DNA of 62,969 nucleotides, filler included, from Neolecta irregularis DAH-3 (GCA_001929475.1; 14 parts of 14 records of this genome joined end to end with filler, not necessarily neighbours in it), one strand, 5' to 3'. Shown: positions 1 through 62,969, counted from the whole stretch's first letter. Notes: generated by a model from the sequence alone, not told the origin. Numbers and translations are program-made.

Positions 1-82
1 TCAATCAATCCAGAGCTAAAATTTATTCAATCAATCAATCCAAGGGCCTTGGATTGGGATTGATTGGTTGATGGACACACTG
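1..82 (-). mobile_element. End of hAT-type MITE (CAGTGTGTCCA terminus) with CAAT-array subterminal region
   Basis: TGGACACACTG at 72-82 is the reverse complement of the terminus seen at 15892, 16529, 49072, 58859 and 61986; tcaatcaatc/gattgattg arrays lie inside. Confidence 0.6.
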
Positions 83-320
83 ACACTAAGTCTTCCCAGA
101 TAGAGAAAAGACATTACAATATGCCAAAATGATATTAGATGTGGGAGCAGCATTTCTAAGCATTCATGGTCGCAAGAGAGAACAAAAGGGCCGGTTTTGT
201 GGCATTACCAATTGGGAAATTATTCGGTTTCTCATGGAACGATTAGGCGCGAACCAAACGCAGCCTAAATACATTCCTGAATTCATTCCGGTATACATTT
301 ACAACAAAAAAGCACTCTGA

Positions 321-761
321 CTAGCTGGTGGTCTGCGGAACCACGTAGTTGACCAGAACTGCAGGTGTGGACGGTGTGGCTCCAACCATGATTTCTTGGG
401 AACAAGGCGCCTCTAACAGTGATACAACGATGCCACTTGACAAGACATCAGGCGGTGGCGTAGGAGCTGCTGGAGCTCCCAAGGAGTGTGGGAAATTTCG
501 TAAAAGTGTAGCGTAAGGGAAGGGTAGACTGGCGGGTGCTGGTCGAGGGAGTAGACCCTCAACGGAATCAGACAACTCCAGACTGATGATTACTGTTTTT
601 GTGACTATGGTCTCAGCATGTGAACGTTGAATCTGCGCATTTCCGCCCGAGTTTCCTTTGTTTTGAACAGATGTACCCGTTTCATTTTCAACAGTGAATT
701 TAACTTTCGTGCAGAATATCATTGAAAAAGCAACAAACATGGGAACAGTTGTCTTAACCAT
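321..761 (-). CDS. Hypothetical Pro/Ser/Thr-rich protein with hydrophobic N-terminus
   Basis: 146-aa ATG ORF; no recognisable domain. Confidence 0.3.
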   Translation of the reverse strand: MVKTTVPMFVAFSMIFCTKVKFTVENETGTSVQNKGNSGGNAQIQRSHAETIVTKTVIISLELSDSVEGLLPRPAPASLPFPYATLLRNFPHSLGAPAAPTPPPDVLSSGIVVSLLEAPCSQEIMVGATPSTPAVLVNYVVPQTTS

Positions 762-1049
762 GTCTAATCGGTGTTGATACAGAGGGGTTTAGAGTCTGTC
801 GAATGAGCGAATAAAGCGCAGGTCGAATTTGGGGGCAACAAGGCAACGTTCATAGAACAGGTATTTCTATTAGTGTTCCTGTCATTCAATTGGCTGGGGA
901 GGAGCCACTAGCAGAGCACAGGCCTAAATTGACTTGGGAGCAAATTCTCCTTTATTTTGGGTTCATGTGATCCTTGAAATTGAAGATCAAGTTCCTTGTT
1001 TAGTATTTTGAGTGTTCTCTAGCGGGACCATTTGGCAGTGTGACTTTCC

Positions 1050-1375
1050 ACTCCTGCCCGCCTTTCCCGTCCCACCAGTCCCTCCTTCCTCTCCTGTCTC
1101 TCCCTGTGCCTCCTCTCCCGTCCCACCTCGCCTGTCCCGCGCTGCCATCCAGCCTCGCCAGTCCCGCGCTACCATCCCGCCTCACCCATCCTGGGCATCC
1201 GTCCCTCTTCCCCCGTCCAGCTTCGCCCGTCCTGCTGGTCCCTCCCGCCTTGCCTGTCCCGCAAGTCCCTGTCCCTCCCATGCCTCCTCGCCCATCCTGT
1301 CTGCCTCGCCCATCCCTCCAGTCCCTGTCCTGCCCATGCCTCCTCTCCCATCCCGCCTGCCTCACCTGTCCTGAG
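1050..1375. repeat. C/T-skewed low-complexity tract of the type found inside hAT-derived elements
   Basis: cctcgcc/cctgtc arrays resembling 5220-5450, 35890-36240, 49330-49660 and 62470-62760. Confidence 0.6.
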
Positions 1376-1568
1376 ATGGGCATGGGAATGGCGGTGCCTG
1401 TGGCCTGGCTGACCTGGACATAGCACAGTGACTGCACAACCAACACATGTATTATCAAACTAGATCATATAAAAGTGAATAGAACCAATCAATTGTTTTA
1501 TGCAAAATAGCTTGATGTTCTAATAGCACCCGCGGGACTCTTTGAAAACCACTTCAGTAATTTTGAAA

Positions 1569-1910
1569 TCAAATGGGAACATTTATTGAAATAGTATGAT
1601 CCCGGACTTCGGTCGCCATCAGACTGGCAGCATTGACGTTGTTCTTCTTTCCGCAATCAGCAAGAATCAGATCTCTGAGTTGCATGTCTACATTGATCCA
1701 CTGTGTATCGGATAGAGAGGGCCAAATGTAGTATGTTTCTACAACAGTAGTCTTATCAGCAAGATCAAGCAACTCAGGAGTTGTAATAACGGCCTGTCGA
1801 TAATAAGTCAATAAACTGATTAATGTAGTGTTCCGTTTATTGACGATCTTTGTGAATGTCGTTGAACGAGAAGACATCAATATTTGTTGAAAGCGATTGT
1901 TAAATTTCAT
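1569..1910 (-). pseudogene. PRP8: Chimeric PRP8 fragment (two non-adjacent Prp8 blocks fused)
   Basis: [39 protein letters not shown] and [46 protein letters not shown] match two remembered Prp8 segments, with damaging changes (e.g. W>R, G>R). Confidence 0.85.
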
Positions 1911-2735
1911 TTGATCGTCTTCGCTTACCCTGAGGAAAGCAGAGGCAGTTCGTTCCTTCGTTTCCTCATTCGTGAGACTCCAAAGGCCATCTTTCTGGCT
2001 GAATTCTTCTGTTTGTGCTCGGACTTTAGGTAGTATTCGGACCTAAAAACCACACATATCGAACAGAAGGTTCGGATTATGTCGACTATAGACAGAGACG
2101 AATGTGGTTTCGTCCCATTCAATTGTTGTAATGTTTCGTGGTAATCGATTCTTAATATCCCAAACACAGCTTTTGCAGGAGAGCGAGATGGGGCGGCAGG
2201 GGCATTGGCGATGACAGTAGCGGCATGGTCGGTGTTGGTGTTGGTAAAGCGGAGGGGAGGGGGTGGAAGAGGCGACCGGATCAGAGATCTGGGCGGGGGG
2301 CGTCTGGGAGGAGATGGGCGTGGGAAGGGCGGTGCCTGTGGCCTGGCCGACCTGGACACAACTATAGGCATTGGTCTCGTCGTTGCCGCACCTGTCTAAG
2401 GGATAGTCAGGTTGAGTGATTCGATTAAGTTGTAATGCATATTATCGACTGTCTATTCCATCTCCCGCTCCTAGCCCGCACCTGTCTGCATGAACAACTT
2501 GCTGCTTGCGCCCGCGCAACTCGTCCTCACTGGCTCACTCCCCCGAATTATCCCACAATCATGTCTTTTAGATTCTCTCCCCCCAAAGAAATCCACCCTC
2601 CCAGAACCCCCATCAGTATTTTCATTTTCGGCAGCCGCAAAGGCGACGCTGCGCCAGGCTGCCACCGAAGAGTACAGCCACGGGTTTGCGGGCAGCGGGC
2701 GATGAGCAGCCAGCGTCCACAGCAGCACGCCTAGA

Positions 2736-2843
2736 GTAAGGATATACCCAGGCGGTATATCTTACCAATGCAGTAATCAGGCGTTGGTGGAATAGGTAGC
2801 GGAGTTTATAGTTATACCTCGCCTGAGTTACAACACTTAGGCT
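2736..2843 (-). mobile_element. Partial short LTR (TGTAAG...CTTACA family)
   Basis: Reverse complement has agcctaagtgttgta ... ttggtaagatata...gtatatccttac, as in 46040-46223. Confidence 0.6.
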
Positions 2844-3034
2844 NNNNNNNNNNNNNNNNNNNNNNNNNNNNNNNNNNNNNNNNNNNNTTAATTAATTAAN
2901 NNNNNNNNNNNNNNNNNNNNNNNNNNNNNNNNNNNNNNNNNNNCCAAAATGAGCAAGTAAGCAAGTCCAAAGGCTAGACTTGGACTTACTTACTTGATAG
3001 CAAGTCTGGCCGTGTGCCTAAGAGTCAGATGAAG

Positions 3035-3325
3035 AGATATGGAACAAGATTTGAAACAGTATATAAACCCGAAAAATGAGATATTTTGGGCCTTCATCTA
3101 TGTGGATCAATATTCAGATGAGATGATAGCGCAATAATGGTCAAATTATGGTTTCAGTAGGTGATATGAAACAGTATATAAACCCGAAAAAGCGCTCTTT
3201 CTCCGTGTAGATAAATATTAAGATAAGATGATGGCATTGTGACTGCTAAATTAGTACAAAATTTGAAACAGTATATAAAAACCGTAAAGAAGAGATATTC
3301 CCGGCCATTTTTGGTGTGGATAAAG
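3035..3325 (+). repeat. Three-copy degenerate ~100-115 bp tandem repeat, each copy with a TATA-like core
   Basis: tgaaacagtatataaa at ~3052, ~3167 and ~3264. Confidence 0.7.
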
Positions 3326-3999
3326 CATTTTGTATGACAGGCTTTGAGGCAGTGGAGTTCCAATTTATGAGTAGTTCAGTGGCTTTGAATCATCACAGGG
3401 TAAAGTTTCACCGGATATGTTGGAATCCGAGACATCACGTTGAACAATTTCTATTCACTACCATGTGTCAACACCGTTCATTCTTGACCTCGGAGACGCA
3501 GCAGCTGTGCCAATGCAAAACACTCCGAGAGCCCCATCTGAGATCGTAGATGCAGCAACGGCGGATCGACAGCGCCAGATTGGCGGCCACGGTGCGAAAC
3601 TCGCCTTCCAGCGCGGCGACGACAGGCGGGCTAAGCGGCCGGTGCGAGTACGGCCAGTGGAACAGGGCGGCGATGGCGGACGTGAATATTTCCTTACTCG
3701 CTGCTCCACCCAGACTGCGACAGTGATGCGGCGTCCCCGCACCCCAGACAACTATGCAGCTTCCCCGGAACACTCACCATACAGTATCCCTTTGACATGG
3801 GCCACAATGCATCAGTACCCTCCACATTCTCCTCATTCTCATTAAGTGGCACGAATCCACTCCTTGTATCTCGCAATTAGTGAGTATCTCCCAGGTTCCA
3901 CTGATCCGTCTTTACCTTTGTTTTAAAAACCCAACAGGCTGCAGAACCCCTCGCAGGACCTGCGCGTCAAAGACATTGTCCACCAACTATGCTTGGCAA

Positions 4000-4309
4000 G
4001 GTGGCAAGGCCGGTGGGTCAAATAGTCCAAACGGGCGGGCAAGACAGGAGCACAAGGCGGGCGCGCGAGGTGGGAGAGGTGCGAGGCGTGCGAGGAGGGC
4101 GAGATGGGAGAGGTCGGTGAGGTGGGTAGGAAGGTGGTTAGGGAGGAGACATGGGAGGTGAAGGGCTGCAAAGGTTTATTTAATATCACGTGGAAAAGCC
4201 CGTTTCGGTCGATGGGCGATGGGCCGGTTTTTTCTCGGTTAAAGCCCATGGGCTAAGCCCGCGGGCTTTTAATGGACCGGGCTACGCCCATGGCCCATTA
4301 CCAACACTG
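4000..4309 (-). mobile_element. hAT-type non-autonomous element end (CAGTGTTGG family)
   Basis: CCAACACTG at 4301-4309, gcccatgggc/gcccgcgggc palindromes, cacgtg box and purine tract; inverted copy of 5123-5450. Confidence 0.7.
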
Positions 4310-4538
4310 GCCCGCATGTAGAAGCATTTGTGTTGAAAAATTTTCTCTTTTCGTAGTGATTTCTTTCTGGACCATGACATTTATTATGATTCAGCCTCAA
4401 ATAGAATATTCCAACCACATGCCCGCATGCAGAAGCATTTGTGTTCGAACAGAGTCAGCCATTTGCTCTTTCGGTATTTTAAAAAACTATTTAACCGTCA
4501 GATTCCCGCCCTTAATCCTTTTCAACTTGTCGAAAACC

Positions 4539-4907
4539 ATGTCGTCGATTTTGTTTTTCATCACCTTGTGCGCAAAGCTTTCCTTTGCAACCAGCTATCT
4601 CGACCAATTTATACATGGCACCATACCTGCCGACACGATAATAGATTGCTTTTACTTTATTCCGCCCCGCGCCCTTTTTTACGACGTAACCTCGCAAAAA
4701 CGACCTGAAGAATTTTGTGCTGAAAATTGCCTCCTTGATTCTCAGTGCAATTCTTTCTTGGTGGTAGATGATAATGACACCGAAATATGCTACTTTTTTG
4801 GTGAGAGTGTGTACAATATCGATGCACTCATTGAAATGCCGTTGGATCACGAGTTCCGTCTGCAGTGTCTTGTGCGGTCGGCTTATGGGTATGAAGTTGG
4901 GATTTAA
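4539..4907 (+). CDS. Small secreted Cys-containing protein, PAN/apple-like (paralog of 51609-52031)
   Basis: Signal peptide MSSILFFITLCAKLSFA; C-x3-C-x5-C-x-SF...CYFF motif; flanks conserved with the paralog. Confidence 0.75.
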   Translation: MSSILFFITLCAKLSFATSYLDQFIHGTIPADTIIDCFYFIPPRALFYDVTSQKRPEEFCAENCLLDSQCNSFLVVDDNDTEICYFFGESVYNIDALIEMPLDHEFRLQCLVRSAYGYEVGI

Positions 4908-5122
4908 AAATTCATCTCATGTTCTCTAGTCGCATCGTGCAATAGAGGATTTCAAAGCTCGCAGATCATCTCACTACATGTACGATGGCAGTAATGCCAC
5001 ACATATAGGATGTAGTTCAACGGACAATATTGTAATTCAATGTATTTTCAGTTTAATGAGTATTGACTATTTCTCGCCTTCCATCCAAATATGATCTTTG
5101 ATAATTATTCGCTCTGTAGGGC

Positions 5123-5450
5123 CAGTGTTGGGGACGGGCCATGGCCTTAGCAGGCCCATGAAAAGCCCGCGGGCTTAGCCCATGGGCGACATTTTCACGT
5201 GATATTAAATAATACTGTGTGGCGTTCTCCTCCCTATCCGCCTTCCTGCTGGCCTCGCCTGCCCTCCTCACCAGCCCATCTCGCACGCCTCTCCCATCTC
5301 GCCTGTCTCTCGCGTCTCTCCTGCCCCACGTGCCTGTCTCTCGCGCCTTGGCCGTCTCTCCTACCTCGCGCGCCTCTCCTGCCCGTCCCTCCCGTCTCGC
5401 TCCCTTGTCTCTCCCACCGGTCACGCCTGTCCCGCTCGCCCGCCTCCTAA
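5123..5450 (+). mobile_element. hAT-type non-autonomous element end (CAGTGTTGG family)
   Basis: CAGTGTTGGGGACGGGCC start, palindromic subterminal motifs, ttttcacgtgatattaaataa, C/T tract. Confidence 0.7.
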
Positions 5451-5585
5451 GTCACATATAGGTTAGTGTTAAATTTGGACATCTGCTGTGTTAAGAATGT
5501 CTCTTTTTTGGCCGATAGTTAATGAATGAATATGATGATGATGATATGTATAAAAAGATTCAAGCTTGTACCTAAGATACTGGTT

Positions 5586-8500
5586 TTAGATTTCTTTTTG
5601 AAATTGTTGCATTTGAACCATCTCAAAATACTTTCCACGTAAAACAAGCAATTCATTGTGTGTTCCTTGTTCAACGAGTTTTCCTCTCTCCATGAAATAA
5701 ATCACATCGGCGTTTTGAACAGTTGAGAGCCTAAACTTGAGTATTATATATAATTCGAGAATCGTACCGGTGAGCTATAGCAATAGTTGTGCGTCCTTTC
5801 GCTGCTGTCTCGAGAGCTTGATTGATACTAACTTCAGAGGCTGAATCCAACGCGCTTGTGGCTTCATCAAGTAATAAAATCATCGGTTTCCGAAGCAGTG
5901 CACGAGCGATGACGATGCGTTGTTTCTGGCCTCCACTCATCAGGTTTCCTTTGTAACCACATATAGTCTCATAACCTTGCGGAAGCGATTCAATGAATTC
6001 GTGTATGTTGGCATCCTTACATGCGGCTATAACTTCATCGTCAGTGACTTCGCGATTTATGCCAATTGTAACGTTGAACCTGACAGAACCTTCAAGTAAG
6101 ACCCAGAAGAAGATAATTGAACCTTGATAAAGAGTTGGTTCTTGCGAGACAAGAGAAATATGTGATCTGTAGTTCTCAAGTTCCACCTCTTTTATATTTA
6201 CTTCGTCAACAGCTACAATACCAGAAAGTGGATCGTAGAATCTTTCAATAAGGCTGATTACTGTCGATTTCCCACAACCTGATTGACCAACCAATGCAAC
6301 AAACTCGCCTGGCTTAACGTCAAGGCTGAAACCTCTTAAGATTGAAATATCAGGTCTGCTAGGATACTGAAAGCACACGTCTTTTAGAGATATTGCCCCA
6401 CTTTTAACAAGAGGCCTCCTGTTTCCAGTATTGGTGCCAATGAGCGACGGATTATCTAACAAACGGAAAATATTTGAGGCTGATGTGACTGCTCTGTTGA
6501 TATCTGGCAATAAACTGGCCATGTGCCCGGCAGCTCGAGCTCCAAAAACAATGGCTATTAATGAAATGTAAAACTATTACTTAGTCAAAACGTGAACAAA
6601 CTTACATCGGTAAGTCCAACTTGACCTCGTCGAATTAATGTCGCACCCCACCAGAATGCAAGCGCATTGCACAAGAATAGGGAACTTTGCGAGCAGGCAT
6701 AGAAAATTGAACTCTTTATATAAGCATTAACCAAGGATCTTGATGGACTCGAAAGACTCTGCGAATACTCTTTCAGTAGCGGGATTTCCCAAGTAAGGCT
6801 TTGTACTGTTCGAATGTTTGCAGCCGCTTCACACGCAAGCCTTGCAGATTTCTGATAAGCCTTTTGAACCGAAGTCCGAAAAGTTTTCAGCACGTTGATT
6901 CTAAAATAACCCGCCGATACGAGGACCAAAATTGTACTCATGACAAGTAAAGCAAGCTTCCAGGCGACAACTAATGATAAAATAAGACCGCTAGAAATTT
7001 GGAAGACAATAATGATAATAGTGTCAAGAGGTAAGTAACATTAAGATCATAATGGGACATACGAAGAATGCTACCAGTCAATCCTTTCAAACTGGCCGCG
7101 TCAGTAGCAAGAATACTTGTTAGAATGCCGCTATCATTTTCATCTCGGTCAAAAAACTCAATATCTGAATGAACAAGCTTACTGAAAACCCGTTCACGGA
7201 CACGAAGAGTTATTTTTTCAGCACAATACTCAAAGATAAATCCAACTAGAAAATAGCAAAGAAATGCTATTACAGCAACAATTAACCAAAGAATTGCAAG
7301 AAAATTGGCCCGGTCTAGAAGCTGCCGTGTTTCTGATGCTCCATGCGATAGAACTTCGATGAAGTGAGCAAGGATCTGAGCCTGTGCAATGATAAGATTT
7401 CCACAGACAGCGGTAGCAATAAAACCGATAGCAAGTAAGAACTTTTCGGGCTTGTTGAAACACATAATTCGATAAAAGAGGTGGAATGCTGAATACTGTC
7501 TGTCTAAATTTCCGGGTTGCACACATGATTGGGCATTTGAAGCGATGGTTTTCTTCATGGAACTCCCTTTAAAACAAGCCGCCATAACATCTTTAATATT
7601 ATTTGGATCATCAGTTCCTCCTATCTGGTCAAGTTGAGCGCGCAATCTCTGAGCTTCGACAAGTTTCCAATATTGGTCCTTTCTATTCATGAGCTCAATA
7701 TGAGTCCCTTGCTCAACAATTCTGCCAGCTGATATGACAATAATACAATCTGCATTCTTGATTGTGGAGAGACGATGAGCAATAACTATCGTTGTACGTC
7801 TCTTTGCTGCCCGATCCAAAGCATCTTGGACAATCCCTTCGGACGGTGTATCCAACTCGCTAGTGGCTTCATCCAGTAGTAACACCTTCGGACGAGAAAC
7901 AATGGCTCTAGCAATTGCAATTCGTTGTTTCTGGCCTCCTGATAATAGAATTCCTCGTTCACCGACTTGAGTTTCGTATCCTTTAGGTAGACTTCGGATA
8001 AACTCATCAGCATTGGCCTCCTCACAAGCATCGTGAACCAATTGTCGCCGAATCTGGACGCTTGCGTTCTCGTATTTACATCCAATTAAACCTCGGCATA
8101 TGTTCTCGAATATTGTGGTAGAGAAGAGACTGGGTTCTTGAGAGACCAGAGAAATCTGCTGACGAAACCATTTGAGGTTGAGACACTTTATATCATGACC
8201 ATCAAATAAGATTCGCCCTTGGTACTGATCATAAAAGCGTTCAACAAGGTTGAAAACTGTGCTCTTTCCGCTACCGCTGGCTCCAACCAATGCAGTTATT
8301 CTTCCAGCCGGGATCTTCAAACTGAAATTATCCAAAACAGTAATGTTCGGTCGTGCTGGATAACTGAAGCTGATGTTCTGAAATTCAATTTTCCCATGAG
8401 CTTTAGGCAACGTTTTGCCCACATTGTCGAGGGGTTTGCTAGCGTTTTGGTCGATGACTTCAAATATCCTTTTTCCTGCTGCCGTGGCAGACGAAATTGC

Positions 8501-9753
8501 TGAAATACTCGGTGTGATCTGGCCTAAAGACATGGATGCAAGATTGACAGCATAAAAGACATTGAAGATTATGCCGGCTGAAATTTCTCCTCTGACAAGC
8601 ATATGAGCTCCATACCAAAATGCAAGTGCCTATTGATGTAAGTAGTCGACCCGGATTCAAGAATATTTACGTATCCTGAGTATATAACAAGCCAGGTGAC
8701 AGCCATGAGGAATCCGAGAGCAATCGACTTCTTCTTGCCCTCATCAAAGGCAAGTGCAAGATGAGTATTGAAAATTGCAGAAAGCTCTTTCTGCATACCA
8801 AAAGCTTGAACAGATCGAATATTGGCAAACGCTTCTTCTGCCAATGCTCCCCCGGCGGAATAATGAGCTAGTGCGACTCTAGTGCACTTGCCGAGAACCT
8901 TTCCGGTCCACCTCATTCCTACAGATAGCAAAGGTATAATGTAAATCGATATAATAGCGAGCTTCCAGTTCTTGACGAAGGCAATAATGAGAGCACTGAT
9001 GAATGTGGCTAAGGATGTAATAACGATGACAACCTTTTCTGAAATTCCTTCTTGGATAAGAGTGGCATCGCTGGTCTCTAGTTGAATTCTTGTTAAAAGA
9101 GATTGTACCCTGTTATTCGTGTAGTAATTTCTCCGGCACTCACTGTATCAAAGTAAGCAATATCTTGTTGTATAATTGCCTGCAGATAATTCTTTCGAAT
9201 TTTCTTAGTTATCCGATCACCGATGAACATCCAAGAAAATGTAGCGATCATTGTAGAAAGAAAAATAATAACAGCCTTGATGTTAACAGAAAAGTCATAT
9301 CGGAGCTTTACGATATATACGAAGTATAAAATTGTGTGATTGACATTGGTATGGAATCTATCAGCATCGTGTTGACCTGACTTGAAAAACTGTACTGGTC
9401 AATGCGAGAAAATATACGGTCTTGATACATTCGTGAAAAATATAGTGAGTTTACCAAGTACAATAGAAAAGAGGGGTAATGAAAACCCGGCTTCATAAAT
9501 TAGCCATATGTTTGCTTTTGGCCTTCTCTGTACCAATGCTTGCCATGATGAGTCCGAGACACATCAAAGCAAGGTCTGCTCTTGTTGCATAACGATATAA
9601 TTTCAAATAGACAAAGTCATTGATCCTTCTATTCGATCGGCTTAGAGTTTGATTGCATCCTTTGGGTAACACCGAGGCCACTCGTTCCTCTGGAGATTCT
9701 TTTAGATCCACAACATTGTGGCTTGGTAATGGGCATTTCTGTGCGGTCTCCAT
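5586..9753 (-). CDS. Full-size ABCB/MDR (P-glycoprotein, Pmd1-like) exporter, about 10 exons
   Basis: Two NBDs ([34 protein letters not shown]) and two TMDs; introns hand-spliced; stop at 5586-5588. Confidence 0.95.
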
Positions 9754-11920
9754 GAAATAAAACCTGAGGAGGCTCAGTCATTAGACCTGAGATATATGAG
9801 GATGCCTCAAGAGATCAGCGCAAGAGCTCACGAACTAAATATAGTAATTGCAGGGTTCGGACAGTTTGAAGAACATATTTGAGTGGAATTCTCAAATGCT
9901 ATTGATGGGCTTATTTTGAACCAACCGCTGTCCAGAATCACCTCTATTATCTCAACTCTCTCAAGTATTAGTATCCGAAAAAAGCTTATTTCAGATCATC
10001 TGCGTTACTTTCTTGGTTCTCTCTGTAGGCACTTAATATCTGCCTATCATCAGCCACCTGGCGAAGCCAACCGTAAGCAGATGTCCCAGGGAGTATCAGA
10101 CTGATGTATAAACCGGCAGGGTGACACAGGAAATAAGAGGCTTTACGAGCAGGGGGAACAGCTAGGCCAGAAGAACTCAGCACGGGAATAACAGCGCTAG
10201 GAGAAGATGCCTAGACCAAGAAAATGTTGTACGTAATATCTTAGAGGATATTTGAAGGTTTAATTTAGTTGGTCTGTCTCTAATCTTGACAGCTGATGTA
10301 GCCATTGTTCAAGTGACGTAACTGTTTCTGTTATTCTATTAGAAGCCTGTAGCTGTCTGTATGTAAGACTTGGTGGATAATGCTCTTTCCATCGAAGCAA
10401 AGAATCTAATTCCGTTTGTCCAAATGATGTCAGAACTCGAATACACTGAAACTACACGCTGCGTGCGACATGCTTGTATGGTTAACTTTAAAACATAAGT
10501 CTGGCCGGACTAGAGGGAGGGCTCTAACCAACCATTAGTAGCACAGTTACTTTCCAAAGTTACTACGATGCCATATCTTCTTCTAATTAGTTGGCCACAG
10601 CTTCACAATTCTTCTGGTTCTCGAAATGAGCTTCAGGCTAGTGACCTATGGTTAGCCTTAGCAGATCTACCTTAAGAACTTATTGATAGGATAGATAACA
10701 AACTCAACCCTTAACCCATGCAGTTTGAAGTCTAATGAAACTAATAATGCGACAACCTGGACATAATTGCAATAGCCTTTTTAAGATCGGATTGATGTAG
10801 CTCTCCACGACCCATTTGACATTCCCGTTGTCCTCTCAGTAGTGTATATCTCGTACTGGTAGATAAAAGAGAGATTCTAGAGAGCCACAGAGCGACTATA
10901 TCACATCCAGCGCTTAATATCCTGGTCGCTACCGATGATTCCATCCAGGCATTTATCCGGAGTGAGACATTCACCGGCACTCCCGCTAAAGTGCGAATCC
11001 ATACCCCAGCGTTAGGGTAAATCTGAAAAGGCATTGACTAGGGAAACCCTGAAGGAGTCCAAACCCGGATGGAAGCATTGTCTTTAGTAACTGTGCGAGC
11101 TGACTATTTCGTTCTCAGAACGCGCGAGGAAACTCGGATATCGAGTCATCGAGTCATTTTATTAAGCTACCAAAAGACTACTCCAGGTTAGGGGCAGGTC
11201 ATGGAGGAAGCATTCTGCGGTACAGGCACAAGAGTGCGAGACCAGCAGCAGGTGGGCAATGTTGGCGGCGTGAATCAGGGCGGAGGCGAGGGTTCGGAGA
11301 GGGAGGCTTTAAACCCCAATTTATTAGCGGCGGTGAGGCTTAGGTAGGCCCTGGATACTGAAGAGTTAATTATGAGGGGTAGGGTGTGTAAAGCTTGCCC
11401 TGAAGGGTTGAGTTGCATGACCATGAGGAAAGGATAAGCTCAATCTAAGTTCACAATCTCAATGGACAAGGATGGTGAGGAATGGCTCGTGGATTTAATT
11501 TGCCCACATTTTGCGCGTCAAATTTGTTGGCTCGTGGGTTGCCCGGCCGCATATGTTGCACGCAGGGTGTAGCTAGATGTTGCAAGCGTTTGTAGGATAA
11601 TAAATTGTTGATTGGTGAGCGCGGTCGTATTGGATTTCAGTCTCTTGGGCCGTCAAGACTTAGAAACGGAAATAGGGTAATACAATTGGCTAAACTATAG
11701 AGAAGAAAGACAGCCCATATTTATAGCTGCCAGCAACAGGCTGGTAACAAACGGAAAGAGCAGAGCGACAAAATAAGAGAACGCGAAACAGGAAATTACA
11801 GAGATAGAAAACCCGGGAGCGGTCAAATGGCTGCACAGCAGCGTACTAGCCTCCCCGGAAGTAGAGATAAAATAGATTACTGAGATAAGAAAAGGAAATA
11901 CCCGCCATCATCATCCTGGA

Positions 11921-12516
11921 TCAGGTCAAAGAGGAAAATGGACAGGTGAGTGGGTTGACGGACTTAGAGTTGAATTTTGGTGTGGCAGTCAATATCCCGT
12001 CAGCGGTGTCACACATACTTGTTAGCAAATTTGTTCTATGAGTAATATTATCGCCATTATAAATACGTAATCCTAATAAATTTAGTGTTTCGCTTTCAGT
12101 CAGATCACAATTAGGGATTTGCACATACTAATATTTGTAGTGATGTAACCCCATTCTTTGCAGATGTCTTGGACCCAGGCAATCGATATCGAATTGTCCA
12201 GGCATCGATAGACACTACTAACATTTTCATGAGTAAGTTTAGTGCCATTGACATCAAATTTGTTGTAGTTGAAACCGTTTTGAAAGCACATATGATTATT
12301 GTAGAGACGGGTCGGCCCCAGGCTTGAAACGACAAACGTCCCATTTGTTACTGACGCTTTGATGGTGGGTTCGTTAGTTCCGGCCATGAGACATTGCTGG
12401 GAGTTTGTGATAAGAGGGAAAATCCCTCCTCCCAAGTTTTCGTAATGCCATGAGTGCATGTGACTGGCGGCATTGATTGCAAAAGCGAAGTTGACGAGGA
12501 TAGCGAGAAAGTTCAT
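11921..12516 (-). CDS. Small secreted Cys-containing protein, 2 exons
   Basis: Signal peptide MNFLAILVNFAFA; a GTATGT...TTAG intron joins ORF 12100-12516 to ORF 11921-12124 in frame. Confidence 0.7.
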
Positions 12517-13543
12517 TGAGACTGAATATTCTGGGTGGGCACCATAGTGCTTTTATATGTTTCTCCCGCTGGGAGCTACTTCAAATTTAGCCTGTGATAC
12601 TCCAGCGGACAGGCTTTATTGAAAGTTAAGTTACAAATATTTCAATATGTTAGACGTATGTTTTCGCTGATTACGAGAGGAAGAGGCATCAAGTATCTCT
12701 ATACGGATTTAAAGCAAATGAACAAATAATAAGGGGAAGTGATTGCAGGTAGGAACATAGCCTGTATCGGGTGTCATGTAATCAGCGGCTTCTAGAGACG
12801 GCTGTTTGGAAGGACACATAAAAAGATCATGTTACCGGATGGTCCAGTGGGATGATAATGTTATAAAACGCACTTCGGTTTATTTGCATCGAACACCGGC
12901 AGATGGTGTGCCCCCTCTAAATTTTCTACTGTGGTTTGAATCTATTGGATGTTAGCATCAGTAAAATATATTGAAATGTCGCTAGAATATAATGTTTAAG
13001 TATACACTACGAAAAAGGTTGCCAGTCAATACCAATCGAGTTGTCTATCAGCTCAAAAACTACGGGATTGAAATCAATGGAAATTTTGTGCAGGATAATA
13101 TTTTCCCATGTTCTTGCTGTTGGCATAGTAATGGGAAGAGTTTCATTGATGTTCGCGTTTTGAACAATGAAATTTTGCATAGTGTAATATCACTCATTTC
13201 ATTCTAAACTTTGTAGAGCTATTGAGCCTTAAATTCTATCTGCTTTATTCCTTCGATATTTCAACCTCTTTAACACATTGGATGTCCCAACAATATTTGG
13301 GGTCTAGAATCGTAATCTTACAATTTGTAGCCGTTGGACTTGTGCTAAAATCTCCTCGTTCAGGTGCATCTTTCATATTTTTGGAATTTCTGTATGTTAA
13401 CTGAATCTTCTGCTAATTCAATTTCTTTGCTTTTCGCTACTAGCAATTGTCGTTGGATGTGCCGTTCTGCCGCAACGCAACGCAACGTAGATCTGAGTTT
13501 GGTTGTTTAGCACGGAATCTGCGCCTGGAGCGGGCAATGGGCT

Positions 13544-13705
13544 CAGTGTTGGGGATGGACTGCGCCAGTGGCTTAGGCGAAGCGCCCATGGGCCTGAATT
13601 GACAATCGGCAGGCAGACAGCTTAGGTAACTGCCCTGGACACACTGCCTATTAATGCCCATGGGCGCTAGGCCCAAGCCACTGTCGCGGTCCATCCCCAA
13701 CACTG
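13544..13705. mobile_element. Complete 162-bp hAT MITE with 8-bp TSD
   Basis: ~50-bp imperfect TIR (CAGTGTTGGGGATGGAC...GTCCATCCCCAACACTG); AATGGGCT duplicated at 13536-13543 and 13706-13713. Confidence 0.95.
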
Positions 13706-14190
13706 AATGGGCTGCGTGCTGGTTGTGGTATAAGGCGTGTTTTATGCTGTTTCATTTTCCTGTCTACAAACTCTTTTGTGTCAGGGACGTGAGATAGCTG
13801 TTGGTGGGGAGGAATCCTATAGTTCCTGTAAAACTAGCTTATCTGAGGAGGTATTGGATGATTGCGGTAGTTTTGCAGCGACCAGTGCTGTTGTGGAAGA
13901 CAAGACAGTTTGGGAGGTTGGAGATGTAGCGGACCTGGTGTCTTGTGTTGCGGAGATTAGTGACGAGGAAGAGGTATTGCGTCGCAATGAACGGCCCTAT
14001 ACTTATAGTTGTCAAGTTCTCTTATAGGATGTCGAAAAAGATGTTGGATTTCCAAAGAAAGAACCCACGCTGAGTTGGAACAGCGACTGGGAAATAAATA
14101 ATTTAGATTGGGGACTCTTGTTAAATCCCAATGAAAAGAAGATCGTTGCAAGTGGGAACTGATTGAATTATGCAGTCGGGTCACCGTTAA

Positions 14191-14490
14191 CAGTGTTGGG
14201 GACGGGCCAAAGCCCAGCCCATGGACCGGGCCAGGCCGGGCCTAACATGTGACACCCGTTTTGGGTGGTGGCATACTGGGCAGTGATGGGCAGGGCAGGG
14301 ATATGTTAAAAAGCAAGTATAAGTTGCTATATTATGAATATAATCAGACTTGCTAATAAGTAAGTCATTCAAGTCAGACTTGCTTGCTTACTGGAAAATA
14401 AAATTAGCAAGTAAGCAAGTACAATAACGTAGACTTGCTTGTTTGGACTTGATAGACTTGACTGTTTAAGACTTTTAATGAGACATTGAA
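14191..14490 (+). mobile_element. CAGTGTTGG element end followed by CAGACTTGCT element end
   Basis: Termini at 14191 and 14345; second part matches 19851-20020. Confidence 0.7.
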
Positions 14491-15222
14491 TATTTTCTTA
14501 ANNNNNNNNNNNNNNNNNNNNNNNNNNNNNNNNNNNNNNNNNNNNTTAATTAATTAANNNNNNNNNNNNNNNNNNNNNNNNNNNNNNNNNNNNNNNNNNN
14601 NGGAGACCCTTCGGCGGGCAGGGGCGGGCGGATGGGCATTGTATATATGTTTGCTGAATTTTCACATTGGGCAGGCGTTTGACAGTTTCTGTAACGATAT
14701 ATCTGGCATATTGCGTGGATACATATTACAAATATAGTATGAGGCGTAGAATTAAGTAAGAGCAATTAGTATATAGACTATATAAGGGCAGGCCCAACAT
14801 CTCTTACCTAAGCGTAAAGGTCTACTAAGAAATATAACCGGATCATATTTGTACGCTACGATTCACTACTTACAGTTTCAAACAAAATGCTACATTAAAC
14901 ACTTTATCCTCTGTTACTTTTATTCAACCCGCCCAAGTCGCCCACCAGAGTGTTCCGGGGGGCAGGCGTAGAGATTTCCTACGATCTTGAAAGAGGGTGA
15001 CAATTATTCGACGTTGACTACTTTAAAAGAGTTTGCTGTTCCTTCCATCATTTATCCTAAAATGCAGGATGATAAGGTAACCAAGTGGGATAATTTTCTC
15101 ATTTCGAAAAAAGGGGACGTGCTATTTATAATGATTTCAATTGGCAAGCACTTCTACCTTATGCTATATAAATCCCTCTACGTTCGCACACTACGTCTCT
15201 CTACAACTTTCTCTCACGAATA

Positions 15223-15690
15223 ATGAAGTTGCTCGCTTTTTTTATTGGCTTTGTTTTTGCCGTATGTATACTCCATTGATAAAATAAACTTACCCAACAG
15301 ACAAATTACCAATATTTCAACTTGCAAGTATTCCCCGACAATACGCTTGATAACCTCATTGTCGATCATGATCACCACCTCACCATTTCAGATTTAGGGT
15401 ATGCAGACCAATTTTACTTTGATAAGAACAATTATCTCGCCATGGGCAACCGAGTGGCTAAAATCGACCCTACTACAAATGTAATTATGTTTGTCCCCGT
15501 GAATGATCCAGCAACACAAACCCGTGTATTTGGAAATTATTCACGTATTTTATCGTACGGCTCGGATCGGAATATTACCTTTGAAAGTTGCGAAACTGGC
15601 CATCAAATATTTCAACTTGCATCCCAGCATGATAATCCCGGCTGTGAAAAGTGGAATATTCAAATTTTGGATGTTCCAATAGCCAACTAG
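15223..15690 (+). CDS. Small secreted protein (paralog of 17504-17982), 2 exons
   Basis: Exon 1 MKLLAFFIGFVFA, intron 15262-15300 (GT-AG), exon 2 in frame; 2 conserved Cys. Confidence 0.85.
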
Positions 15691-15891
15691 GTTTTTCAGA
15701 TGTGTAGAATTTAGGCTTATAAAGTAGGAAACGATAATTGGGTTTTGCCTTTTAAATGATGAAGATTGGTTCAGGTAGCTTTAGCTTTTTGACTAGTTTA
15801 ACGATCAATATGATGTTCACTTTTTTTAACAGCAAGTTTTCAATTTTACTTGATGCATATTGTCCTTCATCAAAGAAAAAGATATTTAAAT

Positions 15892-16670
15892 CAGTGTGTC
15901 CAACAGCACTCCCGCCGGCGGCCGACCGACGGGTGGGCGGACAGGTTTCTAAGTCAAACCGCCTTCCCCAAGAGACCTAAACCACCCACCTGGAGAGTGC
16001 TCTGGCAGGCTGTTGGGGGGCTAGGCGGTTGGGCAGTTTGGCACTTGGGCAGGTTTGATAAAAGGAAGAAAGTGATAAAATGTAGAGTATGGAATCTTGT
16101 TTCAATTGTTTCACATCAAAGAAAAATTGCGCTAGTCTGCCGAACTTGAAAATTCTGCCAACCTATCTCTCAATGGAGTGCTTTTTCACTCCAGTAGAGC
16201 AGCAGCCTTCATTTCCACCAACACTATCTTCATTACCAACCTCAGAATATTTACCAGCTTCAATCAACTCACAGGAAAGCAGCACACCATCACCAAATAT
16301 TCAAAGAATTTGAACATGACCAAACTACAAGCCATATCCCTTTCCCTATTCAATGAAATATAATCTACCATTCTGCAATTTGTGGAATCTTCATGATTTT
16401 CGTACCATTGGAAAGCCCTCATCAAGGTGCATTTGCTCCTGATAATCCATTTTCTAGTTTCGCCTTTAAATTCCGATCCATAAGCGATAGTTTCGTTTGA
16501 ATCTGTTGGTTGGTTGTATAACTGTGGACAGTGTGTCCACCCGTCTGCAGGAAAAATCTGAGCCGGCCGACGGCGGGTGGGTGGATGGACTTCTATGTCT
16601 CCCGCCTTCACCAAGAGATCCAAGCCAGCCCCATCTGGAGAGTGCTCTGGCAGGCTGTTAGGTTGTATGG
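15892..16670 (+). mobile_element. Two CAGTGTGTCCA-family element ends with degenerate internal sequence
   Basis: Termini at 15892 and 16529; internal segment 16050-16260 repeated at 45590-45810. Confidence 0.65.
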
Positions 16671-16856
16671 ATGTGATACTTCTTCAAAGGACCCCTTTGA
16701 CTTTCTTGTATTGAATTTGTTGACAGACCATTAGTTTCGCCTTTAAATTTTGATCCCGATAGTACTTGCGTCGTTTGAATACGTTGGTTGGTCGTTCAAC
16801 TGTGAATTGATTGCAATTTGTTAAAGTTATGCTTGCAAGATTTGTCACCGATCACT

Positions 16857-17030
16857 TGAAAGCTGTGCGCTTAGAAGTATGATAAGACCAGGTGTTATAA
16901 TTAGCCTAAGTATTCGTACTTCATACAAAGGGACATACCTAGCCTAAGTATTCGTACTTGGCTAGGAATATCTAACTTTCGCCTTTATATACTTCCCGTC
17001 AAGCCACTTTGCCGTATTGGTAAGATTACA
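16857..17030 (+). mobile_element. Solo short LTR
   Basis: TG...ttagaagtatgataagacc...agcctaagt x2...ttggtaagattaCA; no clean TSD. Confidence 0.7.
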
Positions 17031-17503
17031 GATTTAAATTCTGAGTTGTGATAATTCCATCGCATAACCATGAAAGAATTTGTTCATTTGTATTTACAGT
17101 ATCTATCTTAATCGTTAAAGTGTAAGATAAAATTGTCTTTGCTAAAATTGAGTAATCAGTGCAAATATGTGCACCCTAAAGTATGCCATTATATGAAATT
17201 TCCGACTTACGAGCAGTGGTTTGGTCGAATTTTAGGGAGAATGCTAAAACGAGAAAGCGAATTTGCCATCTCGTAACCAAAGCATTGGGTTGCCTTTATT
17301 GTTCCATTATTATCCTAAACGCAGGGTAATTAGGTTATCAAATAGCAAAACCTATTTCGAAGGAAGAATGGAAAGTGTTATATAGGCTAATTTCAGTTTG
17401 TAAACACTGTTTTCGCCATTTTTCTTTCCTAATGCCTGCTTCCACTGCTATATAAGTTGTCCATCTTCCTTCTCTACATTTATATAACTTTTTCTCACGC
17501 ATA

Positions 17504-17982
17504 ATGAAGTTACTCGCTCTTTTCATTGGCTTTGCTTTTGCTGTATACCACATTGATGAAATCAACTTACACAAAAGACAGACCATCGCCATTATTTCTA
17601 CTTGAGAATACTACCTGACAATAATCTTGATAATCTCGTTGTCGATAAAGATTATCACCTCTCCATTTCAGCTACAGCCCGCGGAGATAAATTCTACTTT
17701 GATAGGAATAACTATTTGGCCCAGGGTGATAGACTGGCCGGGATCGATTTTGCGACACAACAGATTAACTTTGTCCTACCGTCGCACAGTCATTCTAAAA
17801 GGCATAATCATACCGGAATACATCTTGTTAAATTTGGAAATCTTCGCGATGTGCTAACTTACGGGCCGGACAATGATATTTTCTTTGCTAGTTGCAATAA
17901 TGGCCATCAAATATTTCAAACTTCAGCCGAAAAGGCTCCAGATGACTGTGACCCATGGAAAATTCGAATTTTGAATATTTAA
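17504..17982 (+). CDS. Small secreted protein (paralog of 15223-15690), 2 exons
   Basis: Exon 1 MKLLALFIGFAFA, 35-nt intron 17543-17577, exon 2 with PDNNLDNL, FYFDRNNYLA and SCNNGHQIFQ motifs. Confidence 0.85.
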
Positions 17983-18710
17983 GATTCTTTTCTATGTGCT
18001 TAGAAAGTCACAAGGGTTTCAGACGAAGTGGATTTGTTGAGGTTTACGAAATGACAGGTCTGGACTCGTTCACTTCGCTTTAGCTTGATTATTTAAAGAT
18101 ATATATTATTCTCAGTTTCTTAACAAAAGAGAGTTCAATTTTTAGACACATATTATTGAAAATCTTGATTAAGAAGAGATATTTAGATGCTGGTTGGTGA
18201 TTCTAGTCTAAACAATTTCTCGATTCACACTAGCTGTATCAAATTTTTTCTTGCACATTAACACAGATCAAGACTGAGTTTTCTGGAAAGGCGACGGGAA
18301 ATTAGTTCAGTTACCTGTACATGAATCATACTGCTATTTAAAATCCGAATACTCACTTGCTCACGATGAAATTCCTCATTTCTTTCATCGACTTTTCGAT
18401 GGCGTTACGCCTATTCAAGGTTAATCATATCGGTGGTATCTTGGTATCAGCACAAAGCTAGTGGTTTATGACTGCGGAAGGTGCATGAATTGAAACTTTG
18501 AGAGAAATAGCAAAAGGTAGGTGTCTCGGTAAAGCTCGATCAGATCTAGAGATCAATCGCAGACACTTGATATCATCAATTAGAAATGACGGAAAGGTAA
18601 CTAAAAGAGAAATCATTAACACTGCTCACGCATTGGCATACCATGTAGATTCTAAATCCTCGAATTAGAGCAGTCAAAAACGCCAATTTATAATTTCGAA
18701 GCAACCGGTG

Positions 18711-19701
18711 TCAAGAAGACACATCCTTTGCTCGTTCCCTCTTAACTCGTCGTCCTTCAAGTCCGGTAATAACACCAGCAGTTATACTTACTCCACAAGC
18801 TAAGCCTACGAAAATCCCAACAGCAGCTCCCGGTCGATTGTATCGGTTGTAACCCCACATAAATCCAGCCATCACTATAGCGTCAGCATCATTTTCAAAA
18901 AGAAGGTAATATGCATATTTGAAATGCCGAATTGGCCATGTATAACAGTACAACAGCATGTAATTTCCATCTTTTAGTAGCAGGGATCTCGGATGGATCC
19001 TCTACAATATACCAATCCTGATTCCGATGTTCCAGTTTCACGCGTTCCGCATATAGTTGGTAGAGATCCCGTAGTCGCCACGGAAGTAGTCCAATACCCA
19101 TGAGACAAAACAACGCATTGAGAACCTGTGAATCTATTTCTATCCAGATTTTTCTAAGTGACCGATCATCATTTGGACCGTAAGGTTGGGAATAGCTGGG
19201 AACCGCATTAACCTGCGATATCAATTAGTACGTGGAACAGTAAGGTGCCGCAATATACCAGCAGAAGAAACAACATTCCTCCCCAGGCAATTATACTGAG
19301 CATGTACACGACAATCAGAATTCCTTTCCATGTGATGAGCCATTGTAAAAGACGACGTGGAGCAGTTGCGACAATGATAAGGGACATATCAGTTATTGCT
19401 GTTTGCGGGCCACTGAATCCATCAGATGGTCTCTCTATTCCTATAGAGGGAGGGTGATGATGTCTCTTCATGGTGGTTCAAAAGGAGATTCCGCAAAGTA
19501 GTATTGATGCGAAGGGATCGGTTCTTCTTTCTTGTCTGTTTTCCCAAGTGGTGGTGAAGCACGCTTGGGAAGAATGGACGTAATGCGTTGAAGTTGACTT
19601 TTGCTATTTGTTTATCGTTGTAAGACCTTTTAATGCAGAGCAAACCTGTATGGTGTATCCTTGTTTGATGAAATCTCAAACTCGTTGTCATTGACGAACA
19701 T
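18711..19701 (-). CDS. DUF2985-like integral membrane protein, multi-exon
   Basis: WIEIDSQVLNALFCLMGIGLLPWRLRDLY and MWGYNRYNRP motifs; start codon approximate. Confidence 0.8.
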
Positions 19702-19850
19702 ATCTTATACAATTTCGTCTTTAACTCAAACTTCTTAAGACTGCCCTAGTTAGGTATTAGGTAGATACTTTTGATGGTGTCGCGCTTTATGACATAGACC
19801 CATCTATATGTTGTCACATGGAAGATACAATAAATTCTGTCTATCATACC

Positions 19851-20111
19851 CAGACTTGCTAATAAGTAAAACTTTCAAGTAGAGTTTGCTTGCTTACTTG
19901 TTTACAAAGCAAGTAAGCAAGCAAGTATGGCGGACAAAAATTAGCAAGTAAGCAAGTCCAAAATTTAGGCTTGCTTGTTTGGACTTGATAGACTTGACTG
20001 TTTAGAACTTTTAATGAGACATTTTGTAAGTATTGAAGCCCAGATACGAATAAGACTAGGTTATATTGTTCTAGCCTAAGTATTGGACTTGCTTACTTGT
20101 TAGCAAGTCTG
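19851..20111. mobile_element. CAGACTTGCTA...TAGCAAGTCTG MITE with nested LTR fragment
   Basis: Inverted termini, CAAGT arrays; tgtaagtattgaagccc LTR start at ~20025. Confidence 0.75.
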
Positions 20112-20313
20112 ATTACTAGTGACTTCACCCAGTACTTTAGGAATTGGTAACGGGAAATTTATTTAGATGCTATAAACTACCAACTAAGTGTCGATATAAA
20201 GTACCCTTATGCCTTAACAGTCGCTATGCCATATATTCTTCTTTTGTTTCAACGCCAACAGAAATCTACCATACATCTTAGTAAAATATTGACTGAACAT
20301 GTACTTGAACCAA

Positions 20314-21414
20314 TCACCGCTTATTTTTCATATTTTCTAGAAAAGACCTCATACTTTCGAATGTCCAAAGAGTACATATTGTAGCCGGGACTGTCCTCAC
20401 CAGATTAACAGTTAGTCCGCTATACAACCCTCTCCAACCTTCCTCAGCAACTACACATTTTGCACAATGAATGATACCAGAATACTTTTTGCTACTTTGA
20501 AGGCGAGTACGGATTACCTCGTGGGGATAGGTTATGCAACTTGCAGTAATTTTCGATACCGTTGAGGAAAAAAGAATTGCAGGCGTTGTTGTTCCGAACT
20601 TGAACTTCAATGATTCATAGAGGGGAAACTGCACAGCTACATGCGAGACTCCGAGGAGAGAAGGGCCGAGACCTAAATAGAACGAAAAAATGCTGGACTT
20701 AGTTTGTCTTGGAGTAACGCCTGTATACCCTTCCTTGCGATACATTTGATGAAATGCATTAAGTGTTGACGTATATCTGTACTGAGATGTAGTATTTTGA
20801 GTCTGGAGAATCAGAGTGATATCTTTATTAGGCGCCAGACCATCAAGCGCGTTTTTACTACCCATATTGGATTTGTAACAGTGGTTGACGTAACACCGCC
20901 AATAAGTGCAGATAATATATGCGATGCATGAGGGTGTGAAGGTAGTTCATCTGTCCAATCAGCATGTGTCACAAAGCTTAGTCGCATAAAACATGGCGTG
21001 GCAAGATGCAAAATATTTCAATGGCAATTGAGAACATTTAAGTGATTTTCAGCCTCAACCTTTCCATCAAGTTCTGCCGTAGATTTAAAGCCTCGAAGAA
21101 ATTTTACCTCGTAACCTGCATTTCGCTCGTTCGTACACAGTGAAGTAGACTGCCCAGGTGGGTAGATAACCCACCATCATGGGTCCCAGCCCACGATAAA
21201 GACCTCTGATGCCCTCCTCATGCCATATCCTCCTTAAGCTCCCATCCAGGCTTTTATATAACTCTGGTGATGCGAGGGTTAATCCGCGCTGCGCTTGCAT
21301 CCGTGTTTTTACCACATCGAGAGGCGTAATCAGAATACTGCTTGCGAACCCAGCAATTGCCCCACTGATTGCGTTTATGGATACTTCATGCAGATCGGTG
21401 AGGACAGAAGACAT
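20314..21414 (-). CDS. Mitochondrial carrier, NAD+ transporter (YIA6/NDT1-like), 4 exons
   Basis: Three carrier signatures PLDVVKTRMQ, PIWVVKTRLM and PHEVIRTRLQ; GYLPTWAVYFTVYE; start uncertain. Confidence 0.9.
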
Positions 21415-21834
21415 CGGATCGTTTACGTCTCGCAAAGGACATGTGGGGGGGTGGAGAACGTGGAAGGGTGGAAGTCTTCCGAACAGACATCACGTGCATT
21501 GTCGTTCTCTTGCATTCACGGTTCCGCTTCCTCGGACTTGTGTTGCGACGTGTCGATAGCGCATAATAGAGAACTGATATTCTCGCACCATATAGCTGTT
21601 TGTATTATTCGGATTATATTTGGAAATAAGTTAAAACCCAACGTTTCTGGGAAATATAAAGGGTCCAGAGTGCTTATACCTATGAGCGTTGGGTGTCCGA
21701 ACTTGCCGTTCAGGAGGCTTCACAGGGAATATACGATCGCAATTGAAAGAAATGGCCAGATAGAAATCATTATATGTTAGCAACTTTGGTTATTTGGTGA
21801 ATATTGTATTGCACCTATCCTAATTGTCATAAAA

Positions 21835-22053
21835 AACGATTTGACCTGCCCGCCCACCGGAGGGTCTCCGGCGGGGTCGGGCGGGCGGGTGGACACACTG
21901 TAAATAGATATATCTAGCAAGTCCAGACAAGAAAGTCCAGAATTGCAAGTAAAATAGCAAGTAAGTCCAAGCAAGCAAGTCCAAAGGACTGAAATATGCA
22001 AGCAAGCAAGTCCAAAGCCCAGAATTGGACTTGCTTACTTGTTAGCAAGTCTG
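21835..22053 (-). mobile_element. Composite CAGACTTGCT + CAGTGTGTCCA element end
   Basis: Same nested arrangement at 58616-58796 and 61872-62075. Confidence 0.75.
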
Positions 22054-22826
22054 CTCATGACCCTGAGTTGAGAGCTAAAGAGGGCGATGTGATGTTGGGA
22101 AGAACAATCAGAATAGCTGCTGGTATTTGAGAGACTGCATGTCCAGCTGTAAGCCTATCGGAAGGGGAACAGATTCGGACGGAGAATCCAGTGGTTTACT
22201 TCATCCGAATTTTGACACTAGTAGTACATGCACCAATCGTTAACTCGCACTAATTCAGAGCACCTCTGTCATCAATTTAAGAACTTCACACAAAAGTCTC
22301 ATAAAAGACTCGTGGTCGTGAAGGAATAATTTCTTTTACAAAACGTGTCCGCCAAACTTAGGCTCGTGATCATCAATTGGAGTTCATTATTCGATGCAAA
22401 AGTACGTAATAGACCCCCAGAAGATGATTTGAGTGTGTGAAAGCACTCTCGGTTATTACATTCACATCTTAAATTAAACAGATTTCGAGCCCGGATCAGT
22501 CACTTCTCGTGGAGTTTCGCTGATTGATCTACAATTCGAGAAGCTCTAAGATCAGAACCCAAATCTTTCATGGAATCTAACTTTCCTTCCAAGCGGGAGT
22601 GACAGGGAAATAATGGAGTCCGTCAATATTACGATCTGCAGATAGGCCCTTCACGTGACTCTACAAGACATTTAACCCTTCTAACTTTCCCTCGCTCTGA
22701 CAAAAAGCTAACCAACCTTACCTGAGAAACAGATGTATACTGCAAATACAAATGATTACTATAGAAACCCTCTTTATATTATCGACTGATTTCTGGTTCA
22801 AAGAATTTCCGAAACTCCGAAACTCC

Positions 22827-22992
22827 CACTAAAATCTGGCATTGGGATATGACTGCTTGAACCGTTCCAAAGCCAAGGCCCATCAACGAAATGCACATGC
22901 AAATGAGTACTATAAAAACACACTAAAATCTGGCGTTGGGAATAGCGAGAAATATGACTGCTTGAAGCGTACCAAAGCCAAGGCCCATCAAC
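22827..22992 (+). repeat. Two-copy ~60-70 bp direct repeat
   Basis: cactaaaatctggc...atatgactgcttgaa...ccaaagccaaggcccatcaac occurs twice. Confidence 0.75.
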
Positions 22993-23858
22993 AAAACTTT
23001 CCAAAACCGTCGTCGCTGCAGTTTGATTAGAGACGAGCGTTTATAGATTTAATAGATTGTTGATTGGTTATGGCGTCAGCTTGTGGCATCCTCAGGCTCT
23101 AGGTCTGACCCTGTCCCGGTAGAAGCTCACCAGCCTTTCTGGAAGAAGAGATAAATAATTAATAGAAAAATAAGTAGTAAATAAAAGAAATAGCATCGTC
23201 TATACCCTGGATCCGGCCAAGAAGTTATGAAAGTGGCGGGGAATGTAAGTTGAGGAGCTTTGGGTTGAAATTTGGGTTGGATGCCAATTTCTCGCCGGCG
23301 GTGCCACACTGCAACCTAATAGTATTAGGTACTTCTGTTAAAAAGTAACGCCCGACTATTCGGCTACGACTCTAAGTCAGTACCAAGGCAATAATACAAT
23401 CACCGACCCTTTGAAAACAATTCTACCCCTCGATAAAGGTTGCGAATTTCTCCCGCATGCGTCAAGCCTTACAGTTCCGCATTGAAATATTCTACAACCC
23501 CCGATCTACTTCGTTTCCTCTTTTGACAGCTGAAACATCTATCATCCGATTTTTTCAGTCCGGGTTCCCCTGATGCGGAACTCAAAAGTACCTAACGCAT
23601 CGAATTGATTAAGGGGTCTCAGTCAACTCCGATAACGAGACACACTCTTGTAGACTTTTCATTTCTACATTACTGCTTCCAGTCTTTTACTAGAATATTT
23701 CCTGATCCAGGCACAATCATGCTCAGGCACTTCTCAATCCACTCCGGCAGCGAGACAAATGTTCTCCGTCCAAGTAAGCCACTGATTTCTGCCGTTACTT
23801 TATAAACCTTCCTTCCGTTCTCATTTCTATTCATCAAATCAAACATTAACATAACAAA

Positions 23859-24875
23859 ATGCAACTCACATATCTGTTCATCGCTTTCATAGCCGCAGCA
23901 ACTGGGAATCCCGGATCCCCGACACTCGATTCAATTCTCGAGAAAAAAGGCGGTGATCCATGTACCGGTGCACAAAAGGATATTTTCTGGGGAAAATTAG
24001 TTGGGGCGTTAGCAGGAAAAAACTCCACCGAAATCGGAGAATTCGGTGGAATAACGGGATTTTACCCTTCAACTGCACAGGACGAGAACTCATGTCTCTC
24101 TCCTGCCAAGGCCTATATATCAACATTTACGAGCTCGCAGGCGGATTCCTGCATTCAAAATTTCGATAAGATCGTTGGAGAGTTCCGTCAGTCTGGCTCC
24201 GACTCTGGCTCCCACTCTGGTTCCGATTCTGGCTCTGGTTCCCACTCTGGTTCCGACGGCTCCCACTCTGGCTCCGACGGCTCCAACTCTGGCTCTGACG
24301 GTTCCCACTCTGGTTCCGACGGTTCCCACTCAGGTTCCGACGGTTCCCACTCTGGTTCCGACGGTTCCCACTCAGGTTCCGACGGCTCCCACTCTGGCTC
24401 CGACGGCTCCCACTCTGGTTCCGACGGTTCCCACTCTGGTTCCGACGGTTCCCACTCTGGTTCCGACGGTTCCCACTCAGGTTCCGACGGCTCCCACTCT
24501 GGTTCCGACGGTTCCCACTCTGGCTCCGACGGCTCCAACTCTGGCTCTGACGGTTCCCACTCTGGTTCCGACGGTTCCCACTCTGGTTCCGACGGCCCCC
24601 ACTCTGGCTCTGGTTCCGACTCTGGTTCCGACTCCCAATCTAGCTCCGACTCCCATTCTGGCTCCCATCTTAGCACTCATGTTAGCACCCACATTGGCAG
24701 CCCTTCTACTTCGCCGCACACTAATAGCCCAACTTCCTCGAGCACTATAGTTACTCCTTCTCCCAATCCCCGCACCCTCATCATCCCCATTTCTACCTCC
24801 ACTGTTTCACATTCTTCACTTGTCCCTTCTATTGCTATCCCAACGCCTACTTTCCCGATTATTGGTCTAAAATAA
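23859..24875 (+). CDS. Secreted protein with 17 SHSGSDG repeats and Ser/Thr/Pro tail
   Basis: 338-aa ORF, signal peptide [16 protein letters not shown]; 21-bp units vary mainly at third codon positions in this frame; TATA at ~23801. Confidence 0.85.
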
Positions 24876-26465
24876 GAGTAATTATTGTATTGAAGGTTGG
24901 TCGGGTTTCGTTTCTAGACATCAATATATCTTTATCATCATGGTTTATTTCTACTACATCTTTGCTACTTATCGTTCTCGCCTTCCTGGAGATTACATCC
25001 TTTCAAAATTCCCCCGAGGCATCCACGTTTAAGGGAGGCGTCAATGCGCCGGGAAGTCCAACTTGAAATAATTGACCTGATTTGCATATGTGAATAATCC
25101 CTACTTTTGAGAGGTTAAGAAAATTCTCAGGTTTAGAAATTCGAGTTGCCTTTTTCACAACACAACTCGCCGCACACCATACGTTGTCGCTTCTCATTCT
25201 AATGAAACAGATAACAACCCCTAGATCAGGATATAAAAATCCGGTAAAACCAGATGTGTGGACTACCAGCCCCAAGATGGCAGTACAGGGCTGACGGACG
25301 GCGCTCTCGCAATCGGACCTTGGTGAGGACAGCTGTCAGCACACGACCTGAGGTTGGGCGCTGATACGGACTTTGGTTGGATATGCCGATGTAGATACTG
25401 TGAGTAAGAGTAACTACAAATACTGAATATCGGGTGAAAGCCTAGCAAGCTAATCTGACTGGGCGCTACTTATATACAGATTCGCCACATGTGCTGCTGC
25501 CGTCATCTGCCTGCCCGCCTTTCTGTTGCCTTGCAGGGTGGCTACGCTGACCGACCCGACTGGGATGAGCTGCGGCCCTTGTTGGAGGTGGCAAGCTGGT
25601 GGGGGTTGCGACGGTGGGGTATAGTTGTGTCCCCACAAACAACAATCCTAATCCGGGAGAGGAGACACGTTATACGATCCTTCCCTTTTCTATAAATGTT
25701 AGTTCATGCTCGCCCTGTTGCGGTTCACTGGATCGCAAAAGAGGCGTTAAAGCTAGAGACTGATATGTCAGGGTACTAGGGCCGATTCGACTACTGCATT
25801 TACAAATTCTTAAGACGATCATGTTACAGAAATAGAAAGGCCTTTGAATATGAAAAAGATTCAAAGTACATGCACACCAAGACTCCTAGCAGATAGCCAT
25901 TAAACTACCTGGTTACAGTCACTAACCCTAAGCCCTATGCCCTGGAAGCTATCTATATGTTTCAGGAATAAACGAAATAAACACTAGTACTAATACATCC
26001 AAGCCAGTTATCAAAAATTGGACATACGAAAGCTAATGAGAAAATGAGGGTCAGGTTTTGAAGTGAACGAATGCGAATCCTTGGAGAGCGAGATATTGAT
26101 TCAATATATGGGAAACGTTGGTTCATCTCGCTACACGCTCAAAGTTATGAGATGCCTGAAACTGAAATGAAGTTCAGCAGGTAATTTAAAAGAGGCGCAA
26201 GCGGATTGAAGAATGAAACTTAATCGCATGTACCCTGCTGAGAAGAGATCTGCAATCGCAAGACAAGGGGTTTTAACCAGAGCGATAAATGACACTGGAT
26301 GCACAGACAAGCTGTTTTCGGAAACTGAATCGTGCCAAAGCCAACGTGGTTGGACATTGCCTGATGCTGACTATACTAGTAACACATATTTCGGAGGAGA
26401 ACCAATGTAACTATGGGTACCGGATATATCACGAATCTCAACTATATGCTGATTTCGCAGCTGGT

Positions 26466-27431
26466 TCACTCTTCCATTCGATCTTCATCTTGACTTTGCC
26501 GTTTCCTTGCAATAGCTCGAAGAAACTCTTCAACACCAACTCCGGTATTGTCGTCCAGCCCCAGTTGTCTCAACAACGGAGCCAACTGACCGGTGCTCAG
26601 CGCATAAGAAAGACTTGCAAGAGCCTCAACAATCAATCGAAATTATACCGGAGCGGGAAATATTTACCTGTTGGAATTGAGGACTTGTTAAAACATGTTC
26701 CAAATCACTCATATCGAAACCTGGCGGAAGAAATCTTGCAAGAGTATTTCGAACATTCTCATTTCGAATAAGTAGCCGTGCTGTATCTGGCGTAAGGACA
26801 TCGTTCAAAGAAATTTCTTCTTGACGTTCATGAGTTGGTTGAGCGATCCCACCGATGAGTTGCCTCAAACTCGCCATTTGGTCGGCAGTGAGAGTGTTTG
26901 TTTCTGAAGTCCCTCGACTGGGTGCCGGAACATCACTAGGTCTTTGCAAAACTACTCCAGCTGGCCCACTATACTATCAGAAGTCTACTTTGAAGTGCGT
27001 ACATGTCAGTCCTATTTGGATTGGTTGGCGTTTGACTCTCCATCGCTTGCCAGGAAGGATCTTCAATCAAATGGTTCACTGAGTTCATATAGCTCTCATC
27101 GTTGTCTGTCTTTCCCTCCTGCATCCAGAAAAACGATCGTGAAGAAGAAGATCGGAATTTAAGGCAATAGACTCGGCCGGTTGTACATTGTGGGATTGGC
27201 ACAAATTCTGCGTCTCCGGGAAATATGATGAGGTCCTGATATCAATAAGCCTGTTTCCCCGACAATGTGGCGCGAAACATCTTCAACCGCATTTGTAGAA
27301 CGATCCTTCCAGTAAAAGTGCAGCAGATCATCCTGAAGTTCCATAGAAATCAATCCTTTTCGGGGATCTGCTTTCACCAAAGTCCCTTCTCTTGTCATCC
27401 TTCCTGCTTTGAACTGAACAAGGGGCGCCAT
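26466..27431 (-). CDS. RPN13: Proteasome ubiquitin receptor Rpn13/ADRM1, 4 exons
   Basis: Pru domain FKAGRM...DPRKG...HFYWKDR...GRVYCLKF...FFWMQE; C-terminal SPQFQQAL. Confidence 0.92.
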
Positions 27432-28497
27432 GCTTAAGGTGTTGGTTTGAATCGATGTTTAAAGTAACGAATCTTATTTCGAGAATAGAGTGAGAGGAGG
27501 CCGCGAGTAATTGCCGTTAACCTGGGATTTACAAAATGAGAAATGACCCTTAAATGAATAATTGTGCGCGTGAAGATTAGTCCGCTTGACCCAAACGAGA
27601 TTTACCGATTTCTTGAAAACACAAAGAAATATACCAAGGAATCGAACCGGTCGATGCTTCTGGCCTCTAGTCGTGACGGGTCTTAGAAATGACTTCGAAA
27701 TCAAAAACATCAGTTCCTGCCGTGAACAGTAATGGGGCATTACTTATCTGCCGCAACAAACATCTCAAGTATATATCATCATATCACGGTGTAAAAACAT
27801 ATCTATAACATATCCAACCCGCCGGCTTATTCAGCTCATAGGTATGGCTTCAGCTACCAATCAAATTTCTTGAATCACTATGTGCTGTGAATAAAGCTTC
27901 CCGTCAACCAACTCCTAATGATCAGCAAGTATTCTTTGATCTTGTACGGATACGAAAACTCGTTGATGAACCGACGAATTTTGCTGTCCAAGTGGTAAGC
28001 GGAAGTAGAAATCCAGCCCGTGGAAAGCTGAATCGAGATCGATTCAACAACGAATAAGAGAACATGCCTGTGCAAAATTGACGAGATTGGGACAAGTGTT
28101 GCAACGATGCAGTCTGCAAGTGCTGTCGAAGACGTTGCCATGCTTGCTTTGAAAGGACAGAAAGATAATATGAATGCTCGAATCAATCATATACATCATC
28201 ATCAAGATATAGATGACTGAGTCAAGTTACTTTTCTCTCTGATTTATTTGGGTTGGATTGGCTTGGATCTTGTTTATTTTCTATTTAGCTACAATAATAG
28301 AACGAATCCGCCTCATAACGAACTCTACACCCTTTAACGCCACATCGTTATTAGCAGGCTCGACTCTACGCAGAAAGAGGTTTCATCCGCCACAAAGGTG
28401 AGGAAGTATAAGAAGGCCTCAATTGATCAAAACTAACAGCCCAAATCCCCGAAACATAGAAAGATTAAGGGCTCTGACTAATCACCATTGGGACAGA

Positions 28498-29434
28498 ATG
28501 TTGCATACTCATACCCACCCTGCTCATGAACATGGGTAATCAGCGATACCTGCTCCTGAAGCCCCTTAACCATCAGACATACCCATGAGCATCTCGAATC
28601 AGCTGGATCATTCAGTGCTCGAGAACTCCCTCTATCTCATAGAGATTTCTCAAGTCGCGCATTCACGGTCGGAATAGGGGGGTTTTTTCTATCCTCTTTG
28701 AAAAACAAATAACCCTGTAGGCCAGTTGGTTCGGGAAAAACGGCGTTAATGCTCCAATTATGCCGATCTCTTGGCCCGAAATGTTCAATTGCTGTGGTTA
28801 CGAATGATATCTTCACCCGTGAAGATCAAGAATTCTTGATCCGTAATGAGGCGCTAGAAAAAGAACGCATTAAAGCAATTGAAACTGGTGCCTTTTTTCT
28901 CCAAAGGATAACAATTTATTTGAGTAGGTGGCTGTCCCCATGCAGCTATTAGAGAAGATATTTCCGCAAATTTACATGCGTTGGAGGACCTTCATGTGCA
29001 GTTCAATCCAGATCTTTTGCTTGTTGAAAGTGGAGGGGACAATCTTGCCGCAAATTACTCTAGGGAGCTGGCAGATTTTATCATCTATGTTGTAAGATCC
29101 CTCTTGCCATGCTCATCAGGTCATGATATATTCAGATCGATGTTTCTGGAGGTGATAAAATACCAAGAAAAGGTGGACCAGGAATCACGCAGAGCGATGT
29201 GCTGGTGATAAATAAAACTGATCTTTCTGAAATTGTTGGAGCGGATTTGGATGTGATGGACCGAGATGCCAGGAAGATGAGGTACTTGGTTGTACCATGC
29301 ATTTTTCTGACTCTTTTCACAGAGAAGGTGGTCCAACAATCTTTGCTCAGGTAAAGAATGGCAAGGGCGTTGAAGAGATTATTGGCTTGATACTTGGTGC
29401 TGCGAGAGAGAGTGTACCAGGGTTCAACATATGA
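28498..29434 (+). CDS. ureG: Urease accessory GTPase UreG, 6 exons
   Basis: His-rich N-terminus, [41 protein letters not shown]. Confidence 0.96.
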
Positions 29435-29615
29435 AGTGAAGTTGTAGAGTATTAGAGGATTTTAGGATCCTGGCAACGTAGATGAGAATAAGAAACCGTG
29501 AAAACTATTCTTTGATGCCTAGCTGGATGAATAGAGCATTATCCATAGCCCTTCAAATGGGCGGCTACAGTACTACTTATAGGAGACAGATAGCCATGTC
29601 ACTTTTAGTGACTAG

Positions 29616-29681
29616 CAGACTTGCTTGCTTGCATATTTCAGGCCTTTGGACTTGCTTGCTTGGACTTACTTGCTATTTTAC
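29616..29681 (+). mobile_element. CAGACTTGCT-family element end
   Basis: Near-identical to 61872-61935. Confidence 0.7.
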
Positions 29682-29781
29682 NNNNNNNNNNNNNNNNNNN
29701 NNNNNNNNNNNNNNNNNNNNNNNNNTTAATTAATTAANNNNNNNNNNNNNNNNNNNNNNNNNNNNNNNNNNNNNNNNNNNN

Positions 29782-31707
29782 AATCCCGATCGACATTTCG
29801 ATAATTGCAATTTGAGTGATTTTGACTTGAAGAATAGCTACTCGAGTCTCCAAGTCGAAGCCTAGTTGATCGACAGTCAATTCATCTTGGTCGACTTTTG
29901 CAACGGAAAACGCAGCTTCACATGCGTCTAGCGCATCTTCAAAATTCTCCTGGGCGGATAAAAGGAGAGCTAGTAGATGCCATGATGGGATATGTGTATG
30001 TGAAAACTGCAGCGATATACGAATATGATGCAATGCATCCAAGACATCTCGATTTTCAGCGTACTGCAACGCTAAAAGATAATGAATAGACTGATTTGAA
30101 AGGAGTTTTTGAGAATTGACAAGATGTTTAATTGCTTCTAATTGTAACCCCGGTCGATTTCTTGCTTCATAGGCTACGGGTTAATTTGATAAAGAGGGAA
30201 CGTGCTTTTTTGTGCCAAGAGACCATATGCGATACCTTGAGCTTGACAAACTAGTGCTAATAAACGGGTGTCGGAAATCTTCAACGTGACGCTTATTTCT
30301 TTTGCCATTTCTGCGTATTTGACAGCTTCCACTCCCTAATAGTTGGCAACGGAAAGTAAATAGTATACGTCTTGTAGAAACTTTGCACATAATCGGACGC
30401 CTGTGCAGATTGTTTCTAGAAAAGTTTCATCAGAGTCGATGTCCCCGAGGTCTGCCCCGAGACTGTATTCTCTCGATTGTTTGACTATTTGCAGGTATTG
30501 CTCGAATGAATTGTGGGCCATAAAGTAATCGCCCATTTGAGTGTAAATTGTCATCAGATGACGCATGATCATGGGAGAGAGGAAAGTTTTCTCCACGGCA
30601 AGATAGAGAGACTGGGATTAGTGGTGAAATTTGAGATCTTGCATCAAGAATGCGAGGACAATCTTCTTTAGGGGAACCGCGAGATTTGTGGTTTTCCATC
30701 AAGAGATGAACAAATTCCAAGAGGAGTGGATTTGTATGGCCGGCGTGAGGAAAGACTGTTGTTTTGTATAGCAAATCTTGGTATACAGTGGTAATAGCGA
30801 CGAGATCTGAGTTGATTCTAGAATGTTTGGCGTGATAATACGACTAGATACCTTTGTGGATCAATAGAGTAGGCATGTGAGAGAAAGAGAAAGTATTGTC
30901 TGTAGAGATTGGAGCGGTTTGTCAATCGCCAGTCATCTGGACAAGTTGCGGTGATGAAATTTGCGTACAGTTTAAAGCAAGACAAGGCGGGGATGGACTC
31001 GGTACTGTGTGTTAGACAGGTTATTATATAGTATACAGCAGAGTTTTTGCAAGGATGGCGTGTCTGTATAGGATGACTTCTAGGACGTTTTTGGTTTCCT
31101 GGAAAAGATCGTTGTTGAGGTCTATGGTTTCTGTTACCCGTTTGTATACAGGAAAAGCGGCATGAATGTCTCCCAATTGTTCGTTTGCCATTCCTATTAT
31201 GAGCGCAAGTAGAAAAACACATGCCATTGACAGCTAGTCCTTTGAGGAGAAGGATAGCAGGATAGTCTGTGGGAGCAGAGGGGATATTTTCTGCGGCCAG
31301 GAACTGGGTTTTGCGTTGTGCTTCTCGGGGATTGCCTATTACGAGTTCTAGTTTTGCGGTTACGATTTCGAGTTGCTATAATAAGCTGGGGGTGGAGAGA
31401 GAGCAACCTGTTTCTCTTGCAAGGAAGGTTCGGGCGAGGCAGCAGCAGCGAGGTTTTCCCTGATGTCTGCAATCTGGGAGGAGGACAGAAGGTGGGAGGA
31501 TGGGTCTGCAAAGTGAGATATTCCGGCGGCGGCGACAGCAAGTTCGAGGAGGGCTTCCGCGGTGGCCGTGGAGGCGAGGCTGCCAGAGGCTGGGGCGTGT
31601 TTTCTGAGTTTGCGGGCGAGTTCGGGGATATCCAGGTAGCGGGACTGGCAGCGGGCGAGATGCAGGGCGGCGTGATATCGGGCGGCTTTTGTGGAGGGAG
31701 TGCTCAT
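29782..31707 (-). CDS. YPP1: Ypp1/TTC7-like TPR protein (PI4-kinase scaffold), 3' end lost in gap
   Basis: KAARYHAALHLARCQ...PELARKLRKH N-terminus; HIPSWHLLALLLSAQENFEDAL TPR; 7 introns hand-spliced. Confidence 0.85.
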
Positions 31708-31882
31708 GATTGTTGATTGATTGGTTGGTTGATTGATTGGTTGGTTGGTTGTTCGGTTGGTTGGTTGGTTGGTTGTTGATTGATTGATTGATTGATTGAT
31801 TGACTGACTGACTGACTGACTGATTGACTGATTGACTGATTGACTGATTGACTGATTGACTGATTGACTGATTGACTGATTG
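31708..31882. repeat. Compound (GATT/GGTT/GACT)n microsatellite abutting the YPP1 start codon
   Basis: Direct reading. Confidence 0.95.
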
Positions 31883-32065
31883 NNNNNNNNNNNNNNNNNN
31901 NNNNNNNNNNNNNNNNNNNNNNNNNNTTAATTAATTAANNNNNNNNNNNNNNNNNNNNNNNNNNNNNNNNNNNNNNNNNNNNGACCACATCCGCAAATCA
32001 CATCACCCTGAATAACTATTCGACTAAAGTAATGAACCAAGAACGCCAGTATGAAAAAGGATTGT

Positions 32066-33463
32066 TCAGGATAGTTTATATGCATGCTCCACTCTCTCAG
32101 CTGCTTCATCTGCTTGTTTCTGCCAATTGGTTCGAAATATTACAATCATTTCAACCACATCAACCCTAACATGTAAGATAAAGCACGTAATATTATGTCA
32201 TACAATACGAGAGCCAAAAACATTCCTATCCACAGCCCTGAAAGTCCCCAATGAAGTTTAAAAGTCAAAAGTAAACCTACAGGCAGTGCCAAGAGGTAGT
32301 AACCCACGATCTAATGTATTAGTGGAACCCAAAGAAACTACTTGCATTAGCACATCCACCAATCTTTTGTTTTCCAGTCCCACGTAAAATTCCTCCTGCA
32401 ACGGCACTGAAACAATCCAGAATTGCAAACCCAGCCACTAAAGGCACGATAGAGGCAACAAGAGCTAGAGTGTGAGTTTTAGTTTAAAATAGCTATACCT
32501 ATGACTTTGGCATCTCCGGTAAAAAGCTTCCCTAAAGTGTGTCTAAGTAAGAACAAGCCCGCCCTGGATGTCGATCAGACGACAATGCCAAATTGAATAC
32601 ATACCATGTAAATAAGCCTAAAATCAGTGCCATCACGGTGCCTACATTTGCAGCCATATTGGCTGACTTCACAAGACCAGCTCCGAGAAGATTCCCAATA
32701 CGTGTTGAAACAGCTACGGAGACGGCAAAAGGTATCTGGAAGAGAATCGAAGCTTGAAATAAGTTACGCATAATGCATGATATACTGGTAGTCCCAAGAA
32801 TACTCTGAGCCGCCAATGCATTGGATGATATGAATGCTGCTGCGAGTGACAAAATCTCGAAAGCCGCCCACTGATGTGTCAATATAAAAAGATAGTTATT
32901 CATGCCTCGGAAACGACCTGTTTTGCCTTAGCAGTAGCACTTTTATGAGACACATACCATGATTATGCCAGGAATCGCCAACTTTATCATTGGACCCCAA
33001 TCAATAAAAGCTCGATTTGAAAACCCGCACCAAGCCTGTTTTCCATTCACATATGCGATATAGAGTGTTAAGAGGACTGCTTGCAGCCAATATGTAATAC
33101 AGACTGCTGCAGGAGCTCCGAGAAATCCGAACCCAATCTTTGGATTCCATACAAGAACGTAACATAGAATAACATTGATTGGAGTGGTGAGAAATAGAAC
33201 GTAAGTCGAGGCGCTGAATATTCCTTGAGCTTGAAGAAACGTCTTCTCCACTTCAAAGATCGCATACGCAGGTCTATTGGTCAAAACACTAAAGGTGTAG
33301 TAGCAAACATACACACCAACCAGTGCTACTTTCATATACTGCGCCACGAGACGAGCAAGGACCGGTTCCTGTTTTAAAGCTAATAATATTCCCTCGGTAT
33401 TCAACCTCAATAGTCAGGGTAATTCTCAAGATTGACAAACCAAATAGCAGCTACAATGATTGA
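32066..33463 (-). CDS. MATE family transporter (ERC1-like), 5' end in gap
   Basis: FLQAQGIF, GFGFLGAP, EWAAFEIL, STRIGNLLGAG, GILRGTGKQKIG, GLSGLWIG. Confidence 0.92.
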
Positions 33464-33654
33464 NNNNNNNNNNNNNNNNNNNNNNNNNNNNNNNNNNNNN
33501 NNNNNNNTTAATTAATTAANNNNNNNNNNNNNNNNNNNNNNNNNNNNNNNNNNNNNNNNNNNNGGGCAGTGCGGCTGGTGCAAGTATCTGTCGTGCCTGC
33601 CGATCCGCGACTGGTGCGATGTGGGGGGGATTACTACGGGGAGTCGATGATCTT

Positions 33655-34022
33655 CATGATACGAATCATACATACGAGAATCTACTCACGATCATACTGA
33701 TACGAATCATACTGATACGAGAATCTACTCACGATCATACTGATACGAATCATACTTGAATCATACTTGAATCATACTCACGAATCATACTCCACTGACT
33801 CTCCCATCACCCACCACTCCATACTCCACCCACTCTACTCCACCCACTCTACTCCACCCACCACCACCCATACTCCACTCACTCTACTCCACCCACCACC
33901 ACCCATACTCCACTCACCCATACTCCATTTACCCATACTCCACTGACTCTACCCACCACCACTCACTCTACCCACCACTCACTCTACCCACCACTCACCC
34001 ACCACCACCCATACTCCACTCC
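33655..34022 (+). repeat. A/C-rich compound repeat (ATACGAATC-like then ACTCCACCC-like) upstream of the RasGEF
   Basis: Direct reading. Confidence 0.9.
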
Positions 34023-34033
34023 ACGTGACAACC

Positions 34034-34699
34034 ATGGACCCCGCAGAACCGGCGCTGCGAGTGCGCGCGCTGTACGACTTTACGCCGGACGACACCGGCA
34101 GCCTGGCGTTCAGCGCGGGCGACGAGATCCAGGTGCTGACGCAGCTGGAGTCTGGCTGGTGGGACGGGATGCTGGGCGGCACCAGGGGCTGGTTTCCCAG
34201 CAACTATGTCGCCGTGCTGGACGACGACGACGGGCCGGACGAGGATGCCGCCGCGTACTGGATCCCGCAGGCGACGCCCGAAGGCCGCATCTACTACTTC
34301 AACACGCGCACCGAGGCGTCCACCTGGGAAATTCCCTTTGAGCGCATGGACGGCGCCCGCCCCAGCAGCGCCCTGTCGCCCGCCGCCCGCTCCGCCCCGC
34401 GCACCATCCGCATGCGCCCGCCCGTCGACCCCGACGACGCGCCCGTGCTGCAGAAGCTGCACGACGTCGCCATGGTGCGCCGCTGCGAGTCCCGCGCTGA
34501 CCCGCAGACCGCAAACCGCCTGTCGATCCTGACCTCGCTCTCGGCCGGCGACGCCCTGCCGCACGCCGCCTTCCAGCACCCGCCGCCCGTCCTCGCTGCG
34601 CTGCATGCCGCTGTGGTTGCCGCCGTGGCTGGTGTCGTTGCTCTGGCGACTTCTCCTTCTGTCGTTGCTCCTTCCTCTATCACTACCCCCCCTCCCGCT
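34034..34699 (+). CDS. SH3 + WW domain protein, N-terminus of a Cdc25-like RasGEF; truncated by gap
   Basis: VRALYDF...LAFSAGDEI...SGWWDG...GWFPSNYV (SH3); WIPQATPEGRIYYFNTRTEASTWEIP (WW). Confidence 0.88.
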
Positions 34700-35136
34700 N
34701 NNNNNNNNNNNNNNNNNNNNNNNNNNNNNNNNNNNNNNNNNNNTTAATTAATTAANNNNNNNNNNNNNNNNNNNNNNNNNNNNNNNNNNNNNNNNNNNNA
34801 AAGAAACCAAAGTAATTAGCAATCGTGTGCCATTAAAGGGCTGATACGAGAAGTAATGCTGTCAAATAAATCTCCAGTTTCGAAATCTCGAAGCCATATA
34901 TCCTGGAATATTTTGTCATTATTTAGACCGATTATGAAGATCTTGGGAATATTTAGCCAGTATGCGGTTCGAAGCTAGGTGGCGGGCGTATGAGTTCAAT
35001 GAATTGATAGAAAAAGCCAAACAGGCGTCTTTTGGTCTTATAGCGATACCTTTCGGAGAGTCGGGAGTACTTTCGGCGCTAAGAAAATGGGAATTGAACA
35101 TGTCCGTAAACCGTATTATGCAAATCATTGGTTCAT

Positions 35137-35245
35137 GAACGCTATGCGCTTAGAAGTACGATAAGACCAAGTGTTATAACTAGCCTAAGTAAACGTACTT
35201 TTACAAAGGGACATACCTAGCCTAAGTAAACGTACTTGGCTAGGT
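35137..35245 (+). mobile_element. Partial short LTR
   Basis: gcttagaagtacgataagaccaagtgttataactagcctaag family core. Confidence 0.75.
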
Positions 35246-35504
35246 AAGTCTGTCGCAGAAAAATGGTACACGTGGTGTTTTCTGGTTATCTGATGGGGTT
35301 TCCTATTATTATACGCTTCCTTGGTTTACTACAATGACGTGACTCATACTTGTAAAACTATAAGTAGTCCTGTATCTGCACATTTGTAGGATGGTTGGAT
35401 AATGCTCTATCCATCCTGCTAAGAATCAAAGAATCGTTTCCATCTTTTTCCTCTATGTTTCCAGAATCCTAAAACCTCAAAGATGCTACAACTACAACCT
35501 GCGT

Positions 35505-36245
35505 GTAACCAGCCCATGGACCGGGCTCAAAGAAAAGCCCGGCCCATTGGCACACGGGCCAAGATGAGCTTCTTTCACGTGACACCATGGTTAAATGCCA
35601 ACCACCACCATGCCACCAAGTGTGGCGCCCACTTGCTTCCTCTCACTAGTCACTCCCCTGACTCTACCGATGCCCTATACCCCTCACTCTACCAATGCCT
35701 ATACCCCTCACTCTACCAATGCCTATACCCCTCTCTCTACCAATACCTATACCCCTCTCTCTACCAATGCCTATACCCCTTACTCTACTGATGCCCTATA
35801 CCCCTGCACCACTGCCTCGAAGCCTTTGTCAAGCGCCTGTTGCTGCAAAAAGTGCACAACCTACACAGATGTGCCTGCTACAGTTACTCCTGCCAGCCTG
35901 CTCAAACTCCTCTCCCCCTTCCCGCCTGCCTCTCCTGCCTGTCCCTCCCTCCTGTCCCTCCCGCCTTCCTGCCTGTCTCTCCCTCCTGTCCCTCCCGCCT
36001 TCCTGCCTGTCTCTCACCTCTCCCACCCATCTCCCCACCTCATGCTCAAGTCTCACCCATCTCGCGTGCCTCCCCCACTCGCCTTCCTCATGCGCATCTC
36101 CCGCTTCTCCCGCTCACCTGACTTGATTACTTCACCTACCTCAACCACCTTTCGCCCCTTGTGCCCCAATCTCTCCTGCCTCCCACCTTGCCCGTCTTGC
36201 ACGTCTGGCCCGTCTGGCCCGTCTGGCCCACCTGCCTGTCAGTTC
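35505..36245 (+). mobile_element. Degenerate CAGTGTTGG-family element carrying a 24-bp minisatellite
   Basis: gcccatggaccggg...gggccaagatg...ttcacgtga as at 62349-62440; about 6 copies of ccaatgcctatacccctcactcta at 35668-35805; C/T tract. Confidence 0.65.
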
Positions 36246-37156
36246 CCTTGCCAATATTTAGATAGATATAAGGAAGTATATACATAATATAACAATTTAT
36301 ACTTGAATTGTGAATGTTGATTGTTGTAAATGGATGGGTGGTAGTGGGTAGGGTTCTTAAAGTTGTGCTTATGATCTTTGATATTTTTGATGAGAAGAAA
36401 GGGGGCTGGGGGACTAATCTATAAACTTGCAGAACACAACATACTTCCTTCCAGTACACACTGTAGGTAAAGGAAAAGCTAAGCTAAGCCCCATTTACAT
36501 ACGGTGACTCGTCAGCAGGCCCCATACTCCCAGTACGATTGATCTCGTTTTCTCGGTAATAATGTTCGTGTAACATGGCGAATACGACATCATGATATCT
36601 GCCTCGTTTCCTATCTACCTGCCATGCACATATGCATTATTTTAGTCCTGAATCCGATGCAAATGAATATAACCCAATGGGCAATGGAAGCATTGAGGTT
36701 CTTTGATCTGCCGCTAGTGACGACTGGATGGGGCGGTCTGAGCACGGTTTGATATGTCCAGTTTGAATTGCACAGAGAACTAGCTAGTACAACAAGGTAT
36801 TTAACGCACATGGTGTATTCAAGTCGATTCGTGATTGACAGTTTTCATTTATCAAGAATTTCTAGATTGAAATTCATCTGGAAAGATCGTCGACATATGG
36901 GAACCAACAGCCTAGCTTCATAAGCGCACGGAAGATCAAGGCAGGATGCTGGAGAATCATAATTGGTATTCCCTAGTAATCAAGATTGCAACTTTTTCAT
37001 TAATCATTAGGAATTGGGCCACAATATCCAGTTGGGAGTCCCATCTTGATTTGTTATTTGTAGGTGTAGCTGCGAATTATCTGGATTTTCATCTAGGACC
37101 CATTTTGCTGCCACTTTTGTAGTGCGTTTTCAACAACAAAATAGTATATGGATCGT

Positions 37157-37410
37157 CCAAATTCATCAAATTCCAATTGTAAGCGCGCGTTCATAAAAGA
37201 ACAATTAATGAAATTATTTTTCCCACTCCACGGGTTTGGCGCGCCAATAAAATACCTCCCACCATTCTTCGAACTTCATCTACAAAATAGAGGGATATGG
37301 GCGATTTGTCCTCTCTGGTGTCGCGAAAAATTTGCGAGGACCCGACAAAAACTATTCCAAGAAAGAGGTGCACTGAACGCGCGCTTCAAATTGCAATTTG
37401 AAGAATTGGC
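37157..37410. repeat. ~37-bp inverted repeat pair (foldback/MITE-like)
   Basis: ccaaattcatcaaattccaattgtaagcgcgcgttca versus tgaacgcgcgcttcaaattgcaatttgaagaattgg. Confidence 0.7.
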
Positions 37411-38145
37411 AAATTCCATGAAGTTTGGCGCGCACCGAAACAACTTATTTTTACAAAATCACCACGAATTTCATGAAATTCAAAAAAACCGGGTTTCTCT
37501 GATGCAAAATTGAAACTTCTGCAAGTCCACCCATCGGTACTATCCATCTCGATACCTTAATTCATGTCGACAAAACTTAAAAACTTGAAAATGGTTGATG
37601 AATGGCCTTATCCATCTGAACCTCGAGTGACTGGGATTTCAGACAAATTCATGAGATACTATCAATGGTCGTCAACAGCTCATCCCACTTCCTCAACAAC
37701 CTGCTGATATCGATGCCTGGGCTATGAGGGCTAGAGATTGGAGATCGATATACCAAATGATTTGGTGTAGTTCCTGGTTGTATTGAGCACATGGTCCTTG
37801 TCGAATTGCTCAAATGTATTCACGTTGTTGATGATTCAAAACCTCTGTATATTCCATTGGATATACCGAATTTGTTAACTTGTAAGCACATGAGCACAAA
37901 CAAAAAGCATGGTAAAATATGCCGGTGCTATCATATACGGTTAGCAGCATAAATAATAAAACATAACGAGATATCCCTGTATTTAATATGACCACAACCA
38001 TGTAAAAAGTGCAGTTTATTAACATATCTATCAATTGGTCTAGAGTATATATAGTAAAAGACTTGCTTGTGCTTGAAATTCTCTCTGTTCCCATGTGGCA
38101 TTCGATACGATGAAGAGAATTAGCAAATCATTTCAAATCTACAAG

Positions 38146-39971
38146 TCAATGGCAAGCGTATGAATCGTACGCCGCATCCCTAGGATACACGTTTACATGA
38201 CAATGGCCATCTGCAAGGAGAAGATGTTCCTTGAATTCATAGGGAGCATTCGGATCAACAAGTTTGGCATCAAAACATAAAACCCAGTAAGCCAATGTCA
38301 GCCGAAGTTCTGCTTGCACAAGTCTAAAACAAAGTCAGTGAGAGTTAGCAAGGGCAAGGTTGCCATACGTTTGTCCAATGCAAGCATGAACGCCCACGGA
38401 AAAAGGTAGGTGTACTGTTTTTCCCATTGTTTGATCCAGATGAAAGCCGGGATCCAACCACCTTTCTGGCATGAATACGTCTGGATTTGTGAAATATCTA
38501 TCATCGTGATAGATGCTCCAATTCGGTACAATGACAGAAGTGTCTTTCGGGATGATATGGCCTCCTACTTCAACATCGTCCAATGCGCATCGCGGGGACA
38601 TTAAAAGTACAGGTGGCATCAATCGGGATGTTTCCCTGATCACCGCATTTAGATATTCAAGTTCTGCGAGTTTACCGTTTGTGATTTGATCCGGCGACAA
38701 TATTTCAAGCTCTTTACCAAGTTTATGTAAAACGTGAGGGTGTTTAGCGATCTGAAATATGGCAGAAGTGAGCATTGCTGATGTTGTCAGTTCTGTAATT
38801 AAACTAAAAATAAACCCGCTGTGGAATAGCTCCCAGCAACTCTGGCACATTAGATGAAAACAAAATTTGGATAGTCTTGCATGAATGAATCCAGATTAGC
38901 GATGAGATGCTTTCTTAAAATCCCTGGATCGCTGCTTAAACCATTTACATATTGATAAAGATGTTCAAAGAGATCTGGTTGTTCGTACCCTCGGGAAATG
39001 CGCTCATTCGCTCGATAATTATAGTCCTCGCTCATCAACAATACAAGCACAACATAGGAAGATCACACCTCGAGAATCATTATTCGCTTCTTGAGAAGAG
39101 ATTTCGGGATGAAGCGCTGGATGGGTGCAAGCCATGACAATACAAATCCCTGCCTTGTGAAACATGACGATAGGAAAAAGACCATACATAGCTTCCTAAG
39201 ATCACGCAATTTTCAACAAATCTGGGTAGCGGATGGTGGCCGCCAACCTCGAGCATGCCGTATGATTTTCCAAAGCAGAAAATTCCGAGGATGTCAAACA
39301 CTAGATAACTCAAACATTCTGCCATGTCCTTGAATTTTGTCAAGTATTTATGTGATTGAGGACAATATACCAGTGGTGTTTTTCCGTCATTACCAACTTT
39401 CCTAACAAGGGCACAGAATAGTTTTACCTTCTCGAGGATGTTGTCCTCGATCCCATCAATGGCTTTTTGAGAAAAGCTAGGAGCGACAGCCCGTTTCATT
39501 CGTAAATAGGTAGTCGTATCGCGTTCGGTGGCGAAGCCTTGGATCAACGGATCATCATTTAAACGCTGGAATGCTTTGTCTTTCATGAATTTTGTATCAT
39601 GGCCGCGTGTAGCTTCATGTCAGTCGGTGTGATATACAGGCCACTACCCTGATGGGCATCCTTATGACAAATTGAAAGAGTATTGATACCGACTCGAACG
39701 TGATCGCCTGTACAGCATTTAGCAGGTAATAATGAGGAAAGATATCACACACCGTATTGAGCATGGAGCCTTCTTAAGGATTTATGGCGCTGGCCTTTGT
39801 ACAATAACATGAACGGCCATAACGGGTTGACTTTTGCCCAAAACGGACCAGGAAATGCAGCCAGCGGATGAAGATACACTTGGTAAAAGAGATATATGAA
39901 AGTCACCTATCCCTCTATTAATTATGCCCGTAAATAAGACAAGGTACGAGACTAAGGAAATGGAAAAGCAT
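38146..39971 (-). CDS. Cytochrome P450 (P450-1), 10 exons
   Basis: HPLAAFPGP, ExxR (ETSR), PERW, heme motif FSVGVHACIG. Confidence 0.93.
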
Positions 39972-40531
39972 TGTGCACAATAATTTCGTTTAGAGCTTCC
40001 GCTTGAAACAAGACAAGCAGCAACTTTGGGAGGTTCACGACTATATTCTGATTACCTTGCCCTAGGTTTGAAGAAGGTCGAAGTTGTTCGAAAGTATACA
40101 AAGCCGAAATAGGATAAGCAAGTTGTAAAACAGGAAGTGTCAGAGTTATATTCTTACTGTCTCTGGCTCCAGCTGCCATTTAAAAGAATTTAAATCTAGT
40201 GCCTTCTTTTCTTGCAAGATCGAGCTATTTAAATATGACAAATAAAAGGAAAAGCTAACTAAAGGGAAAAACAAAAAAGTGACCGTTGGTTATGTCAAGT
40301 GCTGTTCAACCGTCTAGCCGACATGGACTGTGTTAGCTCACAGTCCTGTAGGCTTACTACGGCCTGTTGTACGAGGATGATATAGTAATCTTTTGCAGGA
40401 TGTTTTAAAAGGGTCTCTTGTTTGGCTTTTCATTTGGTCAGAATCTAGGTTCTTATAATCGACACGGTTATATCTGTTTCCTATAAGTAGACCTGTAGGT
40501 GCTTGCTTGTAGGACGAGTGAATAATGCTCT

Positions 40532-40727
40532 TGTAAGTTTTGATACTCTGAAGTACAAATAAGACCAGGTTTATAGTACTAGCCTAAGTGTTGTATCTTC
40601 TAGGGAAACACATCTAGCCTAAGTGATGTATCTCATGCTAGGTATTCTAATTACATCAAGTTTATATCAGGCAATAAAGGCCGCAATATCATTCCACGCC
40701 TCTTGCCGTATTGGTAAGGTGTTTAGA
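40532..40727 (+). mobile_element. Solo short LTR with 5-bp TSD GCTCT
   Basis: TGTAAG start; GCTCT at 40527-40531 and 40728-40732; empty-site versions of the host repeat at ~10380 and ~35405. Confidence 0.85.
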
Positions 40728-41572
40728 GCTCTATTCATCCAGCAAAGGAATCTAACGATCTGTTTTCTTGAAGTCATCTAAGTCTGCAAAGATCTACAGC
40801 TGCAGCCTGCATGTTACAGGCCTTATTTGCTGCAAGGTAGGCGGGTTTAGTAGGACAATAGGAAGGATAGGGGAAGAATGATCAGAATAATAGATATATT
40901 GAAGAATATGGGTTTCTATAAGCTTGTACCACTTATATTCATATTGTATCGTATTCGCTAAACATAGCCCTGTTCAGTCTTGCTCTCATATTAGGCCAGG
41001 TACAGGCGTTGAAGTATGGGCCTGGATTAATGACTCAACATTGAAAAATGTTGACCAAAATAACATCAATTAGTACTGGGAAATCCTTACAAATGGCCTA
41101 TCCAGTCTTTCTGTGCTGGGCTAAACTATGTCGATTCTACAAAGACCACTATCCCCGCAATTTCATGTTGCAGCGCCCATGTGCAGGTGCTTGGCAGGGG
41201 GCAATGGAAAGGAGGAGTAGGACGGGTGTGGTGGGGTAGATGTGGAGGAGCGGGGCGAGGGGGAAATCAGTGGGGAGGGAGAGGGAGGCAGGCTGGAGCG
41301 GGGAGTGGGTGACGGCAGGCAGAATAGTCCGTGTGGAGCTGCGGAGGGCATGGAGTGCTGTGTTGGTAGATGGAAGAAGACAAGGGCCAGGAGCAGGTAC
41401 TGAACACATTGTTGTCGAGACTGGGGTCCCCAGACAAATTCAAAATATGCTTCTGACGGTTCTATGATAAAATATTAATAAATACAACTCATTGAAAACA
41501 ATTTACAATAAACATTATGCGAGTTCAAACGCCCAGACAATATCTCAGACACGCAGAGTATTTCCTCACACG

Positions 41573-42451
41573 TCAGACATCTTGCTTTAGTGAATATTTC
41601 TCAACTTTGGTTTCTGATAGAGATTGGTCGCTTAGAGCAGAGGCGACGAGTAAACTTTCTTCGACAGCTTTGAGGGTTCTAGTTCTCTGGGCAGAGGTGA
41701 TTGCAAATACGGCAGAGTAAGCTTTGAATGCCACACCTCCTCCGTATAGCGCCATGCATTCGAGCGCAAGATAACCATAAATGGTGAAGACTAGAGCGTA
41801 TATTCCAGCTCCACAGGCCACCACATTCGCTTCCATTAGATATTCGAGAACACTCCTTGTTGTTTGAAAGTTTTCGAAATTGAGTGGCATTTTCGTCAGC
41901 ATCTTACTGCACAGAATGATGGAGTTAAACTCCATCGTCACAAATGCCACACAGCATGATAGGTTCCACCACTTGCTGATGTCTAAAAGCAAGGGTTTAC
42001 CAGTGCTGAGTGCGAGTATATGCCAGGGAATTGCGCTGCAGACCATGAACTCACCGAAGAGGAATATAACTTTTGAATACTGCCGTTGGCGCTTATCAAA
42101 CAATTGCCTAGGCATACGAGTCCAAGATATTGCCATCTCGAAGCATCCATACAAATTGTGTCCAATAAAAACAATGTTGATAGGAAGTCTGTAATAGCCT
42201 TGAATAATAAAAAGTACTGCAGCAAAAAGGCTCGATATAGCCAGTCCTAGAAAATAGGCTTCATGCGCGAATAATCTGGCAAGTTCTCTTCTTGACCTCA
42301 GCGCTCTACTCATTGGAACCAGCATCTAGAATCTTAAAACAGTGACCTCGGCAAGAAGATATACCACCAATGAACAGTATACCACGAAGATAAACGTGCC
42401 ACTCTGCAGGATCCATCGGTCAGGTGTGTTTACATCAACACCGAATATCAT
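41573..42451 (-). CDS. Orphan 7-transmembrane protein (~279 aa), 2 exons
   Basis: Exon 1 MIFGVDVNTPDRWILQSGTFIFVVYCSLV, 39-nt GT-AG intron, then the 250-aa ORF; seven hydrophobic segments. Confidence 0.75.
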
Positions 42452-42922
42452 TTGGCGAGTGAGTATCTAACCGTGGTGATTCATTAAGCCTCGTGCACCG
42501 GCTCGCCCTAAATAGCCGTTCCAGCCCGCGGCAGTTGAGGCCAAAACTCCGGCGCCCCTCCCGGATCAGGGTCATTGTCCAGATCTGGTTCCGCTCTCCC
42601 AAATCGGGAGAACGGTGGCGTCCTACATGCCGGATCCAGCCTGTACCTTCGAGTGGTAAAGCCAAAACGGGAAACTGAACGCCAAAAGTCCTTGGCCTGG
42701 CCCGGCCCATCCACACCACTGCTTCTAGGCTAGGAGCTCAACAGAAGCTTCAGCGCAATGATAAAGAAAGTTCTTATAAAACAGTTTCAATCAGTGTACT
42801 TGGTGGTATATTATTCAATGATGAAATGATAAAACAATTATAAAACAATAATCGGCTTTTTTTCCCGATGGGAGGAATTGGTTTTTCATCTCCTCATCAC
42901 CTCAAAAATCAAGATACTGCGT

Positions 42923-44770
42923 TCATGGAGACCCGCATTTCAAGGAATGACATTTAACAAAGAGTGGTGGCTTGAACGCGGTCCAGTGATCTCGATTTTC
43001 GTAACAAAACTTTGGGTCCTCTAATTCAGGGCGGAATTGCAAGACGAAGTGTGCGAGGAACAAACGAAGTTCCATATACGCCATACTACAACATCAAATC
43101 CGATCACATGAAAGGGTTACTTACTTGCGTCCCAAGCATCCTCTTGGGCCAAGAGAAAATGGCTGACTGATACGTCAGTAAAGGAGTTTTAAAAGTTCTT
43201 ACAACGCTAACTTTCCAAGAGTTTGATCGCGCTCGAATCCTGGGTCGATCCATCGTTCTGGGATGAAGTTTTCCGGTCTTGTAAAATATCTCGTGTCTCT
43301 AGAAATTGCATACGGAGCAACCGAAACAATGCAATTGGCCGGTATCTTCTGTCCAGCAACGACATTTTCTTGAGAGGACACTCTGGGCAAAGGACCAAGA
43401 CCTGCAGGGTATAATCGCATTGATTCCTCAATCACAGCATTTAAATAAGTTAGACTGACTGTTTTGTGATGTTCGATCTCACACTTTGGGTCAGGGAATC
43501 GTTCAATCAACTCTCGATGAAGCTTTTCGAGAACGTCATGATGAGTTGCAAGTAAATATATCGCACCGTTGAGTACAACTACCGGCGATTAGCTGCAGGG
43601 AAAAGTGAAATGGAAGCGGCGTACTTGAAATCGTGTCACCTCCAGCAACTCTGAATATAATCAATTCGGAAGATCACAGTGGAAGTCACGTACATAAGAA
43701 ACGCACAAGTTGCATATAGTTGGTCACGAACTCCCCGAGCTGCTCTCTTGAGCTTTTCAGGATCTGTGAGGTAGTAGAGGAAATCCTTCCTATCGCTTTG
43801 GTTTGCCATTCGTTTTTTGACCTTACTGACTGATTGCTAAATGTTTTGGAATAGTGTGTGAATATGGAGATACCTCGCCTAGTTGCGTACGTGCTTTCTT
43901 CAGGTGATGCGGTGATAAGCGGAGAAGCGGTAACAGCCCTGGACAAGACAAGAGCTACAAGCTTCAGCAACAGTCTAAGAGAGACAAACCATTCCATTGA
44001 AGTAAGTGTTTCGTTCGATACAACCCATGAGTGGTTTCACCACTCCAACCTCTAGTAATCCAAATGACTTTCCGAAACAAAAGTCGCCAACTATATCAAA
44101 CGTCATGAAAGGTATCCAGTTAGACATATTCTAGATGTGAGGATTATTGCATGCAACACCTACCACAGACAGTTCTCCATTCTTTCCAAACTTTCGAATA
44201 CAATCGCAGAAGGTGTTGACGCTAGCTTTGATATAAATTTCCATGGAATCGAGCGCCTTTGTGGAAAATGCGTTTGCCAGTTGCTTCCTCAACAGGTTGT
44301 GAACAATTGGATCGGTCTCGGTAAAGATATTTGAATATTTCAGGTCGTTGGGAAGAATTCTGTACCCTGCAGCCTTCAGGAAAGTAGAGTCGTTGCCGTA
44401 AATTTCCGAAAAATCAACATTCGTATAATTTTTGAGTCACGAACCTCTTTGCGCTTCAAATTTGCATACCGACAACTCGTTGATTCCGATACGAACGATA
44501 TCGCCTTTCCGTAATTCAGTGGGTAAAGGGAAGAACGGCATTTACCATATTTTTGATGCAGGTGTTTGAATTTCTTGTGTCGTTCGCCTGTGAAGAACTG
44601 GCACAGATGCCAAAATGGGTTTACTTTTGCCCAAAGCGGGCCTGGAAACTTTGAAAGTGGACTTAAACATGTCTGATATACTACCCAAATCAAAGAGACC
44701 AAATGCGTTAGCAACATTTTCAACAATAAAGGGCTGATACTAGAAGCACTATTGTCGAATAAACTTCCAT
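42923..44770 (-). CDS. Cytochrome P450 (P450-2), 11 exons, two non-AG acceptors inferred
   Basis: SPLSKFPGP, AGGDT, ESMR, PERW, FSLGPRGCLG; no stops or frameshifts seen in the exons read. Confidence 0.9.
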
Positions 44771-46039
44771 GTTCAACCGATCATAGAAATCTATAATCAG
44801 ATTATTATCGATGAGGGTGAACGTTGTAATATTAGTCAAGTTGGAAGGATCCAAGGGGTGTGAGGGTTTGCCAGTTTTTAGCAAAAACGAAGCTGGCTAC
44901 TCGTTATCTTATAACCCTGAGTCTCGATTCGAAAGCGCTATCGGGTGATAATAGAACAGGGCTGGACCATGTCGATAAAACCTGTGGTGCGAGATAATCA
45001 TTGGCTCATTTTAAGGGGTATCCCTCCAAGATCTTTTTCTTCACATGCGCCCTACTTCCTACTTGAAGAATACTTGACTGCCGATCTTTGAATGCAACAT
45101 GATGGGACTTTCTATGGTTAGCGTTGATGTTAGTGAAGTATACAGTCTCCCTATTCTTTTCCTGTCGGCTCCGAAACAGGAGTATATTTTCACTCGAGGG
45201 ATCTTCCCAAATTCCCAGTGCCATTGTCTCTATGATATGAATATTGCCTGTTATTTCTATTGAGATACTCTGTGGTTAAAAACTAGTTCAAAGTTTATTA
45301 GTACTTTTTTTCCATGATTGGTACCGTTTATCTCGATTATGATTTTCATGTTACGGGCCCAGAACGAAATCATGATATTTGCTACGTATCCTCTCAGGCG
45401 ATCCCCTGATATTTTGCATTACTTTAGTCTTGGAATCGATAAGAATGAATATAGCCTCTCGACCAGCAATGGAAGAAGGGAGCCTAACCCGGCGGCCCCT
45501 AACCCTAACCATCCGCCCGGCAAGTCCTCTGGTGGGCTGTTCGGCAATTGGGCGATTGGGCGATTGGGCGATTGGGCGATTGGGCGGGTTGGATAAAAGG
45601 AACAGAGGGATAAATGTGTTGCATGTTATATTGTTCAAATTTGGTTTCCAGTCAAAGAGGTTACAATTGTCTGCCGAATGTGAAAATTCTGCCAACCTAT
45701 ATCTCAATGGAGCACTTTTTCACCCCACTGGAGGTGAGATTTCATCTTGGCACAGATTTCATCTTTATCATCACCATCTTCATTACCAACTACATAATAT
45801 TTACCAATTTCAACTGGGTCACAGAAAAGTGGCACACCTGCAGATGCTGGAGGATCAAAGACAAGTATTCTAAATAAGAAGACAAAGGTGACAAGGCTGG
45901 TGGCAATTTCACAGTATGAGCAGCTTGTGCCAGTTAACAAGAACTCCAAGATAAAAATATAATGTAATAATTAAGGTGGAGGGTGGAGGTTGGGAAAGGT
46001 AAAGTAGTCAATTTTACATTTGGAGTGGTTACGGAAATG

Positions 46040-46223
46040 TGTAAGCTGCATGCTTAGAAGTACGATAAGACCAAGTGTTATAACTGGCCTAAGTAGACGT
46101 ACTTGGCTAAGTATTTCCCCGTTCCCGTCCCTATATACTATTTACATCAAGCCTCATCAGCCGCCCTACCGTTTCCGTCATTTCCGTCTTTGGTAAGGAT
46201 ATACTCGAGTGTATATCCTTACA
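46040..46223 (+). mobile_element. Solo short LTR (184 bp) with perfect 5-bp TSD AAATG
   Basis: TGTAAG...CTTACA; AAATG at 46035-46039 and 46224-46228. Confidence 0.92.
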
Positions 46224-46714
46224 AAATGTGTCTAACTATGGGGACTCGGAGTTTCCGATACTAGCACAAATCCCCAGGTCGCCACAATCACCACCCAACC
46301 TTTGGCAATTGTTCAGTATCACCTGCGCAAGCTGAATCTCATCGCCCACTACAGCTGCGCCCAGCTGGGGGTGCTGCAGACACCCTCGCAGGACCCGCGC
46401 CTTAGAGACATTGTCCCGCCTGCCATGCTGTATCCTGACGTCCGGAGACGGAGTGGGGGATAGTCTGGAGGTGGGCGTAGCGAGCGAGGAGGGTAATGGC
46501 GGTGCTCTCGCCGCCGGGGATGATGAGTGTGTTGCAGCGGGCGAGGTGGAAGGTGGCAGTGTGGGCAAGACGGTTGAGCCAAATTTTATTAAATATGGAG
46601 GGCACCAAACGCGCGCCTAAACTTTGGATTTCATGAAAAGTCACCTTTTATAAAATGTGGAGCGCACCAAACGAGCTCCTAAAATTTTAAAATTTTAAAA
46701 GTCACATTTTAATA

Positions 46715-46850
46715 AGGTTTAGATCGATTAGACCGGTCTATGGGCTGTTTAGACTGACCAGACCAAGGCATCCAGTGGTCCAGACCGACTAGACCAAGGG
46801 TCTTGGTCGGTCTGGTCTGGTCGGTCTGGTCCAGTCGATTAGGAACGCTG
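46715..46850 (-). mobile_element. CAGCGTTCCTA-family element end with GACC/GGTC arrays
   Basis: Inverted copy of 61679-61785. Confidence 0.75.
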
Positions 46851-47016
46851 GACCAGCCCGCCCGTCGGAGGCTTTCCGACGGCGGCGGGCGGGCGGTTGG
46901 ACAAACTGGTTGATATCTGATACCTTGCTCAAATTCCGAATTTGATAACTATATGGTACATATAAATGGAAAATAAACAATCAATCGTGTATTGATTTTG
47001 TCATTCAATACTGGAT

Positions 47017-48852
47017 TTATGCAGAATCTTCTTTCAAAGGACGACATTTAACCATCACCGATGGCTTGAACGATAACACGCGATCTTGAACTCCGTAATG
47101 ATATTTTGGGTCCTCCAATTCAGGTCGGAATTGCAAGACGAAATTTGCGAGGAACAAACGAATTTCGATATATGCCATACTAATTCATCAGGCTTGACCC
47201 AAAAAAATGGCTGTTTACTTGCGTCCCAAGCATCTTCTCGGGCCAAGAGAGAATGGTTGACTGATACGTCAACTAGCAGACATTTCAAACTCTTACAACA
47301 CTAGCTTTCCAAGAGTTTGATCGCGCTCGAATCCTGAGTCGATCCATCGTTCTGGGATGAAGTTTTCCGGTTTCGTAAAATATCTTGGGTCTCTAGAAAT
47401 TGCATACGGAGCAACCGAAACAATGCAATGGGGCGGTATCTTTTGTGCAGCAACAACAGTTTCTTGAGAGGATACTCTGGGTAAAGGACCAACAATTGGA
47501 GGATGTAATCTCATTGATTCGTCAATTACGGCATTCAAATAAGGTAGATCTGCCAATTTGTGATGTTCGATCTCACACTTTGGGTCAGGGAATCGTTCAG
47601 TCAACTCTCGATGAAGCTTCTCGTAAACGTTATTATGAGCAGCAAGCAAATATATCGCCCCGTTGAGAACAACTATTGGTGATTAACTGCAGGGCAAGAT
47701 TAAATGGAAGCAGTGTACTTGAAGTCGTCTCACCTCCAGCAACTCTGAATGTGATTAATTCCAGTCCTGAATTGAAGTCACATACATTAGAACAACACAG
47801 GTTGAAACCAATCGATCACGAAAATCTTGAGGTGCTTTCTTGAGCCTTTCAGAATCCGAGAGGTAGTAGAAGAAATCATTCCTATCGCTTTTGTTTTCAA
47901 TTCGTTCGTTTATCATTTCCGTCGATTGCTAAATGTCAATGTCGTATGCAAATGGAAAGGAAACATTGATAAGCTGCATATGTGCTTCCTTTATATGCTT
48001 TGGTGACAAGTAGTGCAGTGGTAGCAATGCTGGACAAACCATTATCTAAGTTTCAGCAACAGCCTATGGGCTATGAGAGATAATGCCATTCCACCAAAGT
48101 AGATATTATTCTCGATACAAGTGATCAGTGGCTTCATCATCCCATCCTCTTGAAATCCAAATGACTTTCCGAAACAAAGGTCCCCAAGAATATCAAATGC
48201 CAGGAAATATGTCCAGTCGGACATATTCTAGATGTAAGAATTATGGCGTGTAACATATACCAGTGCCAGTTCTCCATTCTTTCCAAACTTTCGAATACAA
48301 TCGCAAAAGGTGTTGATGTTGGCTCTGATATAAACTTGCATGGAATCGAGCGCCTTTGTGGAGAATGCGCTTGCGAGTTGCTTTTTCAACATGTTGTGAA
48401 CAATTGGATCGGTCTCACTGAAGACAGTAGAATATTTCAATTCATTGGGAATTGCCCTGTATGATGCAGTCTTGAGGAAATGAGAACCGTGACCGTAGAT
48501 CGCTTAAGATCAACATTGATATTATTGAGCAGCACCTTCTAGTGCTTCGACATTGCATACTGACAGCTCGTTGATTCCAATTCGAACGATATCGCCTTTA
48601 TTCAGTGGGTAAAGGGACGAACAGCATTTACCATATTTTTGATGCAAATGCTTGAATTTCTTGTGTCGAACACCAGTGAGGTACTGGTACAAAGGCCAAA
48701 GTGGGTTTACTTTTGCCAAAAACGGGCCTGGAAACTTTGAAAGTGGGCTCAAACATGTCTGATATACAACCCAACTCAAAGATACCAAATGCGTTAGCCA
48801 CATGTGTAACAACAAAGGCTGATACTAGAATTATTATTGAAACAATGTTCAT
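47017..48852 (-). CDS. Cytochrome P450 (P450-3), close paralog of P450-2, 11 exons
   Basis: AGGETT, ESMR, PERW, FSLGPRRCLG; same intron positions as P450-2; alternative start at 48879. Confidence 0.92.
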
Positions 48853-49682
48853 ATTCGATTGATCTAGGAAAGTAATCATCAGATTGTATCAAAGGCTGAG
48901 AGGGTTAGGTTCGAATATTGTAATTGGAAAGGGGCGATGGTTCGAAGGATGTGAAAAGCAAAACCGGTTCTGGTTATCTTATTCTTACGACTCTCGGAGC
49001 TTTGGGAACGCTTCTTTATAGGGGTGAATAAAGCCGATTAGACCTGTTGTGCGTGGTAAATCATTGGCTCACAGTGTGTCCAACCGCCCGCCCGCCGGCG
49101 GGTCTCCGGCGGGCGGGCGGGTCAATACAATCNNNNNNNNNNNNNNNNNNNNNNNNNNNNNNNNNNNNNNNNNNNNTTAATTAATTAANNNNNNNNNNNN
49201 NNNNNNNNNNNNNNNNNNNNNNNNNNNNNNNNTGAGCGGGAGAGGTGGCAGTTTGACGCAGATTCACAAATTAAGTGGTGTCCTATGTTTATCGGCTGTA
49301 GTAGACTTGGTTTGCATGGTCAACAATGAACACTCACAGGCCCTGCCCACCTCACCCGTTCCTTCTCCACCTCCCCTTCCTCATCCTTTGTCGCCCTGCT
49401 CTCTCACCTATAATCGCCTGCCTTCCTCGCCTACTATCGCCCCACCATCTTGCTCATTACTGCTCCCCCTCCCCCTCCTCGCCCCTCACCCTTTATCTCC
49501 CCGCCCTCTGACCCGTTATCGCCTGCTATCGTCCACCCACCTCGCCCGTTACTGCTCCCCCTCCCCATCCTCGCCCTTGATCTCCCCGCCCTCTCACCCA
49601 TTATCGCCTGCCCTCCTCGCCTGCTATTGCTGTTATCACCCATTCTCAACTGTACCAAACATACCTTATTTCGCACTATGAT

Positions 49683-50953
49683 TTATTCGTCGTCTTCATC
49701 AATGCCATTCCCATTATCAGAATTGCTGGAGTAATGGTCCATCATAGCAGAATATCCTGTGATTTGGGACAAATCAGAGGTATTTTCTTGTGTTATTCTC
49801 GGGTCTTCTAACTTTCCAAGAATTCCAGTAGTAAGCCAGTGCTTTTGGCAAGCTTCCGCCTCAACTATATCCTCCTTGACCCGATTTCTTTCATCAGTGA
49901 CGAATTTTTTCAATTGACTAAACACCCGTTCACATTCAGCACTCATTCCAGGAACCGAGAGAATATCAAATGCCATCTGGCTCAGAATCGGATACTGCTT
50001 CCTATTATTGGACCACCATGTAATTGGATCCTTGATTTCTTCATCTTCCTCAGAGACTCCTGGTCCAGTAAATCGCTCAAGTTCATTCTTGGTCTTGTAG
50101 GTTTTTCTTCGGTAGGAAGCTGAAATTCGACCATCATCATCAAATGCAGTATCTGTATCTGATGAGGATGAGCTATCAGTTTGATGTTTCCGTTTCCTTT
50201 GCTTTTGTTTTAAGACTTCTGGAATTAATTCGGTTTTGTATGCTTGTTCATATCCAGCATAGAAGTCCTTGACTGCTGTATACATATCAGCTTTCCACTT
50301 TTTCTCTGTTCGCCATTTATCTTCAAACCAATCGTATTTATGAGCTGGATGAAGAACAATTGATGTGCGGTAAATAGGTGTAACATCTGTAAGGTTAAAG
50401 TAGTGCTCGAGTTTTTTAAATCCACAATCGATACCAATTTTATAATGTACTGGAAATTTACTTGGATTTGCATCAATTGCCTTGGAATACTTGTTCATAT
50501 GCTTGAACAAAAGGTTGAATGATCGTAGAGTTTCCCATATTGAACCATGAGTACCTTCTTGTCCATTTTTATTGCCGTTACCCTGTAAACGCCTAGACAT
50601 TTTCTCGAGTGGCTTTAAAAGGTAGTAGAATAAGTTTAATTCTTCCCAATCAGTTTTAACTAACTGATCCTTTGATAAATCGTATACGTTTTTTTCCTTT
50701 GGCTTCTTCCAATAAAGGAAATAAAGATCAATGGCTTTTCTTAATTTTCTTGCACGCTTGATCATATAGAAAACAGAATTCCATCGAATACCCCCGTCTT
50801 TGTAAAGTTGGTACAAGAAGATATTATCATTCCCACTTTCAATATTAATGTTTTGTTGTAACTTCTTGAATTCTTCCTGACGTTGGTCCGTTCGATTAAT
50901 ATTCGTGCAAAAATTATGTAATTTCCCAATACATCCGGTCTTATTCCATATCT
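49683..50953 (-). mobile_element. hAT transposase, 3' portion (5' part in gap)
   Basis: IRWNS, LHP, PITWWSNNRKQYPILSQMAFDILSVPGMSAECERVFS (hAT dimerisation domain). Confidence 0.93.
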
Positions 50954-51053
50954 NNNNNNNNNNNNNNNNNNNNNNNNNNNNNNNNNNNNNNNNNNNNTTA
51001 ATTAATTAANNNNNNNNNNNNNNNNNNNNNNNNNNNNNNNNNNNNNNNNNNNN

Positions 51054-51180
51054 GAATCATAATATGATATGTCCTGGCCCGGAAAGTGATCACGACGAAA
51101 AGAGCAAATGGCTGACTCTAAAAACCAAAAGCTTCTGAATGCGGACATTGCAAGAAATATTCATTTGAGGCTGTCCTCAA
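51054..51180 (-). promoter_or_regulatory. Third copy of the PAN-family upstream repeat unit
   Basis: Reverse complement matches 4310-4480 and 52095-52180. Confidence 0.6.
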
Positions 51181-51608
51181 GAGGTTCTGCAGGCATGCCG
51201 AGCAGCTGGCGGAGAGGCTGGAGAAGAGAGGCGTGGTGGCAAGGAGGGCTTTAACTCTGCTACCGAAGATGCCGGATGCCGTTTTTCATCGAGTTAATTG
51301 CCGCAATACAGGATGCTGCAGGGGCGCAGTTCAGCAAGGCGGTCGAGGATGCGCAGGGCGAGGCTGGGCGAGGCATGGTCCAAGGAGACGAGGGCGATGA
51401 TGGACAGAGTGCAGCGGGAGCGGGTGTCTGGAGGCCTAAGCTGGCCGCCATGAAGTAGATCTTTTGCAGGAAATAGTCAATACTCAAAATTGACAATATT
51501 GAATTACAATATTATTGTTGAATTACATCCTGTACGTGTGGCATTACTCTTGAGTAATGACATCAATATCTGAAAGAGTCTCGCTGAATTTCCTTTGCGT
51601 CTAAAACA

Positions 51609-52031
51609 TCAAATGACTTTTAAATCCCAACTAACCCTAATATTCTTGATCCTGTAGTACGCAGGCACGATGAAAATTGGATCGTTCGTGGGAATAAGTT
51701 TCACCTCCGATCCTTCATTAAATAGGTAGCAGAAGTAGTGGTTGGTTTTTTCTCGTAAATCGCATGCCAAAAGGAAAGAACCACACGAAGGGTCCTTGAG
51801 GCAGGCTGTAGCACATTGATCATCCGCATGGCGAATGATATGACGGACACGATAAGTCAAAGCAAGACCTTCGTAAGCATTAGCGCAACGGATAATTTGA
51901 GATGGTTGCAAAAATTTGGGATCTACTGCTCTGTGGGGCATCGAATCCTTAACAAATTTGTCAAGAGGAACAGTATACCCTGCAAAGGAAAGCTTTCCAC
52001 ACAAGACGAGGAACAAAAAGATCGACAACAT
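51609..52031 (-). CDS. Small secreted PAN/apple-like protein (paralog of 4539-4907)
   Basis: MLSIFLFLVLCGKLSFA signal; CATACLKDPSCGSF...CYLF. Confidence 0.78.
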   Translation of the reverse strand: MLSIFLFLVLCGKLSFAGYTVPLDKFVKDSMPHRAVDPKFLQPSQIIRCANAYEGLALTYRVRHIIRHADDQCATACLKDPSCGSFLLACDLREKTNHYFCYLFNEGSEVKLIPTNDPIFIVPAYYRIKNIRVSWDLKVI

Positions 52032-52440
52032 GGTTAGCGACAAATTGAAAAAGATTTAGGGCGGGCACCTCGCCCTTAAATAATATTGAACAATCCGAAA
52101 AGAGCAAATGGCTGGCACTCTTCTTGAAACCAAATGCTTCTGAATGCAGGCATTGCAATTGAAATATTCATTTAAGGCTTGTCCATGATAAGAGTATGCC
52201 GATCTTTTTGGACGAGTGTGTTAATACGATCGCGACTATAGGCAGAGACGAATGTGGTTTTGTCCCATTCAATTGTTGTAATGCTTCGAGGTAATCGATT
52301 CTTAATATCCCAAAACACAGCTTTTGCAAGATGAACATCANNNNNNNNNNNNNNNNNNNNNNNNNNNNNNNNNNNNNNNNNNNNTTAATTAATTAANNNN
52401 NNNNNNNNNNNNNNNNNNNNNNNNNNNNNNNNNNNNNNNN

Positions 52441-53145
52441 AAGCAGGCTGCATACTATACTCTGTGGTACAATGAGGCCCCCAAATGAGTGCAGGTCGGA
52501 CAATTATCAGCTTCAATCTATTGTATTAAAATACCTTGCCATTTCAGCATGAAATACCCATGAATTGCTTGGAGACCCTGTTCCGTTTTCAAAATCCATT
52601 TCCCTTTCCTTGTGGACGGTTTCAATGGTGCATCTTCATTCTGGAGCCCCGAGCTTCCTTTGTAGACCTAACAGTTGATACAATCAATACACGTTGCTTA
52701 CCTCCGTTCCACTGCATTGTACTAAACATCGTACCCCGCATTCCGCCGCCTTCGTTCCGACAATCAAGGATCTGTTATATATCTCAGTTTCAAAGAACTT
52801 GTATCAGGGCCATCAACAATGTGATTGTACATATTCATTCGCGTCAAACGGTAACTCGGATTGGAGATTGAAAACCCAATCCCACTTATGTAACCCAAAG
52901 ATGCGCGTGGCAGTAGCTAAACTTTGTTAATTGTATTCTCGAAAAGAAGAAACAATACAGGGATTAGACATATCTGCCTGTTGAAAGTTTGGAGCAATTA
53001 CAGTCATCATTTCGTTTGACAAGTGAACCATTTCGGGGACACGTTTATCAACTATGCACAGATGCTTTGCTAATTTCTGTTTCTCGATCGTAAGAGACAG
53101 ATGGCGGCCCAGGAATCCAACACCGCCAATGATCAGAATGTTCAT
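52441..53145 (-). CDS. NAD-dependent epimerase/dehydratase (extended SDR), 3' end in gap
   Basis: ILIIGGVGFLG Rossmann motif, IVRPALIWGP; 4 introns. Confidence 0.85.
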
Positions 53146-53514
53146 CTTTGACTTCCTTGGGAAAGCAAGATCTTGTTTATGTTCCGGGATTCGATATCTT
53201 TTTGGTTGTCAGGTACTGGGTTATTCATGTGGGAGTTGGCAATTTATGAAGATTGTCTAGTGATATTTGCCATGCGTGAGGGTTACAAGCTATTACCAAT
53301 CCCACCTATTCCTGCCGAAGTGAACGAGATCATGTTTTAATTTATAACCCGAGACCTTTGATAACCTAGCATATTTGTGGGCGCTCCAAGTCAAGTGCGA
53401 CAAGAAGGCTCCAGCTGGCGCTAAAGGGTTCCAACAGAATTGAGCACGCCAGATTACCTTACCCTTTGCCACACTTTGCTCATTGTTTACTACTGTGCGA
53501 AATCAGACATTTCT

Positions 53515-53720
53515 TGTAAGCTATGCGCTTAGCAGTACGATAAGACCTAGTGTTATAACTAGCCTAAGTAGAGATAATGCCGAGGGGAACATACCTAGCT
53601 TAAGTAGACGTACTTGGCTAAGAATTTCCCCACTCCCGGCACTATATACTATTTACATATCAGCCGCCCTGCCGTTTCCGTCTTTGGTAAGGATATATTC
53701 GAGTGTATATCCTTCTTACA
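53515..53720 (+). mobile_element. Solo short LTR
   Basis: TGTAAG...CTTACA; flanks TTTCT/TTTTT (one-mismatch TSD). Confidence 0.88.
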
Positions 53721-54122
53721 TTTTTCATGCGTAGCTTGAAATCACAATACTCATCCAGATCTTGGTCCAGAAAATCCAACAGGATATAAGTACCTTAGGA
53801 TAGATGCAATACAATATTCACTAAATAACCAAAATCGCTAGCATAGAGTGATTTCTATCTGGCCATTTCTTTCATTGGTGAAGTATGCTGCACATACAAA
53901 ATTCATGTCGTATCATACTGATCACTATATCACGTGATCCGGGACGAATCTTGCGTGTGTAACTTTGAGCAAATTGCAAATCAATTCACAGTTGAACAAC
54001 AAACCAACGTATTCAAACGAAANNNNNNNNNNNNNNNNNNNNNNNNNNNNNNNNNNNNNNNNNNNNTTAATTAATTAANNNNNNNNNNNNNNNNNNNNNN
54101 NNNNNNNNNNNNNNNNNNNNNN

Positions 54123-54648
54123 TTCATCCCCAAACCCCCAATTTTCATCCCTCTAACAGAGGTCATTGCAATTACCTTGTCGAGAGCAGGTTCTGGTGCA
54201 GCTGCTTCCGCAACAAAAACATTCGATATGACCTTTCAACTCAAAGGTAACACAGAACATCAATTTTCAAATGTGAATCGAGAGGAACAAACTCCCCTGG
54301 AAGATTATTTCAAGAATAAGAACATTAAAGTCCGGAACGATCTTGACGAAGATGTATCTTTATAGTGCTTCCAAAGTTAACGAATAGTCATCTGCTTTAA
54401 TGGCTGCTGTGCTGGATGCAGAAATAAGTGATGGAGATTCTAGTGAAGATGACCGGCCAAACATTAGATCTCCGGGGGCTGTCGGTGCAAATGATGAAGA
54501 TGACTCTGGTATTCCAATCTCATTTTCGAGAGATTGACAAGTTCTAGTGGACGACGACTTTCAGGGAGAATCAGAAAGTGATATTGCCGAGGAATATGAC
54601 AGTGAAGCCAACCCAAGTACTAATGGTGATGAAATGGACGAGGAGTAA
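54123..54648 (+). CDS. POB3: FACT subunit Pob3/SSRP1, 3' portion
   Basis: FIPKPPIFI...TFD...EHQFSNVNREEQ...DDDFQ...SDIAEEYDS acidic tail. Confidence 0.92.
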
Positions 54649-54709
54649 AAAGCGTTTTTATAACTCTTTCATTTTGGTTTATACTATGCTTGTACTACAA
54701 AAAGTAAAC

Positions 54710-55720
54710 TCAATACCGTTGGCCACGTCTCTCTGCTTGCTCTGCAGCTTTTATTCTCGCGGCTCTGAAATCTGGGATGTTTGGAGATCTATCTCTTGGA
54801 GGAGACTCTCGCTTGATTCGTCTGCCCGGTGAATTTGAACCGTGTTTAGGATATGGAGATGAATTCCTTCGACGAAATCGTCTTGGCGGAGAAGCAGAAC
54901 CCTTACTTGATCTCGGACTTTGACTTTCGTTCCGGCGGTAATGAGAAGCCTTTCTGGAATGGCGAATAGGACTAGGGGACCTCGGCCTTCTTGGAGGTGA
55001 TACGGACTGTCTACGTCTTCTACGCGGTGTGGAACTTCGTCTCCGTCTACTGATTCGTCTCGAGTCAACACTCGGACCTCGACTAGCATAACTTCGCGAA
55101 TCGGAAGAGGAGCCACTCTCGCTATCTGAACTTTCAACTACATGAGCAGGCAACGCTGGTATGTTCTTGGATCAGTTCAGAACAAAAGTAAGGTCATACT
55201 TTCAGCGTCTCCCTCATTCCCTCAGTAACCATACCTAATCCAATACTAGTGAAGTAATTAATACTAAACCTAGTTTTCCTAGGTTCATCCAGAGGGAACA
55301 GTCCCTCAGTGGCTTCCTTCATGAATGGATCATTCAAGCGTTCCGATAACTTCTTGACGGAGATAGCTTCCCCAATATCTTGGAATAGAATCTTTATAAA
55401 TATTCGAGATGAAGAGGTTGTTTCATCTTCGTTTAACTTGATTGAGGAGAGCACTGTCCAAGAAATCGCATCAGTAGACAAGAGGTGACCAAAAAATCTC
55501 GCAATGTTTCGAAGACGATTGGTTTCATAACGGTGAATCGTATCATAGTATGTTTGAAAGCTGCCTTCAAACGTTTCTGCCCATATGCTATTCAACCTGC
55601 AGAATCTCTCGCCGATAAGACCATAGAACTTGGAATATGTGCGCTCTTGGGAACAACATTCTATTATCATGTTGCAAAATTCAACCTGTCCGTTAGATTT
55701 TGAAAAAAAGGACGAGTTAT
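54710..55720 (-). CDS. CWC22: Splicing factor Cwc22, 3' portion
   Basis: IIECCSQERTYSKFYGL, IHRYETNRLRNIARFF, TTSSSRIFIKILFQ, RFSINYFTSIGLG; RS-rich tail. Confidence 0.96.
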
Positions 55721-56067
55721 NNNNNNNNNNNNNNNNNNNNNNNNNNNNNNNNNNNNNNNNNNNNTTAATTAATTAANNNNNNNNNNNNNNNNNNNNNNNN
55801 NNNNNNNNNNNNNNNNNNNNACTCACTTACTCACTTACTCACTTCTATTCACACTAAAAATCAATCATTCATGATAAGGACCAATATGCTAGTATGCTGT
55901 TAATTATATGCTCCGACTTTGCGTGCGTAAATTAAAGAAAAATCTGGTGACAAAGGATGTGCCGTGAAACAAACAAAAATAAACGTGAGGACCGGTAGAT
56001 GGAGGGTTATTCGAAACAAAGGTATCCACCCCAAAACTCCGAAATCGCCATCAAAACTCAATGTGCA

Positions 56068-56832
<765 letters not shown>

Positions 56833-57029
56833 GGAGGTTAGGGTGAACAATCAGAGAGAGCGAGAGAGCAACTGCCGGATGGAGGTTAGGCTGGGCAACA
56901 GCGGGCCGAGGAGAGGGGCGAGGAGAGGGTGAGGCGAAGCGAGGCTGGGCGGGCGTTGCGGGAATCGGCAGGTGCACAAAAGGCCGAGGCTGAGCGGCCC
57001 AGCTGTATTTTGTCACTGTCGATATCAGT

Positions 57030-57105
57030 CTGTATGCTATATGCTATATGCTATATGCTGTTGTAGTATCTGTTGTATGCTGTAGTATCTGTTGTATGCT
57101 GCTGT
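57030..57105. repeat. (TATGC)n/TGT-rich simple repeat upstream of Rac
   Basis: Direct reading. Confidence 0.85.
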
Positions 57106-58909
57106 NNNNNNNNNNNNNNNNNNNNNNNNNNNNNNNNNNNNNNNNNNNNTTAATTAATTAANNNNNNNNNNNNNNNNNNNNNNNNNNNNNNNNNNNNNNN
57201 NNNNNGTTTCACGGTGCAATTGTAGGGCTGTTATCACATCCTTTGACGGCAATTCCTTCTTCAACATTGCAATTTTTTATGTTAGTTGCCAAAACGTACA
57301 TCTGCCTCCTGACATTTTGGCTGATATCAAGCGCTTCCTCGCATCCGCCCTCTTAAAACTCTAATTACGACTCAACTGTCTCTGATTCATGGCCGGTCAG
57401 AATTATCCATCGACGTTCTTCCGCAATTAAAACCTGCGTATCGTGATCCTTCCCGCGCCCTCGCCACTCTAACTGCCTCGCCCGTTCCAGCGCTCTCACC
57501 TGTTCCAACTCTCTCACCCACTCCAACTCCCGCGCCCGCTCCAGTGCCCTCACCCACTCCAGCACCCTCGCCCGCTCCAGCGCCCTTGCCAGCTCCAACT
57601 CCGTTTCCCGCTTCAACTGCCTAGTCTGCTGCAGCGCCCTTGCCAGTTGCAGTACCCCACCTGCTGAGACGCCCTCTCTGGCTGCAACTCCCTCGCCCAA
57701 GCCCTCTGAAACGCCCTATCCTGCTGCAGCGCCCTCTCTAGTTGTGTGGTTCTGATCCGAAAACCGCTACTGAAAGGGACCGGCTGACTGTGAAAATTGT
57801 GTACTCCGCACAAGTAACCCTTGAAGTCATCCACCAATTCCTCCTCAAGCAATATCTAAAGGATGAGCAAGTTCTTCAAGGTAATATTCTGATCGACTGC
57901 TGGCCAATACCAACTACCCAGGGCTTATGGCACTCAACAACCTTTTGTGTCAAACGCCCACCCTCAAATTTTCACCATGGGTAATTCAAAGAATCTTTAC
58001 AAAGAGCAAGATGCAGTACCTCTCACTGGGGCTCTCCTAGCCTGGAGTGGCATTTTTCAATCACTTTGACCTTCACAAGGCAACAATATTTTTGGGTTCT
58101 CTAATACTTATTTGATAGGTTCCCTCACTGTAAACGTTGATGTTGCCACTACTGTTGCCTGGCAGGGCGACCTATTGCTGTTGATCTGGTATGTAAGCAT
58201 ACAAATTGTTGTGAGGCCGCCGACCTCGTCTCAATGGGTGATCGAGATCGGCACAAGCTCCAACAAGCAATTAAAGGCCTCACCTTTTTCTTCACCCATC
58301 GACAAGAGCAAGGTCGACGAAAAGTTTTGACTATCAAGCAGTTGATGAAGGCAAGTTCAATTACTACAACATTTCTGATGGAAAAAGACTGCGAGACAAA
58401 ACTATTAGCATACAACGCTCTATGAATATGGCATATAACAAAGATATCTGATATCCACAGCTTTTCTGTTCGTTCTGCCATTCTTCGGTGGCTCACATAT
58501 AGGCGTTCAGAGTACNNNNNNNNNNNNNNNNNNNNNNNNNNNNNNNNNNNNNNNNNNNNTTAATTAATTAANNNNNNNNNNNNNNNNNNNNNNNNNNNNN
58601 NNNNNNNNNNNNNNNCCGGAGATTGATTGACCTGCCCGCCCGCTGGAGGGTCTCTGGCGGGGTCGGGCGGGCGGGTGGACATACTGTAAAAAATTTTATC
58701 TAGCAAGTCCAGACAAGTAAGTCCAGACTTACAAGTAAAATAGCAAGTCCAAGTAAGTAAGTCCAAAGGCCTGAAATATGCAAGTAAGTAAGTCTGCTCG
58801 CATGCCTGATAGAGATTGCGATATGGGTATTCCAAGAGGACAAATTGACAGTCTAAATCAGTGTGTCCACCGAATGGATTCCATGCACAAACCTTGTAAT
58901 CTAAAAACA

Positions 58910-61560
58910 TACTATTTCCGCAACCAAATTTACCATTCTTGGTAAATTTACTTGTAGCATGATTGCGAGTTCACTTAATCAAGTAAAATATGTATCAATT
59001 CAAGACAAATCATGCATACTACCACAACAAATCTCCATCTCTCACCTTACTGCTCGCAAGATCGGTCAAAAGAAAATTTTCAGCAAGACAAAAAATAACC
59101 ATGCTTACAACCCCAACAAAGCCTCAACGAATTCAGTCTTTTTTAGGAGGGTGATGTATTGGATTGGACCCATTAGGAACTATTCTTGCGGCAAGTCCTA
59201 AATGAAAGATAAGGGTTGTTGGTAGAATATACCTGAGAAGAAAGTGGAGAACACGGACAGCATGGTCGTAAAAGCAGTGAAAATCTGCATATTTGTTGGA
59301 TTTTGAAAATGTGAATGAGTACAAGTTCGATGGCAAGACTCTGTCTTTTATAGCATTCCCACTGCACCATATTCGTCATGAAGACATGGATTTTCTTTTT
59401 TGCCAGAAACGCGTGGCTGCACATGTAAGTATTGAAGCCCAAATACGAATAAGACTAGGTTGCATTGTTTCTAGCCTAAGTATTGGCGACTTCTCCAGGA
59501 CATACCTAGCCTAAGGATTGGCGACTTGGCTAGGTATGAACTGCCTATCTATATTATATACTACAATTTAATTGCCGCAACATTAATGCAAGACTTCCTT
59601 CGTGTGCCATAGGTATATGCTTACAGTATGACCTGGAAGCCTGTCTAATATATCATGCATCATATCTCTAGGATCAGCTTCGGCACTTGATGGCACTGGT
59701 AGTTTGGTTATACCGAGCCTAGTTCCCGCAAACGTAGGCTTGCTAGATAATACAACCTAGTCGTATTTGTACTCGGGGACTCGCACTTACACTTTGGGAG
59801 GGGTTGGAATACATTAGTATGAGAAGAGAATGATTAGCATGTTCCATTGCGGTCTTCGTTTGATGGAATTATCATTATGCTAAAGACGATCGATGATAAA
59901 ATGGCGCCATGGGGCAGACTCAATTCTAGGGGAATATGGATAAAGATATATATTATATAGTTTCCTTGACCCAGTTCAACAGTGTTTGTATTTGTCTCAG
60001 GTAGACCTGGATTGTGCTCAGTAGTGTAGTAATTTCAGACAAGATCAATCATTATGGTAAAGTGTGATATTCAAGGATTAGAACAAATGTTCGAACGAGA
60101 AATTTCAAAATAGGAACGCTAAAATGAAGAAATGAATGGCCAGAATCCAGCCACAAGATCCTGCACAATTCCCCAGATATATTCTTTAAGAGCAGCATGC
60201 CTGTAGATGTAGTAGAAAGTAGGGGGCATGTCGAGGAGAGGACGATATCGATACAGAAGGATTTCAATAATATAAATAGTGCAGAGGGTTGGTCGTCATA
60301 ATCTAGACTCGGTTAACCGGGAGCTAACGTGCAAATCCCCATGGGTAAGTAGACTGAAATTTTAATCATCAAATATTGCCACTAGAAGTCACATCGGCAA
60401 CCGACCTTTGCCTTTTCATCATTTCATATGGCAACGGAAATTACACCCACTGGACTTTGGACTTACTTGTTAGCAAGTCTGCTTAGAAGTACGATAACAA
60501 TTATTTCTGCAACCACCAATGAAATTTACCATTCTTGGTACCATTGGGATTGCAAAGTTCAGCAGAAACCCAATTGTCTGGGAAAATTGTCTTAGATAAT
60601 AACCGAGAGCATAAAATAGCCTTTTTCAGATACATAAGTAAGCCAGTTTCTCTCTAGGGGAGGCCAGGCTTTTCACCGTCTATCTGAATAGTACCAGTTA
60701 CTCTCCAAGTGACTCCACACGATCGAGGAAGTAACCAATGGTCTGGTATAACCGAAAAACTTATTACAACTAGCACCTCTCCTTCATCGAAATAAAATTA
60801 AGGAGCGAGATTATGCAAAATATATTGCTTTAGCACTGGACTCCGAGTACACAGATGATACTATACTTGTAGCATGATTTACAGTACCAACGAGTTCACT
60901 TAATCAATCATCAACAAAGATATATAACAATTGAAGACAAATCATGCATATTACCCCCAACAGATCTCCATCTCTCACCTTACTGCTCGCAAGACCGGTT
61001 AAAAGAAAATCTTCAACAAGACAAAAAATAACCCTGCTTACAACCCCAACAAAGCTTCAAAAGGGGTATTGCCGATGTCGATGTCGTTACTTATTGGATT
61101 CGATATACTAGGAACCTCCCGTGCGGCAAGTCCTAAATGTAAGATAAGGGTTGTTGGTGGAATATACCCGAGAAGAAAGTAGAGAACATGGATAGCATGA
61201 TTGTATATGCAGTGAAAATCTGCATAGCTGGATTTTGAAAATGAGAATGAATACAAGTTCGTGGCAACACTCTGTCTTTTATAGCATTTCCTCTGCACCA
61301 TATACGTCAGGAAGACGTGGATTTTACCAGAAACGCTTGACTGGGTGGCCTGGAGGCCTGTCTAATTATATATCATCCATCATATCTCTAGGATCAGCTT
61401 CGGCACTAAATGGAAAGACTGCTGTCGTTGATAGTATTCCCTCTGTACTATGTACGTCATGAAGACGTAAATTTTGCTAGAAACGCTTCGTGGTATGGCC
61501 TGGAGGTCTGTCTAATTATTTATCCTTCATGATATTTCTAGGATCAGCTTCGGCACTCTG
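58910..61560 (+). repeat. Local segmental duplication carrying a decayed ORF
   Basis: 58950-59690 aligns with 60865-61410; third partial copy at 61410-61560. Confidence 0.8.
59424..59625 (+). mobile_element. Solo short LTR inserted in one duplicate copy
   Basis: TGTAAG...CTTACA; absent from the paralogous site at ~61340. Confidence 0.85.
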
Positions 61561-61678
61561 TGCATCCTAGACAAGGGTGCGAGCTTGGCTTGGCTAGGAT
61601 ATACCAATGGGTATGTAGGGTTAGGTATCTTTTGATGTAGCTTAGTTATACCTAGCCTAGCTTTCCAGATAATACAAC

Positions 61679-62075
61679 CAGCGTTCCTAACCGACTGGAC
61701 CAGACCGGCCAAGCCCTTGGTCTGGTCCGTCTGGACCGCTGGAATCCTTGGTCTGGTCTGTCTAAACAGGCCATAGTCTAGACCATCCTATGAGCTAACG
61801 TGCAAATCCCATGGGTAAGTAGACTGAAATTTTAATCATTAAATACTGCCACTAGAAATCGCATCGGCAACCAGACTTGCTTGCTTGCATATTTCAGGCC
61901 TTTGGACTTGCTTGCTTGGACTTACTTGCTATTTTCCGTGCAAACTTGGACTTGCTTGTCTGGACTTGCTTGATAAATCTTTTTACAGTGTGTCCACCCG
62001 CCCGCCCGACCCCGCCGGAGACCTTCCAGCCGGCAAGTAGGTCAATCAATCTCCGGCAGGCGGGCGGGCGGGCGG
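61679..62075 (+). mobile_element. Cluster of hAT-type ends (CAGCGTTCC 61679, CAGACTTGC 61872, CAGTGTGTCC 61986)
   Basis: Matches to other copies in the window. Confidence 0.8.
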
Positions 62076-62084
62076 TTTAAAACG

Positions 62085-62345
62085 TTTCCTACGGAACTTT
62101 GATAAGTCTCATACCCAAGCTTCTTTTAACGCACGACGACAATCTTCTTTCTTCATAAACTCAATAAGGGCAATTAACCGGCGGGAGGAAGGACTACTTT
62201 TCCCGGGTCGCCAAATGCCCCAATCCAAACAGTGATTCCAGTCCCTCGACAGTTGTTCTATATGGAAAATTCTTCACACATAGAATAGTCTCCGATTTCT
62301 TTGTAGGCGAGAATGAATTCAAGCTGATTCCGATTGAATTGAAAT
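62085..62345 (-). pseudogene. MRD1: Frameshifted fragment of an MRD1/RBM19 RRM
   Basis: GISLNSFS...SETILCVKNFPYRTTVEGLESLF / VVLPPAG / IALIEF...RRAL across frameshifts. Confidence 0.72.
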
Positions 62346-62348
62346 TTC

Positions 62349-62760
62349 CAGTGTTGTGGGCGGGCCATGGGCTGGGCCCAGAAAAAAGCCCGGCCGATCG
62401 GCCCATGGGCCAAGATGGGCTTTTTCACGTGATAAGAGATAATATTATTTAGGGCAGCCTTCCAATCCAGCATCCTACCCGCCTTGCCTGCCCGACTCAC
62501 CAGCCCATCTCGCCTGTTTCTCCCATCTCGCCTGTTTCTCCCATCTCGCCTGTTTCTCTCATCTCGCCTGTTTCTCCCATCTCGCTGTCTCTCCCATCTC
62601 GCTGTCTCTCCCATCTCGCCTGTCTCGCCCGCCTCTCCTGCCTCTCCCACTTCACGTGGCTCACTCGCCTCGCCCGCCCTCATCGCCCGTCCTCGTCACC
62701 CGCCCTACTCGCCTGACCTTGCCGCCTACCCTTGCCGACCACCGGCTGTGCAGTATGGAG
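62349..62760 (+). mobile_element. CAGTGTTG-family element end with 18-bp C/T tandem units
   Basis: CAGTGTTGTGGGCGGGCC start; cccatctcgcctgtttct repeated. Confidence 0.75.
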
Positions 62761-62887
62761 CAGTGCCTTTGCCTGGGCCAGTGACCCCCGGCAGTTGATC
62801 AGGCCCAAGCGGGTCCCGAAGGCTGCCACAGCCGGCCGTAGGCTATGAAATACATTGTCAAATATTATACATACTGACAAAGAGTAT

Positions 62888-62969
62888 TGTAGGCGTATAC
62901 CTTTGGTACACGCTTACCAATGCAGAAGGAAGGCTTGCATTAATATTGCGGCAATTAAATTGTAGTATA
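62888..62969 (-). mobile_element. Short LTR, runs off window end
   Basis: Reverse complement matches 59555-59625. Confidence 0.75.

Follow-up and report, generated by a model that had tools for sequence, protein, structure and literature searches.

Candidate TG acceptors in the short first introns of two tandem cytochrome P450 genes of Neolecta irregularis

The window analyzed here (62,969 nucleotides of Neolecta irregularis DAH-3, GCA_001929475.1, in which 14 parts of 14 records are joined end to end with filler) carries three cytochrome P450 genes, P450-1, P450-2 and P450-3, arranged as a tandem trio on the minus strand of one contig. It also carries a gene for an MDR-type ABC transporter. 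The features relevant to the introns of these genes are as follows, with positions counted from the first letter of the window:

38146..39971, minus strand: P450-1 (g1), with about nine introns, every one ending in AG
39971, minus strand: start ATG of P450-1
39907..39947, minus strand: P450-1 intron 1, 41 nt, canonical GT...AG, ending GATAG, at the homologous position
42923..44770, minus strand: P450-2 (g2), 11 exons and 10 introns, 485 aa, start ATG at 44770
44741..44770, minus strand: P450-2 exon 1, 30 nt, MEVYSTIVLL
44700..44740, minus strand: P450-2 intron 1, 41 nt, GT...TG, beginning GTATCAG and ending GCTAACGCATTTG
44708, minus strand: A of the branch-like CTAAC in P450-2 intron 1, 8 nt before the 3′ end
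44715..44717, minus strand: in-frame ATG inside P450-2 intron 1, reading MLLTHL and then VSLIW...
44682-44681, minus strand: nearer AG in P450-2, at +19 nt, out of frame, giving a frameshift and a stop
44674-44673, minus strand: AG of an in-frame CAG in P450-2, at +27 nt, dropping 9 residues
44406..44444, minus strand: P450-2 intron 3, 39 nt, GT...GG
47017..48852, minus strand: P450-3 (g3), 10 introns, 484 aa, start ATG at 48852
48826..48852, minus strand: P450-3 exon 1, 27 nt, MNIVSIIIL
48786..48825, minus strand: P450-3 intron 1, 40 nt, GT...TG, with the GTATCAG start and GCTAACGCATTTG end of P450-2
48801..48803, minus strand: in-frame ATG inside P450-3 intron 1
48776-48775, minus strand: nearer AG in P450-3, at +11 nt, out of frame
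48760-48759, minus strand: AG of an in-frame CAG in P450-3, at +27 nt
48046..48086, minus strand: P450-3 intron 5, 41 nt, GC...AG, with the poor donor GCATTA
7025..7062, minus strand: intron of the ABC transporter gene, unrelated to the P450s, 38 nt, GT...TG

The P450 family assignment is supported by precomputed PF00067 matches in P0001 and P0002, the NCBI models of P450-2 and P450-3. In spliced protein alignments, the guide proteins P0003 and P0006 gave an identical set of 10 introns for P450-2, and the 485- and 484-residue models align with P0003 over their full length. Exon 1 of P450-2 aligns with the first 10 residues of both guides (MDIYWTTLLL in P0003 and MEKYITLFFL in P0006); a homologue search with the N-terminal exon alone returned no match. 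The aligner charges 8 extra penalty points for a non-AG intron end. Despite this penalty, it chose GT...TG for intron 1 of P450-2 with both guides; for P450-3, it favored reading through over the TG intron, also with both guides.

The initial annotation had described introns ending in TG at 44700-44740 (41 nt) and 48786-48825 (40 nt), each with a good branchpoint before the TG and a junction matching the canonical AG acceptor of P450-1. The coordinates and sequences are confirmed on the minus strand, and the signals are conserved in both copies. The donor is GTATCAG in each, the YTRAY-type branch motif is CTAAC (the best branch site of the whole gene) with its adenosine 8 nt from the TG end, and the last three nucleotides are TTG (44702-44700 and 48788-48786) rather than a canonical AG. 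A three-way DNA alignment places the 3′ junctions of the trio in one column, followed directly by the codons for VTFIYLFYQ (P450-1), VSLIWVVYQ (P450-2) and VSLSWVVYQ (P450-3). The motif V-x-L-x-W-V-[VI]-Y-Q after the junction is common to P0003, P0006, P450-1 and two homologous transcript contigs (L001 and L002). Over the 27 nt that follow the junction, P450-2 and P450-3 have no stop and no indel between them, and the claim that these codons differ mostly synonymously is borne out by two of only three differences (n = 3), the other being a replacement. Both copies also have the features of the known class of TG acceptors: a U2-type donor with a pyrimidine at -3 (GTATCA...TTTG) and a partner AG within 28 nt. 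The partner is the in-frame CAG at 27 nt, which the annotation had also noted and whose use would cut nine residues and skip a nearer AG in each copy.

The two introns have diverged unevenly. Between P450-2 and P450-3, a 14-nt donor block (TTCTAGTATCAGCC) and the last 13 nt are identical, and the middle has 5 substitutions and 1 indel; identity in the 5′ region around the intron is just 58-67%. At the sequence level, this pattern is the profile of a working intron. Furthermore, because the two copies differ by 3 nt in exon 1 and by 1 nt in the intron, only splicing at TG would keep the frame in both. A check for recent gene conversion confined to intron 1 and its surroundings gave no sign of it, as identity there (52-55/60) is not above that of other conserved exons (up to 59/60).

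Intron 2 is already absent from the homologous transcript contigs L001 and L002, which come from a related organism. Both give gap-free alignments with P450-2 when it is spliced at 44741|44699. Their alignment scores are 135 and 140 with the TG-spliced sequence versus 113 and 131 with the unspliced one. The position of the TG junction is also where exons 1 and 2 are joined in L001, L002 and the cDNA-sized proteins P0003 and P0006. The 5′ leader of P450-2, upstream of exon 1, can be aligned with the leader of L001, so transcription of P450-2 probably begins upstream of the donor. There is a published RNA-seq set (GSE300630).

Local introns are short (32-46 nt, n = 34) and compact at their 3′ ends. 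The branch adenosine lies 7-11 nt from the 3′ end in 20 of the 21 local introns with a YTRAY motif, and at 16 nt in the other one. The TG of intron 1, at 8 nt, falls within this usual distance. Four of the 46 introns modelled in the window have non-AG acceptors (three TG and one GG). The count omits the middle of a mitochondrial carrier gene (~20951-21119), for which four guides gave no consistent model. The GT...TG intron of the ABC transporter (7062..7025) was given by all four guide proteins, and an AG-only alignment there passes through two stop codons. Likewise, the GT...GG intron 3 of P450-2 was given by both guides, and the AG-only alignment passes through a stop codon; P450-3 has AG at the equivalent position. 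A further GT...GG candidate in the ABC gene (9417..9376, guide P0047) was rejected, as the other three of the four guides took a canonical donor at 9428, yielding the intron 9428..9390 twice and 9428..9381 once; 9428..9390 suits the homologues better. A Prp8-like open reading frame (1569-2042) proved to be a rearranged fragment, useless for the intron census. A homology-free scan that joined open reading frames found AG in 73 of 992 candidates versus 44-89 for each other dinucleotide, with no enrichment. The two scans of this kind were uninformative and were dropped because every real junction permits many frame-compatible boundaries.

Judged from their coding sequences, P450-2 and P450-3 are under purifying selection despite the TG they have in common. 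Their frames of 485 and 484 codons contain no stop or frameshift, and the copies differ with dS 0.41, dN 0.17 and dN/dS 0.42 (pN 0.153 < pS 0.317, over 1130 and 322 sites). The intact frames and this ratio indicate that the common TG is compatible with function and has not killed the genes. Some relaxation is possible, since the ratio between the copies is higher than those of the copies versus L001 (0.23 and 0.30). The TG predates the divergence of P450-2 and P450-3. As the copies are paralogues, their common TG is most simply one ancestral event, not two independent observations.

On balance, we favor the reading that TG is the real acceptor of intron 1 in P450-2 and P450-3, tolerated in ultra-short introns. 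Intron 1 would be a genuine U2-type intron in which AG changed to TG at the acceptor ahead of the gene duplication. The spliceosome would still remove it at the old junction, fusing the 9-10 hydrophobic residues of exon 1 in frame with VSL(I/S)WVVYQ. In introns this short, with the 3′ end this close to the branch adenosine, the 3′ splice site would be set largely by position. Of the two bases that normally end an intron, the final G pairs with the intron's first G and would be retained, and the A before it pairs with the branch A and would be replaceable by U or G. We infer both the use of TG and its efficiency; the in-frame AG 27 nt downstream may also be used in part, like human TG/AG pairs. 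The proposal of GT-TG splicing made in the initial annotation is partly supported: it is strengthened by the position of the junction, selection, the splicing signals, the branch distance and the other non-AG acceptors of the window, and it is weakened by the in-frame ATG in the intron, which gives a workable rival.

In this main rival, which we regard as unlikely, the intron was retained after loss of its acceptor. Translation would begin at the ATG inside it (44717 in P450-2 and 48803 in P450-3), with the old exon 1 as a 5′ leader, and the product would read M(L/W)LTHL and then VSL(I/S)WVVYQ. The ATG is at an equal place in both copies and open into exon 2, and the aligner's preference for read-through in P450-3 is consistent with such a start. 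So is the divergence of exon 1 between the copies, which is close to neutral (9 of 27 aligned sites differ in a codon alignment read by eye, about the synonymous rate). The initial annotation had appealed to the length of the membrane anchor, a weak argument: the homologue L001 naturally starts (MLLLASLMW) 13 residues before a conserved T, and the retained-intron product would start 15 residues before it. Because the P450 family tolerates a short N-terminus, as in L001, anchor length does not favor splicing. Several observations nevertheless argue against retention. Both copies retain the upstream ATG, and its context is good (A at -3). It opens a 16-codon frame ending 2 nt before the internal ATG in P450-2 and, in P450-3, an out-of-frame 86-codon frame that overlaps the P450 frame and should block the internal start. 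The probable start of P450-2 transcription upstream of the donor also counts against this rival. The donor block and the CTAAC are intact, and such signals would draw unproductive splicing to the first AG, with a frameshift in both copies. Furthermore, in-frame ATGs that stay open into the next exon occur by chance in 4 of 39 other introns (about 1 in 10). Retention would also leave unexplained the ABC transporter intron and P450-2 intron 3, where rescue by a start codon is impossible.

Gene decay appears improbable. TG, GG and the GC donor would then be the earliest damage in genes turning into pseudogenes or in duplicates with poor expression, and neither gene would yield a correct mRNA. The non-canonical sites do cluster, with two in P450-2 and one in P450-3 together with its poor GC donor; the raised dN/dS between the copies points the same way, and the P450 family is expanded, so the copies may be redundant. 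However, both genes retain their full-length open frames, and pN is well under pS, and the TG is older than that divergence. By our estimate, random mutation would strike coding sequence far more often than acceptor dinucleotides, so lesions confined to splice sites would be unlikely under neutrality. A similar acceptor is also present in a different gene with long intact frames, the ABC transporter.

More improbable still is splicing to the in-frame CAG (44673 in P450-2 and 48759 in P450-3), possibly paired with TG use, which would join exon 1 to TCLSPLSKFPGP and yield a protein 9 residues shorter. It would obey the GT...AG rule, the CAG is in frame in both copies, and its distance of 27 nt is below the 28-nt limit reported for human TG/AG pairs (PMC2374985). 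Yet the 27 nt to be removed behave as coding sequence, with an open frame, mostly synonymous differences and a conserved family motif. The introns would grow to 68 nt (P450-2) and 67 nt (P450-3), and the distance from the branch A to the 3′ end to 35 and 34 nt, values beyond both local ranges; in each copy, splicing would also need to pass over a nearer AG that is out of frame.

An error of sequencing or assembly at the acceptors is highly improbable: the draft assembly consists of short contigs, but the identical base occurs in both P450 copies, which have diverged at many nearby sites, other loci have further non-AG cases, and the coding frames are too clean for an error rate that would hit several acceptor dinucleotides. 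The initial annotation had also argued from the two copies that such an error is unlikely; as paralogues, the copies record one evolutionary event. A minor, U12-type intron was also rejected. Introns of this type have the donor consensus [AG]TATCCTT and a TCCTTAAC-like branch site and tolerate varied 3′ ends. The donor (GTATCAGC) and branch region (TTGCTAAC) of intron 1 do not match, although the intron does resemble this type in its GTATC start and short branch-to-3′ distance. The donors of the ABC transporter intron (GTATGT) and P450-2 intron 3 (GTTCGT) are plainly U2-type. Minor introns are reported as not found in Ascomycota (PMC10639083).

GT-TG introns are already known, but they are very rare and mostly alternative. 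What would be new is a TG that serves a conserved junction constitutively and has outlasted a gene duplication, accompanied within 63 kb by one more TG acceptor and one GG. N. irregularis may accept unusual intron ends, to judge by these loci. More tentatively, and at somewhat less than an even chance, the whole organism may follow a relaxed 3′ splice-site rule in its 32-46-nt introns, based on branch distance and a terminal G, with several percent of its introns ending productively in TG or GG. This would make it the first ascomycete with constitutive, common non-AG acceptors and, among organisms whose donors are ordinary GT, the first of any kind. Published gene models, which allow GT-AG introns alone, would then be wrong at genes with TG or GG introns. 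All three NCBI models examined are truncated or mis-spliced exactly at non-AG introns: P0001 (P450-2) covers the 3′ 350 aa only, P0002 (P450-3) continues across intron 1 in a different frame and leaves out one exon, and P0028 (ABC transporter) deletes the conserved residues flanking the intron. This suggests that systematic errors may be present in Neolecta gene sets and perhaps in those of other fungi with short introns. The main text of the Neolecta genome paper (PMC5309816) makes no mention of introns, splicing, RNA-seq, a transcriptome or gene prediction, and none of the matches listed in a literature search concerned splice-site rules by title.

Among the closest known cases are the U2-dependent TG 3′ splice sites of humans, reported for GNAS and 36 genes (Szafranski et al., 2007, PMC2374985; Parada et al., 2014, PMC4176328). 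The first introns of P450-2 and P450-3 share with these a U2-type donor, a pyrimidine in the -3 position and a partner AG no more than 28 nt away (27 here), and the location in intron 1 parallels the reported over-representation of human TG sites in first introns (PMC2374985). Every human TG acceptor described was an alternative to an AG lying no more than 28 nt away, and where an AG was mutated to TG, other AGs were activated instead of the TG (PMC2374985). The human sites are minor or alternative and were judged unable to act constitutively, whereas the Neolecta TG lies at an ancestral, conserved junction. Use of the partner AG would delete conserved codons in Neolecta. Furthermore, the Neolecta introns are ~40 nt long with 8 nt from the branch A to the 3′ end, compared with 20-40 nt in humans.

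Among fungi, a curated annotation of Ganoderma lingzhi records 22 GT-TG introns with transcript support (PMC11590231). They amount to 0.024% of the splice sites tabulated there (Table 1), against 3 of 46 modelled introns with TG, and one with GG, in the Neolecta window. Appendicularian tunicates are reported to have relaxed the GT/AG rule genome-wide (PMC13326754), a likeness at the level of the rule. However, most introns of these appendicularians are non-canonical at both ends, and Neolecta keeps GT donors and has AG at about nine in ten acceptors. A mechanistic parallel is offered by Saccharomyces cerevisiae. Cells without Prp18 use 3′ sites near the branch (7 nt) as well as non-YAG sites, BG among them, and neither Prp18 nor Slu7 is needed for substrates whose branch-to-3′ distance is short (PMC10711555). 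As proposed for Neolecta, yeast sites 7-10 nt from the branch preserve the terminal G and differ in the base before it (PMC10711555). If TG is the true acceptor in Neolecta, the penultimate A of an intron would be dispensable when the branch-to-3′ distance is very short, which bears on how the second catalytic step selects its site, including the ruler role proposed for Prp18 and Slu7. In yeast, such usage is a mutant phenotype with mostly aberrant, NMD-sensitive products, whereas in Neolecta it would be the normal, productive site of a wild organism.

One of the 14 contigs in the window bears a head-to-tail array of three P450 paralogues on the minus strand. The contigs are joined by linkers of 44 N, TTAATTAATTAA and another 44 N, so two pieces that follow each other here may lie apart in the genome. 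The two best protein matches to the P450 exon ORF were the N. irregularis DAH-3 proteins P0001 (98%) and P0002 (81%), which are the NCBI models of P450-2 and P450-3. Over 350 residues, our P450-2 model and P0001 match with 100% identity. The features discussed are:

34800-49132 (14333 nt): piece bearing the P450 genes
2944-14501 (11558 nt): piece with the N. irregularis protein P0028, the NCBI model of an ABC transporter
44406-44444, minus strand: P450-2 intron 3, GTTCGT...TTTTTCGG, with a GG end; P450-3 has AG at the same place
48046-48086, minus strand: P450-3 intron 5, GC-AG, whose donor, GCATTA, is poor; the exon next to it is skipped in the NCBI model
38842-38880, minus strand: P450-1 GC-AG intron with donor GCAAGA, matching P450-2 intron 7 in position
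7025-7062, minus strand: 38-nt GT...TG intron of the ABC transporter (MDR-type), found with four of four guides
21878, 46886, 49084-49120, 58664 and 61998-62075: sites of the GC-rich motif CCGCCCGCCNG

The GC-rich motif occurs 11 times (0.03 expected), in many cases close to a contig end or in an intergenic position, and is partly an inverted repeat at 49084-49120; it may be a small repeat element. On a 2.8-kb contig, a Prp8-like ORF (1569-2042, minus strand) matches the U5-snRNA-binding domain of Prp8, after which the match continues directly at the end of domain IV. Flanked by low-complexity frames rich in Gly, Arg and Pro, it looks like a rearranged gene fragment.

The initial annotation had proposed that the first intron of P450-2 (44700..44740) and P450-3 (48786..48825) runs from GT to TG, and its description of this region was found as stated. 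P450-1 has an 8-codon first exon followed by a 41-nt intron (GTACCT...GATAG). In P450-2 and P450-3, first exons of 10 and 9 codons precede 41 and 40 nt, respectively, that start with GTATCAG and end with GCTAACGCATTTG; in a three-way alignment, the 3' junctions of the three genes coincide. The two copies share an identical donor block, TTCTAGTATCAGCC, in an otherwise poorly conserved region; the last 13 nt of the intron, which include the best CTAAC of the whole gene, are identical too, and the middle carries 5 substitutions and a 1-nt indel. By these comparisons, the sequence behaves like a working intron. Local introns measure 32-46 nt (median 38.5, n=34), and of the 21 with a YTRAY motif, 20 have its branch A 7-11 nt from the intron end; the TG sits 8 nt past the branch A. 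Because the first exons differ by 3 nt and the introns are 41 and 40 nt long, cutting at the TG is the only way to keep the two in frame. Furthermore, splicing by scanning to the nearest AG past the TG (+19 nt in P450-2 and +11 nt in P450-3, out of frame in each) would disrupt the reading frame. GT-TG splicing is the best supported reading, albeit an unproven one, and we lean towards TG as the acceptor in both genes.

A homologue search returned three proteins of 480-485 aa (P0003, P0005 and P0006) encoded on contigs of 1630-1660 nt, too short for ten introns. The N-termini of P0003 (MDIYWTTLLL-VPLIWVIYQ) and P0006 (MEKYITLFFL-LPLTWVVYQ) correspond to exons 1 and 2 joined as proposed, and the junction is real in the family. 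Scanning metagenome contigs identified two spliced transcripts, L001 (encoding P0005) and L002, from both of which intron 2 is already absent. Both give gapless alignments, running from the 5' leader to within exon 2, with P450-2 joined at 44741|44699, scoring 135 and 140 compared to 113 and 131 for the unspliced gene. Their protein identity to any N. irregularis paralogue compared is at most 74%, indicating that they are another organism's transcripts. They establish the position of the junction, not the dinucleotide that ends the intron in N. irregularis.

Alternatively, intron 1 could be retained and translation could begin at an internal ATG (44717 in P450-2, 48803 in P450-3), which is in frame with exon 2 in both copies and followed by no stop. 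L001, which naturally has an even shorter N-terminus and has lost the first ATG, is consistent with such a start. Yet 4 of 39 other introns contain an open in-frame ATG by chance, and the upstream ATG is preserved in both P450 copies; in P450-3 it opens an 86-codon out-of-frame ORF across the P450 start. The intact donor and branch signals would also pull a retained-intron transcript into unproductive splicing, and we consider this route unlikely.

Decay of P450-2 and P450-3 is more doubtful still. The two copies have 102 synonymous differences in 322 sites and 173 replacements in 1130 sites (dS 0.41, dN 0.17, dN/dS 0.42), dN/dS against transcript L001 is 0.23 and 0.30, and no stop or frameshift was found in either model. 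The TG is common to both copies, whose exon 1 and leader are well diverged (58-67% identical), and nothing pointed to a recent gene conversion restricted to the intron 1 spot; the TG is therefore older than most of this divergence. It has been compatible with selection on the P450 protein, which argues against simple pseudogenes, although some relaxation in P450-3 is possible. Splicing only to the in-frame CAG at +27 is very improbable, as it would produce introns of 68 and 67 nt, far beyond the local range, and remove nine codons conserved as protein family-wide. We give sequencing or assembly error at the acceptors virtually no credence.

The gene models came from a protein-to-genome aligner that accepts GT or GC donors and AG, TG, GG or CG acceptors, with a non-AG end costing 8 extra points. 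For P450-2, guides P0003 and P0006 gave identical sets of ten introns (33-46 nt): eight GT-AG, one GT-TG (intron 1) and one GT-GG (intron 3). The product has 485 aa, the length of P0003. Only the GG junction of intron 3 keeps the conserved stretch EIYGNDSTFLK; the nearest in-frame AG would delete 13 codons, and an AG-only alignment bridges the intron only through a stop codon. For P450-3 the aligner found nine introns and preferred read-through at intron 1, which, when spliced by analogy, yields a 484-aa product. The NCBI models fail exactly at the unusual introns: P0001 begins downstream of P450-2 intron 3, and P0002 treats intron 1 as coding in a wrong frame, which destroys the conserved motif SKFPGP, and misses one exon entirely through a 215-nt 'intron'. 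P450-1 has about nine introns, all AG-ended, one of them with a GC donor.

Other conserved genes were modelled to learn if the TG is peculiar to one spot. For the ABC transporter, four fungal homologues (P0047, P0053, P0051 and P0057) served as guides and gave nine firm introns in the interval 9533 to 5731; all four guides agree on eight. Splicing its TG intron at 7062..7025 brings back about 35 residues in a conserved transmembrane segment that are deleted in P0028 (1169 aa vs. about 1300 in homologues), which avoids this intron via two odd ones; an AG-only alignment passes through two stops here. A GG acceptor suggested by one guide (donor 9417) was rejected for a canonical intron from donor 9428. 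P0028 also keeps as coding a 36-nt in-frame GT-AG intron (9276-9311, minus strand), whose 12 residues are absent from the homologues. The mitochondrial carrier gene has three firm GT-AG introns; in its loop region (20951-21119, minus strand) four guides gave inconsistent models, and a very small exon or another unusual intron may lie there. Five GT-AG introns were placed by eye in a Rho-type GTPase gene, using what we take to be the GTPase motifs.

Introns are extremely short and uniform throughout the window (e.g., 6574-6605 and 44131-44163). The 46 modelled introns, a small, homology-based and non-random census of a window chosen for its TG oddity, comprise 40 GT-AG, 2 GC-AG, 3 GT-TG and 1 GT-GG. 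Counting the two P450 TG introns as one event leaves three independent non-AG acceptors, and in two of these no alternative start codon could rescue the gene. From +3 to +6 the donors vary widely (GTATCA, GTTCGT, GTTTCC, GTGCTG and others). Such donors in introns so short and uniform suggest that recognition depends in good part on length and position. With three independent cases in 46 introns, N. irregularis may tolerate non-AG acceptors generally, a wider and more interesting prospect than the P450 case alone.

The AG is reportedly read at the second splicing step by non-Watson-Crick pairs of the last G with the first intron G and of the A with the branch adenosine (10.1101/212811). All four odd introns retain the last G, the penultimate base alone being changed. 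In budding yeast, Prp18 is reported to enforce a minimum branch-to-3' distance and a YAG preference; when Prp18 is missing, splicing uses BG sites and sites 7 nt from the branch point, and substrates with a short distance are independent of Prp18 and Slu7 (PMC10711555). With 7-11 nt after the branch A, introns of N. irregularis may have their 3' site chosen chiefly by position, U or G at -2 being tolerated. Human TG sites caution against such position-led choice: they are described as functional only where an AG lies within 28 nt, and mutating AG to TG is said to activate other AGs (PMC2374985). The in-frame AG at +27 makes a TG/AG pair conceivable in the P450 genes; unlike P450 intron 1, the ABC transporter TG intron has no in-frame AG partner. 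A U12-type identity was rejected for the odd introns, whose donors are not of U12 type; minor introns are reportedly absent from Ascomycota (PMC10639083). Among the papers listed by a literature search, none dealt with splice-site rules in Neolecta as judged by title, and words for introns and splicing are absent from the main text of its genome paper (PMC5309816). A public N. irregularis RNA-seq set (GEO GSE300630; poly(A), stranded, 75-nt pairs) is described in PMC13263728, which also names a second isolate with an assembly, DAH-1. GT-TG introns are a described, very rare class: compared with the 3 of 46 here, a transcript-curated fungal annotation, that of Ganoderma lingzhi, reports 22 of them (0.024%; PMC11590231).
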